A stretch of DNA of 64,000 nt from Selaginella moellendorffii (lineage: Eukaryota; Plantae; Lycopodiophyta): assembly GCF_000143415.4 (NCBI RefSeq), contig NW_003314263.1, forward strand, positions 1,546,596 through 1,610,595. Reading direction: 5' to 3'. This document shows, one piece after another, positions 1-64,000 of the stretch. The translations under genes and the position numbers were made by a program. The notes under the pieces are model-generated. The model worked only from the letters and a program-made list of their open reading frames with translations, was not told the origin of the DNA and searched no databases. Position 1 is the first letter of the stretch. The number at the start of each line of letters is the position of its first letter.

Positions 1-1680
1 CATTGTAGCCATGTATTTGGACATCACATCAAAAAGATGTCCTATCAAAAAGATGGAAGATAGTTAATGGTTTGGTTGATGGGTGAGGATTTGAATGAAT
101 AATAGAAGGAAGCACCAATGGATATATAGATGGTACAACTTGTTGTTGATATATATATAAGTGCTTAACTATTTAGCTATTTCACATATGTAATTTTTAG
201 AGGATTGGCTTATTGAATGTGATGCCAAACTTCATAAATTTGCAATTAAACTTTCTATAACATTTAGTACAATCCCTTTCACTAAATAAAAATCCTCTTA
301 AACAAACTATATATTGTAAAATTAGGAAAACAAATCAATAGCAAATTGTCCATTTATATTTTGCAAGTGGATGATGATTGAATTTGTAATATCATTGTTG
401 TCCCATTTGTATGCCTATGACATACCACTTTTTGCTCCCCCTGGCTTCGAAACATAAGTATTCAATAGACTCTACTCAAATTAGTGAAAGAATGCTTATG
501 AAGTACTAATCTCAAGTCCTAGCATTAGCATTTTGTAACATTTGCAAAAATAAACTCAACTTTATTGGTAGTATTAGATTATAATTATATATTTTTTTAA
601 TGAAACTTTATACATTTGTGACATATGTATACTAAAGAGACATCAAATAATTATCCCAATCTAAATGCTAAAAGTTTATGTACTTCATAATCATCCTTTT
701 GAAAATTTGAATGAACCATTCTACCAAACCTATATGGATGATAAACACTTGTGAAAGTGTTGCATATCCTAATAGAAACATTAAAACATAAAATACCTCA
801 ATTATAAATATAAAATTATTATTTGAGAGAATCCACTTTGGACAATAATATTAGAACACCATTTGATTAAGGAAGAAGTATCTAATAGTAATTGCAAATG
901 CACTAACAAGAGTACCAACTTCCACCTAATGAGTCAAATAGTCAAAAGTGATAATGATATTCTCATCATCAATAGTTGACTATGGGAAAAGCCCAATTAG
1001 ATCAAATATCACCAACTCAAATGAATAAAAAATTGCAATCAACTTCAACTATCCTTTTGTAACTTGATAGAGAGTATTATGAGTTTAGCACTAAATCCAA
1101 CTATGTACATACTAGATAACATTAAATTATATCTCCAATTAATAGAAAGATATGTATAACTTCTTAGTCACATAACGATATCTTATATGTTTGTCTAAAA
1201 CAGAAGCGTTAGAATAAGCTTGGAATAAAGATTAAAGACACCACCAACCATAAATGATTATTATGATTAATCCTTACAAAAGAAAGAAGGTCATCCTTAA
1301 GGTGATATTAAAAATGTAAATGCCAAAACAACAAATTATTAGTATGTAATACAAAATTCTCATACCCATAACAAAGCCTTGAGATTTATGATTTAACTTT
1401 TTGAGTCTCATGAACCTCATCAAACATTAATAATAGCTATAGAACTCTCTAGGTAATGAATAACCTCAAATTCATATATCTAAACTTTCAAAACTCCCTA
1501 AGTAGAATGACCAACTAAATTCTTCAACAACACTCACAATAGTGCAATATGATTAAAAAAATGATTAATAAAACAATCAAGATATTGCGTAAGAAGCACT
1601 ACATATCATTTATACACTTCAGAATAGGGAACTTCAAAATAATCACAAGTTTTTCAGAATCAACTTACAAACCTTTCTAA
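1..1680 (-). mobile_element. Highly degenerate Ty3/gypsy pol (integrase) remnant
   Basis: AT-rich with no ORF. The reverse complement of ~900-1015 resembles the integrase remnant at ~46160-46260 (D..G.FP...N.Y.I...DY...W-type motif). Boundaries are approximate. Confidence 0.4.
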
Positions 1681-1697
1681 CATCTCCTCTCCTTTTT

Positions 1698-2444
1698 TAT
1701 AGCGCACCTTATCCCATGATCACATGCACTACACTCACCCCCCCTTTAGAGATCTTTATCCCATGATCACATGCGTTACACTCACCCCCCTTTATCCTCT
1801 AAGGTTCCAAAGATCCACGATGACAGTATATTCAAATCTCATCCCAACACTCACCCCCCTTTATCCCCCAAGGTTCCAAGGATCCACAGTGACAGTATAT
1901 TCAAATCTCATCCCATGATCACATGTATTACACTCACCCCCCTTTTAGAGATGTTAATGTCTTTATTGATTATTGACTAACAACCCCTATTGAGCCAAGG
2001 GGAACCACCACCTCCATTTCCGCACTGAATCTATCAGTCATTCTATTGTGTAGACCAACTATTCCATGTGAGGCAATTAGTCATCCACCTGTACTGCAGT
2101 CCCACAGTGGATACTTTCGTCCGTGAATATTCCACACAAGAGGAAGGATGTACGTATGGATGCCCAATACGTACAATTTCAAATTTAGGGGTAAGAATAT
2201 ACCTTTCTCAAGGGCATATTATATTTTTAAGTAGCCACTAATCAATGGGAATCAAACCTGTGCCATTTGCTCCGATACCAATTGTAACGCACCTTATCTC
2301 TCTCCCCTTAAGCCAACTGAAAAAGGGGCAATTGCTTGATAATAGAGCCCTTAGTGGCTATTTTATCCCCATTTATCCCCTAAGGTTCCAAAGATTCACG
2401 GTGACAGTATATTCAAATCTCATCCCATAATCACATGCGTTACA
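1698..2444 (-). mobile_element. TRIM (non-Cassandra) with ~162-bp LTR and rearranged 3' LTR
   Basis: LTR 2283-2444 has termini TGTAACGCA...TGCGTTACA. tRNA-iMet PBS (revcomp gctccgatacca) at 2269-2280. PPT revcomp ctcacccccc at ~1933. TSD TTTTT at 1693-1697 and 2445-2449. Confidence 0.75.
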
Positions 2445-5170
2445 TTTTTCCACCATTATGCAATATGTGGGTGGCCATTTCCTTTCCCATTCACGGCCAT
2501 CTCCTCTTACTTGTGGCCACTCCTCTCCCACTCATAGCCTTTCCTCTCCCACTTCGAGGCCATCTCCTCTCCCTCTTCCACCATCACGCAGCATGTGGAC
2601 AGCCATCTCTTTTCCTTCTTCCATCATCTCACTGTACTTAAGTGGCCATCTCCTCTCCCTCTTTCACCATCTTCTTTTACCATCACAGCCATCTTCTTTC
2701 CACTTGCGTGGTTATATCTCTCCCTTTTTGGGCCATCACTATTGATCTTTTCTTTTGCTAGGATGTTTGTTTTGCTTTGACTTTGGGCTGCTTGAGGTTT
2801 GTATGAGAGATGATTTGACCTTTTTCTTTCTTCTTTTCGTGTATATGCTCTTTGTTTGATCTTTCCATTGCAAGCATCTTAGAAAAAAAAAAATTGAAGT
2901 CTTTAGACCTTTGGAAAGTTTTAAATCTTTAGAAAGTCTCTACATTTTTAGATTTGTGAGGAGTTCCAAGATCTAGATTGAGATTCTTAGGGGTCTTTAA
3001 AATTCTTAGATCTACAAGAAACTCTAAGATCTTATTTCATTTTTAATTTTTTTTAATGTTTTTAAGCACCTATGATCAGTTGAGCTTGAAGCGCCTATAA
3101 TTGGATAATATTGAAGTGCCTTAGTTTAGTATGAGGTCTTTGTCCTCAAAGTAGAAGTTAAAAGCAAACATTAGTTTTAGATGTGTTTACCTCAAACTCA
3201 ATGATATATTTATTTTTTTGTTTGGTTTTGTTTATCTCAGACTCCATCTTGGGTCCATTTCGAGTCTATCTTGGACTCTATTTTGGATCTATCTCAAACT
3301 CTTTCTCGGATTCTATCTCAGATCTATCTTAGACTCCATCTCAAGTCTATCTTGGACTCCATCTCGGGTCCATTTTGAACTCCATCTTGGTCTATCTTGA
3401 ACTCCATCTTAGACTCTTTCTTAAACTCCATTTTGACATTTCCACGTGTCATGTGTTGGTCCTCTTGTGTTCCTTTTCTAAGCCACTATCATGTGGCACC
3501 CTTTCAACTCCACTTTGGGGCTTAGGGATTTGTGTCTCACAACTCCACCACCCATAAACAAAATTTTAAACCATTTCATGGATTACTATTTTCCTTAGCA
3601 CCAAGCTAATATTCATCAATAGTTTGACATTGAAAGCTCACTATGCATTTCCTATCCTCTAAGGAGCATAGTCTGTCTGATTTAGAATTTTATTACATCA
3701 TAAGTGATGGTTCTCTCCCTTCATTTATTTAGTTTTAACTAAACTCGTTAAAAATACCTTTTCTATCTCAATCGTACTACCCATCCTGGAGTAATCTTAG
3801 CCTCCATCAATATAGCCATCACACTTTGGAATTAATATTATCTTAGACTTTGCTAATCTAATAACCTATAAGGTTTTAGCTTCATGGTTGTTTTTGAGAT
3901 GCTAGCTTACTGAAATACAACTTTTTGTATTCATGTCCTACTCACAAAGACCATCTTTGCAAGTGTTACTTCAATACTTGATTATTCTTTGTTTCATGTG
4001 GGTTACTTAAGACTATCTATTTATATGATAAGAATACTGATTCATCCTCTAAATATACCCCAACTCCTTGAGTTGTTCTAGCATTTATTCAAGGTAGCCT
4101 TGTGTGAGACACAAATCCCTGTGCCCTTCCTCCTTGTACACGGGAACAACCCTGCGGATCGCGATCTTGGGCGCCATTGCGCTCACAGCAAGTCCGAGTC
4201 CGAGTTTGAGTCCGAGTCCGAGTTCGGGTCTGAGTCCGAGTTCGAGTCTGAAAGTGGAGCCAAAAGGGTGCTATGTGGTAGTGGCCGAAGCAAAAGCCAA
4301 ACGAGCGTAACACGTTTGGACTAAAAGGCTCTAACTTGAAAGGTCGAGAGTGGGAGTGGAACTCCCAATGGAGTGCTCAAGGAACAAGCATGAAGCGAGC
4401 AATGAGCAAGGCTCCAAAAAGGGACCCAAAAGGACCAACATATAACATGTGGAAGTGTTCGAGATGGAGTCCGAGATGGACCCGGGTTGGAGTTTGAGAT
4501 GGAGTCCGAGGTGGACCTGAGATGGAGTCTGAGATGGACCCGAGTTGGAGTCTGAGGTGGAGTCCGAGATGGAGTCCGAGGTGGACCCGAGATGGAGTCC
4601 GAGATGGACCCGAAATGGAGTCTGAGGTAGAGTCCGAGATGGAGTCTGAGGTGGACCCGAGATGAAGTCTGAAATGGAGTCCGAGAAGGACCTGAGATGG
4701 AGTCTGAGATGGAGTCCGAGATGGACCCGAGATGGAATCCGAGATGGAGTCCAAGAAGGACCCGAGATGGAGTCTGAGGTCGAGACTGAGACCGGGACTG
4801 AGACCGAGACCGGGACCGAGCCCGAGCCTGAGGCCAAGACCGAGCCCGAGTCCGAGTCTGAGTTCGAGTCTGAGAGGGTGAAAGCCCAAAGTGTTCGTCT
4901 CCCAGACCCTAGGTTTGGAGGATCGAGGTTGAGGCCGAGCCCGAGCCCGAGCCCGAGCCCGAGTCCGAGTCCGAGTTTGAGTCTAAGAGGGTGAAAGCCC
5001 AAAGCGTTTGTCTCCCAGACCCTAGGTTTGGTAAGCTTCAAAAGTATAGTAAGGGGGAGGACTGCAGTGGAGCCAGTTTGGCCAGGAAAGGCCAGTTTGG
5101 CCCAGGAAGGCCAGACCCAGTGTTAGGTGATGAATTGACCACTAGGAAATCCAAGACTAAAGTGAATACG

Positions 5171-5364
5171 TGTAAGCTCTTGAGTTTGGACTTCCTAAGA
5201 GGTCACCCAGCCCAGTACTATTCAAACCCAAGGACGCTTAACCCCAAGTATCCCAAGACCCTTAACCGATTGAAAAAAGGGGTGCACTCTTGTTCATGGG
5301 CCCTTTCCCTCTATATTTGAACCCCATGGATCATCTCTCAAGTTATTCTCTTTGGCTGCTTACA
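5171..5364 (-). mobile_element. Cassandra TRIM solo LTR (5S rRNA-derived core)
   Basis: TGTAAG...TTACA, 194 bp. TSD ATACG at 5166-5170 and 5365-5369. The reverse complement contains GTTAAGCGTCCTTGGG...TAGTACTGGGCTGGGTGACC, matching the plant 5S A-box/IE/C-box. Confidence 0.92.
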
Positions 5365-5924
5365 ATACGGACCGACAAACAGGGTAGCTTGGTGAAGTGT
5401 TCAAGAGCCGACTCTAGTTCCCCCGGGAGATCGACTGGCCGATGCTCCCAGTCCAAGTGTGAGTGGTACTACCTACTTGGATACCTAGTGTGGCTCAACG
5501 AAACCTCACTCTAAGCCCATGGCTAGAGCACCTAAAGGCAGAAGGTGGGGAGAGTACCCATGGGGCTTGCGTATGGCCACGGTGTTCCGATATGTCGTCC
5601 CGAAGTCCCAAATGGGGGAAAGGAGGATGAGCAATCCTCTAGTGTAGTGACTACAGATACGGTCACATGGTGAGGAAGTCCTAGAGGACAATGGGACTTA
5701 GTGGCTAGGCCTGCAGGCCTTGATCTAGTGGCAATGTTGGTGAACATGGCCATGGACAAAAAAGGGACTTGGCAAGAACTGACAAAGGGATGTTGGGGAA
5801 GGCTATTCCCCATGTTTGTGGGCATCCTAAGGATGTTAAGGAGTGGATCTTGGATGACCACTCGTGGATGGATGGCCCAGTCTTGGAGAGACAGGATTGT
5901 GATGCAAGTGGTATTGGACCACTA

Positions 5925-7025
5925 TGTAAGCAACTAAATTTTTCCATTCTACTTTAGTCACTTAACCACACCTCCGACCACTTGGAGGAGTCTCATTCAC
6001 AACCCCCATAAGTCCCATTCAGGACTTGGGGCTTGCTAGCCCTGAGAATGGCATCCATGCCACTCAACCTTTGCACTTGGTCCAAGTGCTCCACGTGTCC
6101 GATCCCATGACTGACACCCAAAGGTACCACTGACATCTCGGCCCGTTACGCTAAGGCCATGCCCATTCCCCTTTGCTGCGCAAATGGTCCAATACCACTT
6201 GCATCACCATCCCGTCTCTCCAAGACTGGGCCATCTGTCTACGAGGGGTCATCCTAAATCCACTCCTTAGCATCCTTAGGATGCCCACAGACCTGGGGAA
6301 TCGCCTTCCCCAAAGTCCCTTTGTCAGTTCCTACCAAGTCCCCTGGCCGTGTTTGCCAACGCTGCCACTGGATCGAGGCCCACAGGCCCGACCACTAAGT
6401 CCCACGGTCCTCTGGGACTTCCTCACCACACGACTGTGTCCTTGGTCACTACCCCAGAGGACTGCTCCTCTTCCTTTCCACAGTCTGGGCCTTTGGGACG
6501 ACATTTCGGAACACCGTGGCCTTACGCGAGCCACCTGGGTACTCTCCCCATCTATCGCCTTTAGGTGCTCTAGCCATGGGCTTAGAGCGAGGTTCCGTTG
6601 AGCCACGCCTGGTATCCAAGTAGGTAGTGCCACCCACACTTGGACTGGGAGCATCGGCCAGTCGATCTCCCGGGGGAATTAGAGCCGGCTCTTGAACACT
6701 TCACCAAGCTACCCTGCTTGTCGGTCCATGTTCACTCTAGTCTTGGACTTCCTAGTGGGCAGCTCATCACCCAACACTGGGTCCGGCCTTCCTGGGCCAA
6801 ACTGGCCTTTCCTGGCCAAACTGGCTCCACTACAGTCCTCCCCCTTACTATACTTTTGGAGCTCACCAAACCCCCAGGGTCTGGGAGACGAACGCTTTGG
6901 GCTTTCACCCTCTCAGGCTCCGGACTCGGACTTGGACTCGGACTCGGACTCGGATTCGGATTCGGACTCGGACTCGGGCTCGGGCTCGGTCTCGGCCTCG
7001 GCCTCGGTCTCGGTCTCGGTCCCGA

Positions 7026-7063
<38 letters not shown>

Positions 7064-7620
7064 CCGGTCTCGGTCTCGACTTCGGACTCCATCTCGGACT
7101 CCATCTCGGACTCCATCTCGGACTCCATCTCGGGTCCATCTCGGGTCCATCTCGGACTCCATCTCGGGTCCATCTCGGACTCCATCTTAGACTCCATCTC
7201 GGACTCCATCTCGGGTCCATCTCGGACTCCATCTCGGACTCCATCTCGGACTCCATCTCGGGTCCATCTCGGGTCCATCTCGGACTCCATCTCGGATTCC
7301 ATTTCGGGTCCATCTCGGGTCCATCTCGGACTCCACTTCGGACTCCAACTCGGGTCCACCTCAGACTCCACTTCAGACTCCATCTCGGACACTCCCACGT
7401 GTCATGTGTTGGTCCTTTTGGGTCCCTTTTTGGAGCCTCGCCTTTTGCTTGCTTCGTGCTCGTTCCTCGAGCACTTCGTTGGGAGTTCCACTCCCGCTCT
7501 TGACTTTTCAAGTCGGAGCTTTTGGTCCAAACGTGTTACGCTCGTTTGGCTCTCGCTTCGGCCACTACCATGTGGCGCCCTTCCGGCTCCACTTTGGGCC
7601 TAGGGATTTTGTGTCTCACA
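5925..7620 (-). mobile_element. Family-X solo LTR
   Basis: TGTAAGC...TCTCACA. TSD CACTA at 5920-5924 and 7621-7625. Confidence 0.92.
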
Positions 7621-10600
7621 CACTAGTGCGGCAAAGGTGAATGGGCATGGTCTTAGCGTAACAAGCTGATATGTCAGTGGTACCTTTGGGTGTCAGTCTT
7701 GGGACTGGACATGTGGAGCACTTGGACCAAGTGCAAGGGTTGAATGGCATGGATGCCATTCTCGGGACTAGCAAGTCCCAAGTCCTGAATTGGATTTAAG
7801 GATGTTGTGAATGAGATGTAAGCGACTAAATTTTCCATTCTACTTTAGTCACTTAACCACACCTCCGACCAATTGGAGGAGTCTCACTCACAACCTCCAT
7901 AAGTCTTATTTCAAACTTGGGCTTGCTAGCCCCGAGAATGGCATCCCCGCCACCCAACCTTTGCACTTGGTCCAAGTGCTCCACGTGACCGATCCCATGA
8001 CTGACACTCCAAGGTACCACCAACATATCAGCCCGTTACGCTAAGGCCATGCCCATTCACCTTGGTCACACCGGTGGTCTGACACCAGCTCCATCACAGT
8101 CCCGTCCCTCAAAAACTGGGCCATCTGTTCATGAGTGATCATCCCAGATCCACTCCTTAGCATCCTTAGGATGCCGACAGACATGGGGAATAGCCTTCCC
8201 CCAATGTCCCTTTTCTGGTCCCCACCAAGTCCCTTTACTGTCCATGGCCGTGTTCACCAACACTACCATTGGATCGAGGCCCACAAGCCCGACCACTAAG
8301 TCCCACGGTCCTCTGGGACTTCCTCACCACACGACTGTGTCCTTGGTCACTACCCCAGAGGACCGCTCCTCTTCCTTTCCACAGTCTGGGCCTTTGGGAC
8401 AACATTTCAGAACACCGTGGCCTTACGTGAGCCATCTGGGTACTCTCCCCATCTTTCGCCTTTAGGTGCTCTAGCCATGGGCTTAGAGTGAGGTTCCGTT
8501 GAGCCACGCCTGGTATCTAAGTAGGTAGTGCCACCCACACTTGGACTGGGAGCATCGGCCAGTCGATCTCTCAGGGGAACTAGAGCCGGCTCTTAAACAC
8601 TTCACCAAGCTACCCCGCTTGTCGGTTCGTATTCACTCTAGTCTTGGACTTCCCAGTGGTCAGTTCATCACCCAACACTGGGTCTGGCCTTCCTGGGCCA
8701 AATTGGCCTTCCTGGGACAAACTAGCCTTTCCTGGCCATACTGGCTCCACTGCAGTCCTCCCCCTACTATACTTTTGGAGCTCACCAAACCCCCCAGGGT
8801 CTGGGAGACGAACGCTTTGGGCTTTCACCCTCTCAGACTCGAACTCGGACTCGGACTCAGACTCGGACTCGGACTTGGACTCGGACTCGGGCTCGGTCTC
8901 AGCCTTGGCCTCGGTCTTGGTCTCGATCCCAGAGTTTCGGTCCCGGTCTCGGTCTTGGTCTCAGTCCCGGTCTCGGTCTCGACCTCGGCCTCCATCTCGG
9001 GCCCTTCTCGGACTCCATCTCGGACTCCATCTCGGGCTCCGTCTCGATCCATCTCGGACTCCGTCTCGGACTCCATCTCGAACTCCGTCTCGGTCCATCT
9101 CGGACTCCATCTCGGGTCCATCTCGGACTCCGTCTTGGTCCACCTCGGACTCCACTTCGGGTCCATCTCAGACTCCATATCGGACTCCATCTCGGACTCC
9201 ACTTCGGACTCTATATCGGACTCCACTTCGGGTCCATCTCGAACTCCAACTAGGGTCTGTCTCGGACTCCATCTCAGACACTTCCACGTGTCATGTGTTG
9301 GTCCCTTTTGGGTCCCTTTTTGGAGCCTTGCTTATTGCTCGCTTCGTGCTCGCTCCTTGAGCACTTTGTTGGGAGTTCCACTCCCGCTCTCGACCTTCCA
9401 AGTCAGAGCTTTTAGTCCAAACGTGTTACACTTGTTTGGGCTTTCGCTTCGGCCACTACCACGTAGCACCCTTTCCGGCTCCACTTTGGGGCCTAGGGAT
9501 TTTGTGTCTCACAACTCCACCACCCATAGACGAAGTTCGATGTCCTCATTGAACGGTAAACCATTTTATAAAGTAACACCCGCATGTGTTACGATTTCCA
9601 TCCTTGGCACCTAGCCAATATTTGTCAATGGTTTGACATTGAAGGCTCACCATGCCTTCTCCATATTCGTCAATGGTTTGACACCAAAGGCTCACCATGC
9701 CTTGCCCATCCTCTAAGGAGGATAGTCTCTCCAACTTAGAGACTCACTTGACCACCTGAGGTGGGTTGCTCCTTTTTATTGGTTTAGTCCTCGCTAAACC
9801 CGTTAGAGACACCCTCTCTAGCTCAATTCCACTACTCATTCTTGAGTAGTCACAGATTCCATTGATTTACCTTTGCACTTTGGAACGTTTACTTTTGACT
9901 TCTTGAAGTCAATTTCCTAGGTGTCTCCGACATCTTGCCTTGCACATTTGTGCAACTCCACTTCCCCTCTTAGGAAGTTCTCTACTCGAGGGCACCCTCA
10001 TCCTCTTTTCTATTTTTGTGCCACCATTGGCATTACGTTCCATTTATCATTATTTGTGCTAAGGCTGTCCACGGCCTTATCTTTTGGCTCCTTAGTTGCT
10101 TCCTCACTTGGAGCCTTTCCTTTGCCAAATTGGAGCACTTGGGAATCCATCCTTGGAAGTCCACTTCTTTTTCCGCAATCCGTTAGCACCAAACACATTA
10201 GTGTTCTTTGGCTAACTTTGCCACTTGGATTCTTTCCAATGGATTCCACGGCCCTATTTTGGGCACTCGTCTTTTGCTCCTATCCTTGGATTGTTGCACC
10301 AAGCAACATAGGATCGCTACCTCCATTTTTGAGGTTTCCTTTCGGTTCCATAGCAAACACTTTGCTTTGCCAAGTCCAGAGGGTGTTCACCCCTAGTACG
10401 TCTCTTTAACATTTTCTGTCGTGGGCTCTATCCACGGCCCAACTTTTTGAGACCCTCCCTTGGATCTTTTATAGAGATTACTTTCCTTGGACTGACTATG
10501 CCATAGCATTGACATAGCTCATTTCCCTTAGGTGTTCTTCCCACTTGGTCACCTCAACCAAGGCACACCTTTATCAATAGTTCAAATCAACACTTTGAAC

Positions 10601-13600
10601 TAGGAATCATATTCCTTAACCCAAACAAAGACTTTGTCCTTGTTTAGCCACAAGATCACCTAGTGATCTTATTTTGACCCCTTAATAGGTCTATCAATAG
10701 AGATTAGGTCTTCCAGACCCTTCTAAGTTGTTGACTATGACCCCGGGGGCATCCCCCACACTTGGCGGTGCACCCAAGCCAGCCCTTCCGGCCAAGGATC
10801 CATAGCAACTGAGACTGGGTGTCCCCATCTCATTCACCACGTCCTTGGTGCCCTTTGCACCAAAGTGTTCAAGTTAGATATGCCGAGCTTTCACTCTAAG
10901 CAATCTAGCCGTGCATCACGACTCCGAGGCATCCCTCACTTGGCGGTGTGCCCAAACCAGTCTCCACACTGAGAGTCCATGACCACCGAAAAATGAGTGT
11001 CCTCATATTCCAAACCATCACCACGCCCTAGTGAGTTGGGACTCGAACTCAAGCACTAGAGGGTCGGGACTCGAACCCAACCTCCGTATATGCATCTATG
11101 GACGGCATCACCCAGGATGCCTGGCGTGACTCCCCACGCCGGTGCACCAACTTATACTCAAAGCGCGCTATAGATCACAGCTTAGGAACCTAGTTCCTCC
11201 ACATTGCCAAGTCCTCTCACTTGACAAGTCTGTGATCATGCATGGACTCCTCCATGCTTGGCCCCATGGCCCACCCTTTTTGAAGTTATCACCTTCAACT
11301 AGGGTATTTGTTCCCCTGACTTGCCAATCTCGCTTTGGCAAGTCCTCCGACCACTGTAACATGGTTCCTGCACAAGCGTGAAAGCCCTTGATCATTGACT
11401 TTCGTTCAAAGCCCTCACTTTGAACACTCGGGAACTACTTCCCTAACCTTGATAGCCTTGCCTCATGGCAAGTTTCAAGACCACGCTTCTGCTGCGCCAC
11501 TCTGATTTCGCGCGTTCTTTGAACCATTTACACTTGGCCTTTCTAGGTACTAAGCTACCTAGAATCATCTTTGGGAACCTTGAAGGAACTCTGTCCCTTA
11601 ACTTGTTAAGGCCTCCCTTTTTGCAAGCTTTCCAATTACCATATAGTCTAATATGGACAATTCCATATTTTAGACTCTCCATGGCATCACGGTTGCTAGC
11701 GGCAACACCCTCGAGCCCCCACTTGATTCTCCACTCCCAACTGGCATAACCAACCTTGGTTATGCCCTTCGATTCCTATGGTTTGGTTCTACCCCCATAC
11801 TTCTTGCTTTTGGCTTCACACCTTTCCTTCGGTCATTCTCCTCCAGACTAGGAGGATAGCTTTGCACTTTCTATCATGCCTTAGCAAGTATTCTTAGGGA
11901 TGAACCTACCCGATAGCCTAGGGAGTGGTTCCTCAACCCAGGTATGCTCACCCTATAATCCCACACACCGAGATTATGTTGTTGCTTATAGCCTTTACAT
12001 GCCCATCGCTAGCCTTGCCAAAAATTCCATTTTTGGCTTTGTCCAATTCGAGTAGACAGCCTTCTCCTGTCTCTGCCACCTTAGACATTTGGATAGCACC
12101 TTCTATCCATCATTCACTAGGGACTTAGTCCCTTGGGCCTTATCTATTGCCCTCGCAATATCAAACACCACCTCCTGGTGTTCTAGAGTGTTTAGGTGTC
12201 CCAATGATGGCTTCCTTGACAATGAGTATTTCCTTTCATGACATTGACTTACTATATCGCAACATAAGCAACTTATCCCCCGTAAGAGTATATCCAATTT
12301 CCTTATGCCATTAAGAAGGTGTAAGCCACAAATTTTTCCTTTCCAATTTGCCAGCTTACCTCGTCTATCCGTCCAACACTGCCTTGGCTTTTGCTAAGTC
12401 CCCTCGCCAAGGTTCTTGCCTATGGTACCAGCTCCTACTTGGTTTCAGCTACTCACTACACGAGCAACGGGGTGTTAGCCATCCTTCCACGGATTCCCAA
12501 ATCACTCCCAATCCCCCTCCCCGGGTTAGACTGGACTTAAGGTTCGGCTACACTCCCCGCAAGCACAAGCAGCCAAGCACACCAAGCTTCCAGGTTCCTA
12601 ACATCCTTTGGTACCACAAGACTTGATCATGGGACCCTCTAAATCCCAAGTCTTGAGTGCAACACTTGCTTCGGGATGCCGGGGCGAAACACCGTGGCCT
12701 AGCGGCCCGGTATGGGTACCTCTCGCCCCCCACTTCCATCCCGAAGGAAGGCCCAAGCCCCTAGGAAGGGCGAGGACCAATGAGCCGCATGGTACTCAAG
12801 TGGGGCACCACTCCACATGAGCCGGGAGCACCGCCATCGGTTTCCCTTTCGGGAGTGGGAGTTGCTCTTGAGCACTTCCTTGGATGGCCCCTCCGGCACC
12901 AGCCAAGTCCATGCTCACTCCCACCCAAGGCCCCTCGGTCCCAGTCTCAACCTCAAGTCGGTTTGGAAGCCCAACTGGAGAGTCCCTTCAAAACTGGTTC
13001 CTGGACCTCACTATCCCTACTATACTTTTGGAACCCCCTGCAGCCCCCCCCCCTTGGGAGACGCACGCTTTGGGCTTTCACCCCTTGACCCGTATTAGTA
13101 TTTGGACTTAGTCTCTGGCTCGATCTCGGACCCGATTTCGGATCCGACTTCGGATTCGGGTTCGGACTCGATCACGGACTCGATCTTGGACCCGATCTCG
13201 GACCCGACTTCGGACTCGACCTCGGACTCGGTCTCGGACCCGATTTCGGATCCGGACTCCGTCTCGAACTCGGTCTCGAACTCGGATTCGAACTCGGTCC
13301 CCGAGTCGGTCTCGGACTCGATTCCGGACTCTATCTCGAACTCGGTCCTAGAGTCGGTCTTGGACTCGATCCTCAACTTGGTCCCATCCGATAAACTCTT
13401 TGTCATTTCGGTCAAGCTTTTGGGGATCCTTTAGCCTACGACATCTCGGAGAGTCGGTTCTTTACAACTCCACCACCCATAGAAGAAGTTCGATGCCCAC
13501 ATCGAACGTCTCGTTTTATCCTACGACTGGTTGTCCATGTCTCCGGGGGCATCCCCCCACTTAGCAGTGTGCCTAAGTTAGCCTCCCCGGCCAAGAGCCC

Positions 13601-13869
13601 ATGACAACGGAATATAGGTGTCCCTATACTCCTCACTTCACCACGCCCTAGTATAGGGTCGGGACTTGAACCCAGCCTTGCTTTACTAGGGGGTTGGGAC
13701 TCGAACCCAACCTCCGTAGAATACGTCTACGGATTCGACATCCCCGCGGGGAGTCGGGCGTAGTGCCCTACGCCTGGTCGACCTATCCAACCCATGCTAA
13801 TTAGCTTACCTTTGGCGCGCCTTCGGGTCCCAACATATGCCACTTGCTCAACTTTGCAAATTGATATTT

Positions 13870-16800
13870 TTAATTGAATTTTGCATAAGTACATAGAGTT
13901 CTGCCTTGCAGAAATTCCTCCACTAGATCTCGCGCATTCGCTAGGTTTTCCTCCGGTTCCCATGTTGCTTCGCAGTGTGGAAATCCTTTCCACTTCACAT
14001 GGAACTCTCTCACCTCGCGTCCTTGTCGCTTGCTCTTGTGCGCATTGAGGATGGCTTCGACTTCGTATTCCTCTTCCCCTTGGATAACCTCAGGTAAAGG
14101 TCTCACTTGGTCCTTGCGAAGCGGATCCTCAAAGTACGGCTTGAGTAAGTTCACGTGGAACACTGGGTGCATCTTCCCCATCTCTCGAGGAAGTCGGAGT
14201 CGGTAAGCCACTTTACCGATTCGTGCCTCAATCTCGTAAGGCCCCGCGAACTTGCTTAAGGAACTCAAGATCAATTCATTTACAGGAATACATGCATCTT
14301 TACCTTTGGGTCAACTTTCGGCTGATCCCACTTGGTAGTCTGAAGTTCTTGGTGTTCAGCCACACCTTCTCCCCAGCTTGGAACTCTACATCCCGACGCT
14401 TCTGGTTCGCGTATTTGGTTTGCCTTTGTTGAGCCCGTTCCAAGGAATCCCTCACTAGATTCCAAATGCTGAGTCTTTCTGCCATGAATGCCTCCACTGC
14501 GGGCAACTCTCCATGATACTTGGCCACGCCGAGTTCCACAGGACCTTCAATAGCTCGCCCATTGATGACTTCCCATGGACTCACCCCGATACTCGAATGT
14601 GGTGAGTTGTTATAACACATTTCCGCAAGTCCCAAATGACTTACCCAATCGGTCTGGTCTCCCGAGACATAGCATCGCAAATAATCCTCCAGCTGCCTAT
14701 TCACCCTTTCCGTTTGGCCGTCTGTCAAGAAGTGTTAGGGCCAACAACTTGACTCAATACCCCATACCTGTCTGTGGGTGATAGGCTGTGCTGAATTTCA
14801 ACTTGGTGCGATACTGTTCCAGGAGAGTCCTCCAGAACCTACTGGTGAAGATCTTATCTCGATCTGAGATGATCTCTTCCGGTCTTCCCCGCACTCGAAC
14901 CACTTGTTCGAAGAACAGCTTTGCCACACCTTCCGCATCCACCTCTGTTGTGGTGGGTATGAAGTGTGCCATTTTCGAAAATCGGTCCACCACCACGAAT
15001 ATCGCATCAAACCCCTCGCTTGGGGGGAGTCCCGTGATGAAGTCCATCGTAAGACATTTCCACGGACGAGGATGCTTTGCAACAAGCCCCCACTAGCCTT
15101 GGTCACGGTTTTTACCTGCTGACATGTTGGACATGTCTTTACATAGTCTTGGACGTCCTTAGCCATATCTGGCCAATGGTACTTCCTTTTGAGTAAGCCC
15201 ATCGTCTTGGGCACTCCACCGTGTCCCGCAAGAGGTCCGTCATGACACTCTTCTAAGGCCACCTTCCTTAGTTCCCCTTCTGGAACATACACCCTCGTTT
15301 GCTTGTAATAAATGAGTCCGTTGCGTTCTGCATAGCCCGTTTTCTCTTCCGTTGGCAGCTCACCTCTCTGGTGAGCTTCCCGCGCCTCTAGATTCCTCAG
15401 CAACACTTCCTGTGCTAGACCATCGTTCTCATATGCTGTCCGCACATCGTCCCAGAAGGTTGCTGTTGCACTGGATATTGCCAACTTCAAGCTCGCTTTT
15501 CGACTTAGCACATCCGCCACGATGTTGCTCTTCCCAGGCTTGTACAGAATTTCGCAATCAAACTCGGCCAAGGCATTGGCCCATCGACCTTGTTTCCCTC
15601 TTAGGTCGGGCTGTGACAAGAAGTGTTTCGTTGCCACATTATCCGTGTAAACCTTGAAGTGTCTCCCAAGGTAGTGTCGCCACTCCTTGAGTGCCTTGAC
15701 CACCGCAAACAATTCCTTCTCGTGGGCAGGCCACTTCCGTTGAGCCTTGTCCAGCTTCTTCGAGAAGAACGCTACCGGATGGTTGTCTTGCTTCAGAACT
15801 GCGCCCAACGCAAAGTCCGAAGCATCCGTTTCTACCTCAAAGTCCTTACCAAAGTCTGGCAATGCCAATACGGGAGCCTTCCTCAACTTCCCTTTGAGGT
15901 GGACGAATGCCGCCTCGCATTCTGCTGTCCACACCATCTTCCCTTTTCCTGTTTGGTCCGTTAAGGGCAGGGCTACTCTCAAATAGTGTCTGATAAACTT
16001 TCGATAGTAGTTGCATAGCCCCAGGAATGCCCTCAACTCATGTACATTCGATGGTCGCTCCCAATCCTGGATCGCTTGGACCTTCTCCGGGTCCATCTTG
16101 AGCCCGTCCTGGCCCACCACATGCCCGAGAAACTTTACCTCTTGTTGAGCAAAGTCACATTTGCTCTCTTTAGCATACAGTTTGTGTTCCCTTAGTTTCT
16201 CAAACACCTTCGCCAAGTGTTCGGCATGCTCCTCTAGTGTCTCGCTATAGATCAGGATGTCGTCAATATAGACGACCACGAAGTGATCCAGATAGGGTAC
16301 AAAGATGTGGTTCATCAACGCCGAAAACGTTGCCGGCGCATTGCATAGCCCAAAGGGCATCACCAGAAACTCAAAGCTCCCATACCTCGTTCGACAGGTT
16401 GTCTTCTCGACATCTGCCTCAGCTACCCTGATCTGGTAGTATCCTGACCTTAGGTCAATCCTCGAGAAGTATTTTGCCTTTCCCAAAATATCAAACAGGT
16501 CCTCGATCCTTGGCAAAGGGTACTTGTTCTTTTTGGTATACTTGTTGAGCAACCGGTAGTCTATGCACATGCGCATAGATCCATCTTTCTTTTTCACAAA
16601 TAGCACCGGCGCCCCATACGGCGACTTGCTCAACCTAACATACCCTTTGTCCACCAACTCCTCTAGTTGGCTCTTGAGCTCCTTGAGTTCTTTTTCGTTC
16701 AATCGATAAGGTGGACGAACCACCGCCTCAGCACCCTCGACTAGCTCAATCTTATGTTCTATCGGTCGTGCGGGGGGCAACCCTGCCGGTAGCTCCTCCG

Positions 16801-18631
16801 GCATCATATCCTGGACTTGGTCCAGCACCTGCTGGATCACTAAAGGTACTTCTTCCGTTCTTGTCTTTTTGTCACTCTTCACCGAGAGTAAGCACAAAAA
16901 GGCTGCCTTAGTTCCTTTAGTGAGTTGTCCTCTCGTGGACACCAGGTTTAAGCATGACTCTTTGGCCTTGCTTTGCCCTACCTTTAGATCCTGGGCCTCC
17001 ACCCTAGATCTTCTTCCTTGGGCATTCGCCAATACCACAAGGTTCCTACCTTGTCCATGCAGGGCTACCATGAACCGATTAAACCAATCCATTCCGAAGA
17101 TCACGTCAAATCCCGCCATGTCCAAGACGGTGAAATCCATGTCCACTTTCCATGTCCCCACTTCGACTCTCTCTTGTCGAAGTACCTCATCGGTGCTTTG
17201 GCTACCTTGAACAAACTCTATAGTCCTTGGTTCGCCTAGCCGCTGCACCGTTAGTCCGGCTTGCCGGACTATGTCTGCAGCCACAAAATTATCTGAAGCA
17301 CCCGTGTCAATAAGGATCTTAACAAAGCTACCTCCGAGCTTCCCTCGGAGGGCTAGTAGATGTCGCGAACGACTCTCTACCAAAGTTGCTCGTGTAATGA
17401 GTAACTTTGAGTTAGGAACTGGATCACATACCTCATTTTGGACTTCACCCGACTTGATGGCCATATTGGCTCTGGCCTTCTTCGGGTAGGGACATTCCCT
17501 CGAAAAGTGTCCCGCTTCACCGCAGTTGTAGCATACGTTGTTTCCCACGCTGCTATATGACTTGACCTTCTTATCCGTGGGTTTGTCTCTTTTCGCTTGA
17601 CTCCCCCACGTACTTGCTCGCTGGCCAACGGATTTGCCTTTCCGGAATCCCGAGGACTCATTCTTAGAGAAACTCTTCTTGAATTTCCCCCTGCTATATG
17701 TTCCCCTCGGTTTGGCCCCTTTGTGAAACATGGATCCCGACCCCGTCGTGTTCCCCTTTTGCAGGTTATCGTTGAAGTGCACCTTGATGGCCGCATCCAA
17801 CGCTTCCTTATAGTTGGTCGGGTTCCAGCGCATCACCTCACCGCGAGCCCAGGTTTGCAAACCTGATATAAAGGCATGGAACGCATCCATATCCCCCATG
17901 TCCGTGACAAGTATCCTCTTTGCCATGAACCCATTCACATATTCCTGGATGGTTCCAGTCTGCTTCAGCCTACTCAGCTCATCTCTCAGATGCAGAGTGG
18001 CATTCGGAGGAACATATGTCGCGCGGATCCTCGCCTTCATAATGTCCCAGGTGGCCACCGGTCCTTCGTTGGCCTCCGTTGTTCTCCACCAAGACTTGGC
18101 ATTATCTGCCAAGTATGGTTTTGCACATGGGACCTTCTCCGAGCTCGGTAACAGTAACGCTCGGAAGTAGTCCTCCATATCGTAAAACCAATCCTCCACA
18201 ACCTTATAGTCGTTCACTCCCTTGAACGCCGGTGGGGGCTTTGGTTTGTACTTGGGAACTGCCTGAGGGACTGATTCTACTTCAGTCTGTTCGACCTTGT
18301 CTGGTTTTGCCTCAGTCCCTGCCGAAGGGTCCGCACCTTCTGCGCTGCCTTCATCCGCAGTCTTTCGCTTTTTCTTCCGCTTCTCGTCACGCTTTAACTT
18401 GCGTACGAGAGTCTCCAGCAGGGCATTGGTCTGTGCCAATTGTCCTTCTAGCACGTCCAATCGAGCCTTGGACGACCGAACCTCGCCACCGGACTCCTGT
18501 TTGGAAGTTTCCTCACTAGAGTCCTCCTCATGCAAGGATTCCTCATCCATAGCCTCTTGTTCAACTGGAGGCTCCAGCTCCGGCGGAGGTTCCGTCTCCG
18601 CCTGGGTTCGCTTACGCCCTGCCCTTGCCAT
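13870..18631 (-). CDS. gag-pol: Gag-PR-RT-RNaseH-integrase-chromodomain polyprotein (integrase interrupted by putative introns)
   Basis: [14 protein letters not shown] zinc knuckle, LIDTGA protease, YIDD RT, ETDAS RNase H, HHCC finger, [17 protein letters not shown] core, GPY motif, and chromodomain YEVEAIL...VKWKGF...TWEPEENL. Confidence 0.93.
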
Positions 18632-18739
18632 CTCCCAGCAATCCGCCTCTATCCTTCGCTAGAACTGAGATAAAGGCTCTGATACCAAATGTAAACGCCT
18701 GAGTTTGGACTTCCCGGGAGGTCACCCAGTGATACCAAA

Positions 18740-19119
18740 TGTAAACGCCTGAGTTTGGACTTCCCGGGAGGTCACCCAGCCCAGTACTATTTAAACCCAA
18801 GGACGCTTAACTCCAACTATCCCAAGACCCTTAACCGATTGGAAAAGGGGGTGCACTCTTGTTCATGGGCCCTTTCCCTCTATATTTGAACCCCATGGAC
18901 CGTCTCTCGAGTCGTTCCCTTTGGTTGCTTACAATCCACCACGCTTCCCTGCAAGTTCACACCCTCGTGAACGGAAGCTGAGAGCCGCTCTCTTGACACC
19001 CTACCCCTCGGGTCGAGCCCAGCGGGAGCAAACTGGACCAGCTAGATGTCAATCAACTTGTGGTGTGATTCCCTTAGCCAACCAACAGAGTCGGACCCGA
19101 GACCGCTCCGATACCAAAT
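18740..19119 (-). mobile_element. Cassandra unit (internal region plus one LTR) embedded at the PBS of element A
   Basis: LTR 18740-18933 with 5S-like core at 18757-18812. The internal region 18934-19119 closely matches 47238-47424. There is no TSD, and both junctions lie in TGGTATC. Confidence 0.9.
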
Positions 19120-22100
19120 TGTAAGCCACAAATTTTTCTTTTCCAATTTGCCAGCTTACCTCGTCTATCCGTCCAACACTGCCTTGGCTTTTGCTAAGTC
19201 CCCTCGCCAAGGTTCTCGCCTATGGTACCAGCTCCTACTTGGTTTCAGCTACTCACTGCACGAGCAACGGGGTGTTAGCCATCCTTCCACGGATTCCCAA
19301 ATCACTCCCAATCCCCTTCCCCGGGTTAGACTGGACTTAAGGTTCGGCTACACTCCCCGCAAGCACAAGCAGCCAAGCACACCAAGCTTCCAAGTTCCTA
19401 ACATCCCTTGGTACCACAAGACTTGATCATGGGACCCTCTAAATCCCAAGTCTTGAGTGCAACACTTGCTTCGGGATGCCGGGGCGAAACACCGTGGCCT
19501 AGCGGCCCGGTATGGGTACCTCTCGCCCCCCACTTCCATCCCGAAGGAAGGCCCAAGCCCCTAGGAAGGGCGAGGACCAATGAGCCGCATGGTACTCAAG
19601 TGGGGCACCACTCCACATGAGCCGGGAGCACCGCCATCGGTTTCCCTTTCGGGAGTGGGAGCTGCTCTTGAGCACTTCCTTGGATGGCCCCTCCGGCACC
19701 AGCCAAGTCCATGCTCACTCCCACCCAAGGCCCCTCGGTCCCAGTCTCAACCTCAAGTCGGTTTGGAAGCCCAACTGGAGAGTCCCTTCAAAACTGGTTC
19801 CTGGACCTCACTATCCCTACTATACTTTTGGAACCCCCTGCAGCCCCCCCCCCTTAGGAGACGCACGCTTTGGGCTTTCACCCCTTGACCCGTATTAGTA
19901 TTTGGACTTAGTCTCTGGCTCGATCTCGGACCCGATTTCGGATCCGACTTCGGATTCGGGTTCGGACTCGATCACGGACTCGATCTCGGACCCGATCTCG
20001 GACCCGACTTCGGACTCGACCTCGGACTCGGTCTCGGACCCGATTTTGGATCCGGACTCCGTCTCGAACTCGGTCTCGAACTCGGACTCGAACTCGGTCT
20101 CGAACTCGGACTCGAACTCGGTCTCGAACTCGGACTCGAACTCGGTCCCCGAGTCGGTCTCGGACTCGATTCCGGACTCTATCTCGAACTCGGTCCTAGA
20201 GTCGGTCTTGGACTCGATCCTCGACTTGGTCCCATCCGATAAACTCTTTGTCATTTCGGTCAAGCTTTTGGGGATCCTTTAGCCTACGACATCTCGGGGA
20301 GTCGGTTCTTTACAGAAGGCTTGGGTAGCTACCTTCTACCCGTTTAACCAATTATTTTGCACCTCTTGCTTAGTTGTCAAGTCCTACAACTCATTGCTGG
20401 TGCTTCCACACCTCCATCATTATCTAGATCACCACACTCCAACTGCATGCTCTGCAGCTTAGGCTATGCCATTCCCATTTCCATTGGGATTCCTTTGGCA
20501 AGGGGTTCTCCTGAACCCAGCAACATAGCCTCAAGGTATCACACCTTGACACATTTGGTGTCTCCACACCATCGGCTCCACGAGCCTACCTCTATGACAC
20601 TTTTTCTTTGTGTCTAAGTCTTTGCCAAGACCAATACCACACTTTCTCATACCAACCATCCGTTAGCACTGCACCATAGAGGTCACACACAAATTTGTTT
20701 CAAAGTTGTTTTCTTTTTGGGAACACCCTTCCCACGACTTTAGCATGGCACATTTTACCATCAATGAGATACCCTCTGTTCTCATCCTTGGATCCTATGA
20801 TCCCCGCCTTCCTTTGTGGGGTACCACACACTTCAGTCCAAATGCTTCCATCAGTCCTTTAGGACCATTCCTTGAATCTACTTGAGTCATCCAGCAGTTT
20901 TGGACTTGGTTAATCCACAGACCCGTAAGGTCCTACTTGTCAGGCACTAGCTCACTGGAATACACTTCTTGCATTCATGTCCTCACTCACAAGAACTATT
21001 TTCATAAGTGTTACTCTGACATTTGATTTTGTTCTCTGGGGCAACCTTTGCCCCTTAGGACTACTTGTCCATGTGATGAGAATACCAACTCATCTCTAAG
21101 TACACCCCCCAACTCCTTGGGTTGTTCCAGCATTTATTAAAGGTAGCCTTGGCTACCATTTCAAGGACTTGAGCCCTCTTCCGTATTTGACTTCCCACAG
21201 TCATTACTTTTGGTCTCACATTCATGAGCACCAACCTCAACTATATGAGGATAATCTTGTGACTCCTTTATTGCTTTGGAGTCTTTATCTTTCCCGTGAT
21301 CCCAACTATAGTTGTTTATCACAACTACATTAGCCCGTTTGTTGCTTCAAACACTCATTTGGATCACATCCTCAGCTCTCTAAGGAAACCTTATACTGTT
21401 CCCAAGATCCCAAAGTCATTCCATTATTGGCCCCTTTTCTATCCACCACATTGTGCCGAAGTTCACGCATGAACTTGAGTGGAGAGCCATGTCCTTTCGA
21501 CATGCTACTCCTCAAGGATAAGCCCACTCTTAGGACTTTCCGATGCCAACATCAATGGTGATATACTTGAGCACCTGTCCAATAAAAGTTAGACTAAGGA
21601 ACAGCTCCGATACCATGTTGTAAGCGACTAAATTTTCCATTCTACTTTAGTCACTTAACCACACCTCCGACCAATTGGAGGAGTCTCACTCACAACTTCC
21701 ATAAGTCCTATTTCAAACTTGGGCTTGCTAGCCCCGAGAATGGCATCCCCGCCACCCAGCCTTTGCACTTGGTCCAAGTGCTCCACGTGACCGATCCCAT
21801 GACCGACACTCCAAGGTACCACCAACATATCAGCCCGTTACGCTAAGGCCATGCCCATTCACCTTGGTCACACCGATGGTCTGACACCACCTCCATCACA
21901 GTCCCGTCCCTCAAAAACTGGGCCATCCGTCCATGAGTGATCATCCCAGATCCACTCCTTAGCATCCTTAGGATGCCGACAGACATGGGGAATAGCCTTC
22001 CCCCAATGTCCCTTTTCTGGTCCCCACCAAGTCCCTTTACTGTCCATGGCCGTGTTCACCAACACTACCACTGGATCGAGGCCCACAGGCTCGACCACTA

Positions 22101-24346
22101 AGTCCCACGGTCCTCTGGGACTTCCTCACCACACGACTGTGTCCTTGGTCACTACCCCAGAGGACTGCTTCTCTTCCTTTCCACAGTCTGGGCCTTTGGG
22201 ACAACATTTCGGAACACCGTGGCTTTATGCGAGCCACCTGGGTACTCTCCCCACCTTTCGCCTTTAGGTGCTCTAGCCATGGGCTTAGAGCGAGGTTCTG
22301 TTGAGCCACGCCTGGTATCCAAGTAGGTAGTGCCACCCACACTTGGACTGGGAGCATCAGCCAGTCGATCTCCCGGGGGAACTAGAGCCGGCTCTTGAAT
22401 ACTTCACCAAACTACCCTGCTTGTCGGTCCGTATTCACTCTAGTCTTGGACTTCCCAGTGGTCAGTTCATCACCCAACACTGGTTCTAGCCTTCCTGGGC
22501 CAAACTAGCCTTCCTGGGCCAAATTGGCCTTTCCTGGCCAAACTGGCTCCACTGCAGTCCTCCCCCTACTATACTTTTGGACCTCACCAAACCCCCCAGG
22601 GTCTGGGAGACGAACGCTTTGGGCTTTCACCCTCTCAGACTCGAACTCGGACTCGGACTTGGACTCAGACTCGGGCTCGGGCTCGGTCTCAGCCTTGGCC
22701 TCGGTCTTGGTCTCGGTCCCGGTCTCGGTCCCGGTCTCGGTCTCGGTCTCGACCTCGGACTCCATCTCGGGCCCTTCTCGGACTCCATCTTGGACTCCAT
22801 CTCGGACTCCGTCTCGGACTCCATCTCGGACTCCGTCTCGGACTCCATCTCGGACTCCGTCTCGGTCCATCTCGGACTCCATCTCGGACTCCGTCTCGGT
22901 CCACCTCGGACTCCATCTCGGACTCCATCTCGGGTCCATCTCGGACTCCGTCTCGGTCCACCTCGGACTCCATCTCGGACTCCATCTCGGGTCCATCTTG
23001 GACTCCATCTTGGGTCCATCTCGGACTCTGTCTCGGTCCACCTCGGACTCCACTTCGGGTCCATCTCGGACTCCATATCGGACTCCATATCGGACTCCAT
23101 CTCGGACTCCAATTCGGACTCCACATCGGACTCCACTTCGGACTCCACATCGGACTCCACTTCGGGTCCATCTCGGACTCCAACTAGGGTCTGTCTCGGA
23201 CTCCATCTCGGACACTTCCACGTGTCATGTGTTGGTCCCTTTTGGGTCCCTTTTTGGAGCCTTGCTTATTGCTCGCTTCGTGCTCGCTCCTTGAGCACTT
23301 TGTTGGGAGTTCCACTCCCGCTCTCGACCTTCCAAGTCAGAGCTTTTAGTCCAAATGTGTTACACTTGTTTGGGCTTTCGCTTCAGCCACTACCACGTGG
23401 CACCCTTTCCGGCTCCACTTTGGGGCCTAGGGATTTTGTGTCTCACATGAGACTCCTCCAAGTGGTCAGAGGTGTGCTTAAGTGAGTAAAGTAGAATAGA
23501 AAATTTAGTCTCTTACACCTTGGTTACCATTTTAAGGACCTATGTCCTCATCCATATTTGACCTCTTATGGTTACTAACTTTAGTCGTAAATTCTTAAGC
23601 ACATCCTCGACTACATGAGGATAAACTTATGACTCCTTTATCGTTTAAAAGTTTCCATCCTTCCCATGATCTCAACTGTAATTGTTTACTATAACCACAT
23701 TATTGTAAGGAACCGACTCCCTGAGATGTCGTAGGCTAAAGGATCCCCGAAAGCATGACCGAAATGACAAAGAGTTTATTGGATGGGATCGAGTCGAAGA
23801 TCGAGTCTAAGACCGACTTTGAGACCGAGTTTGAGATAGAGTCCGGGATCAAGTCCGAGACCGAATCCGAGACCGAGTTCGAGACCGAGTTCGAGACAGA
23901 GTCCGAGATCCAAATCGGGTCCAAGACCGAGTCCGAGGTCGAGTTCGAAGTCGAGTCCGAGATCGGGTCTGAGATCGAGTCCGAAATCGAGTCCGAGACC
24001 GAGTCCAAAGTCGGGTCCGAGATCGAGCTGAGATCGATTTTGAGACTAAGTCCACATACTAATACAACTCAAGGGGTGAAAGCCCAAAGCGTGTGTCTCC
24101 CAGGGGGGGGGGGGCTCCAAGGGGTTCCAAAAGTATAGTAGGGATAGTGAGGTCTAGGAACCAGTCTTGAAGGAACTCTCCAGTGGGGCTTCCAAACCGA
24201 CTTGAGGTTGAGACTAGGGCCGAGGGGCCTTGGGTGGGAGTGAGCATGGGCTTGAGTGGTGCCGGAGGGGCCACCCAGGGAAGTGCTCAAGAGCAGCTCC
24301 CACTCCCAAAAGGGAAACCGACTGTAGTGCTCCCGGCTCATGTGGA

Positions 24347-26236
24347 TGTGAGACACAAAATCCCTAGGCCCCAAAGTGGAGCCGGAAAGGGTGCCACGTG
24401 GTAGTGGCCGAAGCGAAAGCCCAAACGAGTGTAACACGTTTGGACTAAAAGCTCTAACTTGGAAGGTCGAGAGCGGGAGTGGAACTCCCAACAAAGTGCT
24501 CAAGGAGCGAGCACAAAGCGAGCAATAAGCAAGGCTCCAAAAAGGGACCCAAAAAGGACGAACGCATGACACGTGAAAGTGTTTGAGATGGAGTCCGAGG
24601 TGGACCAGGACGGAGTCCAAGGTGGATTCCGAGATGGAGTCCGAAGGGGAGTCCGAGATGGAATCCGAGATGGAGTCTGAAGGGGAGTCCGAGATGGAAT
24701 CCGAGATGGACCAAGACGGAGTCCGAGATGGAGTCCGAGATGGAGTCCGAGGTGGAGTCCGAGGTGGAGTCTGAGATGGAGTCCGAGGTGGAGTCCGAGG
24801 TGGAGTCCGAGATGGAGTCTGAGATGGACCGAGACGGAGTCTGAGATGGACTGAGATGGAGTCCGAGATGGAGTCCAAAGTGGAGTCCGAGATGGAGTCC
24901 GAGATGGAGTCCGAGGTGGAGTCCAAGATGGACCGAGACGGAGTCCGAGATGGAGTCCGAGATGGACCGAGACGGAGTCCGAGATGGAGTCCGAGATGGA
25001 CACGGGATGGAGTCCGAGATGGAGTCCGAGAAGGACCCGAGATGGAGTCCGAGGTCGAGACCGAGACCGGGACCAAGACCGAGACCGAGACCGAGACCGG
25101 GACAGAGACCGGGACCGAGACCGAGACTGAGGCCAAGGCTGAGACCGAGCCCGAGCCTGAGTCCGAGTCCGAGTCCGAGTCCGAGTCCGAGTCCGAGTCC
25201 GAGTCCGAGTCCGAGTCCGAGTCCGAGTTCAAGTCTGAGAGGGTGAAAGCCCAAAGCGTTCGTCTCCCAGACCCTAGGGGGTTTGGTGAGCTCCAAAAGT
25301 ATAGTAAGGGGGAAGACTGCAGTGGAGCCAGTTTGGCCAGGAAAGGCCAGTTTGGCCCAGGAAGGCCAGACCCAGTGTTGGGTGATGAACTGACCACTGG
25401 GAAGTCCAAAACTAGAGTGAATACGGACCAACAAGCGGGGTAGCTTAGTGAAGTTTTCAAGAGCCGGCTCTAGTTCCCCCGGGAGATCGACTGGCCGATG
25501 CTCCCAATCCAAGTGTGGGTGGCACTACCTACTTGGATACCAGGCGTGGCTCAACGAAACCTCGCTCTAAGCCCATGGCTAGAGCACCTAAAGGCGAAAG
25601 GTGGGGAGAGTACCCAGGTGGCTCGCATAAGGCCACGGTGTTCTGAAATGTTGTCCCAAAGGCCCAAACTGTGGAAAGGAAGAGGAGCAGTCCTCTGGGG
25701 TAGTGACCAAAGACACAGTCATGTGGTGAGGAAGTCCCAAAGGACCGTGGGACTTAGTGGTCGGGCCCGTGGGCCTCGATTCAGTGGTAGTGTTGGTGAA
25801 CACGGCCATGGACAGTAAAGGGACTTGGTGGGGACCAGAAAAGGGACATTGGGGGAAGGCTATTCCCCATGTCTGTCGGCATCCTAAGGATGCTAAGGAG
25901 TGGATCTGGGATGATCACTCATGGACGGATGGCCCAGTCTTGGAGAGACGGGATTGCAATGCAGGTGGTGTGAGACCACCGATGTGACCAAGGTGAATGA
26001 GCGTGGCCTAGCGTAACAGGCTCATATATCGGTGGTACCTTTGGGTGTCGGTCTTGGGACCGGACACGTGGAGCACCTGGACCAGGTGCAAGTGTTGAGT
26101 GGCATGGATGCCATTCTTGGGGCTAGCAAGTCCCAAGTCCTGAATTGGACTGATGGAGGTTGTGAATGAGACTCCTCCAAGTGGTTGGAGGTGTGGTTAA
26201 GTGACTAAAGTAGAATGGAAAATTTAGTCGCTTACA
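24347..26236 (+). mobile_element. Family-X solo LTR inside the 5' LTR of B
   Basis: TGTGAGAC...CTTACA. TSD GTGGA at 24342-24346 and 26237-26241. Confidence 0.93.
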
Positions 26237-26804
26237 GTGGAGTGGTGCCCCACTTGAGTACCTTGTGGCTCATTGGTCCTCGCCCTTCCTAGGGGCTTGG
26301 GCCTTCCCTTCGGGATGGAAGTGGGGGGGTAGAGGTACCCATATCGGGCCGTTAGGCCACGGTGTTTCGCCCCGACGTCCCGAAGCAAGTGCTACACACA
26401 AGGCTTGGGATTTAGAGGGTCCCATGATCAAGTCTTGTGGTACCAAGGGCTGTTAGGAATCTGGAGGCTTGGTGTGCTTGGCTGCTTGTGCTTGTGGGGA
26501 GTGTAGCCGAACCTTAAGTCCAGTCTAACCCGAGGAGGGGGATTGGGAGAGATTTTGGAATCCGTAGATGGATGGCTAACACTCCGTTGCTCGTGCAGTG
26601 AGTAATTGAAAACCAAGTAGGACCAAGTAGAAGCTGGTACCATAGGCGAGAAGCTTGGCGAGGGAACTTAGCACAAGCCAAGGCAGAGTTGGTCGGATAG
26701 ACGAGGTAAGTTGGCAAATTGGAAAGGAAAAATTTGTGGCTTACAATTTGGTATCAGAGCCTTTTCCTCAGTTCTAGCAAAGGATAGAGGCGGATTGCTG
26801 GGAG

Positions 26805-29800
26805 ATGGCAAGGGCGGGGTGTAAGCGAACCCAGGCGGAGATGGAACCTCCGCCAGAGCTAGAGCCTCCGGTCGAACAAGAGGCTATGGATGAGGAATTG
26901 TTGCATGAGGAGGACTCCAGTGAGGAAACTTCCAAACAGGAGTCCGGTGGCGAGGTTCGGTCGTCCAAGGCTCGATTGGACGTTCTAGAAGGACAATTGG
27001 CACAGACCAATGCCCTGCTGGAGAATCTCGTACGCAAGCTAAAGCGTGACAAGAAGTGGAAGAAAAAGCTAAAGACTGCGGATGCTGGTAGCGTAGAAGG
27101 TGCGGACCCTTCGGCAGGGACTGAGGTAAAACCAGACAAGGTCAAACAGACCGAAGTGGAATCAGTCCCTCAGGCAGTTCCCAAGTACAAACCAAAGCCC
27201 CCACCGGTCTTCAAGGGAGTGAACGACTATAAGGTGGTAGAGGAATTGTTTTACGATATGGAGGACTACTTCCGAGCGTTGCAATTACCGAGCTCGAAGA
27301 AGGTCCCATGTGCAAAACCATACTTGGCAGATAATGCCAAGTCTTGGTGGAGAACGACAAAGGCCAACGAAGGATTGGTGGCCACTTGGGAAATGATAAA
27401 GGCGAGGATCTGCGCAACTTACGTTCCTCCAAATGCTACTCTGCATCTAAGGGACGAGTTGAGTAGGCTGAAACAGACCGGAACCATTTAGGAGTATGTG
27501 AATGGGTTTATGGCAAAGAGGATACTTGTCATGGACATGGGGGATATGGATGCGTTCCATGCCTTCATATCAGGTTTGCAAACCTGGGCTTGCGGTGAAG
27601 TGATGCAGTGGAACCCGACCAACTACAAGGAAGCGTTGGATGCGGCCATTAAGGTGCATTTCAACGATAACCTACGAAAGGGGAATACGACGGGGTTGGG
27701 ATCCACGTTTAGCAAAGGGGCCAAACCAAGGGGAACATTTAGCAGAGGGAAATTCAAGAAGAGTTTCTCTAAGAATGAGTCCTCGGGTTCCGGAAAGGCA
27801 AATCCGGTGGCCACCGAGCGAGTACGTGGGGGAGTCAAGCGAAAAGAGACAAACCCACGGATAAGAAGGTCAAGTCATATAGCAGCGTGGGAAACAATGT
27901 ATGCTACAACTGTGGTGAAGCGGGACACTGTTCAAGGGAATGTCCCTACCCGAAGAAGGCCAGAGCTAATATGGCTATCAAGTCGGGTGAAGTCCAAACT
28001 GAGGTATGTGATTCAGTCCCTAACTCAAAGTTACTCATTACATGAGCAACTTTGGTAGAGAGTCGTTCACGACATCTACTAGCCCTTTGAGGGAAGCTCG
28101 GAGGCAGCTTTGTTAAGATCCTTATTGACACAAGTGCTTCAGATAATTTTGTGGCTGCAGACATAGTCCGGCAAGCCAGACTAACGGTGCAGCGGCTAAG
28201 CGAACCAAGGACTATAGAGTTTGTTCAAGGTAGCCAAAGCACCGATGAGGTACTTCGACAAGTGAGAGTCGAAGTAGGGACATGGAAAGTGGACATGGAT
28301 TTCACCGTGTTAGACATGGCGGGATTTGACGTGATCTTCGGAATGGACTGGTTCAATCGGTTCGTGATAGCCTTGCATGGACAAGGTAGGAACCTTGTGT
28401 TACTAGCGAATGCCCAAGGAAGAAGATCCAGGGTGGAGACCCAGGATCTAAAGGTAGGGCAATGCAAGGCCAAAGATTCGTGCTTAAACCTGGTGTCCAC
28501 GAGAGGACAACTCACAAAAAGGACTAAGGCTGCATTTTTGTGCTTACTCTCGGTGGGGAGTGACAAAAAGACAAGAATAGAAGAAGTACCTTTAGTGATC
28601 CATTGGGTGTTGGACCAATTCCAGGATACCATGCCGGAGGAGTTACCGGCGGGGTTGCCACCCGCACGACCGATAGAACATAAGATCGAGCTGGTCGAGG
28701 GTGCTGAGGCGGTGGTTCATCCCCCCTATCGTTTGATCGAGAAAGAACTCGAGGAGCTCAAGCACCAACTAGAGAAGTTGGTGGACAAAGGGTATGTTAG
28801 GTTGAGCAAGTCACCGTATGGGGTGCTGGTGTTATTTGTGAAAAAGAAAGATGGATCTATGCGCATGTGTATAGACTACCGGTTGCTCAACAAGTATACA
28901 AAGAAGAATAAGTGCCCTTTGCCCAGGATTGAGGACTTGTTCGATATTTTGGAAAGGCAAAATACTTCTCGAGGATTGACCTAAGGTCAGGATACTACCA
29001 GATCAGGGTAGCCGAGGAAGACGTCGAGAAGACAACCTGTCGAACGAGGTATGGGAGCTTTGAGTTTCTGGTGATGCCCTTCGGGCTATGCAATGCGCCG
29101 GCAACATTTTCGGCGCTGATGAACCACATCTTTGTACCCTATCTGGATCACTTCGTGGTCGTCTATATCGACGACATCCTGATCTATAGCGAGACGCTAG
29201 AGAAGCATGCCGAACACTTGGCGAAGGTGTTTGAGAAACTAAGGGAGCACAAGCTGTATGCTAAAGAGAGCAAATGTGACTTTGCTCAACAAGAGGTAAA
29301 GTTTCTCGGGCATGTGGTGGGCCAGGACGGGCTCAAGGTGGACCCGGAGAAGGTCCAAGCAATCCAGGAATGGGAGCGACCATTGAATGTACATGAGTTG
29401 AGGGCACTCCTGGGGCTATGCAACTACTATTGAAAGTTTATCAGACACTATTTGAGAGTAGCCTTACCCTTAACGGACCAAATAGGAAAAGGAAAGATGG
29501 TATGGACAACAGAATGCAAGATGGCATTCGTCCACCTCAAAGGGAAGTTGAGGAAGGCTCCCGTATTGGCATTACCAGACTTTGATAAGGACTTTGAGGT
29601 AGAAACATATGCTTTGGACTTTGCGTTGGGCGCAGTTTTGAAGCAAGACAACCATCCGGTAGCGTTCTTCTCGAAGAAGCTGGACAAGGCTCAACAGAAG
29701 TGGCCTGCCCATGAGAAGGAATTGTTTGCGGTGGTCAAGGCGCTCAAGGAGTGGCGACACTACCTTGAGAGACACTTCAAGGTTTACACGGACAATGTGG

Positions 29801-31564
29801 CAATGAAACACTTCTTGTCACAGCCCGACCTGAGAGGGAAACAAGGTCGGTGGGCCAATGCCTTGGCCAAGTTTGATTGCGAGATTCTATACAAGCCTTG
29901 GAAGAGCAACACCGTGGCGGATGCACTAAGTCAAAAAGCGAGCTTGAGGTTAGCAATATCCAATGCAATAGCAACCTTCTGGGATGATGTGCGGACAGCA
30001 TATGAGAACGATGGTCTAGCACAAGAAGTGTTGCTGAGGAATCTAGAGGTACGGGAAGCTCACTAGAGAGGTGAGCTACCAACGGAAGAGAAAACGGGCT
30101 ATGCGGAATGCAACAGACTCATCTATTACAAGCAAACAAGGGTGTATGTTCCAGAAGGGGAACTAAGGAAGGTAGCCTTAGAAGAGTGTCATGACGGACC
30201 TCTTGCGGGACACGGCGAAGTGCCCAAGACGATGGGCTTACTCAAGAGGAAGTACCATTGGCCAGATATGGCTAAGGACGTCCAAGATTATGTAAAGATA
30301 TGTCCAACATGTCAGCAGGTAAAAGCCGTGACTAAGGCTAGTGGGGGCTTGTTGCAAAGCATCCTCGTCCATGGAAATGTCTTACGATGGACTTCATCAC
30401 GGGACTCCCCCCAAGCGAGGGGTTTGATGCGATATTCGTGGTGGTGGACCGATTTTCGAAAATGGCACATTTCATATCCACCACAACGGAGGTGGATGCG
30501 GAAGGTGTGGCGAAGCTGTTCTTCGAACAAGTGGTTTGAGTGTGGGGAAGACCGGAAGAGATCATCTCAAATCGAGATAAGATCTTCACCAATAGGTTCT
30601 GGAGGACTCTCCTAGAACAGTATCACACCAAGTTGAAATTCAGCACAGCCTATCACCCACAGACATGTATGGGGTATTAGGTCAAGTTGTTGGCACTAAC
30701 ACTTCTTGACAGACGGACAAACGGAAAGGGTGAATAGGCAGCTAGAGGATTATTTGCGATGCTATGTCTCGGGAGACCAGACCGATTGGGTAAGTCATTT
30801 GGGACTTACGGAAATGTGTTATAACAACTCACCACATTCGAGTATCGGGGTGAGTCCATGGGAAGTCATCAATGGGCGAGCTATTGAAGGTCCTATGGAA
30901 CTCGACGTGGCCGAGTATCATGGAGAATTACCCGCAGTGGAGGCATTCACGGCGGAAAGACTCAGCATTTGGAATCTAGTGAGGGATTCCTTGGAATGGG
31001 CTCAACAAAGGCAAACCAAATATGTGAACCAGAAGCGTCGGGATGTAGAGTTCCAAGCTGGGGAGAAGGTGTGGCTGAACACCAAGAACCTCAGGCTACC
31101 AAGTGGGATCAGCCGAAAGTTGACCCAAAGGTAAAGATGCATGTATTCCTGTAAATGAATTGATCTTGAGTTCCTTAAGCAGGTTCACGGGGCCTTACAA
31201 GATTGAGGCACGAATCGGTAAAGTGGTTTACCGTCTCCAACTTCCTCGAGAGATAGGGAAGATGCACCTAGTGTTCCATATGAACTTACTCAAGCCGTAC
31301 TTTGAGGATTCGCTTCGCAAGGACCAAGTGAGACTTTTACCTGAGGTTATCCAAGGGGAAGAGGAATATGAAGTCGAGGCCATCCTCAATGCACACAAGA
31401 GCAAGCGACAAGGACGCGAGGTGAGAGAGTTCCATGTGAAGTGGACAGGATTTCCACACTGCGAAGCAACATGGGAACCGGAGGAGAACCTAGCAAACGC
31501 ACGAGATCTAGTGGAGGAATTTCTGCAAGGCAGAACTCTATGTACTTATGCAAAGTTCAATTAA
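26805..31564 (+). pseudogene. gag-pol: Decayed gag-pol-chromodomain of copy B
   Basis: Colinear with the polyprotein of A, but broken by several stops and frameshifts (e.g. 27489, 28088, ~28955, 29431, 30064). Confidence 0.93.
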
Positions 31565-34500
31565 AAATATCAATTTGCAAAGTTGAGCAAGTGGCATATG
31601 TTGGGACCCGAAAGCACGCCGAAGGTAAGCTAATTAGCATGGGTTAGCTAGGTCGACCAGGCGTAGGGCACTACGTCCGACTCCCCGCGGGGATGTCCAA
31701 TCCGTAGACGTATTCTACGGAGGTTGGGTTCGAGTCCCAACCCCCTAATAAAGCAAGGCTGGGTTCAAGTCCCGACCCCATACTAGGGCGTGGTGAGGTG
31801 AGGAGTATAGGGATACCTATACTCCGTTGTCATGGGCTCTTGGCCGGGGAGGCTAACTTAGGCATACCGCTAAGTGGGGGGATGCCCCTGGAGACATGGT
31901 CAACAAGTTGTAGGATAAAAAAGAGACGCTCGATGTGGGCATCGAACTTCTTCTATGGGTGGTGGAGTTGTAAGGAACTGACTCTCCGAGATGTCATAGG
32001 CTAAAGGATCCTCGAAAGCATGACTAAAATGACAAAGAGTTTATCGGATGGGACCGAGTCGAAGATCGAGTCCAAGACCGACTTTGAGACCGAGTTCGAG
32101 ATAGAGTCCGGGATCGAGTCCGAGACCAAATCGGAGACCGAGTTTGAGACAGAGTCTGAGATCCAAATCGGGTCCAAGACCGAGTCCGAGTCGAGTCCGA
32201 AGTCAAGTCCGAGATCGGGTCCAAGATCGAGTCCGAAATCGAGTCCAAGACCGAGTCCGAAGTCGGGTCCGAGATCGTCTCCGAGATCGATTCTGAGACT
32301 AAGTCCACATATTAATACAGCTGAAGGGGTGAAAGCCCAAAGCGTGTGTCTCCCGGGGGGGGGGGGGGGGGGCTGCAGGGGGTTCCAAAAGTATAGTAGG
32401 GATAGTGAGGTCCAGGAACCAGTCTTAAAAAAACTCTCTAGTGGGGCTTCCAAACCGACTTGAGGTTGAGATTGGGGCCGAGGGGCCTTGGGTGGGAGTG
32501 AGCATGGGCTTGAGTGGTGCCGAAGGGGCCACCCAGGGAAGTGCTCAAGAGCAGCTCCCACTCCCGAAAGGGAAACCGACTACGGTGCTCCCGGCTCGTG
32601 TGGAGTGGTGCCCCACTTGAGTACCTTGTAGCTCATTGGTCCTCGCCCTTCCTAGGGGCTTGGGCCTTCCCTTCGGGATGGAAGTGGGGGGGTAGAGGTA
32701 CCCATACCGGGCCGTTAGGCCACAGTGTTTCGCCCCGACGTCCCGAAGCAAGTGCTACACACAAGGCTTGGGATTTAGAGGGTCCCATGATCAAGTCTTG
32801 TGGTACCAAGGGGTGTTAGAAATCTGGAGGTTTGGTGTGCTTGGCTGCTTGTGCCTGCGGGGAGTGTAGCCGAACCTTAAGTTCAGTCTAACCTAGGGAG
32901 GGGGATTGGGAGAGATTTGGGAATCCGTAGATGGATGGCTAACACTCCGTTGCTCGTGCAGTGAGTAATTGAAACCAAGTAGGACCAAGTAGGAGCTAGT
33001 ACCATAGGCGAGAAGCTTGGCGAGGGAACTTAGCACAAGCCAAGGCAAAGTTGGTCGGATAAACGAGGTAAGCTGGCAAATTGGAAAGGAAAAATTTGTG
33101 GCTTACAATTATCTAGTTTGCTAAGTCAAATATTTATCTGGATCACATCCTCAACTCTCTGAGGAAAACTTTATACTATTTCCAAGATCCCAAAATCATT
33201 CCCTTATTAGCCCCTTTCTATTTAACACATTGCTAACATGTTCACATATGAAGTAAGGTGGAGAGTCATACCCTCTCAACATGCTACTCCTCAAGGATAG
33301 GCCCATTCCTGGGACGTTCCAATGTTAATACAAGTGGTGACATACTTCACCATTAATAAAAGTCAGACTAAGGAACAACTTTAATACCAAGTTGTAAGCA
33401 ATTAATTTTTCCATTCTACTTTAGCCACTTAACCACATTTTTTACCACTTGGAAGAGTCTCACTCACAAACTTTTATTCTTGACTTAGGGACATGCTAGC
33501 CCTATGAATAGCATTTATGCCACTTAGCCTTTGCACTTGGTCTAAGTGCTTCACATGTTTAATCCTATAATCGACACCCAAGGGTACCATTGACATATCA
33601 ACCTATTATGTTAAAACTATACCCATTCACCCTTGTCATATCGGTAGTCCAAGACCACTTGCATCATAATCTCATCTCTCAAAGATTGTGCCATTGTCCA
33701 TGAGTGGTCATCCCTTGACCACACATTAGCATCTTTAAAATGCTTGGAGACATAGGGAATACCCTTCCCTAAAATCCCATTTTTGGTTCCCACCAAATCC
33801 CTCTCCATCCATAACCATGCTTGCCAACATTGCCATTGGGTCAAGGCCCAAATGCCTAACCACTAACCTCTAAAATTTCCTTATCATGTGACTATATCCT
33901 TGGTCATTACACTATAAATTACTCTTCTTCCTTTATATAGTCCGAAACTTTAGGACAACATTTCAAAACACCATGGCCCTATGGGCACTTTCCCCACTTT
34001 CCACCTTTGGGTGCCCTAGCCATGTGGTTAGAGCAAGGTTCCAATGAACCACACTAAGTATCCAAGTAGGTAGTACCACCCACACTTGGATTAGGAGCAT
34101 TGACATTTGATCTCCCAAGGGAACTAAAGTTAGCTACCTTGCTTATTAGTCCGTATTCACTCTAGTCTTGGACTCCTCAATAGATATATCATTCAACACG
34201 TAGGTATAGCCTTCCTAGGTCACACTAGCCTTCCTGGTCAAATTGGTTCCACTAGAGTCCAACCTTTACACTCTCCCTCCTATACTTTTGGAACCCCCTA
34301 TAGCCCTCCTCTAGGGGATGATTGCTTTGAGTATTCGGACTCGGTCTTGGACTTAGACTCGCACTCGATCTCGGTCTTGGTCTTAATCTTGGGTCCATCT
34401 CAAACTCTTTCTTGGACTCCATCTCAGGTTCATCTCAAACTCCATCTTGGGTTCATTTAGGACTCTATCTCAAGTCCATTTTGGACTCCATCTTGGGTCT

Positions 34501-36164
34501 ATATCGGACTCCATTTCAGGTCCATCTCAAATTCTTTTGTGGACTCTTTCTCGACACTTCCACGTGTCATGTATTGGTCCTCTTATGTCCCTTTTCTAGA
34601 GACTCATTTATTGCTCGCTCTTTAAGCACTTCATTGGGAGTCCTACTCCCACTCTTGACTCTTCAAGTTAGAGTTTTTAGTCCAAACATGTTACGCTTGT
34701 TTGGCTTTTGCTTCCGCCACTACCACATGGCACCCTTTTGGCTCCACTTTGGGGCTTAGGGATTTGTGTCTCACATTCTTCTCTCCCTCTTCCAGATCAT
34801 TAGTTTTCTATGAATTATAGCCAAGTTTAAATACTGGATTGAATTAGAAGGGAGAATCAAGAATTGGCATTGAGATGTCATCTTGCTAAGCTGCCATTAA
34901 GAGATTTAGGAGTTCGTGTTGTTTCTTGCCTAGATTAGCAATTTATTCTAATGTAAAATTTAACTTAAAATAGAAAGTTGTATTGTAGTGGCCCATAACT
35001 AATTGTTATACTCATAATTGGTACATATACCCTAAGAAGTAATGGGGAGACAAAAGTGATAAAAACAAAGGGATAAAGTAAAATAAAATAAAAGGAAGTA
35101 TGAGATAAAAGGGAGAAATATTAAAGTCACACTTAGCATTATTGCACTACAATTAATATATACCAAGGATGAAATAAAAAATTTGACTTAATACCACCTT
35201 CAACAATTAAAGTTGAAATTTAAGATCATCCATATACACAATTAGGTCATCTTATCCTACACATATGCATGTGTACATCTATTGCCATAGAGAATAAAAA
35301 CCACACACATGTATACAATTGTTAACTTGACTTTATATCAACTAATATGGAGAGGTTAATAAAGAATATTTTATTATAAAAATGAACTTGGAAACTAAAT
35401 ATTAGATATTAGTGCCGATTGAACTCTTTAATGATACTTTAGAATGAAAAATAAAGGGTCATTGACTTATTCATAGGACCCTTCATTACTTGTATAACTT
35501 CTCATTTTCCAAAAAAATCACTATGTTAAAATTTTCCACCATAATAGTTCTAACAAGACATTGTTAATGCTAAGGCTTTCACCCAAGAAATAGAGGATGC
35601 CAATTCGGAAAATACTAACAACACCAATATAGAATATTGGCAGCAGCAATATTAAACTCTATAAACAAGATCATCTCCCACATAAAGTGGAATTAAAGTA
35701 TATGCATTGGAGATGTAATATCTCATATTATTGTGTAAATCAAAGTGCATTGTTAAAAATGGCTAGAACAAGTGTATGCATAAGTCCCTCAAGATCTTGA
35801 CGAAACATTAGCCACAACATTCTTAAATTGATTTGCTCAAACATATTTGATTCTACACAAAGCAAGAGGCTTATACCAAATTACACAACTCGGAGGTCCC
35901 ACGAGGTGCACGCAAGGATGTAAGATGATAAGGTCCCACGAGGTGCACGAAATAATGTAATTGCTAAAAAGCATCATCACAACCATCAACATATCTAAAT
36001 ATATGGTTAAAAATGTTTAAAAGAAGGCTCTAATCCAAATGAGTAGCTATTTAAACCATTATACCATTATAATGTTGTCCCTTGGAGATATGTGGGAAAC
36101 ACATACAAATACCAGGCATCATCCCAAGAATGATAGATGCAATTATTGTAAAGTAAAGTAATGC

Positions 36165-36460
36165 TTGGTTTGCTTAATATTAGTGTTATTTTACTTATTA
36201 ATCCAATTGTTTAAATAAAGTTTATAATTATAAGTATGTTTGTAATTTATAAACACAAGATTAATCTTATTTCATATCAATCATTAGATGATAGAATAAA
36301 AAAGAATATACTTTAAAGGGTTTAAGAAAGCTTATAAATTATAAACATGTTTATAAATTATAAATACGAGATTAATCTAAGTGAATAATTAGATTGATAA
36401 AATGTTCTAGAATATTTAAGCATATTTTAGGTATATTCACTACCATCCCAAGCAAACCAA
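36165..36460. repeat. AT-rich ~300-bp MITE-like repeat
   Basis: Bounded by inverted TTGGTTTGCTT/AAGCAAACCAA. An inverted homolog lies at 52156-52455. Confidence 0.55.
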
Positions 36461-36724
36461 AAATCACTTTTACATAAAGCTACCACTTTATTAATTACAT
36501 AAGATTCTTATTAACGATGATTTTATAAAAATAAAAAATGTATGGAAAAAATATTTTATTACCCTTAATCAGGAAACCACCACCTTTGCAAGTTACAAAA
36601 AACTGAGGGAGAAATGTAATTCCTAGCCGCGGCAGCTAATTACAATTCTTCCTCCTATCAATTGAGTTACTTGAGAGAAGTATTTTCCCAGTTTTAGGGT
36701 TTGTGAGGAGGTAGGGCGAGGGAA

Positions 36725-39331
36725 ATGGCGCCCAAGAGGCAATCTGCGCGGCTAATGCAGCAGAGGCTGCCAGAGGAGGAGCAAATGAGAATAGCGCTGG
36801 CAAATTCCATGAAGACTTTCAAGGAAGAGCAACGCCAATGTGCCGATCTCTCTCACTTGGACGACGTCAAGCTGGACGCTACGCAGCGCACGACGCAGGT
36901 TTTTCGTCGCAGGAAGCGTCCACGCCAGGTACGCCTCTGTTTGAGATCTTGTTGTCTAGAGGACAGTTCTTTAGATTTCTCCATTCTCGGTTTTTAGACA
37001 CTTGCCAGGTCCTTTGATTTCTTCGTGTGGGAATGGAGTAGATTGTTGGCGTGATCGATTTCGATGTTTTGCAGGAGGAGGACGAAGAGCCGGCGGTCTC
37101 AAACGGTGGAAACGATGAAAATTCTGGCAAAAGCCGGTATGTAGCTAGATCTCGCGAGCACTTGAACAAAAACTTATTGTTGTTTACGCAGGACTATGGA
37201 CGAGATTGTTGAGAGCACTGAGATCTTGAAGGTCGGTCTCATGAATTTTTTTTTCTTTCTTTGCTGATGTGCTGCTTACAGGACGCGCCGGCTACAGCCC
37301 GTTCTGCCGGAAAATCCAAGGTGACTCGGTCTTTTTCTTTCCTGGGTGATCCTTGATTTTTTCTTTTTTTCGCTTGTGTTCTAGCAGTCGAAAACAACTA
37401 AGCGCCAGAAATCCCTCAAGCGTCTGATACCCTCAACCAAAAAGTAGTCGGAGTGATGTTTTGGTGCCAAGCAAGCTGATGCCATTGTGTTGCAGAAAAA
37501 AGAAAAAGGACCTCGTTAGGAGTTACTTTGGATTCTCTGCGGTATAGTCAAGCGTTCGTTGGCTTTCAACTAAATGTTTTATTTGCAGCCTGGAAAACTA
37601 GAAGAGCCGTCGCCTGAAGGTTCCAATGAGGTGAGCCATTTACATTCTTGTGGTATGTAACAGCTGCCAATTCCAGGAAGTTTTTTTAGTTGACGATGAA
37701 GACCATCTACAAGATAGCGAACAGCAATTGAAGAGGTAATGTCGTGAAGCTTTGCTAGTCACGTTTTCCACCCTTTTAAGATCAGATGTGGAGTGAAATT
37801 TGCATATCCCTCTCGGTACGTATTTGTTATATAGCCACTTAACCTTCTGACTTCTCCAATCTTTAGTGATGATCCGGAAGCAGTAGAAGTCGAAGAACAC
37901 CATTTGCAATGTCTAGCGGAACGCGAGTATGTTAACGACACGATTATTGATTTGTATATCAAGTACGTTTCGCAAAGTTCTTACGGCTAAGGCCCAAGTT
38001 TATTTGTCACAGGTACATTCTTGTATCTCAATCTACAGAACTGGAGAGGTTTCACGTTTTTAACAGCTTTTTCTTCAAACGGCTCGCTCAAGCAGTTTGC
38101 GACGAGGTGACGCTAATTATCCTTTTTCATGTAAGAGATCATCTTTGTAGGACTACGTTGAAAGCGTTGGCAAGCTACGGAAATGGACGAAGGGCGTTGA
38201 CATCTATGACAAAGCCTACGTTTTGATGCCTGTCCATCAGCAGTGAGTTCGATTTTTTCGCTCTGTGGTTTCCTCTTGACACTTTTGCAGGATGCATTGG
38301 AGCCTTGTTGTGGTTTGTTTTTCAGGCCCGAAGCCTGGATGCCATATACTTCACCTTGATTCTATGCAAACTGGGCACGTTAGTCGTCCTATTTATGAGG
38401 TTGTTCGCCGGTACGTGAATTCTCGGGTTTTGGTTTGCCATTGCCTGGTTATTTGACAGGTACTTGGCGGCCGAATGGATTTCTCATGGTGGTGAGAACA
38501 AGGACTTTAAGAATGTTCACGAAAGGAAAGTAAAGGTATGCACGAGTCTCTTGCAACTTTTAAAGAGTCTGTCGTTCTTCTTTCCCTTCTGCAGGTGCCA
38601 AAGCAGCAAAACGAGTACGACTGTGGCCTTTTCATGCTTCATTACATTCAGCAGTTTTTGTCAAAGGCTCCAGCCAGTTTCAGCGACTCCATGGTCAAGG
38701 ACATGGTAGTAAGTTTTTGGTGAAACACGAGTTCTTACCGTGAGCTCCTTTTGTTTTGCAGCATGCATGGTTCTCACTAGCCGAAGCATCCAAACTTCGG
38801 ACCACCATCCGGGACATCACGGACAAGATATTCTTCCCGAAAGAAGGTAAAGAGGAACCGCCGGCGTTGGATTCGGTCGCTATCGACGGGGCTACGAAGC
38901 CAGAGTCAGAACAGGATCCTTCAGCTGCATTCATCAACGAAGCAACTGTTGAAGGCTCGAATGGCGATAACACCACCCAGCAAGCAGTGACAAATGATAC
39001 CACCCAGCAAGCAGTGGTGAATGATAACACCAACCAGCAAGCAGTGACGAATGATCCAGCAAGTGTTCCCAGCAGTGAGGAGAGACGCGATGATGATCCA
39101 ACAAGTGTTCCCAGCAGTGAGGAGAGACGCGATGATGATCCAGCAAACGTTCCCAGCAAGGAGGAGATACGCGATGACCACCCAGCAGGAAATCCTAGCA
39201 GCGAGGAGATACTTCCAGCTAGCACTGGCAACGATCCGGCAAACAATCCCAGCACTGAGGAGACGGGAAGAAGTGATCCAGATGGGATGGTTCCGGGAGA
39301 AAGTCACGAAGATCATCCAGCGAGCAGCTAG
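36725..39331 (+). CDS. Ulp1-family (C48) SUMO protease, multi-exon
   Basis: Exons separated by short GT-AG introns encode EYVNDTIIDLYIK, FHVFNSFFFKRL, WTKGVDIYDKAYVLMPV, HWSLVVVCF, ILHLDSM and VPKQQNEYDCGLF, so the His-Asp-Cys triad is intact. The tail is acidic and repetitive. Confidence 0.88.
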
Positions 39332-39520
39332 ACTGAGCAAAGCGATGTGATCCAGCCACAAATCCGAGCAGCGAGAAGAAATGCGACGAAGATCCACAGC
39401 AGTGACGACGATGTACCCGTGACAAGTACATAAAACCATGTATTATAAACATTGATCAATTGTACGGAGGATTTATATAGTACGGATGATCTATTCGTTA
39501 AGTTTTTTAGGGTTCTTTAA

Positions 39521-40372
39521 ATGGCGATGTGCTCCTTGAGCGTTGCTACTGCCGCGAATTTGACGCAGCAAGCGCCCCAGCAGCAGCAGCTCTGCCGATC
39601 GAATGCGCTGGTGTCGTGGAATGGAGGGGCAGGCGGGGGGAAGAATCCCGCGAATGCGGCGAATCGGTGCTCGCTGAGGTAAAACCCTATCGATTTCTTG
39701 CGAGATTCGTGACAGTAGCTGCGGCAGGCAGGGAAATATGACGTTTCGAGCTGCCATCGCTCAAGCTTCCACTCCATTGTCTGTAAGTCTGGTAGATCGT
39801 TTCAAAGTTTTCTCTTGCTGATGGTCATTCATAGCCAGCAGTGGTCTGGTAATGGAGAATTTGGAGAGGAGGAATACAACGAAGACGCGGATTCTTTCTC
39901 GTATCTCGTCAGCACTGTCCAGTGTATCTTACATTTCAAGTAAGTTCTTCGTTCTTTCTTTCTCCTCTTTCTCCTCTTACTCTTATCTTTCGCCGCGGTT
40001 TATCAGATATCGTGTCGGGCACACGCTCGATGAATATGACGCCAAGCTAATCCAAGAAGAAGTCTTACGGTTTCATCCAAGAGCGGCCGAGAAGATCGGT
40101 TGTGGCGTGGCAAGCATAATGGTATGAAAAATCCTCCTTTTTGTCTTTCTGAATGCTAGCCTGAGGACTCTTGGCAGGTAAACTATCACCCGGATTATAA
40201 TCGAAGCCGGTGCTTCATGATCAACAGACTAGACGAGTCCGTTTGTGACTTCTCGTACAGGAAGTGCATGCTGGAGCGAGCAAGGCTGAAAGGAATTCAC
40301 TTGGTAGCTGCGAGAAAGCTCTTGAATATGGATTATATAAACATTTCCGACCAACGCCGGAGTCCAGAGTGA
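39521..40372 (+). CDS. DCL (Defective Chloroplasts and Leaves)/DUF3223 family protein, probably plastid-targeted
   Basis: Spliced exons give YRVGHTLDEYD...FHPRAAEKIGCG...VNYHPDYNRSRCF...DFSYRKC, the DUF3223 signature. The N-terminus is Ala/Ser-rich and transit-peptide-like. Middle exon boundaries are uncertain. Confidence 0.8.
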
Positions 40373-40673
40373 GAGTTTGTTTGATACATACTGATCCGTG
40401 TTTGTATTTTTAACAACCATTGTATGTACTAAACACTTGGAAATTTTTTTTGGTCTATCGATGAGTTATTTCTGGGATCAGCGAGACAGGCTAGTAATTT
40501 ACGTTTTAACATCACTGACAGCTTCTGTGTCATGCATAGAAACTTGTCCTGGAGATGAAAAGTGAGACTTCGATCTGGAGGTAAATTGCCATGCTTATTC
40601 TATTCGAACAAAAATTCATTTACAAATTCATGGTAGGTGCTCTTCCTCCACCTTATTTGTTTTTGGACTTCGC

Positions 40674-42023
40674 TCAAGTTGGTGTGGTTGAATTCGGTGG
40701 GGCGTTGAAGCTGCTGCAGCTCTGCCTTATTTCCCCGTCGCTTCCAGTCTTGACGCTTATGTTGCTCATCTTGGTCATCGCCTGTACAAACGCCGCGAAG
40801 AAGTCGTCCTGGGAATCAGCCATCTCGTTCACCAGCGGCCTGGTGGTGTTATCGGTGAACAGCACTTGGTCCGCAAACAGGAGGCCTCTTCCAATCTGCA
40901 AGTTCTTGTAGTAAGAGTTGTCAAAGACGAAGGGGGAGCTGACATCGAACGGGGTGAATTTTCCAGGTCCAGTTTCGCCGGGTGGACAGCTCACTTTGAG
41001 CGATCCAATGTAAGACGCGTTCACGCTCGGGTCGCTGCTGCCGTTTACTCCATCAAAACTGTAAAGCCTGCTCCGGAACTGGTTGCAGTGAGAAAATCCA
41101 AGAGTATGCGCTCCTGCGAAGAAACAAAGTCACTGTCTGTCAAACGGATGGCTCGATCTATTCGAAGGATTTGCACCTGAGAGGATCACCATGTCGTCAG
41201 CGGTGAGGTTGACAGCAGCAAAGTTTTCTATTAGCTCGCTAACGTTGAAGTCTGCTCCAGGTAATCTGCCAGGAACTCTGGAAGCTTGGGATATCAGTCC
41301 ATCCCTTCGGCCTTTGGTGACTTCCCAGTGCGGGCCTCCAGCCTTGAACAGGACGGAGTTAGAGGAGTAAGAAAGCGGAGAATCACGATGCAGAAAATCA
41401 GCAGCGGTAAATCTGAGCCAGCAACTTACAGAGAATGGTCGGAATTCAGTAACAAATCAGCAAGTTTATGGCAACTACGACCAAGTCCACAGGCTATGGA
41501 ACAGGGAATCCTAAGAACAAAAGCAGGGAGTCATAGCAAGGTGGTGGGAGTTACCAGTACTACGGCGTCTCGCGCAGCCATGACGACTATGTCGGCACAG
41601 GAGACCACGCCCGGGCAGGCAGCCTCCACGGCTTTCTTGGCCTGAATTATGGTGTCGAAGGCTTGCTGCGGGATGTTGTTCTCGGTCGCGTCCCTCTCGG
41701 CGGTGTTGTTGGTGGTCGAAGTTATGAGAATTGATGCGTCACACCCCTGAGGAAGAAGAACCAAGGAAGAAGTAGAGTAAACGTCCAGAGTTTTCGAGAG
41801 CTCGGGGGACTCGACTCACCTCTACGAAGCAATCGTGAGCAAGCAGCCGGAGTGTTGACGGCGTGACTACGTTGGACTGATTGGCCATCGCGCTGACCGC
41901 GCTGTGAACGAGCTTGTCTACATCGGGGCAGGTCCTGTTGTAGAAATCCACCGAGAGCTGCGACGATCCGAGACCCGAAAGGGAGAGCAGGGAAAGGAAG
42001 AGGAGGAGGAGCGAGCAGCGCAT
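40674..42023 (-). CDS. Class III secreted peroxidase, 4 exons
   Basis: Signal peptide; RLLAHDCFVE/GCDASILI; VSCADIVVMAARDAV; GRRDG; DMVILSGAHTLGFSHC; FDNSYYKNL; GEIRQSC. The canonical three-intron layout is present. Confidence 0.95.
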
Positions 42024-43536
42024 GGTGGTGCCTCCTCTGGCTTCGTTCACACAGGAGAAACTAATTGCTGGAACCAAGTAAGCCGAGTCTCTCCACTGCT
42101 AGCATTTCTCTTTTCTCACAGCCTCTCTCTCTCTCTGTTCTTGCCAGAAACTGATCGATCGCTCGCTCGCTCGCTCGCTCGCTTGCTGCTGCAGTTTTCT
42201 TTCGCTCCCTTTCTTGCAACAGATGCAACAGCTGTGGGAGCAAAGCAGAAAAGTAAAAGAAGAAACGCAGGCCAGAGAAACCCACCGTGGGGGGCAGAGA
42301 TTTCCCAGCGAGTAAACAGATTTGGAAGAGAAATACACCAAAACAGCCTCAAAACTGGAGCTTCAGGGCACCTGCAGCAACAGCACCTTCATCGCTTGGT
42401 CACTTCACTACCTTTTCTGAGAAAGTGATGGCTAGCAGCAAGCTTTGGCTATGGCAGGCCTTATTGTTCTTATCAAAGTTCCTGAAGGAGAGAGTGCCTT
42501 GGAGCAGCCACTATCAGGATGCCACAACAAGCCAACAAAACATTGATTGCTTCACAAGAGGAAAACTCTCTCTGGTGATGGCAATTGATGTGAGATCACA
42601 AATGCAGTTAAGTCTGGCCTTTTTTTACATGTCTATCTCTCTCCTTTTCCACTCTTAAGATATTTTTCTTTCTAGCATAGGGGACACAAAGCCTTTGCCT
42701 TGCTTTGTCTAGCACCCTACAAAATAGCTGCCCTTTTTATAGTACACCAAGGCACACACCAAATTGAGGGTGGCAGGGTTGCATGGATTACAATTCATGT
42801 CCAGCTAACATGGGAAGCATATCCTATTTTTATGTTCCTTTTGCATTTTTTCCAAAATCTACCTTGTCATGCAGCACTGATCTGCATAAAAAGGAAGAGA
42901 ACACAAGTGCAAAAAGACACCAGGAAAAGGAAGAAGAAAGGAATCTCATTAAACTTTTTTTCTTCTCTTTTTAAAATGTTTTTAAAAGACGTGCATAGCT
43001 TTGACCTCCTTCACTGCCATGCACTGATTGATTGCCTTCCATGACCCAAAGACAAAATCCACCAACACCAAGCAATTAAAGCTTTGGCCAAAATAGAATT
43101 TATAAGAAGGGAAACTTCCTTTGTGTCTCACAGAAAGTGTCTCACTTGTTCTTGCTTGTTAACAAAAACAAGTAAAAAAGATCAAAGAAAGATTTCTCTC
43201 ACCTTTTGCTCCAGCATTCATTGACTTTGCAGCTGAATGAGAAACTCCCACCTGTGTCATGATCCAGCCAAGTGTTGTCCTGGCTCAGATATTCCCACTT
43301 CTTTGCCATTAATGTCTCTCAGTAGTCTTTCTTCCATCGGCTTCTTCTTTCCTTCCATCATCACGTCCACGCGGTCTGTTCAGTCTGTTGCCTGCAAGGG
43401 ATTCGGTAACGGATTCCCAGAAAGGAGAAAGAAATCCTGCCGCTTACAGGCCATGTAGATCGCTGCTCTGCTGAACTCGAACTGGCAGGAGCTGTGCACT
43501 GGATCCAGCAAAACTTTGGAAGCTGTAGCCACTCAA

Positions 43537-45197
43537 TCAGGGACTGCTCGTCTTCATCCTCCCCGGAGAGGCGGCAGAGATGACGTTCTTGATGACTGCA
43601 ACCGCTGGAGTATAGTCACTGCTGCTCCTGCCGCCGCCGGTTACACAAGAGCTCGTGTCTGGAGGAAACGGAAAATGCATACTTAACAGCAGTGGAGCTT
43701 GCCTTTCCTCCAGCAGCTCGGGAATCCTCTTCTTAAAACCTCTGCTTTTCAAGCTTCGAGCAACTTTGCGCCTGTAAAGACACGCACAAAACTGAGAATG
43801 ATCGAAACGAGAAAGGAGTGAATAGACATACCAGTATCGTATCGTTGCCATGTGAAACCACCACTGCGGGCCACCATTGTGAGTGCGAGCTAGAGTTTCC
43901 AAGTCGTCGAACTCGAGTGACCACGGGCAGTATCTAAGCCAGTAGTTTACAGCAGTTCGCTCAGCGTACTCCACCTCGTCGCACAGCTCGTACTTGGCAC
44001 CGCTTGGATCTTTTTGCCACCAAGCATCTTCGTGGTAATCTGTGCTGCATTAGAAATCCACCAAAACCCGCTTCAATTCTCACTCTTGCCTGCTAGATCA
44101 GTGTCAAATAATATCTATTTAACATCGACTAGCTAACGAAGGAGAGGAGATATTTTACCTGATTTGCAAGGGACCAATGCTTCGACCACCATCTCCAATC
44201 GGCGCAGGAACCATGGAACTCGATTCTACGTCTCGCATCGCGTCCAAGAGAAGCCTGTGCCTTTGACGGTACTCGTCCACATCTGCCATGCATCGGTGAG
44301 ATAAAGCTTTCCGGAAAGTGGCCACTTTCAAGGAAAAAAAACACGAGATTTTTCACTAAAGACCTTGGAAAGCAATGGATGGAAGTACGAAAGATAAGGT
44401 TATCAGAGACCAGGAAAAATGAAAAGGATGGATTCGCAAGAAAAAGAAAAATCATCGCCTGAAAAGATCGAGCATTTGCTAGATCTCATAAAAAGAAAAG
44501 GAAAATAAAGAGATATCAAACGCAATCCAATGGATGGAAGGCATGAAAGATAAGGCTATCAGAAAATCCAGAGAAAAGCCGACCCAGGAAAAAAAAGGAT
44601 AGATCCACAAGCGAAAGGAATTCATAGGACGAGCATTCTTAGATCTGGTGAAAAGAAAAAGGAGCAAGGAAAGCAATGAGTGCCAAAAGAATGCATGGAA
44701 ACTCCCTACCAGGAAGGAAAAGAAAAAACCATCATACCTCTGGGAGGAGGGAACACATCAAAAAAAGTAGCATTGGCACTTCCAAACGCTTTGGTTCTAG
44801 CCCTGACCTCGCGAAATACCTGGCGGCGCTGGATCCACTGGGATGGGCAGTGAGGAACGAAGAGAATGTCGCCAGGGAACAAGAGATCCAGCGTCGCCAG
44901 ATGCAAATTGAGCTCCTGGAGCTCCTCCACCAGAAGCCCTAGCCCCTGCGCGATCTCCCAGGCCGTGTCGCCGGCCTCGACAAGCAGCGGCTCCAGGCGC
45001 GCGCCGTGGCTCCACACGCGCCGCGGCAGCCAGGGGCGCGGAGGAACTCGCAGCGTGGCGCCGGCGAGAATGAGATCGCTATCGAGGCCATTGAAGGACT
45101 GGAGACGGCGCCAGTCGATCCCTAGCGATTCCCCGAGCTTCCACAGCGTGTCGCCCTCCTCCACGAGCAGCGCTGCCGATCCATTCGCCATTGCCAT
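43537..45197 (-). CDS. Two LysM domains fused to an i-type (invertebrate/destabilase-like) lysozyme domain
   Basis: Exons 45197-44738, 44282-44159, 44044-43832 and 43771-43537 splice in frame. LysM repeats VEEGDTLWKLG and VEAGDTAWEIA. Catalytic-domain motifs DVESS...GDGGRSIGPLQI..DY..DA and LARTHNGGP. Confidence 0.85.
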
Positions 45198-45699
45198 GAG
45201 ATCACGAGAAATTGGAATATCCCCGCGGTTTAAAATTTGGCATCTCGAGGAGCGCCTGAGAATATCCGGTGTGCTTTAAATACAGTAGTATATTCTGAGT
45301 TTTACGAAGCCTTGTTTAGCATTAAACTCTTATAGCTTTTTGAATTACAAAAGTTTTAATACTTTTAATGAGAAATTGTTATGAAGATATTTTATATTTC
45401 CTTTTATCCTTCTTACTTAAAAATAAATTTATTATTTAAACATGAATAAATAATTACTATTGTATAAACTATAAATAATAAAAATCAAGGTGAAAACATA
45501 TGTACATACATACATATACATACATACATACATACATGTATTATATATATAATCTATGGTTAATGCTAATGCTTTTTCTTAAGCATGTTTTTCGTTTTTG
45601 CTCTCTTGTCATGTTTTTTTACAAACTTTTTATTCTAGCATCTCTAGATTTTTTGGATGAGAATTCTATACTGTTAGTGGCTGTTATATTTGACATTCA

Positions 45700-47059
45700 A
45701 TATCCATAAAGTACAAAATAGAATTTAACTTCTCTTGAAAAGGTTTGTAAGGCTCAAAAGATTGAGTCATGTATTCGAAGGCTTTATAATGGGTTTAAGA
45801 ATCTTGTATCATTAGTTGATGACTTGTTATTTCAATATTTACATTCTCAATATCACCTTGATGACTGTCTTCTTTATTTTTTAGGGACAGATCCTGATAA
45901 TCATTTACAGCTGGTGGTGCCTTCAATTTTTATTCCACACTTTCTCCATATCTACCATGATTCTCCCATTTTAGATGGGTATATGGGACATTATCGTATG
46001 ATTGAAAAGTTGCATTAGTTTTTTTATTAACTAAAAATGTGATATAATATTATCCAATATGTGCATAATTGTGTTTAGTGCTAAACTCATAATATTCCCT
46101 TTTGTGCTGCAAAAGGACAATTGAAGTTAATTGTAATTTCCTATTTATTTAAGTTTGTGACATTTGATTTAATGGGACTTTTTCCATGATCGACTGTTAA
46201 TAATGAGTATGTCATTATTGCTTTTGATTACTTGGCTTATTGGGTGAAAGTCAGTGCTTTTACTAGTGTGTCTGTAACTACTGTTAAATACTTCTTTCTC
46301 AATTAAGTGGTGTTTCAACAATCCTATCCGGAGCAGATTCTTTTGGATAATAGTCTTGTATTTATGGTTAAAGCATTTCACATTTTGACATTTTGGTTGG
46401 GGATACATCACACTTTTATAAGTGCTTAGCATGTATAGTTAGACGATTTAGTCAATTGGCTTGTTTGAACCTTTAAAAGGATGATAATGAAGTGTGTAAA
46501 CTTTCAACATTCGGATTAAGATGGTTTATATAGTGAAGCATTAATAGAACTCTACACCCTTGTAATATATGCATACCAAAGTAATGGCAAATAACTCTTA
46601 TATGATCATGATTTAATATTACCAACTATCTTTGCAATTTTAGTGGGTTGCTAATGTTAGGTTGTGGGATTAATATTTGATAAACATTCTTCCACTTGTC
46701 CAAGCAAAGTCTGCCAAACACTTAGGCCGTATACAAGTGGGACAATAATAGCATTATAACTCCCATCATTGTCCACTTATGGAATACAAATGCATACAAC
46801 AACTGACATTTTTGTATAAAGGGATTAGGAATAATTAACACTACTTACAGATCCACTAATGCCTCTTTCTAATATTCCTCAAGATCCCAACCCATCCACA
46901 AGAGAACCCTAATGGTCTTCTATCATTTTAAGAGTAGGGGATGATGTGAGGTCCAAGTTATAGCTATAATATTGTATATTAATATTAGTATAATGAGATT
47001 TTGGTAACTATTGAATTAATTTTCAATCTAGCTCTTATATATAAATTAGGGTTTTTGGG
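45700..47059 (+). mobile_element. Degenerate gypsy integrase remnant with PPT and start of an LTR
   Basis: Decayed HHCC and D-LMGLFP...YVIIAFDY...W motifs. Purine tract agagtaggggatga at 46931-46944 is followed by TGTGAG. Confidence 0.55.
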
Positions 47060-47717
47060 TGTAAGGTCTTGAATTTGGACTTCCCAGTACTATTCAAACC
47101 CAAGGACGCTTAACCCCAAATATCCCAAGACCTTTAACCGATTGGAAAAGGGGGTGCACTCTTATTCATGGGCCCTTTCCCTCTATATTTGAACCCCTAT
47201 GTATCGTCTCTCAAGTCGTTCCCTTTGGTTGCTTACAATCCACCACGCTTCCCTGCAAGTTCACGCCCTCGTGAACGGAAGCTGAGAGCCTCGCTCTCTT
47301 GACACCCTACCCCTCGGGTCGAGCCCAACAGGAGCAAATTGGACCAGCCAAATGTCAATCAACATGTGGTGCGATTCCCTTAGCCAACTAATAGAGTCGG
47401 ACCCGAGACCGCTCCGATACCAAATGTAAAGTCCTGAATTTAGACTTCCCGGGAGGTCAACATGTGGTGCGATTCCCTTAGCCAACTAATAGAGTCGGAC
47501 CCGAGACCGCTCCGATACCAAATGTAAAGTCCTGAATTTAGACTTCCCGGGAGGTCACCCAGCCCAGTACTATTCAAACCCAAGGACGCTTAACCCCAAA
47601 TATCCCAAGATCTTTAACCGATTGGAAAAGGGGGTGCACTTTTATTCATGGGCCCTTTCCCTCTATATTTGAACCCCTATGAATCGTCTCTCAAGTTGTT
47701 CCCTTTGGTTGCTTACA
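47060..47717 (-). mobile_element. Complete Cassandra TRIM
   Basis: LTRs 47060-47237 (17-bp deletion) and 47523-47717 carry the 5S core. PBS TGGTATCGGAGC; PPT GGAAGCGTGGTGGAT; TSD TTGGG at 47055-47059 and 47718-47722; internal 98-bp duplication. Confidence 0.95.
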
Positions 47718-48451
47718 TTGGGCTAATTATTATACATATTTCTTGGATTTTTTTTCCATTCACAAAACTATATTATTATTCATAACAAAAACATTACATA
47801 TATAAAGTTAAGTAGAAATTTAAACTAAATAGTTTAATAATAATTATAAATCACTTAGTTATTTAAATTTTATTACCTTGCCCTTATTTTATTACGTATT
47901 TGTATGATTTAAGGAAGTAGACAGATCATTTAATATAGTGTTTGATTTAAGTTTATGATTATATAATTAAAAATCAAAATATTTTTTAAAATAAATAATA
48001 TAAATTTATTATTACATATTTAATCATTATAGCATAAATGTAAGTTTTATTTCTATGTTTAATTGTATGGTTTCTTATTAGATATAGCTAAGAAAGTTGG
48101 GAACTTCTTCTTAATAATATTTACTCAAAAACTCTTTAATATATTAACAATGTAATAGCTACAAACAAGCTTTTTGATTAATTTAATATAATTAATTACT
48201 ACTTATTTAAATTCTGTCTTTAAGTTAAATTCTCTATATCTTTTACTAGGAACAAAAAATTTGAATTGGATTTGTTCTGTTTTATATATTGAAAACAAAA
48301 CAAGAATGGTATTCGCTACTTCAATTAATTCTTTATAAGAAACTAACCAGTTGGGAGTCTTAATATGTCATTAGCCCCTAATCTCTTTTGAGGATGGCCA
48401 AGAAAAGAAGAAAGCAAGAGAAGAAACTAATTGGAGAAACGAAAAGAGAGA

Positions 48452-49312
48452 CTAGTAGTCATCGTCGGATTTGTACCTCCCATACTTGTCCCTGTTAAGC
48501 ATATTCTCCACGAACCCGGGAGGATAATCATCCTTGTTCCTCTCCGCCTCCTCCAGCGCCAGCTTCTTGGCAAACTTCATCACCGCACGGCTGTCCACCA
48601 CAATCCACGTCTCCTTTGGATCCAGCTCGCACAAGTTCCTCTTGATGTCGCTGGGAGCCTCCGGGATCATCACTCCATACGCGCTACACTTGTCCAAAAA
48701 CCTCTCGAAATCCTTCTGGCTGTCCAGCTTGAATTGCATCGCTCGCCCCAGCGCGATGAACTTCATCACCTTTCCAATGTTGTCATAGTGTGGCGGCGGC
48801 TCCTTGGGCTTCTCCTCCACCGCAGCGGCGGCGTAGGGGGATTGATCGTAGCTTTGCTGCTGCTGCGATGGATCATACTGGGACTGATCGTATTGCTGGT
48901 ACTGCTGGGATTGATCGTAGCCTTCGTAGTACTGCTCCTCGTCATACTCCTGGTCGTAGCTCCCTCCATCCATCTCGTACTGGGCTTGGCCTCCATCCAT
49001 CTCGTACTGAGCTTGATCTCCTTGCGGGATTTCTGGATTCGCTACTGCAGGAGGAGCCTCCTCTTCTACCACTGGAGAAAACTCGGCTTCGATTACCTCG
49101 CCGGTGCCATAGCTGCTGCTCCTGGGGCAATGCCGAGCGAGCAATGCTGCCCTCATTCCTCCCAAAGCTCCTCCTCCTCCCATTCTTAGCAGCAGCGGCC
49201 TGGAGCAAGAGAGATTCAACACACCTTTCACGAAATGAGGCATTGTAATCGCCGCGGAGCGCGTGGGAGTAGTAGCAGCAGCAGCAGGGATCATCGCCAG
49301 CGCCATCGCCAT
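48452..49312 (-). CDS. Unknown protein, probably organelle-targeted, with Q/Y/D-rich linker
   Basis: Intronless, GC-rich ORF of ~286 aa from the ATG at 49312. Transit-like N-terminus, YDQ-type repeats and a charged C-terminal domain. Upstream telo-box. Confidence 0.7.
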   Translation of the reverse strand: MAMALAMIPAAAATTPTRSAAITMPHFVKGVLNLSCSRPLLLRMGGGGALGGMRAALLARHCPRSSSYGTGEVIEAEFSPVVEEEAPPAVANPEIPQGDQAQYEMDGGQAQYEMDGGSYDQEYDEEQYYEGYDQSQQYQQYDQSQYDPSQQQQSYDQSPYAAAAVEEKPKEPPPHYDNIGKVMKFIALGRAMQFKLDSQKDFERFLDKCSAYGVMIPEAPSDIKRNLCELDPKETWIVVDSRAVMKFAKKLALEEAERNKDDYPPGFVENMLNRDKYGRYKSDDDY

Positions 49313-49755
49313 CGCCAATTCCAGATAAACCCTAAAACCCGGAAACAAAATATCTGGCTGCTCAAGAGATTCGAACTCGAAAGCTGTTAAACCTTTGGTC
49401 TAGAACTAATGATTGCTCATTTGGGTATTTGTTAAAACCACAACCTGGTGCCGCCAACTTTGTTTTCGTCTAACATTTGATATGTGAGTCTGTGATTCAT
49501 TAAACACATTCGCCGTTACGCCTGCGTTCTTATCTTGATCTCGTTGGTTGCCGCCTCCAAAAACCGAGACGGTGGTGGAAATAGGTTGACCGTATCGTAT
49601 TCGTCCACTCCCAGTACAAATACATGCCATTGGAACAGGATCGATTGTAGAGCTTCTTCTCCGTCTCTTTTGCTTGTCGAGAGTACTCTAGCTAGAGCGA
49701 AGTGTATATGTAGTCAGTATAGATAGCGTATTTCCAGCAATCCATCTCTCGATCT

Positions 49756-50367
49756 ATGATGTCTCGCTTCATCGTCTTTGGTTTGGTGCTACTGTTTGCA
49801 GCCACTGCTATGGCTACTCGACCTCTCAAGGGCTCCACAGGCAAGTCTTAAGGCCATTTTTGTATGATCCTTTTTTATGGCGTTTCTATCTCGTTTTCCC
49901 TCTTTTTTTTTCGATCCATCATGGTTGCTTCGTTTCGTTCTATACTTTTTGTTGTTGGCTCGGCTAAATAATGTCGAGAAGTCTTTTGTTTTGAGTTTAC
50001 TCTTGAAACTCCCAATTTTCTTTGCCTCTGGCTAAGTCCTCGTCTTGTTTCAGCAGTGCCAAGTGCCAAGAGTGAAGTCAATGGCATGACGAGTGCTGGA
50101 TCCGTTGCTGAATCCGACGCTGCTGCGGGCAATGATGCAGAAACTGCTGTAAGATTTATCCCTTTAAATCTGGTGATCACGATTTTTAAACGCTCTTTTT
50201 CACTACAGGAGGCGTATGATCAAAAGGAAGAATCGCAGTGTGATGATGAGCAGCAAGAGCAGCCTAATGTCGACTACATTTACGATGGATATGATCGGAG
50301 GAAGTCACAGCACTGCCACCGCCGCCACCCGTCAGGACCAGATCTCTTCGAAGCGGCAGCGCCGTGA
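49756..50367 (+). CDS. Small secreted peptide precursor, phytosulfokine-like
   Basis: Exons 49756-49840 (GC donor), ~50054-50148 and 50209-50367. Signal peptide ends in ATRP, followed by an acidic pro-region with Cys and then VDYIYDG. Confidence 0.65.
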
Positions 50368-51149
50368 AAAAGCTTCCTAGCACATTTCCTTGTTTATAGT
50401 GTTGTAACTCTCTTGTAATGAATCTGTGAAAAGATCTTTCCTTTTGTATCTTTCTGATCTGATTTTTTGGAAAACTTTATAATTGGCTACTCGTAGAGAG
50501 CTCGCCACTCTCTGATCTCCCGGATCCTGTGTGCATGCATAAAGGGTTTAAGCCGTCATTGATGACTGCGTTTAAAGCCCAAGGATCTCGTCAGGATTTT
50601 CCATAATTTTATTAAAAATCTCAAGATGTTGATAATGTATAACCTGTTATGAAATCCATAAGATTCTTGAAGAATGGCGAACTCTGCTCGAGAGTATTTG
50701 CTCTTGCATCGCTCTAACTGATCCGATCCTCTCTACCAATTTTCTTCCGGAGGGATTCTTTCCTCTATAACCAGCTCACCCAGAACTTTGGGAGAGTCGG
50801 CTGACTTTCAAAAAATCCAAAATTTCGTGAGTATCCATTGACAGATGTTCACAATTGGCCTTATTCAAGAAGGTGGTTTAGGGTTTAGCGTAACCCACTT
50901 CTCATCGGTATCGGTTTGTGGCATAGCCATTAAAACACCATAAACAGCTAGATAATTTGCAATATATAAAGCAAAAAAAACGTTAAAGATACGTATTTTT
51001 AGTGAAATTTTAATTATATTTTTTTGGTTTTTAATTAATTTGGGTTGTGAGTGCTTGGGGTTTGAACCCTTACTTATATACGAAAATGGTGGACTGGATG
51101 GACGGTGTATATGCTTTAATATTATAATTAGTGTATTACCTAATATATA

Positions 51150-52130
<981 letters not shown>

Positions 52131-52155
52131 TTACAAACTTTATAGGGTATCATTT

Positions 52156-52746
52156 TTGGTTTGCTTAAACAAACTTTGTAGAGTAGTGGATACACCTAAA
52201 ATATGTTTGAATATTCTAGAATATTTTTTTATCTAACAGTTGTTATTCATTAAGATTGATCTTGTATTTATAATTTATAAACATCTTATACTTTATAAAC
52301 TTTCTTAAACCCTTTCTAGTATATTATTTTTTATTCTATCATCTAATGGATAAGATTAATCTTGTGTTTATAAATTATAAATATGCTTATATTAAAAATT
52401 TTATTTGATCAATTGGATTAATAAGTAAGAATAACACTACTATTAAGCAAACCAAGCATTTCTACTTGCAATGCATAGCAATTTATTTAAAAATACAAAG
52501 AATGAGTGAATATATTTAAAATATACTTGGATATTCTAATATATTTTACCATCTAACAGCTGTTATTCATTTAGATTAATCTGGTATTTATAAATTTTTA
52601 AATTTTTCTAAACACTTCCTAGTATATTCTTGTTTATTCTACCAGATATACAATATTTAAAATTTATAAATATATTTATGGTTATTGATCAGCTGAATTA
52701 TTCAATAATACTAAACATGAATCACACTACTATTAAGCAAACCAAG
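52156..52746. repeat. MITE-like repeat copy plus a tandem partial copy
   Basis: Inverted homolog of 36165-36460. A second ending, tattaagcaaaccaag, lies at ~52731-52746. Confidence 0.5.
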
Positions 52747-54008
52747 TGCAATAAGCAGAAAAATTTTAAATATATAATTAAGTTATTTTATAAATTATAA
52801 GCTTGCTTATAATTTATAAACTTTTTTAAACACCTTATCTAAAGATTTTAAGGTTAAGGATTTAACCTTAAAATCCTTAAGACGTGCCTTTTAGGGTTCT
52901 AGAATATGCCAAGACTATGTGTCTTGATAGACTAGATGTTTTTTTTTCTGTGATGTTAAAAGCTTAAAACATAAGGGTTTTGTGCCCACTATTAAATTAG
53001 TTAAGCACCACACTATTACATTATATTTTATAAATGTAGTTTAATTTAAAAGTAAGTTGTTCATATTAATGATAGAATTAATGTAGTTTTCCCTAATATC
53101 CTATTTAAGAATATTCTATAATGTTTCAAGAATTAAAATATTCATGGATAATTTATACGGATCTTAGCTAGAAACACCAAGAAAATCAATAGTTCTAGCT
53201 GAATTCTTAGTGGCAACACAAATTGGCAACTAGGTGCTTAATCAATTAATTTACCAAGTGGTAGGGAGTTGTGATGAAAGGATTTGCAGTGTGTTCTTAA
53301 GTGACAAACAGTGGCCAATCAACCTAAGTATAAATTAAAGTAGTTAATTTAATAGGCATATGAACCATTTATCATTAGTCTACTATCAAAATAATCTTCA
53401 TGATCCTTTAATATCAAATCTTTCAGACTCTTCCTCTCATATGCACCATATCACAATTACCTCTCATGTCACTGTTAATCCTTTTGATGCGGTGGTGTGT
53501 GTCTTTGATAGAGGATTATACATCCATTTCTGTGGTTTACAACCAACCACACTCATAAATCCTAACATTTGAAAATAATAGCATTAAAATTTTAAATTAG
53601 GCTAAAATCCTCTAATTTAAAAGGTTTAATTTAAACGTGAATTCAATAAAACCAAAATTCCATTTAAGATTGCATACTTATTATTTTAATTTCTTGAGAG
53701 ATAAATTCAATTTTGATCTGATGTTTGAATTGAAGAGCTTTCCAAGCACTGAGCTAAATCTTCACACTTTCATTCATATGGCCAATTGGTAAATATCCAG
53801 AACTGTCATATGGTTCAATATTGAATTAGGTAATTGAAGTCAACATATATTATGCAATAATTTAAAAAATAATTCATAATGGTTTAAATATAAAGAGAAA
53901 AGGCCTATGAACAAGAATACACCCCTTTTTTCATTAAATTAATTTTTTTTGAAATATTTAAAGTTTAGCATCTTTGGAAAGGTTAAAGTCAAAAGTTTAT
54001 TTATTAAA

Positions 54009-54260
54009 TATGAATTTGGTGTTTCGACAAGGATTTCTCCCTTTTTTTGGATCCTTTCTAAATGCAACAGCAGTTCAATTCTCTTGCAAGATTTACCACT
54101 ATAGGATTGATTTAAATCATAGCAATTTTTCTCTTGAATATGAATTTGGTGTTTAGACAAGGATTTCTCCCTTTTCTTGGATTCTTTCTAAATGTAACAG
54201 CAGTTTAAGTTTGTTCCCTTGTGAGATTACCACTATGGGATTGATTTGAGCCATAACAGC
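54009..54260. repeat. ~130-bp tandem duplication
   Basis: tatgaatttggtgttt...aaatg(c/t)aacagcagtt occurs at ~54009 and ~54139. Confidence 0.8.
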
Positions 54261-54799
54261 TTAAATGAGCTGCTTGATAATATGATTCCAAGTATAACAA
54301 AGAAAGAAAAAAAGTCAACGTTAAACAATGCCATTTGTATTGATGGCGCCAAAGCTGATAAGATTTTTTATAGGCTTTTTCATTGAGAATGATTAAAAAA
54401 AGCTGTCTTTGTTATTTTCTGTTATACGAATCAGTATAGAATATTCTTTATTGTGCCTTTTCTATTTAATTTTACTGAAATAAAATGAATTTTGACCTGA
54501 TATATTTATAATTGTTAAAAAGTATCATTAACTGTATGGTGAATTCTGTGAAATTATACTCAAAGTAATGTTTACAAGTACATCATGGGTAATGTGCACT
54601 TGTAAACATCTCCCTAAGTCACAATATAACTAGTTGTGATCTGGCACACAACCCAAGATTGCAGAACCAGAGTTAAAAGTATTATGTAAATGTGCTGGAG
54701 AGCAACCTTGCTGGACGGATATAACAAGTTTCATTCAGAGTAGATTTCCATCATCCTAGTAGTGACATTCCCTTTATTTCTAAATAGTAGCTAATTACG

Positions 54800-55040
54800 C
54801 AATGCATGCAGGCGTTGCCCAGCAGCAGATATAAACAGATGCAACCTTGAAATTGTAGCTCGTTCAAAAAAAATGGCGAAAATGCTTGTTCTTCCTTCCT
54901 CTCCGTTTGGCAGCCGATGCATCTCGCAACACTCAGCGTACGTATTGCACTTTCAAGATTCTTGCTCTCTAATGTGTGGAATCCATGTGTAGCGATTGAG
55001 AATTACAATGTCATTGTAGAGGGACCTCGTGAAGGCAGCC
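54800..55040 (+). pseudogene. 5'-end fragment paralogous to the Cys-rich peptide gene at 58017
   Basis: Shares the promoter (CATGCA, TATA), the signal exon (gat g.atctcgcaacactcag) and exon 2 (attgtagagggNcctcgtgaagg). The Cys-rich exon is missing. Confidence 0.7.
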
Positions 55041-55099
55041 AGGCTGGCCCTGGTCTCAACAACGTTGTCACCCAGCAGCTCCCAATATGTGTAAGACAA

Positions 55100-57690
55100 T
55101 AATCATCTTGCACCACCTTTGCCTTTGCTCGCAGGCTTGCCACCTTTGCCTTTGTTCGCAGGCTGCCAACCTTTGAATCATGAATCCTTCTTCATGCGAC
55201 GATCCACCCCTTTGCCACCCTTGACCCTCACGCCTTTCTTCACCACAACGACGCTGTCGCCACCGCTTTCTTGTCCATCATCCTGTTCTTGGACTTGTTC
55301 GAGATGTTGGATCGGCAATCGCCGCCGCTTTGCTCCGTGCTTGCTCCATTTTCTTCATCACCCTCCGCTTCTTGCGAGCCTCCTTGCGTCTATCGCTCTA
55401 AACTGCGTCCTCATCGCCTGGTCATCTTCCTTGGTGAATGGCTTCTGAACCTTGCAGTGCCGCTTCTCGTCGTCGAACATGTACTAGTTGTACGCGTCGT
55501 CGATGATCCTGTCCCTGTCCTTCTTCCGCAGCATCTTCATAAGTGAGGATCTCTAGTCCTCCTCTTCGTCCGAGGAAGAGTCGAACGAACCACTCGGCTC
55601 GGCTGCTACAACCTCGAAGTCTTCCCGTGCTCTCTTGAGCTTTCCTGGCGCAACCGTGACATCGGTCAGAGAAGCGTCCTTGTGTTGGTATCCGTCTCCT
55701 AGGTTTGATCTAAACTGGCGAAGATGTCTTGACTGAACCATTGCTGTGCAATCTGTTCCTTCGAGAGCTTGGCCTTGGGGAGCGACACGATGAGAGGATT
55801 GGCGTCCTCCTCCTCTTCTTCTCAGAAGCATTCTCTTCCACGTCCTCCTAAGATATTGTCAGCTGCTTGCAAGTTCTAACACTTTCATTTGGCTTACCTC
55901 CCACAGCTTTTCGTCTCCTGCATTAGCCCTTCTTCCGCGTTTCCGCCGTGCAGTGTTGCTTTCAGTCTTGCTCTGGCAGCGTTCATATGCACGATCAAAG
56001 AAAGATTCCAGCTCGTCGATGCGTTAACACTTACAAGGCGTATTTCTTACCTTTCGCGCTCGACGTCAGAATCCACATCATTGTCTTCGTCATCCTTCCG
56101 CTCCATGTCCTGCTTACTCATTTTGTCCAACATGTCGTCATCCGCATCTTCGACCCGATCCAAGCTTTTCTTCGCCTGCATCCAACATGAGCTCATAGGC
56201 ATGACGAGAAAGCGGATAAACATACCTTGATTGAGCCAAAGAGAACAGATACCGCTCGCCATAAGTGACATCGACTTGCATCCCTGTTCTCTCATCAACA
56301 TACACCACCACCAAAAGATAGACAAACAATATGTACCTTCTGTTTACGCTTGGCAGCCTTCTTTTTCGCCTGCTTGCTTTTCGAATCCATTAGAGACTTG
56401 AGCTCCTCCATTTTCTTTAGCATATCCTCGTCTTCATCTTCTTCTTTTTCGTCGTCATCCTGTTCAGCAGCCTTATCACCCTCCGAAGCTGCCGTTTTCA
56501 AAAGAGCTTTTCGTACATGCAGGCACCACCTGAGAGAACCAAATGAGCATGAAAGACAACAGCAACGAGAAGTAAAACTTACTTCAAAAGTTGCTTGAAT
56601 TATTTCTTGCCCAGAAGTCTAAGATCTTCGCATAATGCCTCTACCTACAAGAAAAAAGTCCTCCGAATCAGAACAAGCAAATGTCAGTTGTTTCAGCGTG
56701 GTCTTTGATTGGCAAACTTTTCGGATCCTCAAACGAAATAGACGTAATGGTTTTTCGGACCAGATGAAGTCTGCTCTTTACGAAAAGTATCATCGTATCT
56801 GCAGAAAAAAGACATAAAACCAAGAGTCTATTTGGCGTGAGAACCCACCCCTCGCGGTGACGTTTCTGTTTACTACTACGAAGAACGTCGACCACCTACA
56901 CAATTTACTCGGCTTTAGCGCAAGCACCTTGTTTACAATAACAAAACCCACCTTTGGGGGCTGAGGAATCTCTTCAAATAAAAAGCGAGGGTCCAAGTTA
57001 CGCGGATCGATTTTCACGGGTGCCAGATACTTGAGACCAACCACGTATACTATGGGTTTCGTGACTTCCACCTTGGCCAAAAGCTACCAAAGGACACAAG
57101 AGGCAATGAATTATCACTCAGAAAACCATGCAAAAGCATACTTTAGCGCGTTATAATCTTGGGATCGGAAAACCTGCAAGAAAAAACCCAATTTTGGGAA
57201 TCACAGAAGAAGGAAAATTTCAAAAATGGAGGAAGAAAAAGAATTCTTCGTACCTTGGTGACAAACGTTCGGCTCCCGGGGGATGGATGCAGGTGGCCGT
57301 GGAGAAGATGCCCGTGAGGTCTGTGGTAATCGGCGTGGATCTGGTGCCGATTCGCCCAGTGAGAGGGGCGCTGTCGCTCCAGCGCTGTCGCTCCAGGGCG
57401 ATATCACCACTCCAAAATGCGCGTCGTATATTGGGAAGATTCTCGACCAGAATGGGTTGAGAATGGTCGATGTTGTGCTCCACGGTGGCTCCCCCAATGT
57501 GGGAGGTGCCTGGGCCAAAGAAGCCATGACGCAGTCGTCTCTTGTCCTGGATTCTTTGAAGTTGGCTACCAAGTTTCTGGCGCACAAATCCAGCAGGCAG
57601 TGCGCCGAGCTGAGGACGCCATACTTGCGATCGAGCTGCACGAGCTTGAATGCTGGGAGCAGCCCTGCTCCTTGGCGAGGTAGTAGACGA
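55100..57690 (-). pseudogene. SPB1: SPB1/FTSJ3 rRNA 2'-O-methyltransferase pseudogene with internal inversion
   Basis: [24 protein letters not shown]; inverted [29 protein letters not shown]; GTFVTK; KIDPRNLDP; KRHREG; C-terminal EARKKRR..VDRRMKKD. Many deletions and frameshifts. Confidence 0.9.
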
Positions 57691-57691
57691 C

Positions 57692-57715
57692 GAACCCTAA
57701 AACCCTAAACCCTAA
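57692..57715. promoter_or_regulatory. Telo-box cluster (AAACCCTA x3)
   Basis: aaccctaaaaccctaaaccctaa lies at the 5' end of SPB1. Telo-boxes are typical of plant ribosome-biogenesis and translation genes. Confidence 0.6.
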
Positions 57716-58016
57716 CAGATATTCTGGTGGATATTCGGGCGCTTTTAAAATGCGCTATTTACAAGGTCTTAAGACCGACGGATTATAATAAACTGCTTTG
57801 AAGACTTTTGTTTTGGATTCACATTCATAAAGTCTTCCCTTCTTGGTGATATAGTAGTTAGTTTAAGGCCTTCCAGTGAAATATGGCCCTATTAGGAATC
57901 TTAAGAATGCGTCATGTGGGGACACCCACGTGATGCATGCAGCCGTTCCCCTTTATAAGCAGATGCAAAACCTTGTATTGTCCAAGCATAATATTTCTGG
58001 TTTCAGTTCAAGGAGA

Positions 58017-58612
58017 ATGGCCAAAGTGTTTCTTCTTTCCCCCCTCCTCTTTGGCCTGCTGCTCTTCGTAGCTGATGGATCTCGCAACACTCAGAGTACT
58101 CTTGCAAAATCTCTTGCAAATCGTTTCTCTAACCTGTAGATATTGTTTTAGTGACTGACAAGGAAAGTGATGTGACTTACATTGTAGAGGGGCCTCGTGA
58201 AGGTAACGACATTGCTAATCTCAATATTGTCATCTGGAACACCCTAAAACATGGTAACTTAGATCATGTTATAATCCCTCTTGTTGTGATCATGGCTGTC
58301 CTTGTGATATTTATTACTGCTTCTCTGCTTTTGATGCTTGCAGGCCTCCAAGATACGTACTGCTGCCTGAGGAACGGCTTTGGATGTATTCAGGAGTGTG
58401 ACTCCAACATCACATACCACTGCTGCCTGAAGAATGCATTTGGATGCCTGCAGCTATGTGAGCCCAACGTCAAGTATTTCTGCTGCCTCAAGAATGGATT
58501 TGGCAGCTGTTTGCAGCTGTGCGACTCATCCAAGGAACACTACTGCTGCAAAAAGAACGGCTTTGGGAGCTGCACTGGAATGTGCCCCAAAAAGGTGAAC
58601 CTGATGAAGTGA
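58017..58612 (+). CDS. Secreted cysteine-rich peptide precursor with four CC-x6/7-C-x3-C repeats
   Basis: Exons 58017-58095, 58152-58202 and 58344-58612 splice in frame. Signal peptide MAKVFLLSPLLFGLLLFVADG; four CC(L/K)(R/K)N(G/A)FG(S)CxxxC units; upstream TATA. Confidence 0.85.
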
Positions 58613-58727
58613 TCTGCGTTTGATGCAACATCCTGGAAATTGCTGATATTTACAAGTTAAATAAAGCGCAAGACTTTTACTTTATTCAGCTCAGTATTGG
58701 GAGACAAGAAGAAATGGAAGTGCTATG

Positions 58728-60505
58728 TGTTAGAGGTAGAGATGAAGTAATTTCATGTATATGTACCATTCATATACAATTGATCTTCCTCCTTGTGCAC
58801 ATCTCTCTACTACTAACATGGTATTAGAGCAATTGGCTCCTTGATCCTGGGCATGGCACTTGCTGGCCAAGAGGCTAGTGACGAGAAGGAGGATGAGCCT
58901 CTTGATTGCAATCTTTTTTGCAATGCTTGAAGCTTTTGTTAGATGCGCTAGATGCTTGAGGTGTGGCATCAAGGCACCAGGCTGTGCAGAGGCACTGAGC
59001 AGCAAGCAGTAGCAAGCAAAGCATAAAGCCAATGGGAGATTGAGAAATTTCAACAACCCACATCAAGAATTGAATCAAATAAAATTCAAAAATATTGCAT
59101 AACAATTCTTTGTAGAAATTTTCAACAATTGGGAAAGATGTTTATGGAGATTCAAATGTTTAGAAGTGGGAGCCTAACAATTCACAGCCAAGACCATATG
59201 CTAGTGGCAAGATTAAAGCCATAGCAAGGAACAAAGAGTGTGGTGTTAGTCCTAGTCAAAGTCTAGGCTTCTGCCACGTGGCATGGGGGTAGTTGCTCTC
59301 ATTAGCGTCTCCTCTATCATTATCATGGTATCAGATTGTAGATCCTGATGGTTCACCATGCTAGGAGAGACCTGTGCTTTCTGATCAACAACTGTGGACT
59401 ACATAGAGTACTGCAGAACATGGCAAGCAGTAGTACTGCTGCCAGTGCATTGGAGCAGTGTTTAATCCCTTTGTACAAGGGAGATTTTGCAAATTGGGCT
59501 GCCCTCCTGACACTCATTTTCTTGCGTGATAATTGTGATGCAGGCAAAGAGCCCAAGGTGCTCCTGAATTAGTAGACTGGAAGCTGCACAAGCAAGCCCT
59601 ATCTACAATGGGTATTGGCCTAGGCGAGCAATATATTCATCTTCTTGATCTTGATAACAATACTCCCACAAATTGACCAATTTAACCCAGTTTCTTGGTG
59701 CTCAAACAATTGAACATGTGGTCAAGTTGAAGGGTGAGTTCTTCACTTTAAAGATGGATCCCCAATTATCTGTCGAGAAGTTTATCAATGACATTCTCTA
59801 CTATGAGAAGCACCTTCGAGATGCAAAGCAGCCTTTGACTAATGTGGACAAGTGAGCAGCCCTGATCAATGGCATTCTTGATATCAAGGAGTATGAGAGT
59901 CGTTTTAGAATCTTCAAGGCCAACTCACTTTTGCAATGTGCTCATCTCTCAAGGAAGAAGAACGCCAACAGCAGAAATTGAAGACCAAGACTAAATCCAC
60001 TACTTTTATTGCTCAAGGCTGATGTGTTGTGGTAATTTGCGACTGATTTTGGTGAATTTATCAATTCTCACACTTTTGGATCCAATGAGACTCCAACTTA
60101 CAGTTGTAGTGGGAGTTCCAACAATAATTCAAAGAAGAAGAAACGCAAGCCAGGTTGCTGTAATTATTGCAAGATCCCAGGCCATTATGCAAAAGAGTGT
60201 CGGAAGAAAGCCGCAGATATCGCTACTGGGAAATATGTACCTCCAGATGGTGCAGGTCCTGGTCGAGCATATGTGGCGAGCTCTACCTTTCGTGAGTCTA
60301 AGATTTTATGGCTTTGCTGCTTTTCATATCGTGCCATACAAGGAAGTTTATTTATCTTATGCCGAGATTCCTCCTGGAAAAATCGTTCGAGCTGCTGGGG
60401 CCAAGTTTTATGAAGCAAAAGGAGTTGGTTCCATACTTATTGAGCTGAAGAATGGTGTCACTCGCCAGATTGATCATGTTTACTATGTCCCAGAGATGCA
60501 GGAGA
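58728..60505 (+). mobile_element. Degenerate Ty1/copia element (LTR, PBS, gag, protease)
   Basis: LTR ~58728-59325 (TGTTAGAGG...CCTCTATCA). PBS TGGTATCAGA at 59326. Gag LKGEFFTLKM, knuckle CNYCKIPGHYAKEC, copia protease-type GVGSILI...HVYYVPEM. Contains stops. Confidence 0.8.
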
Positions 60506-60850
60506 NNNNNNNNNNNNNNNNNNNNNNNNNNNNNNNNNNNNNNNNNNNNNNNNNNNNNNNNNNNNNNNNNNNNNNNNNNNNNNNNNNNNNNNNNNNNNNN
60601 NNNNNNNNNNNNNNNNNNNNNNNNNNNNNNNNNNNNNNNNNNNNNNNNNNNNNNNNNNNNNNNNNNNNNNNNNNNNNNNNNNNNNNNNNNNNNNNNNNNN
60701 NNNNNNNNNNNNNNNNNNNNNNNNNNNNNNNNNNNNNNNNNNNNNNNNNNNNNNNNNNNNNNNNNNNNNNNNNNNNNNNATCATGGTATCAGATTGCAGA
60801 TCCTGATGGTTCACCATGCTAGGAGAGACCTGCGCTTTCTGATCAACAAC

Positions 60851-62045
60851 CGCCGACTACCGCGGATGGGTGGGATCTTGGGAAAAGCTTGCTTACTCGA
60901 ACCTGTGGGATCTCGTTCGAGACAGCTGAAGGATGCCTCTGCCCGGAGCTCAAGAACGGATCATCGTTCATGGAGTACGATGCAAGCCCGAAAAGGAACC
61001 TGGAAGGACTTGCGAGAACTCGCAACATTGCTCGAAGCCAAAGGACGATACTTCTACAAACCTCTAGATTAATCCAGTGCCTTCCACAACGTCACTCCAC
61101 CAGCGTGCATGGCCCTGTGCATGAAAAACTGTTCGTGCAAAGCAGTCTAAGCCAGGAGTACCTGTTTCCAGATAAATGAAGGTTTTGCTCTGAACTTGCA
61201 ACGTCGCCGATCAAGCTTTGCTGTTTTTGATTAAGTTGTACCAAGCTGGAGATCTTCCAAAGCGCTCACAGAACAAAGTAGCCAAGCAGCAGAAAAAGGC
61301 AAAGCCAGCCATCGTCATGGCTTTCTCTGTGGCAACTATGGGGTGATCTGAAAGAAACAGATAAACTCGTACCTCAAACACTACAAACCATCGTTTCCAT
61401 CCGGTGCTATGGACGTGGTGTGCGTCTTCACGTACCCGGAGCTCCACACTGCAACCAAAGCCTTCAGTAAGAAAATCGGAAGTGCAGGCTTTGGCACGGT
61501 TTTCGAAGGGATACGGATGGATCAAAGGTTGCCGTCAAACGGCTGGAGAGCTTCAAGGCGGAGGTGAGGGCGATCGGAAGCATCCATCACAACCTCAAAG
61601 GCTTTTGCTCCCAGGAATCACACCACTTCCTGGTCTATGAGTACGTAGCAAACGGATCACTAGACAAGTGGATCTACAAGTCGCAAGAAGAGCTCAACTG
61701 GGACACGAGATTCAGGATAGTCAAGGAGATTGCTCGAGAGATTGCTACCTCCATGAGGAATGCAGCACTGGAGTCCTCCACTTGGATATCAAGCCGCAAA
61801 ACATACTCCTGGACGTGGTGTCAAGATAGCAGACTGTCAAGGATGGTAGAGCAAGGAGATCTAAGCGATGTCATGACCATGATCTGAGGAACACCTGGAT
61901 ACATGGCTCCGGAATGGTTGTGAGTGACAAACTGGACGTCTACAGCTTTGGGATCCTTGTGCTTGAACTGGCTACTGGACTACAAGCTTTCCATATCTGT
62001 GTGTCTTGCAGGAGGAGCCCAAAGTTCCTAGTGGCATGAGCGTTG
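60851..62045 (+). pseudogene. S-domain (SD2-like) receptor kinase pseudogene
   Basis: Cys-rich PAN-like remnants, then FTYPEL..ATK.F, GFGTVF, VAVKRL, LVYEYVANGSLDKW, LHLDIKPQNILL, GTPGYMAPEWL and DVYSFG across frameshifts and stops. Confidence 0.8.
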
Positions 62046-62157
62046 AGAAGCTTGATCNNNNNNNNNNNNNNNNNNNNNNNNNNNNNNNNNNNNNNNNNNN
62101 NNNNNNNNNNNNNNNNNNNNNNNNNNNNNNNNNNNNNNNNNNNNNNNNNNNNNNNNN

Positions 62158-64000
62158 ATGGTCGATGCTCCCAATCCAAATATGAGTGGCACTACCTACT
62201 TGGATACCTAACATGGCTCATTGGAACCTCACTCTAGCCATATGGCTAGAGCACCTAAAGGTGGAAGATGGGAAAGTACTCATGAGGTTTGCGTAGGGCT
62301 ACGGTATTTTGAAATGTCATCCCAAAGTCCCAAATTGTGGAAAGGAAGAAAAGCAATCCTCTGGTATAATGACTAAGGATAGAGTCACATGGTGAGGAAA
62401 TCCCAAAGGATAGTAGAACTATGTGGTTGGGGCTTTGGGCCTTGACCCAATGGCGGTGTTGGCAAGCATAATTGTGAATGAAAAAGGACTTAGTGGGGAT
62501 AGAAGAAAGGACATTGGGGAAGGGTGTTCCCTATGTATGTAAACATCCTAAGGGTGCTAAGGTGTGGTCAAGGGATGACCACTCATGGATAGATGGCCTA
62601 GTCTTTAAGAGACGGAATTGTGATGCAAATGGTCTTGGACTACTAATATGACAATTGTGAATGGGCATAGCCTTAACATAATGGGCTGATATGATAGTGG
62701 CACCTTTGGGTGTCGGTCATTGGATCGGACACGTAGAGCACTTGGACCAAGTGTAAAGGCTAAGTGGCATAAATGCCATTCATAGAGCTAGCATGTCCCA
62801 AATTAGGAATAAAACTTATAGAGGTTGTGAGTAATATTCCTCGAAGTGGTCAAAGGTGGGGTTAAGTGACTAAAGTAAAATAAAAAATTTAATTGCTTGC
62901 AACTTGGTATTGGAGTTGTTATTTAGTCTGACTCTTATTACTGGTCAAGTATATCACCACTTGATATTAGCGTCAGAAGGTCCTAAGAGTGGGTCTACCT
63001 CAAAGAGTAGCATGTTGAGAGGGTGTGACTCTCCACTTTAGTTTATATGTAAACATGTTGGCAATGTGGTGGATAGAAAGGGGCCAATAAGGGAATGACT
63101 TTGGGATTTTAGGAACAATAAAAAGTTTTCCTTAGAGAGTTGAGGATGTAATTTATATAAGTGTTTAACTTAGAAAATTGGCTCGGGAATAATGGAAACT
63201 TTTGGATGATAAAGGAGTCATAATTTTATCCTCATATAATTAAGGATAGTGCTCAAGAATTTGAGACTGAAGTTAGTGATTGTAAAAGGTCAAATACGGA
63301 TAAAGACACAAGTCCTTGAAATGGTAACCAAGGCTACTTTTAATAAATGTTGGAACAACCCAAGGAATTAGAGGTGTACATAGAGGATGAGTTGGTAATC
63401 TCATTATATGAATAGATAATCCTAAGGGGTAAAGGTAGTTCGTATGGAACAAAAAATAATCAGGTGTCAGAGTAACACTTACAAAGATCATTTTTATGAA
63501 TAAAACATGAATACAAAAAGTTGTATTCTAGTAAGTTAACACTTCAAAGGTAGAACTTTATGGGTTCTTGTATTAACAAAGTCCAAAAGATAGATGATTC
63601 AAATGGAATTAAGGAATGGTTTTACAGGATTTGTGGAAGTATTTGGATCGAGGTATGTTGTACCCTATGAAAAATGGGGAAGATTATAAGATTCAAGTAT
63701 GAGAATAATAGGTATATAATTGATAGTAAAATATGTTATACTAAAGTCGTAGGAAAGGTGTACCCAAAAGAAAACAAATTTGGCACAAAGTTGTATGTGA
63801 ACACTATGTTCAAGTGCTAACTTATAATTGGCATACAAAAACAATTATTATTATCTTGACCAAGACTTAGACATAAGTGGGAAGTGTCATAAGAGTACAC
63901 TCGTAGAGCCGATAGCATGGAGACACTACATGTGTCCAGATGTGATGCCTTGAGGTCAAATTAGTAGGTCCCTGAGAACTTTTAACCAAAGGAATCCCAA
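62158..64000 (+). mobile_element. Old family-X element: 3' part of LTR, PBS and internal region
   Basis: Homologous to the X LTR up to ~62901. Degenerate PBS TGGTATTGGAG at 62905. The internal region matches the reverse complement of ~20500-21600. Confidence 0.85.

Follow-up and report, generated by a model that had tools for sequence, protein, structure and literature searches.

Organization of the locus

The window, by which we mean the whole stretch of 64,000 nucleotides analysed from Selaginella moellendorffii, contains two copies (A and B) of a gypsy retrotransposon, a LARD-like element C, several copies or remnants of a small element of the Cassandra type and a peroxidase exon (Table 1). 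Nesting is common in it, copy A lying within element C and a C-family solo LTR within copy B. Read on the minus strand, copy A opens with its 5' LTR, the spacer ATT and the PBS TGGTATCGGAGC, and continues into a Cassandra internal region and a Cassandra LTR, from which it passes through the spacer TT, a PBS and a short leader to reach the gag ATG at 18631. Copy B has the plain order LTR-ATT-TGGTATCAGAGC-leader (from 26746 on), with an A-form PBS and nothing between. The extra unit in copy A thus amounts to 429 nt and comprises a Cassandra PBS, internal region, PPT and LTR; this order of parts, together with the plain PBS of copy B, is as the original prediction had described it. Elsewhere in the window a copia-like LTR end with its PBS occurs twice, at 59326 and 60784, flanking an N run, and is possibly an assembly overlap.

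Table 1. Features of the locus, in window positions
Feature	Positions	Strand	Remarks
Cassandra solo LTR with TSD	5171..5364	-	
LARD-like element C, non-coding, own TSD	7817..23447	-	holds A; LTRs 21619-23447 and 7817-9513; G-form PBS
3' LTR of copy A, 1147 nt	12320..13466	-	Galahad PPT directly before
Integrase C-terminal part and chromodomain, 103-codon ORF	13873..14250	-	
Candidate intron 2, integrase, 52 nt	14252..14303	-	GT..AG in B, acceptor altered in A
Candidate intron 1, integrase, 46 nt	14722..14767	-	GT..AG, in A and B
gag-PR-RT-RNaseH-integrase N part, 1277 codons open	14801..18631	-	leaves integrase frame near 15070
Integrase stretch 10 nt short	15066..15077	-	identical in A and B; homologue comparison
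Joint 2: Cassandra 2-nt spacer and Galahad A-form PBS	18676..18689	-	Galahad leader follows
Perfect 50-nt tandem duplication	18680..18779	.	box C end, U5, spacer, A-form PBS start
Cassandra LTR, 194 nt	18740..18933	-	PPT before, spacer-PBS after
Predicted 5S-derived Pol III promoter	18770..18812	-	box A, 18-nt spacer, box C; one mismatch each
Cassandra pre-LTR/PPT stretch	18934..18958	-	GAACTT at -25, GTGGTGGA, 13 nt identical to tRNA-Met
Cassandra internal region, PBS to PPT, 183 nt, non-coding	18934..19116	-	10 differences in 183 columns against the 47-kb Cassandra
Joint 1: Galahad 3-nt spacer and G-form tRNA-Met PBS	19105..19119	-	compared with B, C and the 47-kb Cassandra
5' LTR of Galahad copy A, 1195 nt	19120..20314	-	compared with 3' LTR
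Galahad copy B, older (LTRs 5.6% apart)	23704..33107	+	plain PBS, own TSD; 5' LTR split by family-C solo LTR
Peroxidase exon	40677-41114		100% identical to a Selaginella moellendorffii protein
Free Cassandra with TSD	47060..47717	-	perfect 98-nt duplication over LTR end/PBS; 17-nt deletion in 3' LTR

Copy A is a single young insertion, the outer LTRs and the TSD of which come from one integration. Its two LTRs differ at 13 of 1147 columns (1.1%), all transitions, with one 48-nt gap, and the whole copy is flanked by a 5-bp TSD (12315-12319 and 20315-20319). The absence of a TSD that had been stated for this locus hence does not hold for copy A as a whole, and the 9-nt repeat around the insert itself includes a 5-nt direct repeat.

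A chromovirus of the SM1-Galahad type

The gypsy elements encode, in this order, gag, protease, RT, RNase H, integrase and a C-terminal chromodomain (Pfam; Chromo E 4.7e-15), and match the SM1-Galahad type of the Galadriel-clade chromoviruses, the identification being by published description and not by consensus sequence. As in the SM1-Galahad of the same host, to the extent that the available text of Novikov et al. (PMC3350952) describes it, the element is of about 7.5 kb, with a poly-G tract in the LTR, a tRNA-Met PBS and two additional short ORFs, of which the terminal one measures 309 nt and encodes the chromodomain. The LTRs measure 1139-1195 nt here against 1076/1146 there, and the first ORF of 3875 nt, with a 10-nt shortfall, stands against one of 3885 nt. 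The present copies are unlike it in that the integrase is 10 nt short in both and that copy A carries the Cassandra unit at its PBS. The same text reports no intact SM1-Galahad, and an intact, single-ORF SM2-Galahad with 99.7% LTR identity. Among the matches listed, the nearest database proteins are mostly 45-60% identical. In copy A the gag-PR-RT-RNaseH frame is open, and the comparison of A with B indicates purifying selection on it (pN/pS 0.18-0.22). Two other assignments were considered and rejected, namely the Tcn1 clade, which is mostly without a tRNA PBS, and SmoLTRA4 as the partner, on account of its LTR size.

A Cassandra-type TRIM in a lycophyte

Judged by its sequence features, the small element is a Cassandra-type 5S-promoter TRIM in a lycophyte. 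Like the Cassandra lineage as described in the accessible parts of PMC7215508 and bioRxiv 2023.07.14.548913, it is non-coding, smaller than 1 kb and equipped with two short LTRs, a box A and a box C separated by 18 nt, inside the 15-25 nt expected of the lineage, a tRNA-Met PBS, a PPT and a 5-bp TSD, the last seen in the copy at 47060-47717 and also around the solo LTR. The two boxes occur in three Cassandra LTRs of the window, each box with one mismatch to the published Cassandra pattern (PMC7215508, available text), and the PBS follows box C after 32 nt, within the expected 5-200 nt. It is unlike that lineage in its host, in these mismatches, in a 5S core near the 3' end of the LTR, in the fusion of one unit into a coding element and in its G-form PBS, which differs at one position both from the published Cassandra PBS and from 124 of 125 tRNA-Met matches. 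Rfam gave a 5S match at 18747-18867 (E 0.0037) below the gathering score; at that score it returned no matches in the window, and ARAGORN likewise returned none there. The Cassandra part of copy A is 92-95% like the free Cassandra and 91% like the solo LTR; these two, each with its own 5-bp TSD, stand 5-10% from the unit in copy A. The LTR pair of the free Cassandra has diverged by 3.9%.

The window holds three perfect duplications of complex sequence; two of them are located at the ends of Cassandra LTRs and could reflect either a strand-transfer hot spot or a weakness of the assembly. In the free Cassandra the 98-nt duplication lies at 47359-47557 and the 17-nt deletion at 47083-47100; both of these, and the 50-nt duplication of copy A, break at box C, where Cassandra may have a short R region. 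A further observation concerns a 13-nt stretch ahead of the Cassandra 3' LTR (18936-18948; 47240-47252, minus), which is identical, in the sense direction, to part of the D arm of plant tRNA-Met: all ten loci checked for them are tRNA-Met and 38 of 200,000 shuffles match, for a motif that was chosen post hoc.

The original prediction had placed the 5S promoter about 130 bp upstream of the gag ATG of copy A. The distances are about 180 nt for box A and about 140 nt for box C, and the promoter probably has little bearing on gag. RNA made by Pol III does not as a rule undergo translation, two upstream ATGs that are out of frame with gag come in with the insert, and RNA run X22 has zero depth on 18300-18643, the start of gag. 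The reads of that run over 18755-18812 continue into 5S-gene-like sequence and are thus not Cassandra, with few reads on the internal part; among the differences listed none falls inside the boxes except at the first base of box A. These 5S reads fit the promoter mirroring described in the available part of bioRxiv 2023.07.14.548913.

Both joints lie in the shared primer site

Both joints of copy A fall within 9 nt (TTTGGTATC) common to the Galahad and Cassandra primer sites. Joint 1 combines the 3-nt spacer of Galahad with the G-form PBS of Cassandra (G at position 8), and joint 2 the 2-nt spacer of Cassandra with the A-form PBS of Galahad (A at position 8), with the inner Cassandra LTR keeping its own PPT before and a spacer-PBS after. 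The joints fall where strand transfer normally happens, and spacers and PBS forms sort as a template-switch model predicts. The shared stretch stands on either side of the insert and contains the 5-nt direct repeat TTTGG. The placement of the joints within the shared PBS had been correctly anticipated, if with a different length for the shared stretch and with two PBS starts; there are three, owing to the head-to-tail tandem duplication of period 50 at 18680-18779. Its identical units each join the final 40 nt of the Cassandra LTR to TT-TGGTATCA, and because the first unit ends in an A-form PBS the duplication postdates or accompanies joint 2. Folding of the duplicated stretch was uninformative (z -1.5).

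The integrase lesion and two candidate introns

Copies A and B shift frame at three identical places in the integrase, namely one shortfall and two inserts. At the shortfall all 72 matching homologues have 7 residues, as against 11 nt here. Across the two inserts the protein is colinear, with the motif contiguous in 137 homologue matches and a spacing of 135 against a mode of 134-136. By sequence criteria the inserts are intron-like and candidates for spliceosomal introns; they would explain the integrase split which, in the available text on SM1-Galahad (PMC3350952), appears as extra ORFs. The shortest host introns in the window measure about 64 nt, and the accessible portion of PMC6157073 has the intron lengths of this species clustering with fungi rather than with land plants. 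A protein search for the spliced integrase product found none at E<=1e-25, the best of the 150 matches listed being 48% identical. The literature searched, to which Repbase and bioRxiv supplements did not belong, held no report of Galahad integrase introns, and the Ogre intron is the only one named in the available text of PMC6317226. A strong donor-like splice site also occurs at 13812 (minus) in the Galahad 3' UTR, and is present in B as well.

Autonomy, taken as uninterrupted coding of all domains including the integrase, is lacking in both copies, and the term "autonomous partner" used in the original prediction is overstated for A and B. Given that copy A inserted recently with its integrase frame broken just as in B, it would have moved without an integrase of its own, which argues for supply in trans within the Galahad family; the donor may have been an SM1 copy free of the lesion or an intact SM2-Galahad. 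Behind the lesion 22 of the 45 changes between A and B are synonymous, against 33-36% under neutrality (P 0.02-0.05), a weak excess that speaks faintly against an old dead integrase and would be unexplained if the lesion were old.

Element C, a small TRIM and the shared signals

Element C has an internal region of about 4.1 kb with no match to the retrotransposon proteins tried, and several of its solo LTRs are found in the window. It shares with Galahad the PPT, blocks of the 3' UTR and a 12-nt minisatellite in the LTR, and is likely a second passenger. Cassandra, Galahad A and B and element C all carry the motif GAACTT at 25 nt upstream of the 3' LTR, and their PPTs all contain GTGGTGGA, so that the likeness of the PPTs is better than had been claimed, a second 6-nt motif standing at an equal distance from the LTR. 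A small TRIM at 1932-2444 has neither motif and a different PPT; the motifs were picked after the fact, and the window offered no copia PPT as a control. The PPT of element C agrees with that of Galahad at 24 of 25 nt, and Cassandra is far less alike; no longer similarity between Cassandra and Galahad was found beyond short motifs. They have in common the primer tRNA and the TGTAA..TTACA ends, which had been offered as a link between them. These ends are indeed present in both, but an unrelated small element (1932-2444) has them too, and element C likewise carries the Galahad PPT; termini and primer are thus shared with other families.

Some further features of these elements may be recorded. 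The small TRIM-like element, spanning about 1740-2444 (minus), has a 162-nt LTR, a G-form Met PBS and repeated units of PPT and LTR start. At 11480-11506 (minus) element C contains the first 27 nt of tRNA-Met in sense, with one mismatch, possibly a primer tRNA captured as template. Hairpins at 13658-13711, 11077 and 31727-31775, in the 3' UTRs of Galahad A/B and in element C, are T-arm-like.

Origin of the chimera

With moderate confidence, and arguing from the arrangement of the sequence, we favor the view that the Cassandra unit was joined to copy A by template switching in a particle shared by Galahad and Cassandra. The Galahad minus strand would reach the Galahad PBS, where its template ends, anneal at the PBS of an unprimed co-packaged Cassandra RNA and copy spacer, U5 and R; an R-to-R jump to the Cassandra 3' end would then allow U3, PPT, internal region and Cassandra PBS to be copied. 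Pairing of the Galahad plus-strand strong-stop DNA with the Cassandra PBS would place Galahad LTRs at both ends, and an integrase would insert the product with a 5-bp TSD, likely being supplied in trans because A and B share the integrase lesion. A monomeric Cassandra RNA would suffice, with no need of a circle or a tandem array. An equal product could come from a multi-LTR Cassandra RNA or from mis-paired plus-strand transfer between two cDNAs, either of which would also require a shared particle.

Near-identical outer LTRs and a single TSD are regarded by Sabot and Schulman (PMC1950507), who name VejuL and BARE2 as template-switch products, as hallmarks of complexes that arise during reverse transcription, and copy A shows just this combination around an inner LTR. 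Their complexes likewise have an internal third LTR between two internal regions; they join one family at R, whereas the two families brought together in copy A are unrelated, they meet at the PBS and the inner LTR is foreign. Template switching at the PBS, as originally proposed, is accordingly the best fit to the spacers, the PBS forms, the outer LTRs and the single TSD, but the evidence is one copy in one assembly, and one chimera shows at most one shared particle. Other points that speak against it are the 9-nt repeat with its 5-nt direct repeat and the existence of DNA donors with an equal order of parts.

Such donors are the basis of the alternative that the unit was captured after insertion, by repair of a break at or near the PBS of A, with microhomology-primed copying that used either a multi-LTR Cassandra or a one-LTR circle as its template, or, in a variant, by recombination with a one-LTR circle; co-packaging would be unneeded. 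Repair of this kind yields the identical order of parts, and tandem Cassandras are common according to the available texts of PMC4079214, which puts multi-LTR forms at about 20% of intact pear copies, and PMC7215508; the accessible part of PMC4717578 adds that five Selaginella TRIM subfamilies form tandems. The 50-nt duplication, its first unit ending in the A-form PBS, shows a renewed rearrangement of this site when the joint was already in place. Against this, the homology is only 9-12 nt, both ends would have to fall by chance in the PBS, 12 nt of a 7.5-kb element in which, we infer, RT intermediates end naturally, and copy A is young (1.1%), leaving little time. Taken with its variant, we regard such capture as unlikely.

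An artefact of assembly or cloning, in which two high-copy repeats were fused at their shared primer site, appears improbable. A search of public runs listed 24 rows, 20 of which hold part of the stretch and three half or more; these three, from one sample, hold 65-74% of its words, and no RNA run holding the stretch was among the rows. Pieces of four runs were aligned to 18300-19560, and the normal Galahad joint, skipping the 429 nt, was found in X1, X2 and X5. Because this plain joint is unbranched in a 439-nt contig of X5 at a depth of 33.6, the chimera is not the main form of the Galahad family. None of the 24 pieces listed, beyond which there were 61,742 more, bridges either joint, the joints and loose ends among them being normal Galahad and normal Cassandra forms. 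While this absence is what an artefact would give, it is neither support nor refutation, because junction contigs would be of about 50 nt and the pieces listed are the longest. The window also holds three N runs, and both of its PBS-bearing Cassandras carry duplications of identical units (50 nt and 98 nt), 98 identical nt being unlikely at an LTR divergence of 3.9% unless the duplication is younger than the insertion. However, assemblers do not join on 9 nt; an artefact would have to produce two exact joints, correctly ordered and oriented and with the spacers properly sorted; the leader and LTR that flank the unit belong to one TSD-flanked element; and the best runs, with their partial share of the words, may come from another genotype without the locus. 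As a separate observation, a contig of X1 (joint of 18935 to 19113) links a gypsy-like LTR end with the first part of a PBS to a Cassandra LTR start, and the 32 other letters in between look like a PPT and the beginning of an LTR; the short side is of 27 nt and may be a chance match.

Least probable of all is that a complete Cassandra entered by normal integrase action at the TTTGG of the Galahad spacer/PBS and then lost its 5' LTR through deletion between two near-identical LTR-end/PBS stretches: TTTGG does stand on either side of the insert, nesting is frequent in the window and the 47-kb Cassandra shows an LTR deletion, but this course needs one exact site in about 7,500 and then a base-precise deletion, and no remnant of a first Cassandra LTR is present. 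The earlier statement that the unit is not an integrase insertion is thus likely right but falls short of proof, since the 5-nt direct repeat is compatible with an integrase event and a later deletion.

Galahad as a likely vehicle for Cassandra

If the unit was acquired by template switching in a shared particle, then Galahad-group particles were likely a vehicle for this Cassandra, although not necessarily an exclusive one. A link specific to Galahad is weakened by the much closer agreement of element C than of Cassandra with the Galahad PPT, and by the wider sharing of termini and primer. As a tentative possibility, Galahad could be the helper of the lycophyte Cassandra and the first partner for any Cassandra, making its integrase from spliced mRNA and packaging the unspliced RNA together with a guild of passengers that share its PPT. 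These passengers would be the integrase-defective copies, element C and Cassandra, the particles would work in trans by design, and chimeras at the PBS would be a fossil record of co-packaging.

A rather doubtful variation on this, which differs from the template-switching account solely in the supplier of the proteins, holds that the chimera was particle-borne but that the proper helper is another element, for instance the intact SM2-Galahad, with SM1-type RNA, element C and Cassandra all as passengers. The shared integrase lesion of A and B favors it, as does the state of the two Galahad types in the available text of PMC3350952 (no intact SM1-Galahad, and SM2-Galahad intact with near-identical LTRs). 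On the other side, the open gag-PR-RT-RNaseH frame of A is under purifying selection relative to B, and SM1 copies without the 10-nt loss could make a full integrase if the inserts are spliced.

The literature searched, which did not extend to Kalendar 2008, Maiwald 2021 and Jiang 2002, held no Cassandra-chromovirus chimera, no named Cassandra partner and no lycophyte Cassandra. The view that the helper of Cassandra is an open matter agrees with the available text of PMC7215508, in which its partners are called unknown, and the accessible parts of PMC10886601 and PMC12486564 name none. A sugar beet survey (bioRxiv 2026.03.01.708851, PMC13570524), in the part available, argues for a generalist, network-like mobilization and reports chimeric TRIMs. 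One other Selaginella TRIM is tied to a gypsy element in the available text of PMC4717578, the supplement of which has no Smo-Cassandra; this SmoRetroS4/SmoLTRA4 pair resembles the present case in that tie, but SmoRetroS4 is a 393-nt TRIM with a 104-nt LTR and a deletion derivative, not a 5S element with a 194-nt LTR. Template-switch chimeras are already known as a kind. In rice, the non-autonomous Dasheng has reportedly been linked to its gypsy partner RIRE2 by shared cis signals and chimeric copies; those two are said to share LTR sequence, whereas Cassandra and Galahad share only short motifs.

Implications

Cassandra shares no long sequence with coding elements, so that similarity searches cannot name its helper; a chimera at the primer site can, and the present locus names a candidate helper in a small, sequenced genome. 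The reviews, as far as their available text goes, give Cassandra for ferns and angiosperms, and a 5S-promoter TRIM in a lycophyte would either extend Cassandra beyond these groups or represent another independent origin. Introns that survive reverse transcription would mean that the packaged RNA is the unspliced one, and their retention inside the integrase, if true, would keep translated and packaged RNA apart by an unusual means.
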